DNA of 59,181 nt, counting the filler, from Nemertoderma westbladi (Eukaryota > Animalia > Xenacoelomorpha), in NCBI GenBank assembly GCA_032718475.1. It is 2 parts of 2 records of this genome, joined end to end, with 100 filler letters (N's around TTAATTAATTAA, not from the genome) between each part and the next. Parts side by side here need not be neighbours in the genome. Positions count along the whole stretch, not along the records: positions 1 to 31,313 come from JAUCBJ010004008.1; 1 more part is not named here. One strand, 5' to 3'. A program made the position numbers and the translations under genes. How positions within the stretch are numbered: the stretch's first letter is position 1; every line of letters starts with the position of its first letter. Below the pieces are notes generated by a model, which saw nothing but the letters and a program-made list of their open reading frames with translations, did no database searches and was not told the origin of the DNA. Positions 1 through 59,181 of the stretch are shown here, piece by piece.

Positions 1-938
1 GTGAACAAATTGTCAAAACTACCAATTAAATTTACAGATCTCTAAATTTAATTTGAACTGGAAAATATAAATTTATTCAGAGTTATTTCTGAAGACTGAA
101 GTAAATCAATAAGTAAAATAATAATTTATTTCAATATATTCATAGATATATATTGATTTACAACTATAATATTATTATTCAATTTATTCAATGATTTGGA
201 AAGCATTGTGATAACATGGTAATTTAAACGGTTGACTGGTTACAACCAATAAATGCACCTGTCCAGTACTCTGTAGACAAGTTATCGATTTTTAGCAGTA
301 ATTTTATGTTTTCAAGAAGAAGTATTTAATATCTGGCAAGAAATACTGGACATAATATAATCATTAGCTGATTGCGGAGTGCTGGAAAATGTACAGTACG
401 ACAGTAAATAAAACGAAAACCTGGGAAGTTTTAATATTCTCGAGAACTTGCTTACATCAATAGGGCGAGCGACGCTGTTCGCCAGATTAGCATACTACGG
501 GCACCTCGGTTACAACCATTACCATACCATTGTGTGTCGGTCCATTACTATACCATTGTGTGTCGGTCTAACTTTATGTCTCTCTGTCTGTCGGCTAATA
601 ATTTAAGGATAATAACCTAGTCATTCTTGGTCAGTCTGTCAAAAGTTCGAAACAAGAATTTGCGAGGGAAGACTTCCTCCATTCTACGGATAAACTTGTC
701 AACTGTGCAGATACTGTAGTACAGTAGTACCGGTAGGCGTAAAGCTACGCTTATTGCTTACTTCGTCCGCTCTAAGGTCCCACGAACCTGTTTATTTATT
801 TATATAATATTAGTCAAATTTTGTAGTAGAAAATTAATTATTTTGTAATCGTAAAATTATACTTGCAATAATGTTAATTCGAGACCTATTGATATTTCTT
901 AATATTAAACTATGAATTATGATATATTATAATCAAAT

Positions 939-2072
939 ATGATATTTTGGTCAATAATTTATATTGTCATTGAGATTATCAACGTTGCCTTCGCTACCGA
1001 AACCGATAGCGTTAGGGCCATCCTCGAGGATCCAACACGTTACAATAAAATGCGAATCCCGAAATCCGGAAGAGATCCTCTTAGTATAGGAGTTAACATT
1101 GGGATATCTCACGTGGGTGATATCAACATAGTCACAATGACCTACAGTATAGCCTTCTATCTCAGAATATTCTGGCAGGATACCAGACTTATATCTACGG
1201 AATTGAATGATAATCAATCTACATCTTATAACCCCGAGATATTAAAGTCGCTATGGATACCGAGTATACAAATAAAGAACGCACTACAGTCGCAACCTTT
1301 TCTCAACCCGGAGACAAACGATAACATTATGTTGATAATTTCTCACCAAGGAGAAATATCATTATCAGTAAAGGTTGACACTAAAGTACGCTGTCTATTT
1401 GATCTAACAGACTACCCATTCGACACTCAAAACTGTAAATTAATTCTAGAAAGCCATTCTTATAACGAAAGCGATGCCAAACTTTATTTTACAAATGGCG
1501 GCGTAGAAGTTATTCAAGAACTCAATAACGAGAATGTCCCTTCCAATGAGTACAAGCTAATAACAACTTCCGACTTACACACGACTTACGGTACCGGAAA
1601 CTATGAAATGTTTGGTAATTATTCACTTCTTACTGTCGAATTTAAATTGGTACGTTTATTTACGAGCCAATTAGTGACCGTTTTCTTACCCCTAAACTCG
1701 ATTATCCTGCTATCTTATCTAACCTTTTGGATCGATCGCAAGGCTTTGGCAGCTCGCAGTGCTTTCGGCATAAATATAACATTAACGATGATGACACTGA
1801 TAGTAAACACGTATCACGACGTACCGAAAGTCCCGTACCTTCGGTCGATCGACGTTGTGTTTACCATCTCTATGGGATTCATGATGGGGTCCCTTATAGA
1901 ATTCGCGGTTGTCATTAATTTGGAGAAAAATTACGCAAAGGGAATTCAGTCGCACAGAAAGAAGATGGTTAATTCCGCGATAGTGGTTGAAAAAATAGCT
2001 AGAATATTGTATCCTGTAGCGTATAGTGTCAGTATGATCATTTACTACTCGATTTATGTTAAAACTTACTAA
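939..2072 (+). CDS. Intronless Cys-loop ligand-gated ion channel subunit, GABA-A/glycine (anion-channel) class, 377 aa
   Basis: Signal peptide; YNKMRIP; FYLRIFWQDTRL; LWIPSI; Cys-loop CLFDLTDYPFDTQNC (C-x13-C); M1 FLPLNSIILLSYLTFWI; M2 AARSAFGINITLTMMTL; PKVPYLRSID + M3 ..IEFAVV; M4 EKIARILYPVAY. Confidence 0.93.
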   Translation: MIFWSIIYIVIEIINVAFATETDSVRAILEDPTRYNKMRIPKSGRDPLSIGVNIGISHVGDINIVTMTYSIAFYLRIFWQDTRLISTELNDNQSTSYNPEILKSLWIPSIQIKNALQSQPFLNPETNDNIMLIISHQGEISLSVKVDTKVRCLFDLTDYPFDTQNCKLILESHSYNESDAKLYFTNGGVEVIQELNNENVPSNEYKLITTSDLHTTYGTGNYEMFGNYSLLTVEFKLVRLFTSQLVTVFLPLNSIILLSYLTFWIDRKALAARSAFGINITLTMMTLIVNTYHDVPKVPYLRSIDVVFTISMGFMMGSLIEFAVVINLEKNYAKGIQSHRKKMVNSAIVVEKIARILYPVAYSVSMIIYYSIYVKTY

Positions 2073-3325
2073 ATTATTAAATATTTAATATATTTTATTA
2101 ATTAAAATATATTGATATTAAAATAATGATATATTTTATTACAAAAAGTTATCATTTTACTCAACTGACTAGATAAGGGGGGGGGGGCTTTCGACGCTAT
2201 CAAAATTCATCCGTTCCACTCCAGGGGAAAATCGATGCAAATAACAGCTGATTACTCCGATAAATTAAACTGTAAACCTTAGTTTATTGTTTTGGTTAGA
2301 ATAACGTGCCACCGTAACCTTCTCTTTTCCCTAAATTGATAATTTTAGGGCGTAATACTTATTCGCTGAGATAAAATCAATCGACGCAAATCTCATCAAA
2401 ATGCGATTTGCCTCAAGTTTCCTCCCATGTCTCCAAATCGCAAATGATTTTTATTAAGTACATTTTAACTTAGAGGCACATTCAATGGAGAGATAATTTA
2501 GACTTTACATCTCTAGACGAGAAACTTTACTGTGAAACTAAACTTTTGCTTATGCTTTACCTAGTCGTTTGGTTACATCCCAAACAATATATTAATATTC
2601 TTAATAATTCAAGTAGGCGTAATTGCCTACGCCGTACCACTGCCACTAATACAGAAACCAAAAGTTCAATTAATTCGGTTAGTAAACTTGTGGATATTGT
2701 TAATTAAAATTAATGTGTAACTTTTTTTATTGCTCAATCAATTCCTATTTGTGAATTCCACAAAAATTATTAGATTTACCAGTCGTTACTATTTTGTAAT
2801 AAAATTAATTACTATGGTACATACAATGGTCAACAATTATACAAAAGTACTTTACGGTGTCCTCCATTATTTGCGCCCACTTACTAAGTGTAATAAGTAC
2901 TTACTGTAGTGTTACTTTAAATATAAAAATAAATGAAATGAAAAATATAATGACATTTAAACGCGAATTTTGAAGCATGTGAAACGTTCAATATGTTTTA
3001 CGTTTCGCCTGCTACTATGTTGTTCATTAACAGTCATGTTTAAATTACATCACTAAATAATATTTGTGCAGTTTTTAATATCATTTTCTATGTGTGTAAT
3101 AGTGTAAATAATTGTTTATTATTATATTTTTATTGTCATACCAAGAAATGTAGTTTATTCTCTTTTGGTTATTTACTTTTACACAAACTTTCAGCGATTA
3201 TCGCCCCAACATCCTTCAGTTTAACAAATTCTCAAGTAAATTCATATATTTACTAATATCCCCAACAGCTGGTTACTTGTTTCGCCTATAACTTGTAAGT
3301 CCCGGGTTCGCTTCCAAACAGAGCC

Positions 3326-4083
3326 ATATACAATTTCATAACACCCTAACAGAAACAATTTCATAACAACCTAACAGAACCAGTACAATTTCATAACAAC
3401 CTAACAGAACCAGTTACAATTTCATAACAACCTAACAGAAGAGGTTACAATTTAATTAACTCCCTAACCTTTTCCAGTTACAATTTCTTAAGTTCCTAAC
3501 AGAGACAGTTACAATTTAAAAACAGCCCAACTGAACTGGTTACAATTTCCTAACTCCCTAACTGAACTGGTTACAATTTCATAACAACCTAACAGAACCA
3601 GTTACAATTTCATAACAATCTAACTGAACCGGATTCAATTTCATAACACCATAACCGAACCAGTTACAATTTCATAACAACCTAACTGAATCCGTTACAA
3701 TTTATAACACTCTAATAGAATCAGTTACAATTTCTTTAAGTCCCTAACAGTACCAGTTACAATTTCATAAGTCCCTAACTGAACCCGTTACAATTTCATA
3801 ACAACCCAACAGAACCAGTTACAATTTCATAACACCCTAACCGAACCATTACAATTTCATAACAACCTAACAGAACCAGTTACAATTTATAACACCCTAA
3901 CCGAACCATTACAATTTCATAACAACCTAACAGAACCAGTTACAATTTATAACACCCTAACCGAACCATTACAATTTCATAACAACCTAACAGAACCAGT
4001 TACAATTTATAACACCCTAACTGACTCAGTTACAATTTCATAAGTCCCTAACCGAACCGGTTACAATTTCATAACACCCTAAC
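3326..4083. repeat. Tandem array, ~30-31 bp unit (CAGTTACAATTTCATAACAACCTAACAGAAC), ~24 copies
   Basis: Direct reading of repeated units; ends at the RTE (TAG)n tail. Confidence 0.93.
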
Positions 4084-5530
4084 CTACTACTACTACTAGG
4101 ATCGGCATGCTGCATTGCAGCTGCATTTTTAAGAATTATGTGCTTGTCGACAAAATTGCGCCGCCACAACTCCCTTTGCTAGATTATCCGCATCTTCAAG
4201 GCCAGTGTCATTTAAGATGCGTCTCAAGAAAGTCATGGGCTGTCCACCATGCTTATTCACTCCATGAGACTCCCAAAGCACAAGATTATGCATTGGCTGG
4301 TCTTCACGGCGATAGCAATGTCCTGCAAAGCGGAGGCGATTTTGTTCTAGTGTCAAGCTTGGAGGAATCAATGAGACACCTCCAATGTTATATAGTGTCT
4401 GGTTGGAGATGTGTGCATTGTACTTGACACAGTGAACCCGGCGTAGCATTCTTGTGAATGTACCACCCAGAGATTTGGTGTCCTCAACAGTTAGAGCCCA
4501 GCATGGACTCCCATAGAGGAGTACTGGAACTACTGCTGCTCTAAATAAACGGACCTTAAGTTTCCGATTAATTCTCGGTGACTTCCAAATCCAGGAAAGC
4601 CTATTCAAAGCTGCCCATGCCTTTTTATTAAGTATTCGAATGTCCTCACCTGACTTCCGGATCCATGATCCCAGGTAACAGAAGTCGTCCACATGCTCAA
4701 GCATACCATCCTTTGACCTTATGCTCATCCGGTCAGAGACTAGCTGAGAACTTTCAAAGTTAACTGTCAAAATTTTGGTCTTTTGGAGTTAATAAAAAGA
4801 CCAACACAAGCAGCCTGTTCTAATGAGCTCAGGAGCCGTTGGGGTCCCTCTAGTGATTCTGAGAGTACGCCTAAGTCATCAGCAAAGTCTAGATCAGTTA
4901 GGTACTTGGCAGGAGGGGGGTTTCCATTACCCCATCATCATTATGATGATATAAGGACATGCGTAGAACATGAATAAGAACTATGATGAATTATGAATAA
5001 GAATGGTGCAAGTGTGTCACCCTGGAGGACACCCACTAATACTTTGTGGGTCGATCTGTGTTGACATAAGTGATCTGTGTCAGTCATCAATATCCACACA
5101 AATGACGTCGAACCATCGCATAGTAATCTGATTGCTGCAATAATTTCATCAGGAATCACATATTATGAAAGTATGCTGAACAAACGTGAACGAGAGACTG
5201 AATCAAAGGCCTTGAAGAAGTCAACAAAGATAACAGCCAGATGTATGTCTTTCCTTATTTGATAACTCTTCAATTACCCTTTAAGCACCAGAATGGGCTC
5301 CATGATCCTACGAACTTTGTGGTTGGTACCCATTCTGCTTTCCACGAAGCTGTCTAATGGATCCCTGATGCGATTTAATATGAGTATATCATCTTTGCTG
5401 CAAACGAGATTCCACGAAAAGAACCATAGTGTTAGATTGCCCTTCTTGAAAACTGGCACCAAGTTATTTTTTTCATTTCTTGCGAGTCCGTTCGTTCTTG
5501 ACATGCCTATTATGATGGGGTGTATGACAC
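4084..5530 (-). mobile_element. Degraded, 5'-truncated RTE-like LINE (reverse transcriptase remnant)
   Basis: Minus-strand fragments in RT order: LVPVFKKG, FVDFFKAFDSV (~5190-5230), GVLQGDTLAPFLFII, YLTDLDFADDL (~4870-4905), FCYLGSWI, KVRLFRAAVVPVLLYGS, RLRFAGHCYR. Frameshifts and stops present. The 3' (TAG)n tail appears as CTACTACTACTA at 4084-4098. Confidence 0.88.
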
Positions 5531-6297
5531 TTTAGCATAAAAGGTATTTACAAACATAATCTTCAACATACGGAATTAATTAAAATCAGTGATTGGCTTT
5601 TAATCTAATAACTCGCTTTTAACATAAAAAAATAGAAATATTTTTTAGTAATCGGTATTATCCAAGCGAAAATTGAACAAGTTCATTTTAGATTAGTCGT
5701 GTTTTATCGAGATTCAATATTACCCAATCAGAGCATCGAATTCCTAGACTCCCCTGTGAACCTAAATCTCGACGCTCCCAATACCTACAATGTTGTGGGA
5801 TGTTCCTAACGAGAATTGGACAATTTCCTTTTAGGTTAGTGTCGAGTTTTACCGAAGTTCAGTATTAGCCAATCAGAGTATCCCATTGTTATACCCTTTA
5901 CTCTCTGAGTCTGAAATTTACAGGGTATCTACCCAGTTGAAAAAATTTGGAAATTAGTTAGAGCTGTTTTGAATCAAGCACTCGCTCACTCATCACTCAT
6001 TCTCTCAATCAACACGGATTCATTCCAGAGCTGACTTCCCTAATTATTGGACTCTTGATGAGTGGAATTTGATGTATCGTTCGTTATTTCAGAGTTGTAA
6101 ATTTACATTTGTTAATATCGATGTTAAATATTTCATATAACACATTGAGTCATTTTTTCAAGTAAGTACAAGTACACATAACAGAGTACAAAATAAAATA
6201 AAAAACCTCTACCGCTGCTTAATTAGATGCTTTACTGGAATTATTATAGCTATATCACGTTTTTAAATTGTCCTTAATTGCGTTGACACTAAATTGT

Positions 6298-6981
6298 TTA
6301 TGTGCCCTCTTCGTCATCATTTATCGCCCTTGTAAATACCATTTGAGTTTGACTTCCACAGCGGACTCTGTACCACACGGTGGTTGCAACCACAAGGTTT
6401 GCGAATAAACATATGAACCCCAAAGCCGCAGCAGATTGGACCAATCCGCTCGTGTGGACAGTCTTCCAATCAGAGTAAACACGTGCGGATACCACGTTTA
6501 GATTGACCAATAGTGATGAAGCAATTACATAAAAAGCAGATAGTATTAAACTTAGGGAAATCTCAACCCAATGCCATGGTATAACCATAATTTCTATTAA
6601 TGAAGTCAAGTTTATGAAAACAAAACCGAATGATATACCAATATTAAGAACGCTTACAAATATATACACGCGAATTCTCTCGTTCATTGGTAATTCTAAC
6701 ATACTGTTTCCATGGTAACGTCCAATCAACGAGTTGATTAGTCCAATAACCCCACAAGTTAATGACACTAGTTTAAAACAACCGGGTACAGTCTGTATGT
6801 AAGACGGATTGTATCGCAGACGAATTATGTTTGGAGGGTCATTTAATCTCAGATAATCCGGGTGTAACAAAGAAGGTTTGCGAGATTGTTGTTGATACGG
6901 CGTTCTTGTTTCATAACTAGTTGTTGATTTGCTGGAGTCGTTGCCTTGGTGACATAGTGGTTGGTCTCCAGTCTGGTTCAT
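6298..6981 (-). CDS. MARVEL-domain tetraspan membrane protein (CMTM/plasmolipin-like), intronless, 227 aa
   Basis: YIQTVPGCFKLVSLTCGVIGLI matches the MARVEL start motif (Y..T.PG.LK); four hydrophobic helices; PWHWVEI..S..LSAFY.IAS and SAAALGFI motifs. Confidence 0.82.
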   Translation of the reverse strand: MNQTGDQPLCHQGNDSSKSTTSYETRTPYQQQSRKPSLLHPDYLRLNDPPNIIRLRYNPSYIQTVPGCFKLVSLTCGVIGLINSLIGRYHGNSMLELPMNERIRVYIFVSVLNIGISFGFVFINLTSLIEIMVIPWHWVEISLSLILSAFYVIASSLLVNLNVVSARVYSDWKTVHTSGLVQSAAALGFICLFANLVVATTVWYRVRCGSQTQMVFTRAINDDEEGT

Positions 6982-7159
6982 TCTTATTTGAAAACGTCCA
7001 ATAGTAAACGTCCAATGGTATATAATATAGTATATTTAATGGTTTATAATTAGCAATCTTAATACTGTAATAAAGAATAATTATAAAATTAACATAATTA
7101 ATATTCGCGAAATAAAATTCAGCAGTGAATAGGGTTGGGGTTGGTGCGCGAAAAAAATT

Positions 7160-7960
7160 TTAGGCTAGAAACAATTGAATAAGGGGTTACAAAGTGCCCT
7201 GAATCGAGTGGCGGGGTGATTTTTTTTGAGGAAACGGTCGAAATGGCTGGTTTAAGAAAGCGCGGAAATCCAATCTTGAAAATCGGCTGTGATTGGCTAC
7301 ATACAGATTTGACGTCACTACAAAGTTATCTGATAATTATTTTTTATCTTGGTGTCTATGAACAGCGATTTTCGATCCATTCATAATTAATTGCACATTT
7401 AATCATTTCACACGTGCTTTACATCAATTGAAAGTGGATAGTCTTGCGCATCTTTTAGGCATAATTAATTAAATTCATGATGCGGAACATTGATCAAATG
7501 CTGTTCACAATTGTAAACATGACAAATTACCTGACAGGTACCCAAGCCTAGTACAGCAATTCCCTGCTGTATTGAGTACGGTAAGGCCTACAAATTAGAT
7601 TTACAGATTAATAATAACTTAGAATATTAAAAATGTGTACCAATCGCGCCGGTAGGTTTAGTCAACTTAATCATATTAAGTTGCACAATACAGCAATACT
7701 CACATATTGCAATGCAATAGACGTTGAGACAGGGTTGAGGCTTGGATACCGGTCAGACAGCTTTTTATCAATGTTCCTCATCATGAATTTAATTAATTAT
7801 AGTGACAAAAGATGCGCAAGCCTCTCCGCTGATTTTCAAAATTGACTTTCGCCATTTCGACTGTTCCTCATGTTTTTTTTAACAAAAAACACACCCGCCA
7901 ATCGATTGAAGGCACCTTAATGTTACCCCTCTTATTCAATTGCTTCAAGCCGTAGCAGCA
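7160..7960. mobile_element. Degenerate long palindromic (foldback/MITE-like) element
   Basis: CAATTGAATAAGGGGTTAC..GAGGAAACGGTCGAAATGGC (7172-7248) is inverted at 7851-7945; inner CTTGCGCATCTTTT..ATTAATTAAATTCATGATG (7443-7483) is inverted at 7780-7820. Confidence 0.75.
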
Positions 7961-8003
7961 TACCCCAATTGGAAAGTGATTGTTGTCCCAGGTGGATATC
8001 GTA

Positions 8004-8185
8004 GTTTAAAACAGAATAGAATAAGTATTGCGATTCTAAACAACATTATATTTCAATTAATTAAAACTAAAAAATTAAAAAATTAAAACTAATTAAAAAT
8101 TTCAATTAATTGAAACGTTCCGTTTTAATTAATTGAAATATAATGTTGTTTAGAATCGCAATACTTATTCTATTCTGTTTTAAAC
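8004..8185. repeat. Perfect 64-bp inverted repeat with 54-bp AT spacer
   Basis: 8004-8067 is the exact reverse complement of 8122-8185. Confidence 0.9.
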
Positions 8186-9044
8186 CAATTGGAAAGGTGG
8201 TGGACAGTCCATCACCTTAGAAACTTCACCTGCTGTCTCAACGCTGGCGCTGGCGCAGGGAAATCAGGCGCTGGGAAAGCCCTCCGGTTTATAGGGGAGA
8301 ACCCTACCGCGATCAGCTAACAACTGATGTCAGCCAATCACTGCATGCCGCCTGGGTCACCACATGATTACTTATGTGGTATAAGTCAGCAGGAATAACA
8401 GAGTAACATAAATTTCACCTTCGACAAATTTGAAGATGACAAAAAAGTAACAATATTTATAATTAGTATATGACTAGGCCTACTGTTATAATGTAGGCCA
8501 ACATCAGAATTTCGTAGAAATGTAATCTACTCCACTACACGGATACAATATACAAATCTGCACTTGGAAATAAAATAGAGCTAGCAAGAATTGTCGTCTG
8601 CATGTATGCCAGCTGTTTTACCTTTATATAACTATCTATTACTGCTACCATACGCCTACATTAGTATGTACAGTACTAGGAAACTGTATCTAATCCATCA
8701 GCCCGCAGGGTAGTGCAGTAGTGACTACGCAATATGTGATTATTATCTGGTTGAGTACTGAATCCATTCCCTATCGTTATTACAGAGGGTGATTCCTGGA
8801 AAGTGTTACCATGGATACTCGTAGCACATACCAATCTGGGAGTTTCTTGGATTCCCTGGGAGCAGCTGGTTGGGTTGCTTTCCTGCTGTTTTTACATTAC
8901 TTTGTTGGTTGGGGACTACTTACAGTATAATTATACAAAAGTTGGATTGAACATTGATTAGATATGTAATGGACTTTAAGATTACATAGATTACATAGGC
9001 TGGTGACGTAATGTATCTTCTATCCGCCCACACGCCATGAAATT

Positions 9045-9190
9045 ATGTCTGGTGATACAGCCTCCTGTCTGGTGATACGGCCTCCTGTCTGGTGATACGG
9101 CCTCCTGTCTGGTGATACGGCCTCCTGTCTGGTGATACAGCCTCCTGTCTGGTGATACAGCCTCCTGTCTGGTGATACACACTCCTGTTC
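9045..9190. repeat. Tandem array, 20-bp unit TGTCTGGTGATACRGCCTCC, ~7 copies
   Basis: Direct reading. Confidence 0.93.
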
Positions 9191-9199
9191 TCAGGATTG

Positions 9200-10106
9200 T
9201 ACGGTACTTTCTTCCAAAATTGACGTCTGCGAACTTTGTTCCAATAAAGGCGAACTTTGTTCCAATTGGATGCGAACTTTGGTCCAATAAATGCAAACTT
9301 TGTCCCAATGCTTATTTGCGAACTTTGTTCCAATAGTTGCGAACTTTGATCCAATTGCTGCGAACTTTGTTCCAATAATTGCGAACTTTGTTCCAATAGT
9401 TGCGAACTTTGTTCCAATAGTTGCGAACTTTGTTCCAATAGTTGCGAACTTTGTTGCAATAGTTGCGAACTTTGTTCCAATAGTTGCGAACTTTGTTCCA
9501 ATAGTTGCGAACTTTGTTCCAACACGCGTCGGACTTTGTTCCCCAATATGACCCTCCCCAAAAACCCTTCTATTAATTTGATGCCAGAATAAAACAAAAT
9601 AAAATTAATTAGGAAATTTTATTGTATTGTGAAACTTTGCTGGTTTTTTCCATTAGCTTACAGTGCGAGGCGAGACTTACGAGGTGATACGTTTGGGTCG
9701 GGAGGCTCCTTACAGGGAATGTACCAGTTTCATCTGTATCTCCTTTGCTTTCATTATCACACAGGTGAAGTGTGAACGTGAAAGTACCTATTTGGAAATA
9801 GCTAGACCCTGACGGCATCTTTATTAATTAAGACCCTAGACAGTGGTAGGCAGCTGCAATGTACTATTGCCCCAGGTATATTTCTGGTCAGTCTGTTTAA
9901 CTGGCTAATTAGCACAAAAAGCACACCCGTGTTCTTTCCATAAAAGTAACTAATTTCTATTGAAACAATTTTATCATCCCATTGGAGCAAAGTTCGCAAT
10001 TTTTGGAACTAAGTTCGCGTCTGTAATTCATTGGAACAAAGTTCGCATCTATTGGAACAAAGTTCGCAGCTGATCTACTGTCATTGGAACAAAGTTCGGG
10101 TAACTG
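9200..10106. mobile_element. Non-autonomous foldback/MULE-type element with inverted arrays of a 21-bp unit (GCGAACTTTGTTCCAATAGTT)
   Basis: ~14 units at 9228-9545 and ~5 reverse-complement units (ATTGGAACAAAGTTCGC) at 9981-10099. Confidence 0.7.
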
Positions 10107-10606
10107 TCAAACTGTCTTCAGTGGTTGGGGTTATAACAATCACCACACCCAGATAAACTGAGTCTATAAGAACGGCTAGAGCTTTTCAGTTCGTTGTCAA
10201 TCCGGTTTTTTCTTGATCCTAAATTGTTGTTAAAGTATTTTTTTCACCAGCAATCACAGCTGTTACAATATAATATAGAATAAAGAAATAAACGATACAC
10301 TTTACCATTAATTCCCGCATTTTTTTATTGATAATCCCGCCTGCAGGTTAAATTGCATTGAATATGAATAAACATTATATAACTGCACTGTCAGTTAGTG
10401 GATTAATGCTATAACTTTTAGATGAAAATATTTTTTTTACATAAACAATAATTAGCAATATAGCTATAGCAAACAGTACCATTAAAAATTAGTACGTACA
10501 TTGTAGGCGTAGGCCTACTATTAAAAGCGTTAGTCTATAAGTAAACTAATTAAAGTACACAGTTACGTATACCACGGCTGAGGAGATCATATAAAGCACA
10601 ACCACT

Positions 10607-11527
10607 CACCATGTCCCAGAATATAGTGTCGTAATTCTGTGACACCCCCCCCCCCCCCTAATTTTTCTACAAATCTTAATGAAATTGCATGAACTTTGAA
10701 ACAGAGATACAGTAGTTTCACCCCCCAACCACTGCACTGCTTTTCTTGGGTGAGCCAGAATTTTTATTTTTGCTTTCAATCTTTATAGCTACAAGCGTTG
10801 TCTCCAGCTATATTACACCAGTTACACCGCAGTTATTCTTCTACCTTATAGCTGTTTGTTGGTACCAATGGAAAGCTGGCCATGCAAGGATTCCAAATAT
10901 GTAACACAATTTGAATTTCGTTGAAAAATAGCTGAGATATGAACGTTCAAATGTTGCATGGTTATGCACCTGCGCGAGGCTATTTTATTCTATTTAATAA
11001 ATGCATCATATTCAGGAATATTTTGTTTATCCAAATACATAGCTGGGCAACAATGCATTACATCTTTAATCATACTATTACGTAGCTATTCATACATTTT
11101 AAAAAGTTCCAGAATATGGTTCATTTATTAAATAGAATAAAATAGCCTCGCGCCGGTGTAAAACCATGCAACATTTGAACGCTCATATCTCAGCTATTTT
11201 CAACGAAATTCAAATTGTGTTACATATTTGGAATCCTTGCATGACCAGCTTTCCATTGGTACCAACTATAAGCTAGGTACAGCTATAAGGTAGAAGAATA
11301 ACTGCGGTGTAACTGGTGTAAAATCGCTGGAGACACTTTTTTTAAACGCTTGCAGCTAAAGATTGAAAGCCAAAATAAAAATTCTGGCTCACCCAGTCAG
11401 TGGTCGGGAGGTGAAACTATCTCTGTTTCAAATGTCATGCAATCTCATTAAGATTTGTAGAAAAATTAGGGGGGGGGGGGGGGGGGGCGTGTCACTGAAT
11501 TACGACACTATAGTCTGGGACATGGTG
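10607..11527. mobile_element. Long palindromic MITE (TIR CACCATGTCCC...), family shared with 47888-48807
   Basis: Near-complete ~430-bp inverted arms with poly-C/poly-G tracts; the right end GGGACATGGTG is followed by TA. Confidence 0.85.
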
Positions 11528-11784
11528 TAGTGTAGACATATTCTACATATAATAGTAGACTACAGTACAGTAGATGACGGTAGCAGAATAGCTAAAACTC
11601 TACGTTTATAATTATAAAAGAAACACTGATAAATTAAATCAACAGGAATCAACAGGCGCTATTTTATGAATTTTTTTATGATACAGTACATAGTGAAAAC
11701 TTTCAGAACTATTGCTGTGACTGCCCCGACACTACTGTATGTGACTAATGGTATTTCAAACTCCGGTACAATAAGCTGCAGCAG

Positions 11785-12100
11785 CTGTGGGGCGAGCCAC
11801 GAAGTGAGCGAAGCCTTAGCATATGGGTGCCATTGGCGAGTTGTCTGTCGTCGTCGTCATAAATTTTTGATCGCTAAGAATTCGGTTATTCCTTGATGAA
11901 ATTAAACGAAACTTGGTACGTACGTAGTCAAACAAAAGTTTAGAAAGAATCCAAAGTTTGGTCAAAAACCAACGAACACAACGAGGCACAAGAGGAGGAC
12001 GAGTATTGTGTTGAAGACCTATGACTAACGGCAGACAACTCGTTAATGGTGTCAATATGCTAAAGGCTTTGCTCACTTCGTGCTGCGCGAAGGCCCCACG
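11785..12100. repeat. Short degenerate palindromic element
   Basis: CACGAAGTGAGCGAAGCCTTAGCATA..CGAGTTGTCTGTCGT is inverted by ACGGCAGACAACTCG..TATGCTAAAGGCTTTGCTCACTTCGTG. Confidence 0.7.
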
Positions 12101-12314
12101 AACGTGTTGTTGTGCTCCTACTGCAGTATTTAGCCAACTGTACAAAACTCAGATTTAGAAAAAAACTGCTATGTTTAACTTTACAAAAAATATAAACAGC
12201 CTAGCCATGGCTGGCCATCCACCTCACCAAGATTCGTAGCACACAAAGCCAAGTCTAAATTATGTAAAATTTACATATTTAACGAGTTAAAGGCATTATT
12301 GGGATTTCTTGTAA

Positions 12315-12699
12315 GGGGCCGTCCAAGTATGACGTCTGCACTTCTCCCCAAAATGTTGACCCCCTCCCTCCCCTAAATCAGATGTCATCAGATAGGCGTT
12401 GACCCCCCCCCCCCCCCCCACCCTAAATCAGATTAAAAAAAATTTCGCGTCCTAATCACTGAAACATGGTGACTGGTAACTGAAACAGAAGGTCGTGCTA
12501 CGGGCCTTCGGGGGCTTCGAACAATTAAAATAGGCAAGCTATTTACTCTTCTGCTATATCTCTTCTAGCACCTATAAATGAACATGCTGACGTCAGATTT
12601 TGGCTGACCCCCTCCCCTCCCCCCATCAGCACGTCATCAGATTTTCCCAACCCCCCCCCCCCCCCCCCTAAAGTGCTGACGTCATACTTGGACGGCCCC
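12315..12699. mobile_element. PIF/Harbinger-type MITE
   Basis: TIR GGGGCCGTCCAAGTATGACGTC...GACGTCATACTTGGACGGCCCC flanked by TAA on both sides. Confidence 0.88.
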
Positions 12700-12729
12700 T
12701 AACAGCATGTAGAGTGCGGTACCTTACGG

Positions 12730-13392
12730 TATGTGAACTGTACACCACTGTACAATGTGCATTGTACACCACTGTACAATGTGCATTGTACACCACTGTA
12801 CAAGGTGCACTGTACACCACTGCACAATGTGCACTGTATACCACTGTACGATATGTGTACTGTACACCACTGTACAATGTACATTGTACACCACTGTACA
12901 AGGTGCACTGTACACCACTGCACAATGTGCACTGTATACCACTGTACGATATGTGTACTGTACACCACTGTACAATGTGCATTGTACACCACTGTACAAT
13001 GTGCACTGTACACCACTGCACAATGTGCACTGTATACCACTGTACGATATGTGCACTGTACACCACTGTACAATGTGCACTGTACACCACTGCACAATGT
13101 GCATTGTACACCACTGTACAATGTGCACTGCACACCACTGTACAATGTGCACTGTACACCATTGTACGATATTTGTACTGTACACCACAGCACGATATGT
13201 GCACTGTACACCACTGTACAATGTGCACTGCACACCATTGTACGATATTTGTACTGTACACCACAGCACGATATGTGCACTGTACACCACTGTACAATGT
13301 GCACTGTACACCACTGTATAATGTGCACTGTACACCACTGTACGATCTACACCACAGCACGATATGTGCACTACAGTATGCACCACAGCACG
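12730..13392. repeat. Tandem array, 24/26-bp unit (ATGTGCACTGTACACCACTGTACA)
   Basis: Direct reading; explains the six-frame repetitive ORFs. Confidence 0.93.
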
Positions 13393-13682
13393 AAATATGA
13401 CTGTGCAGCACAGTGACAGTGACACTCCAAAATAATGTTGATAAATTGATCGAATTTTAACTAATAATAATTGTTAACATTTTGGAATAAAACTACCTAC
13501 TGTATACACTGCTCGCATCAGCACACTGTAAAAGTGCCACTTTACTCGCACACAGTAATTTCTCGAAATGTTAAGCATTTATTATCTTCTTTCTACACTT
13601 ATGATTACATTTGTAATAATCGAAAATCGATAGAAAATTTCAGAAAATCGATCGAAATATTTTGTAAATTTCGATGGACAAT

Positions 13683-14348
13683 GTACTGCACTGTGCAGCA
13701 TAGTGCGAAATGTGCACTGTGCAACACAGTGCGGTATGTGCACTGTGCAACACAGTGCGGTATGTACACTGTGCAGCATAGTGCGATATGTGCACTGTGC
13801 AGCATAGTACAATATGTGCACTCTGCAGCATTGTGCGATATGTTCACCGTGCAGCGCAGTGCCATAAGTGCACTGTGCAGCATAGTATGATATGTGCACT
13901 GTGCGGTATTGTGCGATATGTGCACTGTGCAGCGCAGTGCTATATGTGCACTGTGCAGCATAGTGCGATATGTGCACTGTGCAACACAGTGCGGTATGTG
14001 CACTGTGCAACACAGTGCGGTATGTACACTGTGCAGCATGGTTCGATATGTGCACTGTGCAACACAGTGTGGTGTGTACACTGTGCAGCATATTGCGATA
14101 TATGCACTGTGCAACATAGTGCGGTATGTACACTGTGCAGCATAGTGCGATATGTGCACTGTGCAGCATAGTGCAATGTGTACACTCTGCAGCATTGTGC
14201 GATATGTTCACTGTGCAGCGCAGTGCTATAAGTGCACTGTGCAGCATAGTGCGATATGTGCACTGTGCAGCATTGTGCGATATGTGCACTGTGCAGCGCA
14301 GTGCTATATGTGCACTGTGCAGCATAGTGCGATATGTGCACTGTGCAG
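13683..14348. repeat. Tandem array, 26-bp unit (ATGTGCACTGTGCAGCATAGTGCGAT), related to the 12730-13392 array
   Basis: Direct reading; shares the ATGTGCACTGT core in the same orientation. Confidence 0.93.
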
Positions 14349-14383
14349 TTTATGTGCCCTCTTCGTTATTTCACAAAATTTAA

Positions 14384-15163
14384 TTACAAAAAGTTTGCGG
14401 TTGGTTTGCTGAAGCCGTGTAGATGTGGCGACGAAAAAAATATAGAACCACAAGCGACGAGGAAAAAGCAAAGGTAACTCACGAGCAGAATCCTATCGAG
14501 GCACATCGCGACGAACTTCCATTCTCCTTTCCCTCGCTCGAACTCCTCCTGGGTGCGGAACGTGTATGCGATGTAGTTAACCGATATCAAGGCGCGATGC
14601 AGGTCCGGGGACAGTATGTCCTGCGTACGCGGTCGTCGCACGCGATCCTTCGGGAACTCCAACAGCACCTCCCGTCCCCACGGCGACCGGCGCGGCATGA
14701 TGACGTCATCGTCAGTCAGCTGTTCCCACAAGGCGTCGCATCCGGCTGGCTGTGGGATCACGTTGATCACGTGTTCCATGGACGGCCGTTTCAGCCCGAG
14801 GAACCGAGGTAAAGGACCGTTGGTTAGGAACATATGGTGTAGCCAATCGGGCATCGCTTGGTTGCTAGGGTTACGCCAATATATGTTGATGACTAACACG
14901 CTGACAGCAATACTGGCGCCGACCATACACATAGACGAAATAATGAAGGTAATAATGAGAGGCACACTTGTCGCGGTGCGTGGTACGTATTCCGATGTGA
15001 TAATTAGAGGCAAAGTCAGGGAAACCAATAAGGATATAGATATTCCCATCTTCTCCCCGCTCTCGCAGGGCAAATAGAATACCAAAACAGATAGTATCAT
15101 TGTGATTATAACTGGTAGTAACAGGTTGACTTCGTAGAACAATGGTTTCCGTCGCAAATGAAG
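14384..15163 (-). CDS. Nicotinic-acetylcholine-receptor-like Cys-loop subunit, exon 4 of 4 (M1-M4); gene = join(25703-25491, 22824-22571, 15710-15494, 15163-14384), 487 aa
   Basis: Acceptor TTTTAACAG|CTT; LHLRRKPLFYEVNLLLP, LPCESGEKM, VPRTATSVPLI, MPDWL, EWKFVAMCLDRILL. Confidence 0.93.
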   Translation of the reverse strand, partial: LHLRRKPLFYEVNLLLPVIITMILSVLVFYLPCESGEKMGISISLLVSLTLPLIITSEYVPRTATSVPLIITFIISSMCMVGASIAVSVLVINIYWRNPSNQAMPDWLHHMFLTNGPLPRFLGLKRPSMEHVINVIPQPAGCDALWEQLTDDDVIMPRRSPWGREVLLEFPKDRVRRPRTQDILSPDLHRALISVNYIAYTFRTQEEFERGKGEWKFVAMCLDRILLVSYLCFFLVACGSIFFSSPHLHGFSKPTANFL

Positions 15164-15493
15164 CTGTTAAAATAAAATAAATATTTATATATCATAACAA
15201 CTTTTCGCGGGATTAATGGGATAACTCTTTATAGACATTTCCGCGTAACCTGAACATTGTCTGAGGTTTATCACGGAAATTAATAATTGAAAGTAATCGT
15301 TTCTTTTAAACAATTGTTAAATAAAGCATAAGTGGATGCCGCAATGCCGGTAAAATGTTATACAAACCAAAGTTTATAAATTCGCGGCATATAGTTTGCG
15401 CCGTGAAATTTCGCGTTTTAAAGTTTCTGAGTGAAAAAAATAAACAAAACGAACACTTGCGCCACTGATGTGCCAACAAAAGGAGTAACCAAC

Positions 15494-15710
15494 CATGTAA
15501 GTGATAGCACTGAATTCATCATCCCTCCCAGGTTGCTTCCATACCCTATTAACCGCAACCATATGAACTATTTCCCATTCAACACTCTCGTAATAAGAGT
15601 TTCTGTATATCGGGGGGTTGGCGGTCGATGATATCAACAGCAGTTGTTCACGAGTAAACTTCCACGAAACAAAGGTTATGTTACATATTTGTTCGTCGTA
15701 GGGAAAGAAT
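15494..15710 (-). CDS. nAChR-like subunit exon 3 (second half of Cys-loop, loops B and C)
   Basis: TTATAG|A TTC TTT CCC TAC GAC GAA CAA ATA TGT completes CQIDAEFFPYDEQIC (C-x13-C) with exon 2 in phase 2; SWKF, ESVEWEI; donor ATG|GTTGGT, phase 0. Confidence 0.9.
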
Positions 15711-16436
15711 CTATAATTACAAATAATTTAGTCGTCAAATGTCTGTGTAATGTACAACGTAGGTGGTGGGAAAACATCATTTAGTTAGAAACAATACAAT
15801 TTCCTTATCGAGTGTCAGATTACTAGCATGAGCTATCTGCAGTTCAGTGGCAAGAGTATTTATATCTCCTAGAAATATATTCAGTATAATATACTGACAT
15901 TCTCATTTTATTTATAAACTTTCATATTTTTTATTATTATTACTTTTATAATTTTTTTACTAAACAAAATTTGGGGAATCTATGTCAATAATATGTACCG
16001 GTATATAGATACATGAGCGAGTATTGAGTAACACTGAACATATTACCAGTGATGTTATACACAATGTTCGTCAGGAAAGCTGAGAGCTCAGTCGAAGTTT
16101 AGAGGAGGCCAAAGGTTAGATGTATAGTAGCTGGACCTGCAGTTCTAATGAAGCATCGGGTTTAATAAAATCATCTTTCCAAGCAATAATAATAAATTAT
16201 TGGCCTGGTGATGATATTTGAACTTCAGCAATAAATTATTATTAGGACCGGGACACAATCTAGACTAGAGATTGTTGGGTTTAAAACAAATTAAAGTTAA
16301 CAAAAACATAACAAATTATTTATTTAAATATACATGAAAAATAGATAATTACAGCGATAAAAACAATAATTAATTGCATTGCACAAGCAAAACCATAAAA
16401 CATCCGCGACGAAGCCACACGGTTACATAAATTATG

Positions 16437-18014
16437 TTACGGTCCATTCCAATGCCGAACTCTGAGTATCTTAAACTCTTCGTTTTCTACACGCAGTGTT
16501 ACTTTACGCGTTGGTTTCGTTTTAACGTTTTGTTTCGGTTTCGGCGGTAGGATTCTATTAGTAACAGAGTTCTGTTTACTTTCTATAGGAGAATGTTTGC
16601 CGCCATCGGTACTAGTGTCGTCGCAATGAATGGAAACCGTAACTTTTCTTATTCGAAAATAAAACATTGAACTGCCAACTAAAATCATTAGTAAAATAAA
16701 CTTCCAGGAAAAAATTAAATAAAATAATGTGAGAATTCGCTGGGATTGTAAAATAAAAAATATTGCACGTATAATGAGACAGGTCAACGAGGTGGGAATA
16801 TATTCGGAATAGGGTAACGTTACCATCGATGTAACGTTGGTTACAGAGACCAGGGCTGTTGATGTAACAACTACTGGGATCCTATGGGGATAGTAGCTTA
16901 GTCTGAGGTCGTTATGGTTGTCCAGGTTACCGAATGCTGCTAAGGTCCATTGAGGCAACTGTGGGTCACTGGTGGATGAATTAGCGCCCATCTTCACCTC
17001 CTGGTCTGCCGCCCAGTAATGGTAGAGCTGATTGTTCAGACAGGACTGGAGTTTTCTACGACACCGAGCTGGCTGACTAACGAAGCCCTTATTGGAGACC
17101 CCAATAACGTCGCATTCGTCTCCGTAAAGGTTCACTAAATCTCGACTTAGTAGCAAGATATTCCAGGAAGTTATTTCTACTTGAGGGAAGTCGCAACTTC
17201 CAGTTCCTCTACACAAAATATCCGCTGGAATAATAACGTATTTATTGTGCAGGAACAAACTTGGAGGGAAAAACATTGAGTTAACCCAAATACTATCACT
17301 CGAGTTCGATTGAGTGACAGATAATCCTTCGACTTTATTGGAGGTAACGACGGCCGTAAAGATATTGTACCTCAACGGGTGTTCGGTTAGACAATGTATC
17401 GAGTGCTTCTTTAGGGGAGCTCGACATAAATAGCGATCTCTGTCGGCAACCAAACAGTCGCAAGCGAATCCCATAGGAACCTCGCTCTTACTCACTCCGC
17501 AGTAGCGTTCTATAGCGAGGGAATTATTGTCCTCTCTTTTTGCGTCGTGAACTTCCTCGGAAGCTCCATAGGTTACGGATTCTACCGGCAATAAGTTTAT
17601 TTCTTGCGATACGGAGCCGGTTAATTGCCCGTGGATTGGTTGGAATTGGGGATGGATTAGTTGGAGACGGAATGGTAACATAGCAACGGAGACATAGGCG
17701 ATATTAGCGAGACTGTCAGTGTCAGACAGCAGGAGTTCAACTCGAGAAGATTGCTGGACAATTTCAGACTTCCATTGACAACTTATTGTAACAAGACAAT
17801 AACTGCCCTCAGCTGTGACTAAATTACAACCGGGAGCAAAAGCAACCATGCCGGTGTCGTTAGTGGGTATCGTAAACGTAGACGAAGGCCTACCGGTACC
17901 GGTCGTAGGGACAATATCTTCTGCGACGTATGTATAAATCAGGAAGCCAATGAACGCAAATAAACATGATATTATAATCAGCGGAAGTCCAAAGGGAAGT
18001 ACCTTGAGATTCAT
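16437..18014 (-). CDS. HAP2: Divergent HAP2/GCS1 (fusexin, class II fusogen)-like protein, intronless, 525 aa, nested in intron 2 of the nAChR-like gene
   Basis: ILLLSRDLVNLYGDECDVIGVSNKGFVSQPARCRRKLQSCLNNQLYHYWAAD matches the HAP2-GCS1 core (G.EC.KIGV...F..Q...C......CL.NQL). Upstream GFACDC and HCLT...RYNIF match the HAP2 GFCC.C and HCL.....Y..F motifs. N-terminal hydrophobic segment, C-terminal TM and basic tail; AATAAA (minus) at 16319-16324. Confidence 0.8.
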   Translation of the reverse strand: MNLKVLPFGLPLIIISCLFAFIGFLIYTYVAEDIVPTTGTGRPSSTFTIPTNDTGMVAFAPGCNLVTAEGSYCLVTISCQWKSEIVQQSSRVELLLSDTDSLANIAYVSVAMLPFRLQLIHPQFQPIHGQLTGSVSQEINLLPVESVTYGASEEVHDAKREDNNSLAIERYCGVSKSEVPMGFACDCLVADRDRYLCRAPLKKHSIHCLTEHPLRYNIFTAVVTSNKVEGLSVTQSNSSDSIWVNSMFFPPSLFLHNKYVIIPADILCRGTGSCDFPQVEITSWNILLLSRDLVNLYGDECDVIGVSNKGFVSQPARCRRKLQSCLNNQLYHYWAADQEVKMGANSSTSDPQLPQWTLAAFGNLDNHNDLRLSYYPHRIPVVVTSTALVSVTNVTSMVTLPYSEYIPTSLTCLIIRAIFFILQSQRILTLFYLIFSWKFILLMILVGSSMFYFRIRKVTVSIHCDDTSTDGGKHSPIESKQNSVTNRILPPKPKQNVKTKPTRKVTLRVENEEFKILRVRHWNGP

Positions 18015-18719
18015 ATCACCATAGGCCTATACTGCTATATCATCAGTATATTTAATAATTAACAGTTCCATCGCCTCATTTGTTAGCCTAACCGCCAAAT
18101 CCTGGTGGTATGGTGTCGTTTAGTGCTGTAGTGTTAGTGTAAACATATTTTAAGTTTGATCATAAATCTTCTGATACCGGCAGACCGGCAAACCGGTAAT
18201 CATCATGGCTGGTTTCTGCAACTTGGCACTTGCAGATTGGGAACACAGCTGCACAGAATATCTGAATATTGCAGTATCATAATATTTCAGTATAGCAGTT
18301 AGTACTGCAGCAGTACTACAGTCTGTCAGTAGTAGTGGTGGGGTGGTGAGTGTGAGTTGTGAGTGGCAGGTATCCAGTACAGTGCAGTACACAGTATGTA
18401 GGTATGCATTGCATAGGTACATCAGGCTCTATCGTAAATCCGCACCCGTACCCTTGATAAAAACCGTTCCCCCCTCGCCAAATCTTGTGGGAACGCTCCA
18501 AAAATTTAACAATCATTTTTCAACCTATATTGACCAACTTAAAACAAAAAAAATCATCTTTTTCCGCTTCGCGCAGCACGAAACATATTCATTAATTTTT
18601 GTTTTTTTCTGAATTTTACTTTTTTTCAAACGTCTAATGCAAAGTATTTTACTCAATTTTCCTCCAACTAAAAAGGTATGTAGACACCCTGACCTGTTGT
18701 TTTGATCATTAATGGTTAA

Positions 18720-19370
18720 ATATCGTTTATAGTTTTGGTTAGAAAAGCCTGCCTCTGTAACCTGTTTCTTTCCCTCAATTGGTATCAATATCGTTTATTG
18801 TATTGATTCAGATCAGCCTGCCTCCATAACCTGTTCCTTTCCCTCAATTGGTAACAATATCGTTTCTTGTTTCGGTTAGAAAAGCCTGCCTCTGTATAAC
18901 CTATCGTTTATTGTTTTGGTTATAAAAGCCTGCCTCTGTAATTGGTAACAATATCGTTTATTGTTTTGGTGAGATAAGCCTGCCTCTGTAACCTGTTCCT
19001 TTCCCTCAATTGGTAACAACATCGTTTATTGTTTTGGTTAGAAAAGCCTGCCTCTGTAACCTGTCAATATCGTTTATTGTTTTGGTTATAAAAGCCTGCC
19101 TCTGTAACCTGTCAATATCGTTTATTGATTGGTGAGATAAGCCTGCCTCTGTAACCTGTTCCTTTCCCTCAATTGGTAACAACATCGTTTATTGTTTTGG
19201 TTAGAAAAGCCTGCCTATATAACCTGTCAATATCGTTTATTGCTTTGGTTAGAAAAGCCTGCCTCTTTAACCTGTTCCTTTCCCTCTATTGTTAACAATA
19301 TTGTTTATTGTTTTGGTTAGAAAAGGCTGCCTCTGTAACCTGCTCCTTGCCCTCAATTGGTAACAATATT
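18720..19370. repeat. Tandem array (~50-68 bp units, ATCGTTTATTGTTTTGGTTAGAAAAGCCTGCCTCTGTAACCTG), left arm of a large inverted structure
   Basis: Direct reading; reverse-complement array at 21478-21995; isolated copies near 2280 and 23540. Confidence 0.85.
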
Positions 19371-19777
19371 ATTAATATTATATAAAAAAAGGCTGCCACC
19401 GATGCTGAATCGCGAAATACCTTATACGGTAAAAAAATATAAAACAGTTTTGAAAAAATAATTTAAATTTTTTTCCCGATTTTTTCCCGTAATCCCAAAC
19501 TTCCCGAAAATATCAGAGTGTTTTCCCACAGAGAGCCGGCTAGTAACTGAATTGTTAAAAAAACTGAGTCTTTTCCCAGAGAGACCTGTTTTTCGAGCAA
19601 AAAAATTATATCCACGGATACGGAGTAACCGTATTTGTAACCGTAATTGTGTACTAAATTTTAAGAAATCCTTTGATAACAATGTCTATAACAGTATAAA
19701 GCAATACCAAACCAACGGACTTCGCTAGCGAAGTCGGATGAAGGGGTGTGCCAGTCCTGTAGTATAGTAGTCCTTGG

Positions 19778-20980
19778 TAGGAACACATCATGAGTTGGTG
19801 CTTGGGATTGGTTAATAGACTAATATTTGATTGGACGTTGAAATCATGTAAGGAATGGAGATAGGGGTCGAACTAGTGTAAGGTTTTATTTTTACTTACT
19901 GTAGATTGCAGGTTGAGACAAAGTGTTCCAAACGCTGTAAGGAATGGAGAAATTGGGTGAAATCATGTAGGGGTTATTATACCAACAGTATTAGAAGAGT
20001 AGGCTAGCAGTAGCAGTTGACATTAGCCTAGTCAGTAGGCCTATAATAGAACATTGTTGTTATGGTATATACAGGGTTGCATACTTATGCTAAAACAATT
20101 GGAACATTGACTACTAGGACAGTAGGATCTAGGGATACATTCCTTTTTACACAGAGTTCAAATGTTGGACTGTAGGTTTGCTTAGGAATAGTCTGTCTGC
20201 TATTCGTCTGCAGCCAATTGCACTAGCGCGCCGACGAGTAGCTCTTACAACATGAAGTAAAACAGATGCCAGCTGGCCGACCTCATGGTACTTGATATGT
20301 CTCAACGCGCACAAACGCGCCGTAGAAACCCGTCGATAAACATCAATGCAAATCGAATAAATGCTAAACATCATTTGCAACATTTATTGAGTGTATTATT
20401 GAGAGTTTATTTCATTGGAATATTTATCTTTACAAATTGTAAAATGCTTTTAAATATGAACATCAAATGAAAAAATTTCAATATTAAATACTATCAATAA
20501 AGCTAGCTACTCTATTACTACAATCTTTTCCATCAGAGAAATCAAGGAAAATGCTCTGTAAAACGATACCTTATACTTCGTTATTTGTTATATTGTTATT
20601 CGTATATATTTTTACTGTTACCTGACAATGAATCGTTTAATAGGCAGATAATCCTTACATGATTTCTCCCAATTTCTCCATTCCTAGCGTTTGGAACACT
20701 TTCTACTTCTCTTTTTATTATAGGCCTACTGACTAGGCTAATGTCACCTACTGCTGCTAGCCTAGTCTTCTATAGTACTGTTGGTATAATAACCCTTACA
20801 TGATTTCACCCATTTTCTCCATTGGAACACTTTGTCTCTATGTACCTGCCATATCTACAGTAAGTGAAAGAAACCCGTACAATAGTTCGACCCCTCTCCA
20901 TTCCCTACATGAATTCAACATCCAATCAAAATATAGCTCATTAACCAATCCCCCAAGCACCACTTCATGATGTGTTCCTA
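19778..20980. mobile_element. Palindromic element with ~300-bp degenerate inverted arms
   Basis: TAGGAACACATCATGAG..GGGGTCGAACTA (19778-19875) is inverted at 20882-20980; TAGCCTAGTCAGTAGGCCTATAATA is inverted at 20715-20740. Confidence 0.75.
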
Positions 20981-21477
20981 GTAGTGTAAGAATTGGGAAT
21001 ACGCTACCGGTACATCATAAGCGCTGTCTGTCTGTAGCTCAAGGACTTGCTGCAGCTGTATAGGTTGATAGGGCCTACAGGCTACAGGCTACAGCTAGGC
21101 CACAACAGCATAATACAAAGGCAGTGATTTTTTATGTCCTTTTATTTGACTTTTTTTGTCCTTTTTTTTTACGAATTATGCATAATGACTTTTGTTGTCC
21201 TTTTAATGACTTTTGTTGTCCTTTTAATGACTTTTATTGTCCTTTTAATGACTTTTTATGTATGTATTTCTTCAAACTGTCAGACTGCTGATTTCTGGAC
21301 TGTCAGACAGTTGATTTCACTATGCCTGTGCCAAAACATTCCATGATTCCATGATTTATAGACTATGAGATAGATTTCCATATGCGCCTGTGGTAAAAAG
21401 ACTCTATATTTAATAGTTTGTGGTTGTTGTCGATATAATCGATTACCACATGACGTAGCAAAACACTCATTTTATAG

Positions 21478-21995
21478 CCAAAAACAATTACCAATTGATG
21501 GAAAGGAGCAGGTTAAGGCGGAGTTTTCTAACCAAAACAATAAACAGTCACTTTACCAAATCAGGGAAAGGAGCAGGTTACAGAGACGGGATTTTCTAAC
21601 CAAAACAATAAACGATCACTTAACTAATTGAGGGAAAGGAGCAGGTTACAGAGGCGGGATTTTCTAACCAAAACAATAAACGATCACTTAACTTATTGAG
21701 GGAAAGGAGCAGGTTACAGAGGCGGGATTTTCTAACCAAAACAATAAATGATCATTTAACTAATTGAGGAAAAGGGACAGGTTACAGAGGCGGAATTTTC
21801 TAACCAAAACAATAAACGATCACTTAACTAATTGAGGGAAAGGAGCAGGTTACAGAGGCGGGATTTTCTAACCAAAACAATAAACGATCATTTAACTAAT
21901 TGAGGGAAAGGGGCAGGTTACAGAGGCGGGATTTTCTAACCAAAACAATAAACGATCATTTAACTAATTGAGGGAAAGGAGCAGGTTACAGAGAC
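21478..21995. repeat. Tandem array (~68 bp, AACCAAAACAATAAACGATCACTTAACTAATTGAGGGAAAGGAGCAGGTTACAGAGGCGGGATTTTCT), inverse of 18720-19370
   Basis: Direct reading. Confidence 0.85.
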
Positions 21996-22570
21996 GATAA
22001 AACTAATACAGTAATAGGCCTAAATTATGTGAAAGGTATATCCACATTTTCCACAATCCTGCAATCCAGTTTGCCCTATCAATTATTTAAAATTTATTAG
22101 CACAACCGGTAGGCCTACCATTACCGTATTTAAATGGTAGGCTACACAGTAGGCCTATAGCAGTACCGGTGCCGGTACCGGTACTAAAATACAGAAATAC
22201 CTGCTTTATACCTACATCTGTACATACAATACAGCAAAATAGTGCTATATATACTAATACCGGTACTGATAGCCTGAGAGAACAGCAGTAGAGAAACCGG
22301 TAGCATGGAACCTAACATTAGACTTTTGGAGGACATAAAAAATAAAAAAAAAAGGACAAAAAAAGGATTTAAACGGACAATAAAAATTATTGCGTAATAC
22401 AAATACATAGGCCGTTGGACTGACAGTAATGCGGTCTGAGAGCTGTACGTACAGTTGTAAGTGGATTGCAGTTAGTAAGAAAGACAGAAAGAGAGTGACT
22501 TGACTATTGACTACATTTCCTAGAAAATCATATAAAAAACGACCTCAATGTGAATATATAATCTACTTAC

Positions 22571-22824
22571 TCGGCATCTATTTGGCATTTGAGTTTGAAT
22601 ATTCCCGGTGGACTCCAGTAGACTGTATTCCCAGGTTGTATGAGTGCGCGACATTGGAATGAGAAGGTATTTTGTCCATCAATAGAGTCTAAAACTATAA
22701 CAGGAGGCTTCCATATTTCTTCTATTAGATAATGGAAATATTTGTCTTGGAGTTTTGTATTATTCCATTCGGTAAACCTTTGGTCCTTCCAGGTAATTGT
22801 TGGATACAACGACATTGTGATCCT
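22571..22824 (-). CDS. nAChR-like subunit exon 2
   Basis: Acceptor CTTCCTCCAG|AGG; RITMSLYPTITWKDQRF, IWKPPVIV, VYWSPPGIFKLKC; donor GA|GTAAGT, phase 2. Confidence 0.9.
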
Positions 22825-23104
22825 CTGGAGGAAGATGAACAATAATTTAACAGTTTAGTTATTATTAAATTGGGGAGGCTGTGTGGGCTGCAGCTCACGG
22901 CCCAAGCGACTGAACCGGCCCCTCAAAAACTTACTAGGCTGTAGCTTTGGGGCCCCGTCTTGAAAGGGGCCCCAAATAACCGATGAGTGGATGAGTAATA
23001 CAAAAGTAATCTTTAAAAGGCCCAACTCAGTACCTAATTTCCATTTTATATCACAAAGTTATAAACAGTATTTTTAAAATATTTCCGATCGCTTCGCTCG
23101 CGTT

Positions 23105-23670
23105 TATAACGCCCATGTGAAGAATACCAGGATTTCACTTTTCGGTCGACTTTTTATTGGAATTTTATATATGAAGAAGCAGCAGCCTGAAGTAGCAGCT
23201 TGGTCTAGTGGTGACATTACTGTGCTTCCGATTAGGGAGCCCGGGTTCGATCCCTAGATGGGGCAGCACTGTTTGGGCACAGTGCGTTAAATGCTGCAGC
23301 CTAGCCCAACCCCGACTTTCATCCTTCAGTGGTCGATAAATGGGAACCAAGGTAACTTGGGAAACAGAAGGGTTTACTGTGGAAGATCACCCATGGTGGT
23401 GAACAGGCATTCCTTGGCTTAACGAGCCTAAAAGATTCTCCCATTCATATATGAAGATTTTTTATTTTTTTTTAATTTATCTTTATTAAGTGTTTTATAG
23501 CGCTTATTTCTGTCTTATAACCTGTACATATACTAATTTGTTTATTGTTTTGGTTAGATTCAGCCCTTCTGTAACCTGTATTTTTGGTATTCTGGTATTC
23601 TTCACATGGGAGTAACTGCAAAGTGAAATATAACGGCAGAAAGTCTGGTATACTTCACATGGACCGTTTA
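23105..23670. mobile_element. Small MITE-like element (CCCATGTGAAGAATACCAG inverted repeats) hosting a SINE
   Basis: CCCATGTGAAGAATACCAG at ~23112 is inverted at ~23592-23610 and ~23645-23662. Confidence 0.55.
23178..23446 (+). mobile_element. tRNA-derived SINE with a Deu/Nin-like central domain
   Basis: A box TGGTCTAGTGG, B box GGTTCGATCCC, then CTTTCATCCTTCAGTGGTCGATAAATG resembling the Deu/Nin SINE core; 11-bp direct repeat ATATATGAAGA at 23167-23177 and 23447-23457. Confidence 0.8.
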
Positions 23671-24986
23671 TAATATGAAACGAACTATAAAGTCTAGGTG
23701 TAAAGTCTAAACTATATAAAGCCCTTGGTGTAGCGGTATAATCGAATAGTGGAATAATTGAAAATCAGAGGTTTATAAATTTTACTGACTGACAGACATC
23801 TATGTTTCCTCTGTCATCCGCTACAGTAGGAGGAATGACTAATCCCATTAATTTAACTGCTGTGCAAAGCCTCACAAACACACGGAAGGAATCCCTAAAT
23901 TTGTGTTACGTTATCGTTTATTGTTAGTCTTATAGAGGTATTGTAATAGAAATTAAATTCGTCCAAATGGCCAATTTTGACTGATAATACGCCATGTTGG
24001 GACTAATAAGTTTATATCTTGGTTAAGAATAAGGGCTATTTTACTATATTTCAGTAAAATTTATTCCAGTAAAAGTTTGTCTATGTAGATTATAAAAATG
24101 GATACAAAAAATAAAAAATGAGTCAATAACATAGGCAACACTTTTCAGATTTGTAGAACAATTTTGAGGGGGGGGGGGGGGGGGGGGGTGGGGGTGGGGG
24201 TGGGGCAGCTACCTGAATAAAGACACTATATTCCACGACATGGAATAGAGTAGAGTTTAATATAGCCAGAATATGGAGTATTTTTAATATGGAATTATAT
24301 TGCGTCCAGCGAATTAAAGAAAAAGTAAAAAAAAATGTTGCTCTAAATTAGTAACCGTCAATTTCATTATTATCATATTATTTTACTTTTTTTCGCTGAG
24401 CACGATAAACTACATCATTGTCATTGTATAAGAATCAGCTGCGCCCCCGCAGGCCTTGCGCCCCCCCTGGAGCGCAGGGATGCTGCGACCCCCCCCCCCC
24501 CCCCACCCCCCCCTCCTCTAAGACGGACAATGCCATCAAAAGTCAGTATTTTTAGTTTCATATTTTAGTTTAGTTTTAGTCAGTAACATTAACCTGCTAA
24601 CCTGGGTAGGCCTACTAAATTACAGTACATATTTTATAGTATTTATGTTATTTTTTTCCGCCGGAAATGGGCCTTTTTATTATTCAGCCCACAGCCCTGA
24701 TAACCTTGATCCGGCCCTGGGGGGGGGGGGGGGGGAGAAGTTTAGTGGGAGTAAATGAGTACCGGTAAAGAGGTGCAGGTGGTGTTTTAGTAACGATTTC
24801 TATAATCGAATAATCGAAAGTTTACTTTAACTTGCCGTCAATTTGCGCCACTATCTCATTCTGAGAGATTAAGCTTCTGAGTGGGGTACGTAGGCTTAAA
24901 ATAATTAATTTCTATCAAAATCAGGGAACTTTATAAGTTTAAATGAGTCGAATGAAGATGCTCAAAAGATATGCTGACGTGAGATA

Positions 24987-25363
24987 ATGTCAGCTGGTGC
25001 TGTAGAATAAAGAAGCGCGGACAGTTAATGTCACCTGGTGCTGTAGAATAAAGAAGCGCGGACAGTTAATGTCACCTGGTGCTGTAGAATAAAGAAGCGC
25101 GGACAGTTAATGTCACCTGGTGCTGTAGAATAAAGAAGCGCGGACAGTTAATGTCACCTGGTGCTGTAGAATAAAGAAGCGCGGACAGTTAATGTCACCT
25201 GGTGCTGTAGAATAAAGAAGCGCGGACAGTTAATGTCACCTGGTGCTGTAGAATAAAGAAGCGCGGACAGTTAATGTCACCTGGTGCTGTAGAATAAAGA
25301 AGCGCGGACAGTTAATGTCACCTGGTGCTGTAGAATAAAGAAGCGCGGACAGTTAATGTCAGC
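24987..25363. repeat. Homogeneous 41-bp minisatellite (GTCACCTGGTGCTGTAGAATAAAGAAGCGCGGACAGTTAAT), ~9 copies, in nAChR intron 1
   Basis: Direct reading, period 41. Confidence 0.95.
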
Positions 25364-25490
25364 TAATAATTAGCACGGCGACGGCATGCGTGATACAGTA
25401 TTCATGCAAATATATTTCGTTATTAATAAATTCGTGTCAGACCGAGGCATGCGTTTTTATACAAGAGTATCCATGGGAAACAGAACTAAC

Positions 25491-25703
25491 CTCCTCTTTC
25501 TCTTCAATGTCGACAATTTGTGTTAAGGTTATATCAAATGTTACGGGAATTTGATCAGTAGTTGGGCGAATGTCTTTGTTATAGTTCTTGAAATGTCCTC
25601 TATAAACCGCCAAAGCGTAATGGTCATCGTGTTCCGGTCCAGTGTAACCATTAGCAACATCAACCCAAACAAATAATAATGTCACTGCAATTATAACTTC
25701 CAT
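25491..25703 (-). CDS. nAChR-like subunit exon 1 (signal peptide, N-terminus)
   Basis: MEVIIAVTLLFVWVDVANG signal peptide; NYNKDIRP, VTFDITLTQIVDIEEKEE; donor GAG|GTTAGT, phase 0. Confidence 0.88.
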
Positions 25704-25895
25704 CGATGAGATTAATTGGGTTCCGTCTGTGAATATTTCCCGCTACTAAACATTTCCTGAACCTATCTAACTAATAATTAATTTCGTATCCAATATGTTA
25801 TTTGCCTAATAATTTACTTTTCCAATAACAAATTTATTTACTGAGTTATATATCCAATAGATACGGTACTAGTCAAATAAATTAGTTATCCAATG

Positions 25896-28800
25896 AGGTA
25901 CTTATCCAATAAGTTACTTATCCAATAAGTTACTTATCCAATAAGTTACTTATCCAATAAGTTACTTATCCAATAAGTTACTTATCCAGTAAGTTACTTA
26001 TCCAATAAGTTACTTATCCAGTAAGTTACTTATCCAATAAGTTACTTATCCAATAAGTTACTTATCCAATAAGTTACTTATCCAATAAGTTATTTATCCA
26101 ATAAGTTACTTATCCAATAAGTTACTTACCCAATAAGTTACTTATCCAATAAGTTACTTATCCAATAAGTTACTTATCCAATAAGTTATTTATCCAATAA
26201 GTTACTTATCCAATAAGTTACTTATCCAATAAGTTACTCATCCAATAAGTTACTCATCCAATAAGTTACTTATCCAATAAGTTACTTATCCAATAAGTTA
26301 CTTATCCAATAAGTTACTTATCCAATAAGTTACTTATCCAATAAGTTACTTATCCAATAAGTTACTTATCCAATAAGTTATTTATCCAATAAGATACTTA
26401 TCCAATAAGTTACTTATCCAATAAGTTACTTATCCAATAAGTTACTTATCCAATAAGTTACTTATCCAATAAGTTACTTATCCAATAAGTTACTTATCCA
26501 ATAAGTTACTTATCCAATAAGTTACTTATCCAATAAGTTACTTATCCAATAAGTTACTTATCCAATAAGTTACTTATCCAATAAGTTACTTATCCAATAA
26601 GTTACTTATCCAATAAGTTACTTATCCAATAAGTTACTTATCCAATAAGTTACTTATCCAATAAGTTATTTATCCAATAAGATACTTATCCAATAAGTTA
26701 CTTATCCAATAAGTTACTTATCCAATAAGTTACTTATCCAATAAGTTACTTATCCAATAAGTTACTTATCCAATAAGTTACTTATCCAATAAGTTACTTA
26801 TCCAATAAGTTACTTATCCAATAAGTTACTTATCCAATAAGTTACTTATCCAATAAGTTACTTATCCAATAAGTTACTTATCCAATAAGTTACTTATCCA
26901 ATAAGTTACTTATCCAATAAGTTACTTATCCAATAAGTTACTTATCCAATAAGTTACTTATCCAATAAGTTATTTATCCAATAAGATACTTATCCAATAA
27001 GTTACTTATCCAATAAGTTACTTATCCAATAAGTTACTTATCCAATAAGTTACTTATCCAATAAGTTATTTATCCAATAAGTTACTTATCCAATAAGTTA
27101 CTTATCCAATAAGTTACTTATCCAATAAGTTACTTATCCAATAAGTTACTTATCCAATAAGTTACTTATCCAATAAGTTACTTATCCAATAAGTTACTTA
27201 TCCAATAAGTTACTTATCCAATAAGTTACTTATCCAATAAGTTACTTATCCAATAAGTTATTTATCCAATAAGATACTTATCCAATAAGTTACTTATCCA
27301 ATAAGTTACTTATCCAATAAGTTACTTATCCAATAAGTTACTTACTTCCAATAAGTTACTTATCCAATAAGTTACTTATCCAATAAGTTACTTATCCAAT
27401 AAGTTACTTATCCAATAAGTTACTTATCCAATAAGTTACTTATCCAATAAGTTACTTATCCAATAAGTTACTTATCCAATAAGTTACTTATCCAATAAGT
27501 TACTTATCCAATAAGTTACTTATCCAATAAGTTACTTATCCAATAAGTTACTTATCCAATAAGTTACTTATCCAATAAGTTACTTATCCAATAAGTTACT
27601 TATCCAATAAGTTACTTATCCAATAAGTTACTTATCCAATAAGTTACTTATCCAATAAGTTACTTATCCAATAAGTTACTTATCCAATAAGTTACTTATC
27701 CAATAAGTTACTTATCCAATAAGTTACTTATCCAATAAGTTACTTATCCAATAAGTTACTTATCCAATAAGTTACTTATCCAATAAGTTACTTATCCAAT
27801 AAGTTACTTATCCAATAAGTTACTTATCCAATAAGTTACTTATCCAATAAGTTACTTATCCAATAAGTTACTTATCCAATAAGTTACTTATCCAATAAGT
27901 TACTTATCCAATAAGTTACTTATCCAATAAGTTACTTATCCAATAAGTTACTTATCCAATAAGTTACTTATCCAATAAGTTACTTATCCAATAAGTTACT
28001 TATCCAATAAGTTACTTATCCAATAAGTTACTTATCCAATAAGTTACTTATCCAATAAGTTACTTATCCAATAAGTTACTTATCCAATAAGTTACTTATC
28101 CAATAAGTTACTTATCCAATAAGTTACTTATCCAATAAGTTACTTATCCAATAAGTTACTTATCCAATAAGTTACTTATCCAATAAGTTACTTATCCAAT
28201 AAGTTACTTATCCAATAAGTTACTTATCCAATAAGTTACTTATCCAATAAGTTACTTATCCAATAAGTTACTTATCCAATAAGTTACTTATCCAATAAGT
28301 TACTTATCCAATAAGTTACTTATCCAATAAGTTACTTATCCAATAAGTTACTTATCCAATAAGTTACTTATCCAATAAGTTACTTATCCAATAAGTTACT
28401 TATCCAATAAGTTACTTATCCAATAAGTTACTTATCCAATAAGTTACTTATCCAATAAGTTACTTATCCAATAAGTTACTTATCCAATAAGTTACTTATC
28501 CAATAAGTTACTTATCCAATAAGTTACTTATCCAATAAGTTACTTATCCAATAAGTTACTTATCCAATAAGTTACTTATCCAATAAGTTACTTATCCAAT
28601 AAGTTACTTATCCAATAAGTTACTTATCCAATAAGTTACTTATCCAATAAGTTACTTATCCAATAAGTTACTTATCCAATAAGTTACTTATCCAATAAGT
28701 TACTTATCCAATAAGTTACTTATCCAATAAGTTACTTATCCAATAAGTTACTTATCCAATAAGTTACTTATCCAATAAGTTACTTATCCAATAAGTTACT

Positions 28801-30513
28801 TATCCAATAAGTTACTTATCCAATAAGTTACTTATCCAATAAGTTACTTATCCAATAAGTTACTTATCCAATAAGTTACTTATCCAATAAGTTACTTATC
28901 CAATAAGTTACTTATCCAATAAGTTACTTATCCAATAAGTTACTTATCCAATAAGTTACTTAGCTTATCCAATAAGTTACTTATCCAATAAGTTACTTAT
29001 CCAATAAGTTACTTATCCAATAAGTTACTTATCCAATAAGTTACTTATCCAATAAGTTACTTATCCAATAAGTTACTTATCCAATAAGTTACTTATCCAA
29101 TAAGTTACTTATCCAATAAGTTACTTATCCAATAAGTTACTTATCCAATAAGTTACTTATCCAATAAGATACTTATCCAATAAGTTACTTATCCAATAAA
29201 TTACTTATCCAATAAGTTACTTATCCAATAAGTTACTTATCCAATAAGTTACTTATCCAATAAGTTACTTATCCAATAAGTTACTTATCCAATAAGTTAC
29301 TTACTTATCCAATAAGTTACTTACTTATCCAATAAGTTACTTACTTATCCAGTAAGTTACTTATCCAATAAGTTACTTATCCAATAAGTTACTTATCCAA
29401 TAAGTTACTTATCCAATAAGTTACTTATCCAATAAGTTACTTATCCAATAAGTTACTTATCCAATAAGTTACTTATCCAATAAGTTACTTATCCAATAAG
29501 TTACTTATCCAATAAGATACTTATCCAATAAGTTACTTATCCAATAAGTTACTTATCCAATAAGTTACTTATCCAATAAGTTACTTATCCAATAAGTTAC
29601 TTATCCAATAAGTTACTTATCCAATAAGTTACTTATCCAATAAGTTACTTACTTATCCAATAAGTTACTTACTTATCCAATAAGTTACTTATCCAATAAG
29701 TTACTTATCCAATAAGTTACTTATCCAATAAGTTACTTATCCAATAAGTTACTTATCCAATAAGTTACTTATCCAATAAGTTACTTATCCAATAAGTTAC
29801 TTATCCAATAAGTTACTTACTTATCCAATAAGCTTACTTATCCAATAAGTTACTTATCCAATAAGTTACTTATCCAATAAGTTACTTATCCAATAAGTTA
29901 CTTATCCAATAAGTTACTTATCCAATAAGTTACTTATCCAATAAGTTACTTATCCAATAAGTTACTTATCCAATAAGTTACTTATCCAATAAGTTACTTA
30001 TCCAATAAGTTACTTATCCAATAAGTTACTTATCCAATAAGTTACTTACTTATCCAATAAGTTACTTATCCAATAAGTTACTTATCCAATAAGTTACTTA
30101 TCCAATAAGTTACTTATCCAATAAGTTACTTATCCAATAAGTTACTTATCCAATAAGTTACTTATCCAATAAGTTACTTATCCAATAAGTTACTTACTTA
30201 TCCAATAAGTTACTTATCCAATAAGTTACTTATCCAATAAGTTACTTATCCAATAAGTTACTTATCCAATAAGTTACTTATCCAATAAGTTACTTATCCA
30301 ATAAGTTACTTATCCAATAAGTTACTTCTATCCAATAAGTTACTTATCCAATAAGTTACTTATCCAATAAGTTACTTATCCAATAAGTTACTTATCCAAT
30401 AAGTTACTTATCCAATAAGTTACTTATCCAATAAGTTACTTATCCAATAAGTTACTTATCCAATAAGTTACTTATCCAATAAGTTACTTATCCAATAAGT
30501 TACTTATCCAATC
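25896..30513. repeat. 4.6-kb satellite of 16-bp unit TATCCAATAAGTTACT (~290 copies)
   Basis: Direct reading; degenerate monomers from ~25785. Confidence 0.97.
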
Positions 30514-31413
30514 AGCAAAAACCGCCACGCCTAGCTAGCAGTATTATTTTTACTGCAATCACCAATGCAGCAATGATTTTTACTAAAAAAAACTTTAAAA
30601 AAACATATTAAAAATTTTATAAATTTATAAATTAAAAGCAAAAAAGCAATCAACACTCATTTTATAAGTCCCAAACCAGCAAACAGATGAACTGGTACTT
30701 GTAAAGCTTCCAAGAGTTAATATAAGGCGATATTGCTTCTGGTCTGACAGGCTAATAATAACCGGCCAGTACAATATCCTAATTCCTCACAGTTGGTAGG
30801 CTGAGATATTGGGATACCCAATATAGTCTCAAACTCCATTACCCACCATACCTTTTATATTAAACCCGCCAACCCACCACTACTAGAGACAGAAAGGCTT
30901 ACAACTACACAGACATGGAATGGGGTATTAAAGCACCAGGTAGCTTCACTGGTGTACCATAGCTAAATATATGTAATGTTGTTTATAATAATTTGAGGTA
31001 ATGTGAACTGACAGGGTCGATATTGCTTGTGGAGCTTGTCAAAATGATACCTCGGGTAATTAGGTTTAGGTAGAGTGAGTTATAGCGAAGAGTACTAAAT
31101 TTTTATTTTATTATTTAATAAAATATTGAGAAATTAAATCGCCTTTCTAGTCTAGACTAAAACATAAATATATTTGCTTCATTGTGAGTAAATCTATAGC
31201 ACTTTAACGGGATTATTACAATCGCAGTCGTTTTATAATCCGAGCGAGTAGAATTAGTAGAGCGTAAGCGAAACGTTTTAGTGATTATTGTAAAATAAAA
31301 TGTAAAGTGATTTNNNNNNNNNNNNNNNNNNNNNNNNNNNNNNNNNNNNNNNNNNNNTTAATTAATTAANNNNNNNNNNNNNNNNNNNNNNNNNNNNNNN
31401 NNNNNNNNNNNNN

Positions 31414-32383
31414 AAATATTACTATTCGGGTGAACCTTTTGGAGTTCGTGAGAATAAAATGAGCCCTTTATTATAGCTCCGGTGCTGTCCTTAATATCGA
31501 ACATTACCGCTGGTACTCTATCCAACCTAACCCGATGAATAATAAATAATTCACGTGTCCATTGTTCTCGATAGCCTTTAGCAAAAGCAGTACGAACAAT
31601 AGATAATCGTACTGTATCTCCAACTTTAAATTTTATTTTCTTGTGATTTATCTGTCTATATTTCCCATATAATCTATTCATTAATTCAGTTTCATTAAAT
31701 TTATTAACTTCAATGGGAGTCATTTTTATTGTCCTATGATACGACCTATTATAAGCCGAGATAAGCTTAGGTAAAATTTTTATCCAAATATTATTTCCCC
31801 TCTGGGTGAAAATTTTGAACATCTTTGTTTTTAATGTGCGATTGAATCTCTCAACAATAGCCGCCTTATTCACAGAGTACATTACGTAATACTGTATACC
31901 TAACGTATCTAAATATTTCCTTACAGATTTATTTAGAAACTCAGACCCTTGATCAGTGGCGATTCTGTTTGGTTTTCCTTTCTGGAATATTTTTTGCAAT
32001 ATACTAATAATTTCATCACCCTTTTTTGTTTTCATAGCATAGCCAAAAGCAAGCCGACTGAAGGCATCAATGCATGTTAATATATAGTTATAATTATTAT
32101 TTTGTGACTTATATTGCTGCATATCCACCAGATCTATCATATATATATCTTTTATGCCTCCCGTAAATATTTTAGATGTTGGATAATGTTGTCTACGTGG
32201 AGCGTGAAGGGTGTATGTCTTTTGTCCGCTCAACCATTTCTGGGCTTGCGTCGGTTTGATGTTTGCAGCTTTTGCTAATTTTGCAACACTTGCAAATCCT
32301 GCGGGGGATGAAGGATCTAAATAAATTCTTAACAGTTTTTTGTCTAAGCTTCGGCTTAAAATCGGTTTCATCTTGCGAGGCAT
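31414..32383 (-). CDS. Polinton-type retroviral-like (rve) DDE integrase, C-terminus lost in N gap
   Basis: IYLDPSSPAGF..WLSGQKTYTLH; YMIDLVDM (D), IATDQGSEF (D), VERFNRTLK (E); AYNRSYHRTIKMTP; KFKVGDTVR; KGYREQWTRELF; GSFYSHELQ. Confidence 0.92.
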
Positions 32384-32434
32384 CTTTTCGACAACCACAA
32401 GTAATATGTATATTCAAATCTCTTATAAAGGGCA

Positions 32435-32605
32435 TCACCGTAAGAACAATTGAAATTTTTTAATTATTTTCTTCGAAGTTGATGTTTTAAAGGGTTTTCT
32501 TTTTGTAGTATTTACTCTAGGTATATCTTGTGGTTTTAAATCAGTAGCTAACGGTTTACTCGATACTAAATATAATTTTCTAAATGTTACTCCCGTTTTA
32601 ACCAT
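32435..32605 (-). CDS. Putative 56-aa basic Polinton ORF (MVKTGVTFRKLYLVSSK...), below ORF-track cut-off
   Basis: Fills the gap between the GG-motif gene and the integrase on the same strand; ATG preceded by TAATA; the RKLYLV start resembles the KKM.LVP start of the protein at this position in Mavericks. Confidence 0.45.
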   Translation of the reverse strand: MVKTGVTFRKLYLVSSKPLATDLKPQDIPRVNTTKRKPFKTSTSKKIIKKFQLFLR

Positions 32606-32611
32606 TATTAC

Positions 32612-32995
32612 CTACCGTCCACGGTTAATTTTTTTCGCAATAGCCGCCCCAGCGGCAGCGGCCCCGGCACTCGCGGCTAGTTTCGCACCAATGCCGAGTA
32701 AGGGTATTAGAAACGGTAGTATGCCTCCAGATTGATTGCTTAACTTTTTTCTGTAACTTGATATATTTTTTGTCTTACGGTTGAGTGATTTCAATACCTT
32801 CTTATAGCGGCGAATATTTCTAAATGAATGAGGGGTCAATTGTACATTACCTTTTAGAACATTTAATGCAGTATTTACAATGAGCCGTATTAATTCGTTA
32901 CTGGCGGTATGGTTAATAAAATAAGTTCTTTGTTGAGGGGTAGCGCTGCGTAGAAATTCCAGTTCGTTACGATATTTCTGCACAAGTCTATTCAT
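32612..32995 (-). CDS. Polinton/adintovirus small basic core protein with GG cleavage motif and amphipathic C-terminal peptide
   Basis: ALNVLKGNVQLT..IRRYKKVLKSL..QSGGILPFLIPLLG matches the conserved Maverick protein found downstream of the ATPase. Confidence 0.8.
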   Translation of the reverse strand: MNRLVQKYRNELEFLRSATPQQRTYFINHTASNELIRLIVNTALNVLKGNVQLTPHSFRNIRRYKKVLKSLNRKTKNISSYRKKLSNQSGGILPFLIPLLGIGAKLAASAGAAAAGAAIAKKINRGR

Positions 32996-33032
32996 TGTTG
33001 CAACATTATTGAAAATTGTTACAAAATATTAA

Positions 33033-33710
33033 TTATTTATCATTATTATTATTATTTTCGCTACGTTTATAGTCAGTGTAATTTTTAATGTAACAATTAT
33101 GATTACGAAATATATCAGATCTAAATCTTAAATGTTCGGGTGTTTCCTGTCGTAAATCAATTAAGAAATGTGAAAATGGCTCAATTGTCGCATCTTGATA
33201 GGAATCAACTAAAAATTTAGTCTGCCCTGGTAACATCTGCTTCGCGAAATTTAAAACCGATAGACTGTCTCTCGGATTTTTCATTAATACTAAAGTATGG
33301 CTATTAATTGATCTTGTGCGGTTATGCTTCCCACCGTAAAACATGTTTTGCGTTATAAAACAAATAAATATATTGGAATGATGAGCTACCTTAGTAAACA
33401 ATACAGTTAATGCTGTACTGGACTCAGTTTCTGTTAACAAATCATCTATAATTAATAAATCTCGACTATTGACTAATCTATCTATATTTTCAGGCAAACC
33501 TTTGTAAAGGTGAGTAATACCAGGAATAGTCGGGGGATTGCTCCCGTAACAATACAATACTCGCAAAGGGGCTTCGTTGAAGCAGCCATTCTTGTGTTTA
33601 ATTAAATTCCCCACAAAGGTTGACTTTCCGGAGCCAGATGGCCCTGAAATTATCATACTCGTTCCCATTTGAAAGTTTAAATTATATGGGCCTGAATTAA
33701 AGTCAGCCAT
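33033..33710 (-). CDS. FtsK/HerA-superfamily (A32-like) DNA packaging ATPase
   Basis: Walker A ISGPSGSGKST, Walker B LLIIDDLL, LFTKVAHHSN, FITQN, LMKNPRD, YQDATIEPFSHFLIDL. Confidence 0.9.
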   Translation of the reverse strand: MADFNSGPYNLNFQMGTSMIISGPSGSGKSTFVGNLIKHKNGCFNEAPLRVLYCYGSNPPTIPGITHLYKGLPENIDRLVNSRDLLIIDDLLTETESSTALTVLFTKVAHHSNIFICFITQNMFYGGKHNRTRSINSHTLVLMKNPRDSLSVLNFAKQMLPGQTKFLVDSYQDATIEPFSHFLIDLRQETPEHLRFRSDIFRNHNCYIKNYTDYKRSENNNNNDK

Positions 33711-33923
33711 TTATTATTATTATTAAGATATATCAACAATACAATATAATATAATATCAATATCAATAAACCAACACCATTACTATGTATATAACAATAA
33801 TTGATGCAACTACAATAATATTAGAGTACTGTATATTTAATTAACATATGCCACAACTACAGTATGTGACGCTCGCCGCAGCAAAAGGTGCTATTTCCAA
33901 TTATAGTATAGACCGATGTAATT

Positions 33924-34376
33924 TCAAGCATGGTGAGCATCTTTATACACGAAATAATGATAGGTAACATCAGCGGTTTGGAAATCACTTCCCGAGAATT
34001 TCGCGCTTATGATTTTTTTATGTTCGCTGCTAAAAAAATAAGGAATATAGTAGCAACAGCGTCGTACTACGTTTCTATAAAAAATATTCTCCAATATTGT
34101 AAATAAATCTCCGGGATCATTACTTTTCGCAGAAATATAAGTTATATTGCGAAGCTCTTTCCAATAAAAGGGTTGGTATCTTGCCAACTTTATATTAAAC
34201 TTAGATATGGGAGCGCGACAAATAGGACAAATTTTAGAACAATAATTATTCATTTCGGAATATTGTACAATACATTGTACGCAAGTTGCATGTTTATTTT
34301 CACATTTATAATAATCTCGATGTTTTTGCAATAACTTAGAATAGCAAACTGGACATTTTTCATTTAAAATATCCAT
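33924..34376 (-). CDS. C3HC4 RING-finger protein (viral accessory, putative E3 ligase)
   Basis: CPVC..CENKHATCVQC..CPICRAPI. Confidence 0.78.
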   Translation of the reverse strand: MDILNEKCPVCYSKLLQKHRDYYKCENKHATCVQCIVQYSEMNNYCSKICPICRAPISKFNIKLARYQPFYWKELRNITYISAKSNDPGDLFTILENIFYRNVVRRCCYYIPYFFSSEHKKIISAKFSGSDFQTADVTYHYFVYKDAHHA

Positions 34377-34566
34377 TTTCCAAATTTTAAAGTAAATTGA
34401 AAATAATTACCGTAATACACAACAACAACAACAACAACAAACAAAACTGTTATACTGTATATACAAATACTACTACAATTTTCGATTATTTAAAAACAAC
34501 AAAATTTTATATATAATCATAAAATATTTATAATATAGAGGGAATAGTCAAGAATCAATGATATTA

Positions 34567-34995
34567 TCATAAATATTCAACATTATCCACTGATTCTTCA
34601 GGTTCGATAAAGGATTCTTTTGAAATCATTACAATAAAGAAAGACATAATTTCGTAGGGGCTATGTCGATTTAGCCGTATTTCAAACTTTTCACCAGCTT
34701 CGTTGTATTGTGTAATAAAAATAAATCCTTCTATCATGGCTAATAGTAAGATGCTGGTTAATTTTCCTCCCTCATGCTCAGGTTTCAGGTTGTAATCTAA
34801 AAGATGAATACTATTATCTGAAGCATCAATATCGATTGAGCTTAAAACTTTCCTGGCTTTTTCAGAAAACTCAATTTTATATTTATCATCTCCCTGACGG
34901 TAAATTGTATAATCAATAACAATATAGGCATGACCATCTTCTGCAAAAAATGAATGCCTTACTATTGGCATAACCATATCGGAATCAGAAGACAT
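34567..34995 (-). CDS. Polinton-borne acidic orphan ORF, 142 aa
   Basis: ATG preceded by AT-rich AAATA, TATA-like TTATATATAA ~95 bp upstream, co-oriented with neighbouring viral ORFs; no family recognised. Confidence 0.6.
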   Translation of the reverse strand: MSSDSDMVMPIVRHSFFAEDGHAYIVIDYTIYRQGDDKYKIEFSEKARKVLSSIDIDASDNSIHLLDYNLKPEHEGGKLTSILLLAMIEGFIFITQYNEAGEKFEIRLNRHSPYEIMSFFIVMISKESFIEPEESVDNVEYL

Positions 34996-35982
34996 TATTT
35001 AATTTATTTTATTGTAAATCAAACAAACAAAGTAAAAACTTTTAAACTAAAACCATTACAAATGATTAATTGCGATTAAAGCGAGAGATTATATATAAGA
35101 TATTTTCAAAAATAATACAGGTCTTAAACTGGAAAATAGCCTAAATTCGGTTTATTGATTGGTTGATTAGCCGGTGGGTAACTACTGTACAGTACAGTAC
35201 AATTAAATAAAAAATTACGGTCAAGGTTGAGTAACTATGGAAATGTTTGTATACGTGTAGCTGGAAACGTGGCGGAATTTCAACACGTATCCTACTGCTT
35301 GGTTTGTTGATTTGGCGACAGCAGTTGTGGAGTTGGCAATCAATATAATATATGCTGTAGTTGGTGGCCACGTTGTCAGCATATACAGTATACAGTGGTT
35401 GGTTGCGTGGTGGTAACGTGGTGAAAAGGTGAATAACCGTAGGGTTAGGCAAACATCACCGTTGATTGGTTGGTTGGTGGGTGGGTAACAGCTGTGGATT
35501 GAGTAGCGACGGGATGGGGGGCTAGCCATGCATTGTGAGGTTAGGCTATGTGAAGATGAATATGCAATGGTTGGTGAAAAATAGCGATTTGAAAAATAGT
35601 AGAAGTTACCTGTAGACACCTCTAGCGTCTGTAAAATAAAGGTTGGTAAATATGAAAATACTGGTTGCTGAAAAATTGCGATTTGAAAAATAGTAGAAGT
35701 TACCTGATGCTAAGTGTAGACACTCGAACACCTGTAAAATAAAGGCTTATGATTGGACGGATGAGTAGCGTTGGGTGACTAATAACGCCTCTAGCGGAAG
35801 ATGCGGGAACTTGAGAAGTTGCCATGGTTACGGATTAAATGCTGACATCTGATTGGTTGAAATAATAACGACCACCGCTAAAGGTTGAAATAGTGGCTTC
35901 TGATTGGACAGAGTACCAGAAATGGATGGTAATGATGGGCTACGGGTGACCATTATCCAGTGTCATAGTATTGTATACTACT

Positions 35983-36460
35983 CCCGTGAAGGGATCCGGA
36001 CATCTGCCTGTATATTAGAGCTGTCCTCCCGTAAAGGGATCCGGACATCCGCCTGTAGATATTAGGCTGTCCTCCCGTGAAGGGATCCGGACATCCGCCT
36101 GTATATTAGGCTGTCCTCCCGTAAAGGGATCCGGACATCCGCCTGTAGATATTAGGCTGTCCTCCCGTGAAGGGATCCGGACATCCGCCTGTATATTAGG
36201 CTGTCCTCCCGTGAAGGGATCCGGACATCTGCCTGTATATTAGGCTGTCCTCCCGTAAAGGGATCCGGACATCCGCCTGTAGATATTAGGCTGTCCTCCC
36301 GTGAAGGGATCCGGACATCCGCCTGTAGATATTAGGCTGTCCTCCCGTAAAGGGATCCGGACACCCGCCTGTAAATATTAGGCTGTCCTCCCGTAAAGGG
36401 ATCCGGACATCCGCCTGTATATTAGGCTGTCCTCCCGTAAAGGGATCCGGACATCCGCCT
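35983..36460. repeat. 44/46-bp minisatellite (CCCGTRAAGGGATCCGGACATCCGCCTGTATATTAGGCTGTCCT), ~10 copies
   Basis: Direct reading. Confidence 0.93.
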
Positions 36461-36999
36461 AAGCCCATAGGCTGTCTCCCCCTTACTGCCTTAAGGGATT
36501 CGGATAAACAGATAGATGCGTAATTTTACAGATATAACAGCAGTAAAGCCGTTGCCAAAATAATTGCATTATTATTACCATATTAACATGAGTTTCGGTA
36601 TATGTATGAATACATATATACCATACAGTATGTTATATACAAGAACAATGTATTTTATATTTCGCGACTAAAAACTCCTAGTAACTCGTAAGGAGAGAAA
36701 AAAAAAAAAAAAAAAACAAACCGAAAGACTTCGGAAATAAGAATAATTCTGTAATTAAGTTAAAGATGAAAGTACAGAAGCTTATGTACACCAAAGTATA
36801 ATATAATGAAAAAAAAATTTTTTAGAATGCTATCCAAATATTTCTCCCTTGGTGAAAATATTAACAAACAATAAGTCAGTATAATATTTGTAGTATTATG
36901 CAATGTTGGAATGAACGTTTCAGTGAACCCAATATTTGTCAATATACGGTGAGCAGTCAGCTCCATTACTTACACTGCTAGTAACCTACCTGCACCTTG

Positions 37000-38165
37000 A
37001 AGCTCTGATAGGACGTTGCCTTAGCAACGATATTCTGGCTTTGAGCTTTGCTGCCCAGAGTGATTTACAAACCTGGTTGTTCCTATAGACCATATGCTGA
37101 TACACAACCTCCAAGGGAGGGGAAATGGCTCTGGTCCAGGTTGATATACGAGTCTGGTTATTCCTGCCGAGCAAATGCTAATACACACACACCCCTCCAA
37201 GGAAGGGAAAATAGTCACATAGGATGTCGCTGCAAAACCAATTACCTTTGTCAATTGGGTATTACAATTTGGGGTCTGGGACCCTACCGTGGGAAATTCC
37301 TGGCTACGCGGCTGATATACGGTGCCGGCATTCAATCAGCAGTCAGATGTTTGCCACATTTATTACGGCTGAAGTCAGACGATATTGCGAGAGTGATCCA
37401 GTACAGCAGTAGTGAAGTACAAGAGTAAGTGGAGAGGTAATTGACTGTGTTTGATAATTCTCTGGCCGCTGATGGTTTTAGGCAGAAGTCAGAATGGAGG
37501 ATTTGTCGCACTGCGGCAAATTCATATGTAAACAAGGCCTTGATAAACGGTAAAGTGAAATTCGTGCTCATTGGAGAAAAAATAACATAGAACATTCGGC
37601 AGTACGGGACAAAGAGAAAGGCTGGCCAATAGCTGATAATTTCGTCATTATAGCTCTGTACCAAAATAAACGCTAGAGGGCGTAAGTTTTATACGTTCTC
37701 CAATCCCTCGAGATATGCCAGCTTGCGAAATAGTTCGCGCATTGCACAAAAACGACACATTTTTGCCGCAAAAGCTTTAAAAAGACACCCATTGCGGCCA
37801 GTGTTGCAAAAGCTTGAAATGTATTACATTCAAACACGCAAGCCCGCTATCAACAAGCAGAAACGTGATTGGCGTAAGATTGTGGTGCTGCTTCCCAGTT
37901 GCTAGTTAGTTACAGACCTCTCTCTTCATTTCAATACTCGTTCTGTCTCCCTTGTGAATTTCTCCCTACATTTACTGACTTGGCCTCCTGAGAATGCCTT
38001 CAGCTGCAGGGCGAAACCTACCGTTCAGCAGGCTGCTCTCAGCTGATCATTGATTGCATGCAACGTCTAGGTCTTGTTGCTTTTTAGTTTTTTTACATAC
38101 TTTGGTACTTACACACCTACCGGTAAGATTTTTTACTTAACGTGCTTAATAAATAAATAAATATT
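37000..38165 (+). mobile_element. Highly degraded Penelope-like element (RT C-terminus/GIY-YIG tail remnant)
   Basis: FITAEVRRYCES resembles the PLE thumb motif; LEMYYIQTRKPAINKQ resembles the PLE GIY-YIG C-terminus (LE...I...KP.LN.Q); followed by a hammerhead-like core at 37988 and AATAAA repeats near 38150. Boundaries uncertain. Confidence 0.55.
37982..38035 (+). ncRNA. Candidate minimal hammerhead ribozyme (Penelope-associated)
   Basis: CTGAGAA-T-GCCTT/cagctgc/AGGGC-GAAAC..GTTC: variant of the CUGANGA core, stem II, GAAA, short stem III; stem I weak. Confidence 0.4.
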
Positions 38166-39164
38166 ATTCGTAATTATTGGTTACTCAAGCTTCTACTTCA
38201 ATAAATAATACTGTAGTAGGCCTAGTGGGTGTTAGCGACATAAAAAGTGCAATAGTGACAATCGTACAAATAATTTGTAAGTACCTTTGGCGCTTTGGCT
38301 ATAGATGGGAAATATTCAATACAGTAACTTATAAATTTGTCATCTAGTGTATAGGCCTACCCAAAGTTACTCATAAAAAACCGTTGGCACATTTGTCACA
38401 ATTTGGGCTAAAGGTTTGTTGTCACAATTTTTGCTAAAGGTATGTTCACAATAACGTTGGTGTTGGTGTTGGTGTTGGTGGGGGTTGGGTTTGGGGGGGG
38501 GGGGGTAGTTAGGTGTGAGAGAGTACGTGTAGGCCTTATGTATACATATAAAGACAAGAACATTATGGTATCGGCGATAAGTTATTTAAAATAGCTAGAA
38601 ATTAAAAAAAATATATTAAACAATTTTTGATTATTAATGTTCGGTAGCAAACCATACTGTAGTGATAGAAATATAACAATTAGTGTTAAAAAAAACTCCA
38701 ATTAAATCTCTAATAAAAACTCAAAGCCAGTGTTTCAGTAATATGCCAACATGTACCGGTAACATTGCCCCTCTTAATGGCAACGATTAATCTTCCTCTT
38801 AATGGGAACGTAGTTGCGACAACTTGGTTCAGCTACAGTACAGTACATAATGTACATATTTAAAAAAAGTATAGAATAAATTTATGCAACAAAATTGCTC
38901 GCGAGAGTGCTAGGACATATTCTACTGTATATTATGCTGTAGTTTACACTGTAAGCGCCAACTTAATCTCATTCAGTAACAATAACATAGAAAGGGAGAA
39001 AGTGCTACTATACAGTAGCACAAGTCGTAATGTGGAACTTGAATATTAAAAAATACACACACCGCTAATTTTATAATGTTTCAACTATAAAACATATTTT
39101 GAAATATGTATTGGTGAGATATACTGGAGAATACTGTAAACTGGAAGTAGGCCTATAGATCACC

Positions 39165-39578
39165 ATGTCTACGGATTACATATTATTGGATACCGATTCA
39201 TCTACGTCTTCGTGTGACTCATCCGAGTGCAGTGGGTGTCCAGAGATTGAGCGAACTCTAGTCCGTACCGTAGAATACACGTACGTGTACAACGACGAGA
39301 CCTTAAACGAACCTCCAGAATGGCGCCGCTTCGGTGCCGCTTTGGGTCGCTGGCTGTTAAACCTCGGTAGACGATTCGGCCATGCAGACAGGTCGTTTAG
39401 ACCTTCGAGAACTCCGACACCGACTCCGCCTGTCCTCAGACAATTCGCGTTTCATTCCTTGCCGGGTTATACCCCAGAGAGCTGTTGTAGCCAACAGGAG
39501 GGAGACTTTGAATACATACAACATGGTGGTCACAAAGATATCATACTGCCACCCGTTAAACATGAGTTGTCGCATTAA
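39165..39578 (+). CDS. Small intronless orphan protein, 137 aa
   Basis: CACCATG start context; GC-richer non-repetitive island in AT-rich flanks; no recognised domain. Confidence 0.55.
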   Translation: MSTDYILLDTDSSTSSCDSSECSGCPEIERTLVRTVEYTYVYNDETLNEPPEWRRFGAALGRWLLNLGRRFGHADRSFRPSRTPTPTPPVLRQFAFHSLPGYTPESCCSQQEGDFEYIQHGGHKDIILPPVKHELSH

Positions 39579-40221
39579 CTTATGTGGACACGCGACACGC
39601 CCTTCTAATTTTTTTATGTTTTTTATCCAGTTGGTAGAGTAACATATCAATTAGTCGAGGATGAGCTGATGCAACTTGTAGTTAAATAATGCAGACCTAA
39701 TGAGTTGTTTTGATGCTACAGTAGTGTAGACAGTGATTACCATTATTGGTTTGTTTAATAACTGTTTTTGCTAAATGATTTATGTTCTGGAACATAGTGT
39801 GAACTCATTACACGTTTAATTTTGGTGGTAGCTAGTGTTTTCGATAGTCGCTAGTCTGTTTGTTATTTTGACTATAAAATTATTTTTTTAAATCACGTTA
39901 TATTTTATTTTTTTCTAGTTAAGAAAGGCAGAATAATGGTGACACGGGATACACAAGTAGGCCTAGGCCTATCGTTGTTTTTGTTAATCTTAATAAGTGG
40001 AAAAAATGTTGAAGGACGCTCACCATACGGCGCGGTGCAATAGAGGACATTCTTATAAACTTTTTAAACGTTTTACTAGATTAGAGATAACTAAGTATTG
40101 CTTTCAAACCCAGGGACGGATTTCGGATTTTCGGGCCCCCGGCAGTCGCAACTTTCGGCGCGACTTTAAGTAATTTAATTATGCAAAAAAAAAAGGAACA
40201 AAATAAAAATTACTTTCGTTA

Positions 40222-40742
40222 GGCCCCCCTCACACGGAGCAACTTGTTTCTGCAACTTGTTTCTGAAACTTGTTGCTGGACCCCCTCACACACAGAAACT
40301 TGTTGCGTTGCTGCAACTTGTTTCCGAAACTTGTTTCTGTGTGTGAGGACTCCAGCAACAAGTTTCTGCAACATGTTTCCGCAACTTATTTCTGTGTGTG
40401 AGGGAGTCCAGCAACAAGTTGCTGGAAGTTATATTCCCAGCAACTTTTTTAAAAACTTTTATTACATTCCATTTTTTGATACTAGCTAATATTAGATAAT
40501 TTGAGTGATGTGATATTATATATAAATGACTGGACATGTTAGCTATTTATTTGGAAATAATTGTTATTTTCTTCAGCAACAAGTTTCTGTGTGTGAGGGG
40601 GTCCAGCAACAAGTTGCAGAAACAAGTTTCGGAAACAAGTTGCTGAAACAAGTTGCAGCAACAAGTTTCTGTGTGTGAGGGGGTCCAGCAACAAGTTTCA
40701 GAAACAAGTTGCAGAAACAAGTTGCTCCGTGTGAGGGGGGCC
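40222..40742. mobile_element. PIF/Harbinger-type MITE (TIR GGCCCCCCTCACACGGAG), internal AACTTGTT repeats
   Basis: TIRs flanked by TTA/TAA; second copy in the opposite orientation at 52460-53371. Confidence 0.85.
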
Positions 40743-40949
40743 TAAGAATCAGCGCAGTGATTCAAATAATTAAAATATTAAAATAATTAAAATATTAAAA
40801 TAATTAAAATATTATTAACAATACTACGGTGGCTGATCTTTGCCAATTAATTTATTATTTTTTGTTTTTTTTTTCAGAAATTCTCCTTGACGTCATAATT
40901 TGACCAAAAATTAATTTATGGTCGACCAAATATTTATTTATGGTCGACC

Positions 40950-41197
40950 AAAAATTATTAATTTATGGTCGACCATAAATTAATTCCTGGTAGTTTGAAT
41001 TTCCCGGTAACTTGTAGGTCGAGATTTTGACTGGCCATTCATTGGTTAGAGTAGTGGGAAACCATCAAAATGCATGTTTTTTGAATGTAATTACTTAAAG
41101 TAACCATTGAATGGCCTGTCCAAATCTCGCCGTACAAGGTACCGGGAAATTTAAACTTCCAGAAATTAATTTATGGTGACCATAAATTAATAATTAT
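40950..41197. repeat. Short palindromic element with ATTTATGGTCGACCATAAAT termini
   Basis: TTTCCCGGTAAC..CGAGATTT..GGCCATTCA is inverted by TGAATGGCC..AAATCTCG..TACCGGGAAA. Confidence 0.7.
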
Positions 41198-41425
41198 TTT
41201 AATAGTTATTTTATGAAGGCCCTGGATCAGCACCCTGTAGAGTGTAGATAGTTATTGAGTATCGTATATTGTAGGTAGTCCTACTGTACAGTAGCTATAA
41301 AAAAACTGAAAAAATTGGAAGGGGTGTTGGTATTCCAATCGTGTAGTCAGGTGTCACTTTTCATAGTTTGGAATCATGGTAAACGGACAGGTTGTATCCA
41401 GACAAGTTGTATCCAGACAAGTTGT

Positions 41426-43306
41426 TTTCATTTCACAATATCACTGTAACTGATCTCTTAACCATCTTGGATAAACTAAATACGAATAAATCTGCTGGTC
41501 CCTCCACAATTCCCCCACGCATAATAAAATTAATTAAGACAAAAATAGCCTACCCATTAACATATATAATAAACCAAAGTTTAACCACATCGAAGTTCCC
41601 CTCAAACTTAAAAATGACTAATATTACCCCTGTTTTCAAAAAGGGAGATAGAGAGAATGCTACCAACTATCGCCCAATATCTGTAACATCCACATTTGCT
41701 AAAATTTTTGAAACCGTAATGCTAAACCAAATTGTATCATATATAACTAAAAATAAAATAATCAAAAATAAACAATTCGGTTTTCGCAAAGGATATGCAA
41801 CTTCTGATGCATTAATTTACACTACAGAATCATGGAAAGCAACACTAGATAGCAATAAATACGTGGCCATTGCAGCACTGGATGTAGCAAAAGCGTTCAA
41901 CTCTTTAAATCATAATATCCTATTAAACAAACTTACCCGACTCGGATTTCACACTACTGCCACCAACCTAATAGCAAACTACTTACATGATAGGGTGCAA
42001 AGAGTCAAAATTAATAATACTCATTCTGACTGGGCTAAAATTAATCACGGCATTCCACAGGGTACCCAAGTAGGACCTATCCTATTTCTTTTATACGTAA
42101 ATAACATATCCGCCTTCTCTGATTTAGATCTAATCCAATATGCTGATGACACTCTAATATTTGCATCACATTCAAATCCTTTAACAGCAACACACAATCT
42201 ATCTGAACATGTAGACAAACTGGAACGTAACCTACTAGATATAAACCTAGATCTCAACACGGATAAGTCAGAATTTATCTTACTTTCTCCAAAAACCAGA
42301 ACACCGAGCATAGAAAAAATACAACTAAAAACACAGTCATACACAATTGAACAATCCACTTCAATTAAGTACTTAGGCGTTATTATTGATAATAGACTTA
42401 ACTGGCACGCCCAAATTGACCAAATTACTCACAAAATGGCCCTTGCAATATCATGCCTACGCAATGTTAAAGGACAACTACCATTGAAGACAAAATTAAA
42501 TATATATAAATCTACAGTATTACCTTACCAAAATTATTGCTCAGATTTGCTAGTACCATTACACAAACAATATGGATATAAACAAAAACTATATGAAATA
42601 GAGAAACAACAAAACTTTGGTTTACGCGTAGTCTTCAGTAAAAAGAATAGGGATTCCACCGGCACAGAACTTCGCACCATTGCTAAAATACCAAATTTAC
42701 ATTCACTGCGAGAATTTAACGCTTTAAAATTCTTTCACAAATATACGCATAACTTATCCACCCCTTTCAAACACATAGATCTACCATACTTACCAATTAC
42801 TTTGTTAACTTCTGGTTCCCACAAACTTCTAAACCCACGCACGTACAATATTAAAATTCCAAAAACTTATTCAAATCATGGAACTTACAGTTTAACAGTG
42901 GCACTTATTAAAATATGGAATAGTATCCCCACTGAAATTAAAAAACAAGATACATATAAATTATTTTTACGCGACGTAAAAGCAAAATATTTGAAACACT
43001 ACACTCGATACGAAGAAATAACTTAATCCCAGGAACAGGATATATACTGCACTGTGCTGCATTCACCTTTTTATTAGTTTATTGTTATTGTTATTTGTTT
43101 AGATACCAGTAAAGTTGTTAGTAGTAGGCCCCGCCCCTACTTGATGTCTATGTTTTACGTATATAGTTAGACCCCTGCTGGACAACTGACGCTTATTTCC
43201 TTTTTAAATTATCAGCTTGTGCGACGTTTGTTTGCTAGCTGCCTCCAATTGGTTTACCAGGCGGAGTTTTAAGGAAATAAAAGATGTTTATTATTATTAT
43301 TATTAT
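41426..43306 (+). mobile_element. 5'-truncated CR1/L2-group LINE inserted in the left MULE TIR; open RT frame to 43026
   Basis: KKGDRENATNYRPIS, QFGFRKG, LDVAKAFNSL, GIPQGTQVGPILFLLYVN, YADD, KYLGVIIDNRLNW; AATAAA at 43276 and (TAT)n tail; TTGT duplicated at both junctions. Confidence 0.92.
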
Positions 43307-43759
43307 TTGTATCCAGACAAGTTGTATCCAATTTCCTATTCTTAGCTTACAAAAGGACATTTTGTATCCCGATTTTCGGACATGTTGTATCCAACTTATT
43401 TACGTTGTAAATTAACTGTAATTCTATCCTATTGAATAATATAATTAACTAGGCGATCCATAATCATAATACTGTACATTATACGATTAATTAGTTCAGA
43501 GCATTTCTTTCTTTCTCCAATCAGGATTTCTCACTTTAATAGCATTGTGTAATGGAGGTCAAACAAATGACACTGCATCATGAATATGTAGAGGAGGTCA
43601 AACAAATGAAACTGCATCATGAATATCAACTGTAAATCCATGTAGTAACCGTTTAATATTTTAGCGATCTCGATTATATGTTCAATTTGTAAATTACATT
43701 TTAATTAATTAATTTTTAGTTATTGTACCAATACATTCTTCCTTGTATCAAAAAACTCC

Positions 43760-45223
43760 ATGGCCGTGTATCAAAAAACTATACACGGTAATTCTAAACT
43801 TTGCCATGATGGCAAAATGTATTCCAAACGGAAAACCGACAAGGATGGGTCTGAAATGTGGGTTTGTACCAAACGACCCCACTGTATTGGTTCCGTAAAG
43901 ACATTGACTCCACACTCAACCGAAGTCATTACTAGTAATCCCCATAACTGTATCGATTCTCCGATTGTGGAATTGTCATCATTCCGACAGAGAATAGCGG
44001 ACCAGGCCTCATCATCCCATACCAAACCCACCCAAATCTATTGTTCCTCACTTCGGGATCTTGATTCAAAGTTGCACACCAGTTTGCCGCAACGTTCATC
44101 ACTGCTGCGGCAGATACGTCGTGTAAGATCACGCCACCTTCCCCCGGATCCGAAATCACTAAAGGAACTCTCATTCCATGGTGACTCCATCATAGATTTT
44201 ATAACTTCAGATAATGGAGGAAAGTTCCTCCAATATGACAATGGTGTCAATGCTGATGAGAGAATTGTGGTATTCTGGACCGATGAATCTATGAAATTTC
44301 TATGTAGTTCGTCAGAATGGGGAGTTGATGGCACATTTTCAATCGCTCCCAAACCGTTTTACCAGTTATATATAGTCTGTGCCAAGGTGTACACTCGTAT
44401 GCTGCCACTGCTTTATGCATTTCTCGAAAGCAAAACAGAAACTACTTACTCGGAGTTATTCAATGTGATCGCCATGCAAGGGGCTTCACCTTCGGTTGTC
44501 CACGTGGACTTTGAGAAGGCGGCACACAACGCAATCATTGCGGCTTTCGGCGACAGTGTGACGTTTGTTTTCTGTTACTTCCATCTCCGCCAAGCGATTA
44601 ACAAGCGCATTCAAGAGCTTGGATTGAAATCTCACTATCAGTCCAATTTGGAGTTTAGGTTATGGGCCTCCAAGATTTCTTCACTTGCTTTGCTGCCAAC
44701 AGATAAAGTGAAAGATGGGTTCCGCATAATACAAGACATTGCCCCCCGGGAAGGCGCCGAACTGTTAACCTACTTCGACCGAACCTATCTGAGTGGACCT
44801 CGACGTATTCGTAGCGACAGCAATGGCCTTGTCTCGAAGATACGTTCTGCGGGACCCTTATTTGCAGTTGAGAAGTGGAATGTTCATGCAGCCACATTAA
44901 ATGACTTTGGCAGAACTAACAATGCTTCAGAGGCTGTTAATCGTGATATTTCTACCATTATAGGAAGTAAGCACCCTTCTGTGTGGAAACTTATTGATGC
45001 TCTAAAAGCGAAAGATGCTGATGTCCAATGTCAACTTGCTCGGGCCGCAGTTGGACAGCAAGAGCCACGTCGAGAAAGTTTAGAATCTAAAACATTTGAT
45101 AGACGCATAAAGACGCTGCTCTGCACTGAGATTACCAACCAACAGCGCACTCATTGGTGTCGGCGAGAACATAGAGTTATTAAAGAGAAGAAAGTCATTG
45201 TTTTCAAATATCAACGTAAGTGA
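43760..45223 (+). CDS. MULE transposase with N-terminal FLYWCH-like zinc finger, 487 aa
   Basis: DGKMYS..WVC..C..HNC; WGVDGTFS; QLYIV; HVDFEKAAHNAI; CYFHLRQA; YFDRTYL; RTNNASEAVN; HPSVWKLI. Confidence 0.92.
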   Translation: MAVYQKTIHGNSKLCHDGKMYSKRKTDKDGSEMWVCTKRPHCIGSVKTLTPHSTEVITSNPHNCIDSPIVELSSFRQRIADQASSSHTKPTQIYCSSLRDLDSKLHTSLPQRSSLLRQIRRVRSRHLPPDPKSLKELSFHGDSIIDFITSDNGGKFLQYDNGVNADERIVVFWTDESMKFLCSSSEWGVDGTFSIAPKPFYQLYIVCAKVYTRMLPLLYAFLESKTETTYSELFNVIAMQGASPSVVHVDFEKAAHNAIIAAFGDSVTFVFCYFHLRQAINKRIQELGLKSHYQSNLEFRLWASKISSLALLPTDKVKDGFRIIQDIAPREGAELLTYFDRTYLSGPRRIRSDSNGLVSKIRSAGPLFAVEKWNVHAATLNDFGRTNNASEAVNRDISTIIGSKHPSVWKLIDALKAKDADVQCQLARAAVGQQEPRRESLESKTFDRRIKTLLCTEITNQQRTHWCRREHRVIKEKKVIVFKYQRK

Positions 45224-45660
45224 CTCTGAAATGGACAAGGACTTCAAATAACTCGGTGTAACATTTTGGCTAATAACTTTGTGTAACGATTTAGTTTAGT
45301 TTTAGTAACAATGTTATGTACTATTATGTGTATTGTATATTATGTTTATTAACTACAGTATTAATGAAAATTATAAGAATAGTTTATAATTCAACTGTGA
45401 AATTATTTAGCAATTTTTTTATGCCGGGATACAACTTGTCCTTTTTTTTGGAAGACAAGTTGTATCCAGGAAAATTGGATACAAGATGTCTGGATACAAC
45501 TTGTCTGGATACAACTTGTCTGTATACGACTTGTCCTGTAACCGAAATCATGCCAAACTATGAAAAATGGTCCCTGATTAAAAAATAAAATAGTAGTTCC
45601 GATAAAAGTTTCGTTAAACCATCAACTGGTCTAAACAGCAATACGGTAACCGCAGAACCC

Positions 45661-46201
45661 TTGGTCGAAAATGTGTATAAAGATTCGTCGCAACAGTGTG
45701 AGTATAATGATTCACTCAATTCCACTACATCTCAGGAGCAAGCGACGACATGTGCGGAAAATTCAGAAACAGTCTTAGAAACATCGAAAAATAATATTAG
45801 GAAAAATTCACCGGTGAGCTATGGTGAACCTAATCTTACGGAAAGTGCCGATAAAATGAGTCAACCTACATTAGCTGATGAAATTTCTGAAGATCTACCG
45901 CCCGAAGAAAAAAAAGTTGTGGACCACGTCAAACCCATAAATAACAAATGGATTCTTAAGAAACGTAAAAAATACAAAGAAAGGCTAATGCAATCTCAAA
46001 GTAAGAAAGGAGTTCACTGGGGAACAGTTTTTCGAAGAGAAATGACATTGAAAAAAACTGCGAGTGAAGAGACAGATAACAATAATGCGATGAAAATAGT
46101 AAAACCAAGAAAAGAAACCATAAACCAGAGCATAAAACCCGAAGACGGTTACGCCAAAAAGAAAAGGCCTTCAATAGGCTGGTTTGGGAAGGGGAGAAAA
46201 G
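45661..46201 (+). CDS. Exon of a spliced low-complexity charged protein (5' boundary uncertain); joins 50474-50609, 51312-51386, 51813-52275
   Basis: Open frame from 45589; donor AAAG|GTTAGA in phase 1 matches acceptor TTTCCATAG|GA at 50474. Confidence 0.55.
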
Positions 46202-46399
46202 GTTAGAACCTAGGCGCCTACATGAAGTTTAAAATATTACTATTGGAATCCATATTACTACAGTTACTGTATGTAAGATAATGTGTCCATTTTGATTTTA
46301 CGTAAAGATGTGGTCTGGGATGACGTCCAAATAAATTTGTAAAAAGTTTACTTTTTGGAAAAGAGACCAGAGGGGGATTTTGGGATATTTTTCGGTAAC

Positions 46400-46825
46400 A
46401 TTTCCGTATAGAACTCCATTTTTATAACTTAAATCATTGTTACCATGGCAACAGTGAAAAGTACTAGAACAAAAAATATATAATATACACTATTCTAGAA
46501 CAAAAAAAAATAAAATAAAAAATTATTGTTCTAGAACATATAGGTAGTAATTTTTTAAATTTAAAATAGCTACTAATAAAAAAAATATATTTATTTCTAT
46601 TATTATTAAAAAATTTATCTAACGGTACCAAATTGTATTATTTGTTAAATTTACTACCTATTTTAAAATTAAAAAAAGACTAGCAATATGTTCTAGAAAA
46701 TTATATTTTTTATTTTATTTATGTTCTAGTATAGTATATAATACGTTTCTATTGTTCTAGAACTCTTCAATGTTGTCATAGTAACAATGACATATGTTTT
46801 AAAAATGCAGTTCTATACGGAACTC
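46400..46825. repeat. AT-rich degenerate palindromic element
   Basis: TTCCGTATAGAACT..TCATTGTTACCATG is inverted by CATAGTAACAATGA..AGTTCTATACGGAA. Confidence 0.7.
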
Positions 46826-47324
46826 TAGCCCATTTTTCTGTTTCATTGCACAAATTGAGGAAATAAAAAATTGGTTAACAAACTCATAATAAATGGTGGC
46901 TTAAAACTCAAAGGAATTTTTACCAAATTGAGACACCAAATTGAGGCATTTTACACGAACACGTTCCTTAGGCGCTTTTGAAGCCTTTTCTCAATGACTG
47001 ACTTTTGACCTTTTTTACAATTTAAGGTTTAAGACGGCTGGCTCTTACCTTAAGACGGCTGGCTCTACCATACCCTGAAGCGTTGTTACAAATTTCAACT
47101 CAATCTGTAAAAAAAATGCCGGAGAAATATAAAATTTTAGAAAAATCCGAGATAAGTGCATCGGTATTACTATGATAGCTATCTCCATTTTTGAAATTTT
47201 TTTAATCGTTTTATTGACAATATTATTATGTTCTAGAACAATATTCACATATAACTTTATATTATTATGATTTCATATTACAATATTAGCATAAATTAAA
47301 ATAAAAAAAAATAAATAAAAAAAA

Positions 47325-47570
47325 CCATGTATTATTCCCACATGATCGGCAGTGTCTAGTAGGACCTTTGCATAGCCATATCACCTTCGTCATGCCATTA
47401 ATTCTCCTTCGAATGACATGTGCATTGAAATCACAGTTAGTGACCCTACATGGTTGAATGTCACTGCCAGTAGGAAGTAATCCAACCGATTGAGCAAAAG
47501 TAATAGCGCTCTCTTCTGTTGCCAATAAAGATGCAATTTCGATAATGTTAGGATCAGTCACTATGAAAAT
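47325..47570 (-). pseudogene. Merlin/IS1595-like transposase N-terminal zinc-ribbon fragment
   Basis: EESAITFAQSVGLL..CRVTNC..WLCKGPTRHCRSCGNNTWF matches the Merlin N-terminus pattern; no DDE domain follows. Confidence 0.6.
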
Positions 47571-47887
47571 AATAACGAACACGTTTATTAAAATGTTCTA
47601 GAATAAAAACCATAGTGATAGCTAGCATTTTCTTGAAATTATAAAAAAAATTGTGAAAACATTGATATTTCAGAATTTAGGGCTAAACTGTTGCAGAATA
47701 TATTAATTACCAAAAATATTGATGATATTATAACAGTTTAAGCTGAACAGAAGAACATGTGGCGAACATGTGTGAACGTGTGGCGGTACAGTTTTTAAAT
47801 CTAAATTCAGCAAAGTGTCCATGAATGAGATCCAGCTATTATCTAAGATAATAATTTAGGCTTGTTAACAAACCAACAACACATATA

Positions 47888-48807
47888 CACCATGTCCCGT
47901 AATATAGTGTCATTTTCTGATGACACGGACCCCCCCCCCCCCCCCCCCCAGATTTTTCTACAAATCTTTATCATATTGCTTGAAATTTGTAACACAACTA
48001 GTTCAACTCACCGTGGTTGTTACCATGAAGCCGGAATTTTCGATTTTGCCTTTAAATTTTTTTTATAAGCGTTTTAAAAAAGTGTCTTTTGCGAAATCGC
48101 ACCCTCCTCCTCCGTATCGTGGACATTCTTCACAATAGTCGTAATTTTTTCATATCATTAAAAAGCTTGCGTCGCAAGGATTCGAAATATGTAACAATAT
48201 CTTAATTTCGTTGAGAAACAGCTGAGATATAGGCGTTCAAATATTGCAAGAATTATCGTTCGCTGAAGGCCACTTATTCTATTTAATAAATACACGATGT
48301 TCTGGAACATTTTGTTTAAGTATGAATAGCTACCGGTACGCAATAGATATATTGGATAGGATTACCGCTGTTGCCAACCAACTTATAAAATAAATAACAC
48401 ATTCTAGAATTTTGTGTATTTATTTAATAAAATAAATGTCCTGCAGCGAACGATAATTCTTGGAATATTTGAACGCCTATATCTCAGCTGTTTCTCAACG
48501 AAATTCAAATATTGTTACATATTTGGAATCCTTGCAACGCAAGCTTTTTGATGATATAAAAAAGTTACGACAAATGCGAAGAATGGCCACGATACTGAGG
48601 GTGCGATTTCGCAAAATGCACTTTTTAAATCGCTTATAAAAAAAAAATTTAAAGGCAAAATCGAAAATTCCGGCTTCATGGGGTCATCGACGGTGAGTGG
48701 AACTAGTTGTGTTTCAAATTCCAAGCAATATGATAAAGATTTGTAGAAAAATCTGGGGGGGGGGGTCCGTGTGATCAGAAAAGGACACTATATTACGGGA
48801 CATGGTG
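47888..48807. mobile_element. Long palindromic MITE with TA target duplication (Tc1/mariner-like), family of 10607-11527
   Basis: TA|CACCATGTCCCGTAATATAGTGTC...GACACTATATTACGGGACATGGTG|TA. Confidence 0.88.
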
Positions 48808-49069
48808 TACATACGCAATATATATATGTATATATATATACAGTATATATAAAAAAACAGTTTTAAACATTTTAAATACATACTATTACTAGCTAGTAAA
48901 TAATTCGCAAGTTCCATTAAAACACCATAGCTACCATAACTAATAATGTTAACAAAAATAAGTAAAATTTTATCATTTTCAAAAAAATACTAGCTAGTAA
49001 AAAAACATACCATATAATAAAATCTGTTAAGGTTCTATAACATTCACCATTATATAGTACCAATTAAAT

Positions 49070-49264
49070 TTGGTCCCGGACAATTCGTTCCCATTAATAT
49101 GCATGTTTTGGGACCGAATTGTCCTAGTCAGTATCCGGACAATTCGGTCCCGGCCAATTCGGACCCGGACAATTCGGTCCCAAAACACAAAATTAATGGG
49201 ACCGAATTGTTTTGGACCGAATTGTCCGAGACCGAATTATCCGTGACCGAATGGTCCTGCTTAC
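49070..49264. mobile_element. Solo right TIR of a MULE-type element (15-bp GGACCGAATTGTCC units)
   Basis: Same architecture as the 45430-45543 TIR (short units in both orientations, ending GTCCTGCTTAC). Confidence 0.55.
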
Positions 49265-50452
49265 GTGTTTGAGGTGGAGTTGTGGGTTATGCAACCGAAT
49301 GTACCGTTTGTGTTTGAGGTAGAGTTGTGGGTTATGCAACCGAATGCACCGTTTGTGTTTGAGGTAGAGTTGTGGGTTATGCAACCGAATGCACCGTTTG
49401 TGTTTGAGGTAGAGTTGTGGGTTATGCAACCGAATGTACCGTTTGTGTTTGAGGTAGAGTTGTGGGTAGTGCGCACCCGAATGCACCGTTTGTGTTTGAG
49501 GTAGAGTTATGGGTTATGCAACCGAATGCACCGTTTGTGTTTGAGGTAGAGTTGTGGGTAGTGCGCACCCGAATGCACCGTTTGTGTTTGAGGTAGAGTT
49601 GTGGGTTATGCAACCGAATGCACCGTTTGTGTTTGAGGTAGAGTTGCGGGTTATGCAACCGAATGCACCGTTTGTGTTTGAGGTAGAGTTGTGGGTAGTG
49701 CGCACCCGAATGTACAGTTTGTGTTTGAGGTAGAGTTGTGGGATGTGCAGGTGCAACCGAATGCACCGTTTGTGTTTGAGGTAGAGTTGTGGGTAGTGCG
49801 CACCCGAATGTACCGTTTGTGTTTGAGGTGGAGTTGTGGGATGTGCAGGTGCAACCGAATGCACCGTTTGTGTTTGAGGTAGAGTTGTGGGTTATGCAAC
49901 CGAATACACCGTTTGTGTTTGAGGTAGAGTTGTGGGTAGTGCGCACCCGAATGTACCGTTTGTGTTTGAGGTAGAGTTGTGGGTTATGCAACCGAATGTA
50001 CCGTTTGTGTTTGAGGTAGAGTTGTGGGTAGTGCGCACCCGAATGTACCGTTTGTGTTTGAGGTGGAGTTGTGGGTAGTGCGCACCCGAATTTACCGTTT
50101 GTGTTTGAGGTAGAGTTGTGGGTTATGCAACCGAATGTACCGTTTGTGTTTGAGGTAGAGTTGTGGGTTATGCAACCGAATGCACCGTTTGTGTTTGAGG
50201 TAGAGTTGTGGGTTATGCAACCGAATGCACCGTTTGTGTCTGATTTAGAGTTGTGGGTTATGCAACCGAATGCACCGTTTGTGTTTGAGGTAGAGTTGTG
50301 GGTTATGCAACCGAATGCACCGTTTGTGTTTGAGGTAGAGTTGTGGGTTATGCACCCGAATGCACCGTTTGTGTTTGACGTAGAGTTGTGGGTAGTGCGC
50401 ACCCGAATTTACCGTTTGTATTTGAGGTAGAGTTTTGGGTTATGCAACCGAA
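49265..50452. repeat. 45-bp minisatellite (GTGTTTGAGGTAGAGTTGTGGGTTATGCAACCGAATGCACCGTTT) with 47/51-bp variants
   Basis: Direct reading; ends ~20 bp before the 50474 splice acceptor. Confidence 0.94.
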
Positions 50453-50473
50453 ATCTTATATTTATTTCCATAG

Positions 50474-50609
50474 GATTGGATGGTGGAGAGCAGAATACCG
50501 ACATATTTGTGCCGAAAGAAGAAAAAAACATATCAATTGATCAACAAGAGTTTGCCGACACTGGCTGTAAAGATGCGGGCACCCAGTGGTCGACAGATCA
50601 ACACAATAA
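50474..50609 (+). CDS. Internal exon (GLDGGEQNTD...QWSTDQHNK) of the spliced low-complexity gene
   Basis: TTTCCATAG| ... AA|GTGAGT; 136 nt, phase 1 to 2, open frame. Confidence 0.65.
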
Positions 50610-51311
50610 GTGAGTATTCATCATGGAAACACAAATATTATGTATTTGTGTCCTTTTTTGTCAAAACACAAAGGCGAAAACACAGCTGAAAACGAAAAAT
50701 AATATGTAGTTATTTATGGTTTAGTTAGTTAATTCCAAAAAATTAATTACATTCCATATTATTGCATTGATTCTTTAAATTCCTGGTTTTTTACCTCATA
50801 TTAGTAAAAATCTTAATAAAATAACTATTCTACGATCACCACTCCAATGTCCTTTTATCTTTTGGTATCACAAGTCATAATATAAAATATTGTTGTAACG
50901 CATTCAACATATGAAGGCATGTTCAGATAACGTATTTGGGGGTGTAAGTGTATCATGTATGTATGTCTCGATATATGTGGCTAACAACTAATTGAAATTT
51001 GTTTAATATGTATGATATCTAGAAAGCAAATGAAAATTAATAAAACTAGAATCGCTTCTACTCTTAATTCTTACATACACACCCCGATAGACCCCTTCCC
51101 GACCCACCTACACATACGTTACATGCTTTTAAGGGATTATTTACGTACAATTAGTAAGTGCTCAGAAATATGTCTATAAATGTGGCGGTCCGTATAAATT
51201 ATTTATAACTATTAATTATAAAAATATTAATTATTTATAAGTCTACATAATTGACATATAAGCTGTATTACTTTATAAAGTGCTGATAAACCATAAACAT
51301 TTTTCGCATAG

Positions 51312-51386
51312 AGGAACTTCTCAACAATCGTTTTCTGACACAAATCACAAGGATGAAAGCAACCAGTGGGTCACTGATCAACAGAA
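51312..51386 (+). CDS. Internal 75-nt exon (GTSQQSFSDTNHKDESNQWVTDQQK)
   Basis: TTTTCGCATAG| ... AA|GTGAGT; phase 2 to 2; paralogous to the 3' half of the previous exon. Confidence 0.65.
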
Positions 51387-51812
51387 GTGAGTATTATTCA
51401 TGTTAGATTATTATTCATATTATTAATAATAGAAGTACAGGCCAGTACTAGTCAATTAATAATTGACACATTATTAAACATTTAGTATGTCAAGTGTGGA
51501 CAAGGGAAAGACTTTTGTTTAAATAAATAGTTTAGCTAAATAAATAATAAAATTTTGTGTACATAAGGTTCGAAATAGGACTTCCATTACAATTTCTTTA
51601 AACCTTATAATAAAAAATTAAAATTAAAAAAAAAAACGATTGAAAACCATGTATGCTACAACAATACAAACCAGAGCTAGGTTACTGCCATGGAGTTACT
51701 GTCGTGGATATTTAGTAATTTTGAGGAAGTGTATTTTTGTAATAAAAAGCACCATTTCTAGTAGATATGTTTTCTGGGTTTACTGTAGTAGGTGTCTTGA
51801 TTTTTTCCTTAG

Positions 51813-52275
51813 GTTTCAAGATTCGGTTGTTACTAATCGAACACAAGAGAGCGAAAGTAAAAATAAACACAAGTTTCACAAGACAAAGAATAACCAAACA
51901 AAAGAGAAAAAAATCAAACACCCGAAAGAAAAGAAAATTAAACAACCGAAAGTAAAGAAAAATAAAGAACCAAAAGAAAAGATAAATAAACAACCGAAAG
52001 AAAAGAAATATGAAGAGTTACATAGAAACCTAACAGAAGAATTAAATACAAATCCTTCAAAATTACATACCAGAGCAGTTACTACAGAAACAAATTCAAA
52101 TTTAACTAGAAACAATCAATTTAAACCAATAAACCAAGAGACAAATGGAACTCGTGGATCAAATGGTGAATGTTTAGGGAATGAAACAAACAGAAGCAAC
52201 TATAATAGGAAGGTTGTTGAGTACGGGGAACTAGTTGATTCCGTAGTGGACATGTTACAGAGGACTAAACCATGA
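51813..52275 (+). CDS. Probable last coding exon, Lys-rich (KQPKEKK repeats)
   Basis: TTTTTTCCTTAG|G phase 2 continues into the FQDSVVTNRTQE frame of the 51640-52275 ORF. Confidence 0.62.
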
Positions 52276-52459
52276 CAACTTATTATCATCAGCTGTTAGT
52301 AGAGAGGACATGGCATATAGATACAGAATTACAGTTTATGACTTTCAGAATTGTAAAAACCAGCAAACAACACCATGGTGATGGACAACTCGATGTCAAC
52401 GAACTATCGCTATTTTCGCCATAACTTGGAGTGGTAACGGGAATATACTTATAGTCTAA

Positions 52460-53371
52460 GGCCCCCCTCACACGGAGAAACTTGTTTCTGCGCCTTGTTT
52501 CTGAAACTTGTTGCTGGACCTCCTCGCACACAGAAACTTTTTGCTGCAACTTGTTTCCGAAACTTATTTCTGCAACTTGTAGTTGGACCACCGCACACAC
52601 AGAAACTTGTTGCTGCAACTTGTTTCAGCAACTTGTTTCAGCAACTTGTTTACGAAACTTGTTTCTGCAACTTGATGCTGGACCCCCGCACACACAGAAA
52701 CTTGTTGCTGCAAATTGTTTCAGCAACTTGTTTCCGAAACTTGTTTCTGAAACTTGTTGCTGGACCCCCTCACACACAGAAACTTTTTGCTGCAACTTGT
52801 TTCAGCAACTTGTTTCCGAAACTTGTTGCTGAAACTTGTTGCTGGACCCCCTCACACACAGAAACTTGTTGCTAGACCCCCTCACACACATAAACTTGTT
52901 GCTGCAACTTGTTTCAGCAACTTATTTCCAAAACTTGTTGCTGCAACTTGTTGCTAGACTCCTTCACACACAGAAACTCAAGAAAATAACAATTATTTCT
53001 AAATAAATATCTAGCATGTCCAGTCATTTGTATATAATATCACATCACTCAAATTATGTAATATTAGCTAGAATCAAAATGGAAAGGAATAAAAGTTTTT
53101 CAAAAAGTTGCTGGTAATATAACTTCCAGCAACTTGTTGCTGGACCCCCTCACACACAGAAACAAGTTGCGGTAACAAGTTGCAGAAACTTGTGTCTGGA
53201 GTCCTCACACACGGAAACAAGTTTCGAAAACAAGTTGCAGCAACAAGTTTCTTGGTGTGAGGGGGTCCAGCAACAAGTTGCAGAAACTTGTGTCTGGAGT
53301 CCTCACACACGGAAACAAGTTGCAGCAACAAGTTTCAGAAACAAGTTGCTCCGTGTGAGGGGGGGGGGGGC
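52460..53371. mobile_element. PIF/Harbinger-type MITE, expanded copy of 40222-40742, opposite orientation
   Basis: TAA|GGCCCCCCTCACACGGAG...CTCCGTGTGAGGGGG..C|TAA; shared inverted central spacer. Confidence 0.85.
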
Positions 53372-53427
53372 TAACTCAATAGTTATGGGAGGGAGATATT
53401 GATGAAAATCTCACCTTAACGCGATAA

Positions 53428-53800
53428 AGGCCTGTTTACACGTGGAAACTTTTAGAGCAACTTTTTCGGCAACTTGTAGAGCAACCCAGGTTGCCGATCA
53501 AGTTGCTCCGTGTAAACACGCAAAAAAGTTGCTGTAAAAGTTGCTCAACTTTTACGGCAACTTGAAGGAATTTGCGTTGACGAATAATCAAATTAAATAT
53601 CAAAAACTAGCTAGTAAATAAAATGACCCACTATTTTACAGTCAAACTAGCCAAGTTGCTATAAAAGTTGCCGGCCAAGTTGCTGGTACAGTTGCTTGTA
53701 AAGTTGCCACGTGTAAACAGCGATTAAATTAAGTTGCTCTAAAAAAAGTTGCTAGTTGCCGAGAAAGTTGCTCTAAAAGTTGCCACGTGTAAACAGGCCT
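53428..53800. mobile_element. PIF/Harbinger-type MITE (TIR AGGCCTGTTTACACGTGG)
   Basis: TIRs flanked by TAA on both sides. Confidence 0.88.
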
Positions 53801-53819
53801 TAAACAAACAATAATACGA

Positions 53820-54127
53820 AATTGCTGAAGTTTATAATTTTCAATTCTAAAATGTTTTAGTTTCAGACCACAAGCGGTAGACTGGAGAACTGCCGACGCC
53901 AGGTTGTAGATATAAACAAGTTTCAGCTTAAACAGATTAACAGTTCCTATAATAAAATGAAAATTTCTAAACTTTTTTCATAGATCACTCCTACTAAGTT
54001 TTAGTTTAAGAAACTGGCGAGTTCCTAAGAAAAAAGCTTTCAAAGATTAGATAGACAGACAGACCGACCAACCGACCGACAGACAGACACGAGGTTGAGA
54101 TAGTGGCCCCCGTGTGCTAAGCTATAA
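53820..54127. mobile_element. Possible Helentron/DINE-like non-autonomous element with (GACA/GACC)n microsatellite
   Basis: GACAGACAGACCGACC tract followed by CCCGTGTGCTAA; a loosely similar inverted arrangement lies at ~485-600. Confidence 0.35.
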
Positions 54128-55519
54128 TACTTGGGGCGAAAGTTAACTGCGGTATAAGATTTTAAAAATTATATCATTATTAATAATATTATTATTATTC
54201 AGCTTGTTATAATTACAGGCAATAGCGATAAATAATATAAAAAATACTCAGCACCAAAATGTATAGACGTAACAGACAATACAATACAAATTAGCTACAT
54301 ACCATCAATAATAATTACTAAAGCAATAATTAATTAATTAAATAGCAATCTTCGCAAAAATCCAAATATTATACGTAGCTAGGTGGAATACAACCAAACC
54401 AAATAATGAATACATAAGTAATAATCCCTAATCTGCATTACAATAATTACAGTCATGAGATAGAATAATGAAAGTAAGTAGAAAACATTAGGAAACTTAA
54501 AGGGGTGTCCATTAATTACATAACACCATCTTAGTTAGTCCTACACCATAAGAACTCCTTCCTTCCTACAAAAACTTGTTGAGTTTTATAATTCGTATTT
54601 TCTTGCAATCTATAAGCATTACTTCATCAGCCTTCAGGCTCCAAACAATAATTATTTATTACATGGAAAAAAAAAGTAGAACGTTTTTTCACTATTCTCG
54701 AGGCATTTTATTTACCGAGCGTCAGCGAGGTTAATAAAGGGTCGAGAGAATATTGAAAAAAAAATGTTCTACGTTTTTTTTCACATGTAATACGTAATTT
54801 TATTCTTAAATTGGTACTATTCTTGTTGCTCAAATCTTTAATAAAACATAGCGAAATACTGCAGTACAGTAGTAGTGTTACAAAATAAATTGAACTGTAG
54901 TATTTCACTATATTGCTTTCATAGTTACTGCGATTCAAATTAACCCTTCAACTCTCGATGTTGCCTTACTCAATGTTACAATAATTTAGTAACTAGGGAG
55001 CTGCTTAACTACCTAAACCAATATTGGAAATTGAGTTCCGTTTTGGAGTTCGCCTTACAGACACTAAAGTGGCAATAACTTTTGAGTGAGTGAATGTATT
55101 TTGCTCAAATTACTTGCAAACCTTTTCTACGTCGATGCTCTTTCAAAATATGTAATATATGTAATGTTAAGAAATTCCACCAAAAATATTTTAATTTACT
55201 TTTTTCGCCGGAAAAAAAATTAAAATCAATGTAATCTTATGGGTTGTTTTTTTCCCTAGGGAAAAAAGTGAAACTTTTCCTCCCGATTTTGGACTAAATT
55301 CGAACGAAAAAGTAACAATTTAAGAATAAACAATTATTATGTTTTTATAATTCTGAAAAATCCGGAATGAAATCTCTGACAAATATGCAATTTACTTTTT
55401 TGAAAAATAAGTTATAAAGCATTAAATAATCTAATTGTCGCCATAATAATAATTACCATTAAACAATATAGATTAAGGGTTTCTGCAATATGGATGAGTG
55501 ATTTTAATTGGATACAAGT

Positions 55520-57686
55520 GAGTATTACCACCGGCCTCTGCTACACACACCACCTCCACAGTTCGCTAGGATGTATTACCACCGGCCTCTGCTACACACA
55601 CCACCTCCACAGTTCGCTAGGAGTATTACCACCGGCCTCTGCTACACACACCACCTCCACAGTTCGCTAGGATGTATTACCACCGGCCTCTGCTACTCAC
55701 ACCACCTCCACAGTTCGCTAGGATGTATTACCACCGGCCTCTGCTACTCACACCACCTCCACAGTTCGCTAGGAGTATTACCACCGGCCTCTGCTACTCA
55801 CACCACCTCCACAGTTCGCTACGATGTATTACCGCCGGCCTCTGCTACTCACACCACCACCACAGTTCGCTAGGAGTATTACCACCGCCCCGTGCTACAC
55901 ACACCACCTCCACAGTTCGCTAGGATGTATTACCACCGGCCTCTACTACTCACACAACCTCCACAGTTCGCTAGGATGTATTACCACTGGCCTCTGCTAC
56001 ACACACCACCTCCACAGTTCGCTAGGATGTATTACCACCGGCCTCTGCTACTCACACCACCTCCACAGTTCGCTAGGAGTATTACCACCGGCCTCTGCTA
56101 CTCACACCACCTCCACAGTTCGCTACGATGTATTACCACCGGCCTCTGCTACTCACACCACCACCACAGTTCGCTAGGAGTATTACCACCGGCCTCTGCT
56201 ACTCACACCACCACCACCGTTCGCTAGGATGTATTACCACCGGCCTCTGCTACTCACACAACCTCCACAGTTCGCTAGGATGTATTACCACCGGCCTCTG
56301 CTACTCACACAACCTCCACAGTTCGCTAGGATGTATTACCACCGGCCTCTGCTACTCACACCACCTCCACAGTTCGCTAGGAGTATTACCACCGGCCTCT
56401 GCTACTCACACCACCTCCACAGTTCGCTAGGAGTATTACCACCGGCCTCTGCTACACACACCACCTCCACAGTTCGCTAGGATGTATTACCACCGGCCTC
56501 TGCTACTCACACCACCACCACAGTTCGCTAGGATGTATTACCACCGGCCTCTGCTACTCACACAACCTCCACAGTTCGCTAGGATGTATTACCACCGGCC
56601 TCTGCTACACACACCACCTCCACAGTTCGCTAGGATGTATTACCACCGGCCTCTGCTACTCACACCACCACCACAGTTCGCTAGGAGTATTACCACCGGC
56701 CTCTGCTACTCACACCACCTCCACAGTTCGCTACGATGTATTACCACCGGCCTCTGCTACTCACACCACCACCACAGTTCGCTAGGAGTATTACCACCGG
56801 CCTCTGCTACTCACACCACCACCACCGTTCGCTAGGATGTATTACCACCGGCCTCTGCTACTCACACCACCTCCAGCTCCACAGTTCGCTAGGAGTATTA
56901 CCACCGGCCTCTGCTACTCACACCACCTCCACAGTTCGCTACGATGTATTACCACCGGCCTCTGCTACTCACACCACCACCACAGTTCGCTAGGAGTATT
57001 ACCACCGGCCTCTGCTACTCACACCACCACCACCGTTCGCTAGGATGTATTACCACCGGCCTCTGCTACTCACACAACCTCCACAGTTCGCTAGGATGTA
57101 TTACCACCGGCCTCTGCTACTCACACCACCTCCACAGTTCGCTAGGATGTATTACCACCGGCCTCTGCTACTCACACCACCTCCACAGTTCGCTAGGATG
57201 TATTACCACCGGCCTCTGCTACTCACACCACCTCCACAGTTCGCTAGGATGTATTACCACCGGCCTCTGCTACTCACACCACCTCCACAGTTCGCTAGGA
57301 TGTATTACCACCGGCCTCTGCTACTCACACCACCTCCACAGTTCGCTAGGATGTATTACCACCGGCCTCTGCTACACACACCACCTCCACAGTTCGCTAG
57401 GAGTATTACCACCGGCCTCTGCCACAGTTCGCTAGGATGTATTACCACCGGCCTCTGCTACTCACACCACATCCACAGTTCGCTAGGATGAATTACCACC
57501 GGCCTCTGTTACACACACCACCTCCACAGTTCGCTAGGATGTATTATCACCGGCCTCTGCTACACACCACCTCCACAGTTCGCTAGGATGTATTACCACC
57601 GGCCTCTGCTACACACACCACCTACACAGTTCGCTAGGATGTATTACCACCGGCCTCTGCTACTCACACCACCTCCACAGTTCGCC
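55520..57686. repeat. 50/51-bp minisatellite (GTATTACCACCGGCCTCTGCTACTCACACCACCTCCACAGTTCGCTAGGAT), ~42 copies
   Basis: Direct reading; explains the MYYHRPLLLTPPPQFAR ORFs. Confidence 0.96.
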
Positions 57687-58044
57687 ATCAGCCATATAAC
57701 CCATCAATTCCTATGCTTTATCTAGACCTGAGTCTTTCGGCAGACGTTACAGGAATGCCAATGGTGACCACCGTGAATCCACTAGACTGTCATGGAACTA
57801 TAGTATACATCGGTGGCCGGTGATCACAGTAGCGCTAGGTTTGGCAGTGTTACCGTACAATGCCTCATTTATTGAATGACATTGTATTTTTGTTTGCCAG
57901 TAGTGACTCCTGCGTAGCACGTTGTTCTATTTACTGGTGTTAATTATTTTAGGCGGAGGGGGATTTTAGGAGTTTTAGGCATTTCCGTGATCGGGATTGA
58001 CACCTTCGGGATTTAATTTTTTAATACAATTTCGACAAACTAGG

Positions 58045-58142
58045 GATAGGAGTAGCGCCCACCCATACCTTCGGGTAGCAGATAGGAGTAGCGCCCACCC
58101 ATCGGGTAGCAGATAGGAGTAGGGCCCACCCCTACCTTCGGG
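58045..58142. repeat. Three short tandem copies of GATAGGAGTAGCGCCCACCC
   Basis: Direct reading. Confidence 0.75.
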
Positions 58143-59181
58143 AGCCTATCCAAAGGGGAGCCTTCGGGTCGCATCCGGCCTCGGCCGACTGTTTGCTTGC
58201 TTTCTGTATTTGTGGGTTTTGGGTATAAGTGATTATATCACCTTGTATTCCACACTGCAGAAATATTAATTAATTTGACTTATGAAGATTTTCCAGCACA
58301 TTGACATTGTGTTGTAAAAATATGTGTGCGACTGTTGAATGGCGATTTTTTATGAAGACATCATAATATTCTAAAGATTCAGAACAAATTTAAAGGCGAA
58401 ATAATAAAAAAAATCTGAGACCAAGGAAAATATGAGGCTAAAACTATATAATATTATAATCTATAAATAATATAATTCATAATTCTCTATCAGATTTGCC
58501 CGATAATTACAAGGAGGACAATTTGGAAGGCAAATTTATTTCTTTACTTACAATTAAAGTGAATTGTAAGTGACATAACAGTAGTATGCACCAAAAAGGG
58601 AGGGCCTGCTGGTTGTTTATCATTCTAATAAATAATAACAGCACAAATATATTGGATAGGTAAATATATTCTCACATCAATAAACAACAATAATTTACTG
58701 TTCTGAAAGAAACTATCCCCAAAGTTTAATGCGATACGTAAAAATAAACTTTAGGTAAAGGAAATATTTCTGTCACTATTTTAAATTGACTGAAATTAAA
58801 GGGCGAATAATAATTTTAGAGAATAATAATTCGATAAAAAAGTAAGCGGAAAACACCAGCTTTATTTCACTGATTTTCAGCTTATTGAATTTCAACTACT
58901 TTGTCCGAGTGGTTGAGTTTCACACGAGTTGATACGTTCTAGGAACGAGCGAAGCGAGTGCTAGGATCCCAACGAGTGGAAAGCTCAACAGACGAGGGCA
59001 GAATATCTCTGCTAATGAAAATTACTTTAATTTTGAAGTAACTTCGAGATAACAGGAACACCGAAAAAAATAATCACGAAATAAAAAAAAGAATATAAAG
59101 GATACACAGAATATAATTTGGAAAACACTGGGAAAATAAACAATTATTTTTTCCACTGACTCAGATTTGTATAATTTTCCT

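Follow-up and report, generated by a model that had tools for sequence, protein, structure and literature searches.

A HAP2/GCS1 homologue predicted to lack domain III lies within an intron of a nicotinic acetylcholine receptor-like gene of Nemertoderma westbladi

The host receptor gene and its second intron

We analyzed a stretch of 59,181 nt from Nemertoderma westbladi (Xenacoelomorpha; GCA_032718475.1), hereafter the window, which consists of two joined records with a filler of 100 N between them. The exon structure and homology described below place a gene for HAP2/GCS1, an ancient protein of sperm–egg fusion, wholly inside one intron of one nicotinic acetylcholine receptor (nAChR)-like gene, on the same strand (Table 1).

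Table 1. Features of the host gene, its second intron and the nested HAP2 gene.
Feature	Position	Strand	Basis
Host coding exon 1 (nAChR-like): encodes the signal peptide and the beginning of the ligand-binding domain	25491..25703	-	
Host exon 2: 254 nt; its phase-2 end falls within the Cys-loop	22571..22824	-	
Host intron 2: GT-AG, 6,860 nt, houses the HAP2 gene	15711..22570	-	
Foldback-like block of repeats that separates host exon 2 from the nested gene	18715..21996	.	repeat analysis
HAP2/GCS1 ORF: 525 codons and stop, same strand as host	16437..18014	-	
N-terminal hydrophobic helix (about residues 6–30): signal peptide or uncleaved anchor	17925..17999	-	
Predicted domains I and II (about residues 58–388), with E153, R192, C197, F311, Q314 and the PF10699 segment	16851..17843	-	
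Candidate GT-AG intron of 84 nt, in frame, where domain I ends; splicing would delete residues 398–425	16740..16823	-	
Hydrophobic helices (about residues 404–454), followed by basic residues; start where domain III starts in other HAP2s	16653..16805	-	
AATAAA of the nested gene; two TGTA upstream, U/GU-rich stretch downstream	16319..16324	-	
Host exon 3: remainder of the Cys-loop, loops B and C; lacks vicinal cysteines (non-alpha)	15494..15710	-	
Host exon 4: M1–M4 and stop	14384..15163	-	

Joining the four host exons across three GT-AG introns gave an open frame of 488 codons. The joined product carries a ligand-binding domain, four membrane helices, and a single C-x13-C loop (C151–C165), which is split by intron 2. 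The Pfam positions of the ligand-binding domain were continuous over exons 1–3 (4–49, 45–130, and 129–207) and were followed by positions 2–228 of the membrane domain. Residues 38–476 aligned with an nAChR subunit of Glandiceps with an E value of 5e-75 and without a gap at the exon 2/3 junction. The GT-AG borders, the open frame, and this alignment support the original prediction that exons 2 and 3 join in phase 2 and rebuild the Cys-loop over an intron of about 6.9 kb. The vicinal cysteines of loop C, the signature of nAChR alpha subunits, were absent from the joined host protein and present in the aligned Glandiceps subunit, which identifies the host, as judged from its translated exons, as a non-alpha nAChR-like subunit. 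By our own count, position 9' of M2 is valine. A tree of the host protein did not place the animal. The window carries a second gene for a ligand-gated channel, which has no introns.

Intron 2 is rich in repeats. The foldback-like block contains mutually inverted arrays of a 68-bp unit (18715–19376 and 21488–21996) with inner inverted arms at 19778–20051 and 20648–20980; a search of the window against Rfam gave no matches. Such long inverted arrays could favor a mis-assembly, or an origin of exons 1–2 and exons 3–4 from different genes. We regard either as scarcely credible, given the matching phase, the continuous Pfam positions, and the gap-free junction against a full-length subunit; moreover, tblastn found no spare copy of any host exon within the window, and the host/HAP2 region contains no N.

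Identity, conserved residues, and 3′ end of the nested gene

The PF10699 profile scored 77.6 bits in the nested open reading frame (ORF) against a curated cut-off of 27.4 (E 1e-21). All six matches in a search of PDB sequences were HAP2, as was every chain among the nine Foldseek matches of the ORF model at E ≤ 1e-3. The predicted model gave a Z score in VIA of 16.4 to 5ow4 (rmsd 3.2, 218 aligned) and of 12.7–16.2 to five further HAP2 entries over model residues 75–404, whereas the next family reached 7.0. This model was built on a 42-row alignment and had a mean pLDDT of 67.8, with residues 391–413 below 50; a single-sequence fold with a pLDDT of 39 was discarded. The ORF protein fell among animal HAP2 in the tree (90/90) on a long branch (3.04), 11 of the 42 rows having been left out of the HAP2 trees with a core shorter than 230 residues. 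An exhaustive protein search gave 40 matches at E ≤ 1e-3, none of them below 1e-10, and neither the ORF nor its alignment gave a match in word-indexed protein searches. These homology and fold results indicate that the nested ORF is a true HAP2 homologue, and the HAP2-like ORF originally predicted on the host strand, which lies at 18014–16437, is upheld by the domain score and by the fold matches to six HAP2 structures.

The identity of a viral or archaeal fusexin (an endogenous viral envelope or Fsx1) was also considered and was rejected on the structural scores (Z of at most 7.0 for viral proteins and of 5.3 for Fsx1, versus 12.7–16.4 for HAP2) and on the position in the tree. No related locus was found in viral contigs and metagenome contigs, and a viral structure library gave no match to the model at E ≤ 1e-3. 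The ESM Atlas leads, mainly viral glycoproteins, all scored below 0.9.

E153, F311, and Q314 align to conserved HAP2 columns. R192 was assigned to the conserved arginine of the cd loop by its R-x4-C spacing to C197, whereas HMMER aligns R198 instead. The corresponding residues of reference HAP2 are E126, R185/C190, F376, and Q379, as described in PMC5332557 and PMC6170185. Eight invariant HAP2 columns and the PF10699 cysteines are kept, and loop residues 188–189 are hydrophobic. Loop 1, with 4 residues, is the shortest among 19 rows (7–14 in the others), and the first cysteine of CCxC is replaced in this row alone. In regards to the termini, residues 2–31 are hydrophobic (peak 2.63), and the C-terminal anchor comprises hydrophobic residues 425–457, together with 403–424, followed by a basic tail of 71 residues (15 K/R versus 7 D/E). 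The tail is likely coding, since 125 codons remain open after the end of domain I, which occurred in only 2 of 20,000 shuffles, and residues 460–525 score best in frame; the codon score is lowest over residues 400–460.

The AATAAA hexamer starts at 16324, 113 nt past the HAP2 stop and in agreement with the distance first proposed. The hexamer alone is weak evidence, since 17–23% of 150-nt windows contain one, and 22 occur on the sense strand of intron 2. Among the 223 AATAAA sites in the window, the 16324 site ranked first in downstream GU content and within the top 7 in downstream U content, and it was one of 16 with at least two upstream TGTA, in scoring windows that were picked after the site had been seen. 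This context supports 16324 as a real polyadenylation site.

Evidence for a predicted absence of domain III

The apparent lack of domain III and the stem, which the earlier reading did not mention, is the most unusual feature of the locus. The spacing from the CLxNQ motif to the anchor was 79–102 residues in the ORF protein versus 195–272 in 30 of 32 homologues (42 were examined, of which 10 had no detectable anchor). A profile of domain III and the stem gave −0.9 bits for the ORF protein and 42.7–152 bits for 26 of 27 left-out controls, and the best E value among 1,662 six-frame segments was 0.33. In the model, the last strand of domain I (379–383) is followed by helices at 410–450, and domain III is predicted to be absent. 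No domain III-like stretch was found between the donor at 16823 and host exon 3, and no domain III signal in the 16 kb downstream of the ORF. The profile test is weaker on long branches, because control P0039, the only one with a similarly long branch (2.94), scored 8.4 bits despite having room for domain III.

The GT donor at 16823 coincides with the end of domain I and is followed by an AT-rich hydrophobic stretch (GC 0.23–0.28) with an acceptor-like tract. In one homologue, P0018, the ORF stops directly behind domain I, in a hydrophobic tail that we read as read-through into an intron. As a genomic ORF, the nested HAP2 is predicted to lack the Ig-like domain III and the stem, and the donor could lead to unseen domain III exons. 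A search of the open literature gave no title or abstract opening on a HAP2 without domain III or on a xenacoelomorph HAP2.

Hemichordates are among the groups reported to retain HAP2 (PMC5332557, PMC13601591). Their sequences in our set, which are automatic gene models, also gave no domain III profile signal (−0.4 to −0.6 bits; Ptychodera flava XP_070578829.1 and Saccoglossus kowalevskii XP_077868997.1/XP_006821859.1). A clade of the ORF protein and hemichordate HAP2 gave an AU p value of 0.315, by which a common ancestry of the domain III loss is neither rejected nor established. The supplementary alignments of PMC6089408 and PMC6327110 may show the Saccoglossus sequence.

Proposed function, rival readings, and comparison with known systems

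The explanation that we prefer, and hold at even chances, is that the locus encodes a same-strand HAP2, likely with its own transcription, which consists of domains I and II without domain III or the stem and likely acts as an upright bridge between gamete membranes rather than as a canonical fold-back fusogen. The DNA itself shows how the exons are arranged, that the frame is open, that the ORF is homologous to HAP2, and that its anchor spacing is short; the domain I–II fold without domain III is predicted. A promoter upstream of 18014 would fire in germ cells, and the nested transcript would end at the 16324 site. In receptor-expressing cells, the entire 6.9-kb intron would be spliced out and the 16324 site read through, as would be the 16 other sense-strand AATAAA upstream of it in intron 2; U1 protection is a means of reading through intronic polyadenylation sites. 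The protein would stand on its C-terminal anchor and offer the short hydrophobic cd loop, braced by the R192–E153 pair, to the partner membrane. The predicted lack of domain III, the fold-back part with which HAP2 draws two membranes together, makes a bridge likelier than the usual fusion. In HAP2, this domain is described as the hairpin clamp (PMC5332557, PMC6327110); it buries about 2,100 square angstroms and has been proposed to make trimerization irreversible (PMC5332557). The extended intermediate of HAP2 spans about 15 nm (PMC6327110), and a HAP2 without domain III may still reach this state. Without the clamp, the hairpin would not be completed by the protein alone, and merger of the bilayers would need a partner or another fusogen. 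The nesting itself likely goes back to an incidental insertion into an intron that repeats had expanded.

Even without domain III, the same protein could be a working fusogen: the 15–38 residues between domain I and the anchor may zip directly along the domain I–II trimer, or the clamp may come from another protein; in the hemichordates, the long acidic linker would do the zipping. We consider these two variants, taken jointly, unlikely. The tip machinery is kept, including the residues named above, the PF10699 cysteines, and the hydrophobic loop at 188–189. A fully extended chain measures 0.36 nm per residue. The reach would therefore be marginal, 38 extended residues spanning about 13 nm against the intermediate's 15 nm (PMC6327110), and it would be shorter still where residues 404–424 are hydrophobic and modelled as a helix, or if the 84-nt candidate intron were spliced; the surface buried by domain III, proposed as the trimer lock (PMC5332557), would be missing. 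It is also unlikely that the ORF is a shortened paralogue or a retrocopy derived from a complete HAP2 at another place in the genome, with another role or decaying. Such a copy would fit the very long branch, the lost cysteine, the minimal loop 1, and the frequent origin of nested genes as inserted duplicates (PMC5174743), as well as the lack of the intron that genomes rich in introns are reported to carry consistently between strands b, c, and d (PMC6089408). However, the 525-codon frame is open with its invariant columns kept, no poly(A) tract follows the signal at 16319–16324 (longest A-run 3), and both the long branch and the missing intron may be genome-wide, the host branch being equally long in its tree (3.48) and the other channel gene lacking introns. 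It is very unlikely that the transcript of a normal three-domain HAP2 leaves at the 16823 donor for domain III and anchor exons that lie further downstream, either interleaved with the host exons or outside the window, or that the assembly lacks. The position of the donor at the domain I/III boundary, the AT-rich stretch and acceptor-like tract after it, and the end of P0018 at the same boundary favor such exons, but the long open frame past the donor, the best-context polyadenylation site that follows, and the 16 kb downstream free of domain III signal argue against them.

In regards to the nesting, the original prediction had added to the same-strand arrangement, the HAP2 identity, and the polyadenylation site, which are all supported, a functional reading that gained no support: a switch, whereby the promoter or polyadenylation of the nested gene cuts the receptor short in gametes, or receptor–HAP2 chimeras. 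We regard such functional nesting as highly improbable, although the polyadenylation context is strong and nested testis expression in mammals has been reported to correlate with isoform changes of the host (PMC11694760). Of five acceptors with a pyrimidine-rich tract that lie within the ORF or shortly ahead of it, only the one at 17259 keeps the frame of host exon 2, and it would fuse half a ligand-binding domain to half a HAP2, giving no whole domain, which disfavors chimeric transcripts; the two AGs that closely precede the start codon make weak acceptors and, as read from the sequence, would lead from exon 2 to a stop within six codons. A separation of gamete and neuron expression is plausible but calls for no special mechanism beyond a common nested-gene pattern (PMC3814207). 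Same-strand nesting is an ordinary arrangement, because nested genes of Drosophila are often same-strand, single-exon, and testis-peaking and lie in brain-enriched hosts: about 29% are reported to be same-strand, with 73% of those single-exon, and 58% are testis-peaking (PMC3814207). The same-strand share reported for mammals is close to half (PMC11694760). Our literature search gave no report of a HAP2 nested within a receptor gene, and the nesting itself adds little significance.

The significance lies in the protein, since the role of HAP2 in animal fertilization is described as an open question (PMC5332557, PMC13601591). If the ORF protein and the hemichordate HAP2s lack domain III, some animal HAP2s may no longer be autonomous fusogens, a possible step toward the chordate loss; alternatively, class II fusion works without the clamp domain. 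It is doubtful, in our estimate, that an animal HAP2 branch comprising this protein and the two hemichordates has given up domain III and nonetheless fuses gamete membranes by a stem-only zipper or a partner clamp. If true, class II fusion would here proceed without the fold-back domain so far thought universal, and in a xenacoelomorph the loss might also be a character shared with Ambulacraria. A natural domain I–II protein on a membrane anchor makes both options directly testable by a cell-fusion assay.

Compared with known systems, the host resembles non-alpha nAChR subunits of the pentameric ligand-gated ion channels in its Cys-loop, its four membrane helices, and the GEK before M2, but it is highly divergent (31% identity to the Glandiceps subunit over 462 columns), and its loop C lacks the vicinal cysteines. 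As in same-strand nested genes of Drosophila and mammals, a single-exon gene of presumed testis type lies in a long intron of a presumed neuronal-type host, although HAP2 is an ancient family and not a young duplicate. With HAP2/GCS1 (5MF1, 6DBS, 6E18, 5OW3, 5OW4, and 7S0K), the ORF protein shares the predicted domain I–II fold, the PF10699 ij-loop cage, the conserved Glu, Arg, and Gln, the C-terminal anchor, and the basic tail. It differs from them in a 4-residue loop 1, in ACxC in place of CCxC, and in a long hydrophobic N-terminus that gives way to a segment rich in Thr, Ser, and Pro, and it is about 110–130 residues shorter, without domain III or the stem. The hemichordate HAP2s have an acidic, cysteine-poor linker after domain I (spacing 151 and 195) with no sequence similarity found to the same region of the ORF protein, whereas the latter is almost without a linker.

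Structure of the receptor gene and position of the nested ORF

The four coding exons of the nAChR-like host gene joined into a 488-codon open frame over three introns of 2,666, 6,860, and 330 nt, each GT-AG. Exon 2 ended in phase 2, and the sole C-x13-C of the product (residues 151-165) bridged intron 2. Pfam positions ran unbroken over the exons, product residues 38-476 aligned to a Glandiceps nAChR subunit with zero gap at the exon 2/exon 3 junction, and no second copy of any host exon was found in the window. The original observation that the Cys-loop is rebuilt across this intron is upheld by these lines (phase, open frame, continuous Pfam match, gapless alignment, and zero spare exons), and it is scarcely conceivable that the exons come from separate genes or a mis-assembly.

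The host subunit lacked the loop C cysteine pair and is therefore non-alpha. In its M2 helix, encoded by exon 4, we take a valine to occupy the 9' gate-leucine position, counted from the GEK motif. The host protein had a branch length of 3.48 in its own tree, which marks the source organism as a fast-evolving animal. About 170 nt separate the host start codon from the satellite upstream of it, so that the receptor promoter or a 5' exon would adjoin this satellite or sit beyond it.

Features of the window
Feature	Position	Strand	Remarks
Host coding exons 1 to 4	25703-25491, 22824-22571, 15710-15494, 15163-14384	-	
HAP2 ORF	18014-16437	-	inside host intron 2
Out-of-frame ATG	18014-18022	-	8 nt upstream of HAP2 start; three-codon frame, stop overlapping main start codon
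Candidate GT donor	16823	-	exactly at domain I end
Candidate acceptor	84 nt past the 16823 donor		in frame; resembles host acceptors
AATAAA	16324	-	
Foldback-like block	18715-21996		host intron 2; inverted arrays of 68-bp unit; inner inverted arms ~270-330 bp, 74-85% complementary
Partial copies of 68-bp unit	~2270-2344, ~23536-23579		
Satellite	25876-30512		287 copies of 16-bp unit
Second pentameric ligand-gated channel gene	939-2072	+	single open frame, ~377 codons; very short M3-M4 loop
MARVEL-like ORF	6298-7035	-	E 1.2e-05, under curated cut-off
N runs, two	31314-31413		
ORF cluster	31358-34998	-	rve integrase E 2.6e-12, P-loop ATPase with weak Pox_A32 match, weak RING match; resembles a Polinton/Maverick-type element
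Reverse transcriptase ORF	41383-43026	+	RVT_1 E 4.5e-36
FLYWCH-MULE transposase ORF	43709-45223	+	

The noted position of the nested ORF, inside intron 2 on the strand of the host and followed by AATAAA, was confirmed, and as a statement about DNA the nested-gene observation stands. The hexamer is common (22 copies on the sense strand of intron 2; present in 17-23% of 150-nt windows). The copy at 16324 ranked first among 223 sites for downstream GU content and had two TGTA upstream, by a scoring set after the site was known. Sixteen sense-strand copies precede the HAP2 ORF within intron 2, so receptor transcripts must read through regardless. According to one survey, 71.27% of Drosophila nested genes are antisense, the same-strand set is 72.53% single-exon with a testis peak in 58.46%, and the hosts are enriched in brain expression (PMC3814207); the orientation bias is described as slight in mammals in another (PMC11694760). 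These statistics indicate that the same-strand arrangement calls for no special explanation, and in our analysis the nesting is a further example of a known nested-gene pattern. A functional switch through nesting, as had been suggested, is very improbable, and receptor-HAP2 chimeras are disfavoured, since one of five pyrimidine-rich acceptors is in frame with host exon 2. We propose that the two genes are transcribed separately: from a promoter lying upstream of 18014, germ cells would probably produce a short RNA that ends near 16300, and receptor transcripts would splice out the entire intron 2.

Identity and origin of the nested ORF

PF10699, PDB, fold, and tree all pointed to HAP2, which bears out the identity first proposed. 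The ORF matched PF10699 with E 1e-21, and its six PDB sequence matches were all HAP2. An exhaustive protein search gave 40 matches; among the 20 looked up, 11 clusters were named, including HAP2 of a beetle, spider, scallop, nemertean, red alga, and slime mould; the named clusters also included proteins listed as uncharacterised from another spider, a wasp, and two hemichordates. The structure model from a 42-row alignment (pLDDT 67.8, pTM 0.58) gave Z 12.7-16.4 against six HAP2 entries, compared with 7.0 for the best viral protein and 5.3 for Fsx1. A tree built from 31 core sequences placed the nested HAP2, which had a long branch, inside the animal group (90/90). Its loop 1 had 4 residues, as against 7-14 for the remaining 18 of the 19 rows fitting the pattern, and alanine replaced the first cysteine of the CCxC motif.

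Strands b, c, and d of the nested ORF were encoded without interruption, at a place where an intron is consistently present in intron-rich genomes (PMC6089408). Retroposition is compatible with this, but the polyadenylation signal has no poly(A) tract after it; that absence, together with the intronless second channel gene, fits general intron loss too. The inverted repeat arrays of intron 2 did not flank the HAP2 ORF; lying upstream of it, they are taken to have enlarged the intron as well.

Domain III and the role of the nested protein

Domain III, the Ig-like fold-back domain between domain I and the stem/membrane anchor, appears to be absent from the nested HAP2. Counted to the first hydrophobic helix, the anchor lay 79 residues after the CLxNQ cysteine; the upper value was 102. 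Among the 32 of 42 homologue rows with a detectable anchor, this spacing was 195-272 in 30, 151 in Saccoglossus, and 68 in the homologue fragment P0018; domain III is ~130 residues long (PMC5332557). A domain III and stem profile built from 27 homologues gave 42.7-152 bits for 26 left-out control rows, 8.4 for one long-branch row, and -0.9 for the nested ORF; across the window, translated in six frames into 1,662 segments, the best E of the domain III profile was 0.33. The domain I closing strands were alignable to ~residue 397, after which the model goes to helices 410-450 with no domain III between. The nested protein is thus predicted to be a variant form, a HAP2 homologue failing one defining feature. 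Our search of titles and abstract openings of open-access papers found no description of HAP2 without domain III.

Domain III exons could be hidden beyond the candidate donor, which is followed by an AT-rich stretch and the acceptor; P0018 stops at the same domain I boundary, in a hydrophobic tail that may be read as intron read-through. Given these features, part of the hydrophobic region may be intronic. Hidden exons are nevertheless improbable: 125 further codons are open (2 of 20,000 shuffles), residues 460-525 have the best coding score in frame, a strong polyadenylation site comes after the ORF, and no suitable stretch was found ahead of host exon 3 or in 16 kb downstream. If the 84 nt were spliced out, one anchor would be left and domain III would still be missing. 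Class II fusion proceeds through an extended intermediate whose core is domains I-II; domain III then folds back as a clamp and draws the stem and anchor up to the fusion loops (PMC6170185, PMC6327110, and PMC5332557). With domains I-II nearly directly on the anchor, a bridge would be possible and the canonical hairpin impossible. We give about even chances to a bridging or docking role in which merger needs other factors; fusion by a non-canonical route is unlikely, and a truncated extra copy of HAP2 rather more doubtful.

In regards to hemichordates, the Ptychodera and Saccoglossus HAP2 rows (P0009, P0015, and P0074), which are automatic gene models, scored below zero with the domain III profile, and both HAP2 had an acidic, cysteine-poor stretch where domain III should be. 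The AU test of a shared loss gave p 0.315, and a clade of these with the nested HAP2 was neither rejected nor shown. The predicted domain loss and this parallel carry the interest. The nested HAP2 conserved E153, F311, Q314, and an arginine five residues ahead of C197, although HMMER places R198 on the conserved arginine; these correspond to E126, F376, Q379, and R185/C190 of Chlamydomonas HAP2 (PMC5332557 and PMC6170185).

Follow-up and report, generated by a model that had tools for sequence, protein, structure and literature searches.

A HAP2-derived gene predicted to lack domain III is nested in a nicotinic receptor intron of Nemertoderma westbladi

RESULTS

A HAP2-derived frame nested in a receptor gene

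The window, by which we mean the whole stretch of 59,181 nucleotides that was analyzed, carries a HAP2-derived open reading frame that lies within intron 2 of an intact nicotinic receptor gene, on the strand of that gene (Table 1). All exons of the receptor gene have GT..AG splice sites and compatible phases. An earlier note on this DNA described an open frame of 525 amino acids between positions 16437 and 18014 and left its strand unstated; translation of 18014..16437 recovers the frame on the minus strand, and the plus strand of the same interval is full of stops. The motifs quoted in that note are all present, GFACDC at residue 182, HCL at 207, GDECDVIGVS at 298, QPARC at 314, and SCLNNQL at 324. 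Hydropathy windows starting at residues 1 to 18 (peak, 2.63) agree with the long N-terminal hydrophobic segment that it reported. Among 14 such segments compared, none is longer or more hydrophobic (it has 15 windows above 1.6, and the next has 12), and it may be either a signal peptide, which would be cleaved to give a single-pass type I protein, or the uncleaved anchor that the note suggested. Windows starting at 426 to 437 (peak, 2.29) agree with a C-terminal transmembrane region; anchor hydropathy there is 2.25 to 2.29, and a run of basic residues comes after it. Weaker hydrophobic windows start at residues 404 to 418, and all five N-glycosylation sequons fall before residue 400.

Table 1. 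Positions of the HAP2-derived frame, its predicted parts, and the exons and intron of the enclosing receptor gene
Feature	Position	Strand	Basis or remark
Nicotinic acetylcholine receptor-type gene, exon 1	25491..25703	minus	PF02931, profile 4-44; splice sites
Nicotinic-type gene, exon 2, ending within Cys-loop	22571..22824	minus	PF02931, profile 47-129
Nicotinic-type gene, intron 2 (6.9 kb), enclosing HAP2-derived ORF	15711..22570	minus	Splice sites and Pfam
HAP2-derived ORF (P0001)	18014..16437	minus	525 aa plus stop
N-terminal hydrophobic segment, ~residues 7-34	17913..17996	minus	Hydropathy and predicted helix 12-34; signal peptide or uncleaved signal anchor
Residues 36-120, expected N-terminal part of domain I, not recognized	17655..17909	minus	pLDDT <50 in both models; holds C63, C73, C79
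Residues 121-385, predicted HAP2 domain II with shortened middle domain I segment	16860..17654	minus	Structure alignment and column counts; E145, R192, Q329, 8/10 conserved cysteines, 19-aa tip loop
Residues 386-425, probable final strand of domain I, then ~34-aa linker	16740..16859	minus	Contains candidate in-frame 84-nt intron 16823-16740
C-terminal transmembrane segment, ~residues 426-455, then basic residues	16650..16739	minus	Hydropathy, predicted helix 437-463; T-rich, low GC3
Predicted cytosolic tail, basic and Pro/Lys-rich, residues 456-525	16440..16649	minus	Sequence
AATAAA, candidate polyadenylation signal	16319..16324	minus	~113 nt past ORF stop
Nicotinic-type gene, exon 3	15494..15710	minus	PF02931, profile 133-195
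Nicotinic-type gene, exon 4, channel domain	14384..15163	minus	PF02932, E 2.5e-41; best PDB matches are acetylcholine receptor subunits

The window also carries a GABA/glycine-type Cys-loop receptor gene, and since genes of both this and the nicotinic type are present, the window can be taken as animal DNA. Two further host genes are single frames. A lack of introns is therefore nothing special at this locus, where neighboring host genes are single-frame or intron-poor. The search for signs of reverse transcription found no poly(A) remnant near the frame (just a run of 7 A's ~480 nt downstream), and none of the direct repeats in the 20 of 24 families listed brackets the frame as a target-site duplication would. 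A retrocopy, which the earlier note had offered as one origin, is weakly disfavored as a recent event by these two results and by the intron-poor neighbors. An old insertion would no longer show a poly(A) tract or target-site duplication. A link to Polinton-like genes at 31 to 35 kb was rejected, as these lie 13 kb away beyond receptor exon 1 and a 4.6-kb satellite.

Ancestry of the encoded protein

HAP2-GCS1 is the sole Pfam family found on the frame. In the profile search that the earlier note had proposed, PF10699 scored 77.6 bits against a cutoff of 27.4 (E value, 1e-21), with residues 255 to 366 aligned to positions 230 to 327 of its 515. All six PDB sequence matches up to an E value of 1 are HAP2 chains, two of them generically titled and recognized as HAP2 from the structure listing. 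We take the Pfam and PDB matches to exclude a chance resemblance to HAP2, and the HAP2/GCS1 identity first proposed from motifs is supported, as ancestry, by both kinds of match and by the predicted fold of domain II.

Among 1.84 billion representative proteins, HMMER returned 40 matches at an E value of ≤0.001; the best was 7e-7, and none was close. The named ones are HAP2 or uncharacterized proteins of spiders, insects, a scallop, a nemertean, hemichordates, a red alga, and a slime mold. Signature columns were invariant among the 33 of these 40 that were aligned (alignment A1). The exact query sequence was not found in the protein collection searched, and word-indexed homolog searches with the whole protein, with residues 250 to 400, or with alignment A1 gave no match, the low sensitivity of that method being evident from the 40 matches found by HMMER. 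Pattern searches of metagenome and viral contigs gave 63 and 6 matches, respectively, with none confirmed as a relative. The best atlas comparisons reached 0.89 and 0.83, under the 0.9 lead level, and pointed mostly to viral fusion glycoproteins and to no HAP2 cluster.

Predicted fold of domain II and state of domain I

Two AlphaFold runs on 34-row alignments, built from HAP2 proteins and so not independent of HAP2, gave a confident core at approximately residues 121 to 385 and predicted helices at 12 to 34 and 437 to 463. Structure comparison, also proposed in the earlier note, gave nine Foldseek matches at an E value of ≤0.001 for the predicted models, all of them HAP2 chains. VIA aligned the predicted structure with Trypanosoma cruzi domain II (5ow4) at a Z score of 16.2 (root mean square deviation [rmsd], 3.7; 218 of 237 residues), with the next family at 6.6, and the second model aligned with Chlamydomonas HAP2 (5mf1_B) at 16.3 (rmsd, 2.9 over 192 residues). 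The elongated domain II fold is thus predicted to be kept, matching solved HAP2 structures at a Z score of ~16.

Residues with known roles in HAP2 appear to be kept within this fold. Earlier papers describe a salt bridge of R185 with E126 and a network around Q379 in Chlamydomonas HAP2 (PMC5332557), loss of fusion by Arabidopsis HAP2 when the Arg is mutated (PMC6089408), and five conserved disulfides in the tip half of domain II (PMC9279424). In alignment A2, with 33 other rows, R192 of the query is shared with 32, Q329 with all 33, and E145 with 24 (7 have gaps). By this alignment, E145, R192, and Q329 are the counterparts of the HAP2 salt bridge between a Glu on strand b and an Arg in the cd loop and of the invariant Gln; HHalign shifts the register of the salt-bridge Glu, placing it near residue 153. 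Eight of the ten domain II cysteines are present, C172, C185, C187, C197, C208, C301, C318, and C325, matching 24 to 33 of the 33 rows, with the last three conserved in every one. The other two positions are occupied by V155 and A184, so the set of five disulfides is incomplete, and two new cysteines, C268 and C274, keep the total even. From this parity we infer that V155 and A184 mark one lost disulfide and that C268 and C274 make one gained.

The tip loop and domain I depart further from the family. Of the 20 tip loops compared, that of the query is the shortest, at 19 amino acids (the others span 24 to 48, apart from two insects with 271 and 405); its six hydrophobic residues lie inside the range of 2 to 11 for the 17 rows without inserts, and one residue is aromatic. 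Membrane insertion by the tip is doubtful because the loop is the shortest and has only one aromatic residue. In both AlphaFold models, domain I, which in HAP2 is a beta-sandwich, had a pLDDT below 50. Domain I subprofiles gave no match to the query, though with the same profiles domain I of Saccoglossus also scored only -1.3 to 3.0 bits, and in HHalign the domain I segments scored no better than 40 shuffles each. C73 and C79 do fall on conserved HAP2 cysteine columns in A2, and the last domain I strand aligns by eye. Since domain I was not recovered, decay of the protein may have gone further than a clean deletion of domain III.

Absence of domain III and stem

Length provides the stronger argument that domain III is missing. 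The 80 to 100 amino acids estimated in the earlier note between NNQL and the hydrophobic C terminus were close to the mark, with 98 separating Gln329 from the anchor. Measured between the invariant Gln and the best-scoring anchor window, the distance is 202 to 243 amino acids in 42 canonical rows and 98 in the query; this sample began with 63 proteins, of which 7 without the motif and 9 without an anchor above 2.0 were left out, and many of the remaining 47 rows are redundant cluster members. Three hemichordate models in the same set have 147, 147, and 199. One further row, P0018, has 64 and was set aside by eye as a probable intron read-through fragment. By the same measure, the linker before the anchor is ~34 amino acids in the query and 138 to 179 in the 42 canonical rows. 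Because the Ig-like domain III of HAP2 is ~130 amino acids long (PMC5332557), it could not fit into such a linker.

Profile searches agreed. A domain III profile trained without the query and the hemichordates gave the query -4.0 bits and nine held-out canonical rows 56 to 95, scores being listed for 15 of the 63 proteins and at least five of the held-out rows being near kin of training rows. The PF10699 match, which ends at profile position 327 in the query, extends to 466, 470, and 514 in nemertean, scallop, and red-algal controls, respectively, and structural alignments with HAP2 chains end at model residues 381 to 393 (chain residues 376 to 459), short of domain III. A six-frame search of the 59-kb window for domain III gave a best E value of 1, using a profile that had Saccoglossus P0015 in its training set. 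The profile argument is weaker than the length argument, as profiles miss domain I just as they miss domain III. Spacing, domain III profile, and Pfam extent together support what the earlier note had raised as a possibility, and add the stem to it: to judge from its sequence, the genomic frame contains neither domain III nor stem.

Origin of the C terminus

The earlier description of the gene as intronless holds in that the DNA has one open frame, and is qualified by an in-frame 84-nt GT..AG candidate intron at 16823-16740, covering residues 398 to 425. The GT donor at 16823 is plausible and lies directly past the end of domain I. Six candidate acceptors lie beyond it, and only the one that removes 84 nt gives an exon longer than 27 amino acids, consisting of anchor and tail. 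Domain III would be absent either way, since the 84-nt splice only rejoins anchor and tail.

Two sets of measurements bear on whether this region is coding. Beyond residue 397, the last 128 codons remain open in ~1 in 10,000 of 20,000 base shuffles, and the stop frequency of the flanks gives a chance of 2e-4 for 128 open codons; the other two frames have 10 and 7 stops. GC3 over residues 426 to 460, a segment picked after looking, is 5 of 32 compared with 196 of 449 elsewhere (P = 0.0015), and the anchor-coding stretch is 43% T, as in introns. Genuine host genes also have 35-codon windows with GC3 as low as 0.12 to 0.18. We may reasonably infer an origin of the anchor in intron DNA, recruited upon loss of domain III.

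Hemichordate gene models

Domain III also appears to be missing, with the anchor kept, from the unverified RefSeq models of HAP2 in two hemichordates, Saccoglossus kowalevskii (XP_006821859.1 and XP_077868997.1; P0060 and P0015) and Ptychodera flava (XP_070578829.1; P0009). Held out of training, they scored -3.9, -3.4, and -2.2 bits, respectively, with the domain III profile, and their PF10699 matches stop at profile position 325 (Saccoglossus) or 357 (Ptychodera) of 515. Domain II, anchor, and tail align between the two species at 35% identity, and the acidic linker between them aligns poorly. Each of the two species is represented among the 40 HMMER matches by a single domain III-less gene. 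Loss in these two sets of gene models indicates that domain III-less genes persist.

In a tree of 35 rows, none of them a named cnidarian or sponge, the query sat on a long branch (2.6) and was placed as sister to 18 rows of animal type (91/70, unstarred), and the hemichordates nested with spiralian rows, not with the query. A grouping of query and hemichordates was not rejected (p-AU, 0.175), nor was placement of the query outside the animal group (p-AU, 0.385). The tree may accommodate either a shared or an independent loss of domain III in the two lineages.

DISCUSSION

A predicted membrane tether and the alternatives to it

The reading that we favor, at a probability of about 45%, is that the gene encodes a maintained membrane tether, which keeps the predicted domain II rod and cannot fold back into a fusion hairpin. 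Relocation of domain III in HAP2 redirects stem and anchor toward the fusion loops and clamps the trimer (PMC5332557, PMC6327110), and HAP2 from which domain III has been deleted (D1D2) still makes the trimer core (PMC9279424). Without domain III or stem, an anchored chain such as this one would thus be kept in the extended state. Its anchor would follow almost immediately upon the end of domain I, perhaps with another anchor there, from the N terminus, and the protein would form a fixed rod resembling the extended intermediate. Such a rod could touch the opposing membrane and hold or prime it, leaving another protein to complete fusion. By analogy with Hydra (PMC2766252), it would act at the cell surface, probably of sperm, family membership being the only pointer to expression in gametes.

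In favor of a tether, we count the intact frame of 525 codons, including the last 128, a domain II tip that stays constrained although the branch is 2.6 long, the even number of cysteines, the results of the domain III profile, Pfam, and structural alignment, and the persistence of such genes in the hemichordate models. We count against it that domain I, the trimer fulcrum, was not recovered, that the tip loop is minimal, that the anchor has intron-like GC3, that fragment P0018 illustrates how apparent intron read-through can mimic an anchor, and that the hemichordate parallels are unverified gene models.

One alternative, which we regard as unlikely, is that the protein regulates a canonical HAP2 paralog as a decoy, the domain III-less chain entering mixed trimers through its domain I/II core and blocking or timing fusion. 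That D1D2 alone makes the trimer core (PMC9279424) would allow this, as would a tip whose scaffold is conserved and whose loops are minimal. However, the 59-kb window contains no second HAP2 with which the chain could pair, co-assembly with a canonical paralog is doubtful at a branch length of 2.6 and with domain I unrecognizable, and the hemichordates, with a single domain III-less gene per species among the 40 matches, speak against such a pairing as well.

No more probable than a decoy is a decaying relic or retrocopy that has lost both the HAP2 role and domain III, in which read-through into T-rich intron DNA gave an anchor-like stretch and the decay is too recent to have closed the frame. 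The 525 codons free of any stop or frameshift sit poorly with this idea, as do the 128 codons open beyond the donor (1e-4 in shuffles, 2e-4 from flank stop frequency), the invariant residues kept though most other sites have diverged, and the absence of a poly(A) remnant. Domain I is nevertheless unrecognizable, residues 398 to 460 are intron-like in makeup behind a plausible donor at 16823, the gene is intronless and shares the strand of the receptor gene that encloses it, and animals have lost HAP2 repeatedly (PMC2766252), points that favor a relic.

Less probable again is a noncanonical fusogen, for which either a domain III clamp would be supplied in trans or the short linker and amphipathic residues 404 to 425 would leave the trimer free to tilt and to merge membranes with no hairpin. 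Fold-back of domain III is the consensus driving step of HAP2 fusion (PMC5332557, PMC6327110, PMC9279424), the window contains no free-standing domain III, and the tip is minimal. Set against these points, the query keeps the residues of the salt bridge that is essential for Chlamydomonas and Arabidopsis fusion (PMC5332557, PMC6089408) and has an anchor with a basic tail, and HAP2 tip motifs vary widely in any case (PMC6089408).

Least probable of all, and improbable in our view, is an incomplete model of a canonical HAP2 gene, in which the plausible donor at 16823, directly past the end of domain I, would be joined to domain III exons that are highly diverged and went unseen. The profile would miss a domain III that had diverged as far as domain I, and P0018 exemplifies an apparent intron read-through that fakes an anchor, but only ~720 nt are left before receptor exon 3, with no stop-free minus-strand segment of 45 amino acids wholly within them, the best six-frame match to domain III in the window has an E value of 1, an in-frame anchor and tail are already present, and just one of the six acceptors, the 84-nt one, yields an exon of more than 27 amino acids.

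Implications for HAP2 in animals

Two observations appear new here, the nesting of a HAP2-like gene in a nicotinic receptor intron and, from profile and domain searches, the absence of domain III in the gene models of two hemichordates. No natural HAP2 without domain III is reported among the literature matches listed, and the text consulted from PMC8777248, PMC8784728, PMC13192892, and PMC9259645 contains nothing on such a protein. Hemichordates are named as holders of HAP2, with no comment on architecture in the passages concerned, in PMC5332557, PMC9279424, and PMC13601591, and a Saccoglossus HAP2 accession is given in PMC6327110.

A broader proposal, which we consider doubtful, is that HAP2 without domain III forms a real and selected class of animal fusexin, with the domain lost once, in an ancestor shared with hemichordates, or at least twice, and that it either marks the point where animal HAP2 gave up fusion for a role as an adhesion or priming rod or fuses membranes with no need of the hairpin characteristic of class II fusion. 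If this is true, the hemichordate HAP2 proteins cited as evidence of a conserved fusogen would not be canonical fusogens. Presence/absence maps drawn from a short signature motif count proteins that probably cannot fuse membranes. The query would bear on how animals switched from HAP2 to other machinery for sperm-egg fusion and could represent an intermediate in HAP2 loss. A natural, anchored HAP2 without domain III would also offer a ready test of whether fusion requires fold-back.

Comparison with known systems

The family to which the query was compared is HAP2/GCS1 (PF10699), with structures from Chlamydomonas (5MF1, 6DBS, and 6E18), Arabidopsis (5OW3), Trypanosoma cruzi (5OW4, domain II), and Cyanidioschyzon (7S0K). 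Common to both are the signature motif, the predicted domain II fold (Z scores of 12 to 16), E145, R192, and Q329, eight of ten cysteines, and an anchor with a basic tail. Unlike these proteins, the query has no domain III or stem, an unrecognizable domain I with a shortened middle segment, the shortest tip loop, two cysteines lost and two new, and a longer N-terminal hydrophobic segment. Its gene is a single frame nested in an intron, whereas sponge and cnidarian HAP2 genes have introns in common (PMC2766252). On this evidence, the predicted protein descends from HAP2 but, lacking domain III and the full set of five disulfides, is not a canonical class II fusogen.

The hemichordate models resemble the query in having an anchor and no domain III. 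They differ in their acidic linker of 83 or 135 amino acids, compared with a hydrophobic one of 34 in the query, in retaining every cysteine of the tip and a longer tip loop, and in sharing a long conserved tail that the query does not have. Other fusexins (archaeal Fsx1, 7P4L; EFF-1, 4OJD; and viral class II proteins) show a distant likeness of fold, with Z scores up to 6.6, far under those for HAP2. The nearest experimental model for the query ectodomain is the engineered D1D2 form of Cyanidioschyzon HAP2 (PMC9279424), from which domain III was likewise removed; unlike the query, that laboratory construct, which is reported as assayed for trimer formation and not for fusion, is soluble and has an intact domain I and hydrophobic loops.

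The receptor gene enclosing the HAP2-like gene

The HAP2-like gene lies inside an intron of a nicotinic acetylcholine receptor-type gene, and that intron, the second, interrupts the C-x13-C sequence that forms the receptor's Cys-loop. Because vicinal cysteines are not visible in exon 3 of this gene, its product is probably a non-alpha subunit. On its upstream side, receptor exon 1 is adjoined by a long array of 16-bp units. Two further arrays, whose units of about 68 bp are related to each other, both fall within receptor intron 2, 5' of the HAP2-like start codon; they lie in inverted orientation and may be the ends of a foldback-type element. Immediately 5' of that start codon, an in-frame stop (18027-18045, minus strand) doubles as a weak AG acceptor, so a further exon upstream of the start may exist.

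Features of the window outside the HAP2-like gene
Feature	Positions	Strand	Description
GABA/glycine-receptor-like Cys-loop subunit gene	933-2072	+	Single frame
ORF fragment	4129-4788	-	Pfam search
MARVEL-domain gene	6298-7035	-	Single frame; Pfam E 1.2e-5, under cut-off
Nicotinic acetylcholine receptor-type gene	14384-25703	-	Four exons, intact
Two arrays, related unit of ~68 bp	18719-19391 and 21448-22064		Mutually inverted orientation
16-bp-unit array, 4.6 kb	25876-30512		287 copies, 97% match
Gene cluster	31358-35000	-	Pfam search
Reverse transcriptase ORF (RVT_1)	41383-43026	+	Pfam search
ORF with FLYWCH plus MULE transposase	43709-45223	+	Pfam search

Other genes in the window

The GABA/glycine-receptor-like subunit has GABA rho-1 as its best PDB match (E 1e-47) and a very short intracellular loop. 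The gene cluster at 31358-35000, which from its gene set we take to be Polinton/adintovirus-like, contains an rve integrase interrupted by N gaps, a P-loop ATPase with weak likeness to poxvirus A32 and a protein with weak likeness to adenovirus core protein X. A RING-like protein and an unknown ORF complete the cluster. The ORF fragment at 4129-4788 resembles the C-terminus of a LINE.

HAP2 relatives with unusual architecture

Inspected by eye, one HAP2-like protein (P0041) has domain III and ends at its C terminus in a dockerin-like repeat, with the anchor absent. Among hemichordates, RefSeq models of HAP2 from Ptychodera flava (P0009, XP_070578829.1) and Saccoglossus kowalevskii (P0015, XP_077868997.1; P0060, XP_006821859.1), all of them predicted gene models, carry an acidic linker in place of domain III, the Ig-like domain that precedes the stem and C-terminal anchor of canonical HAP2.
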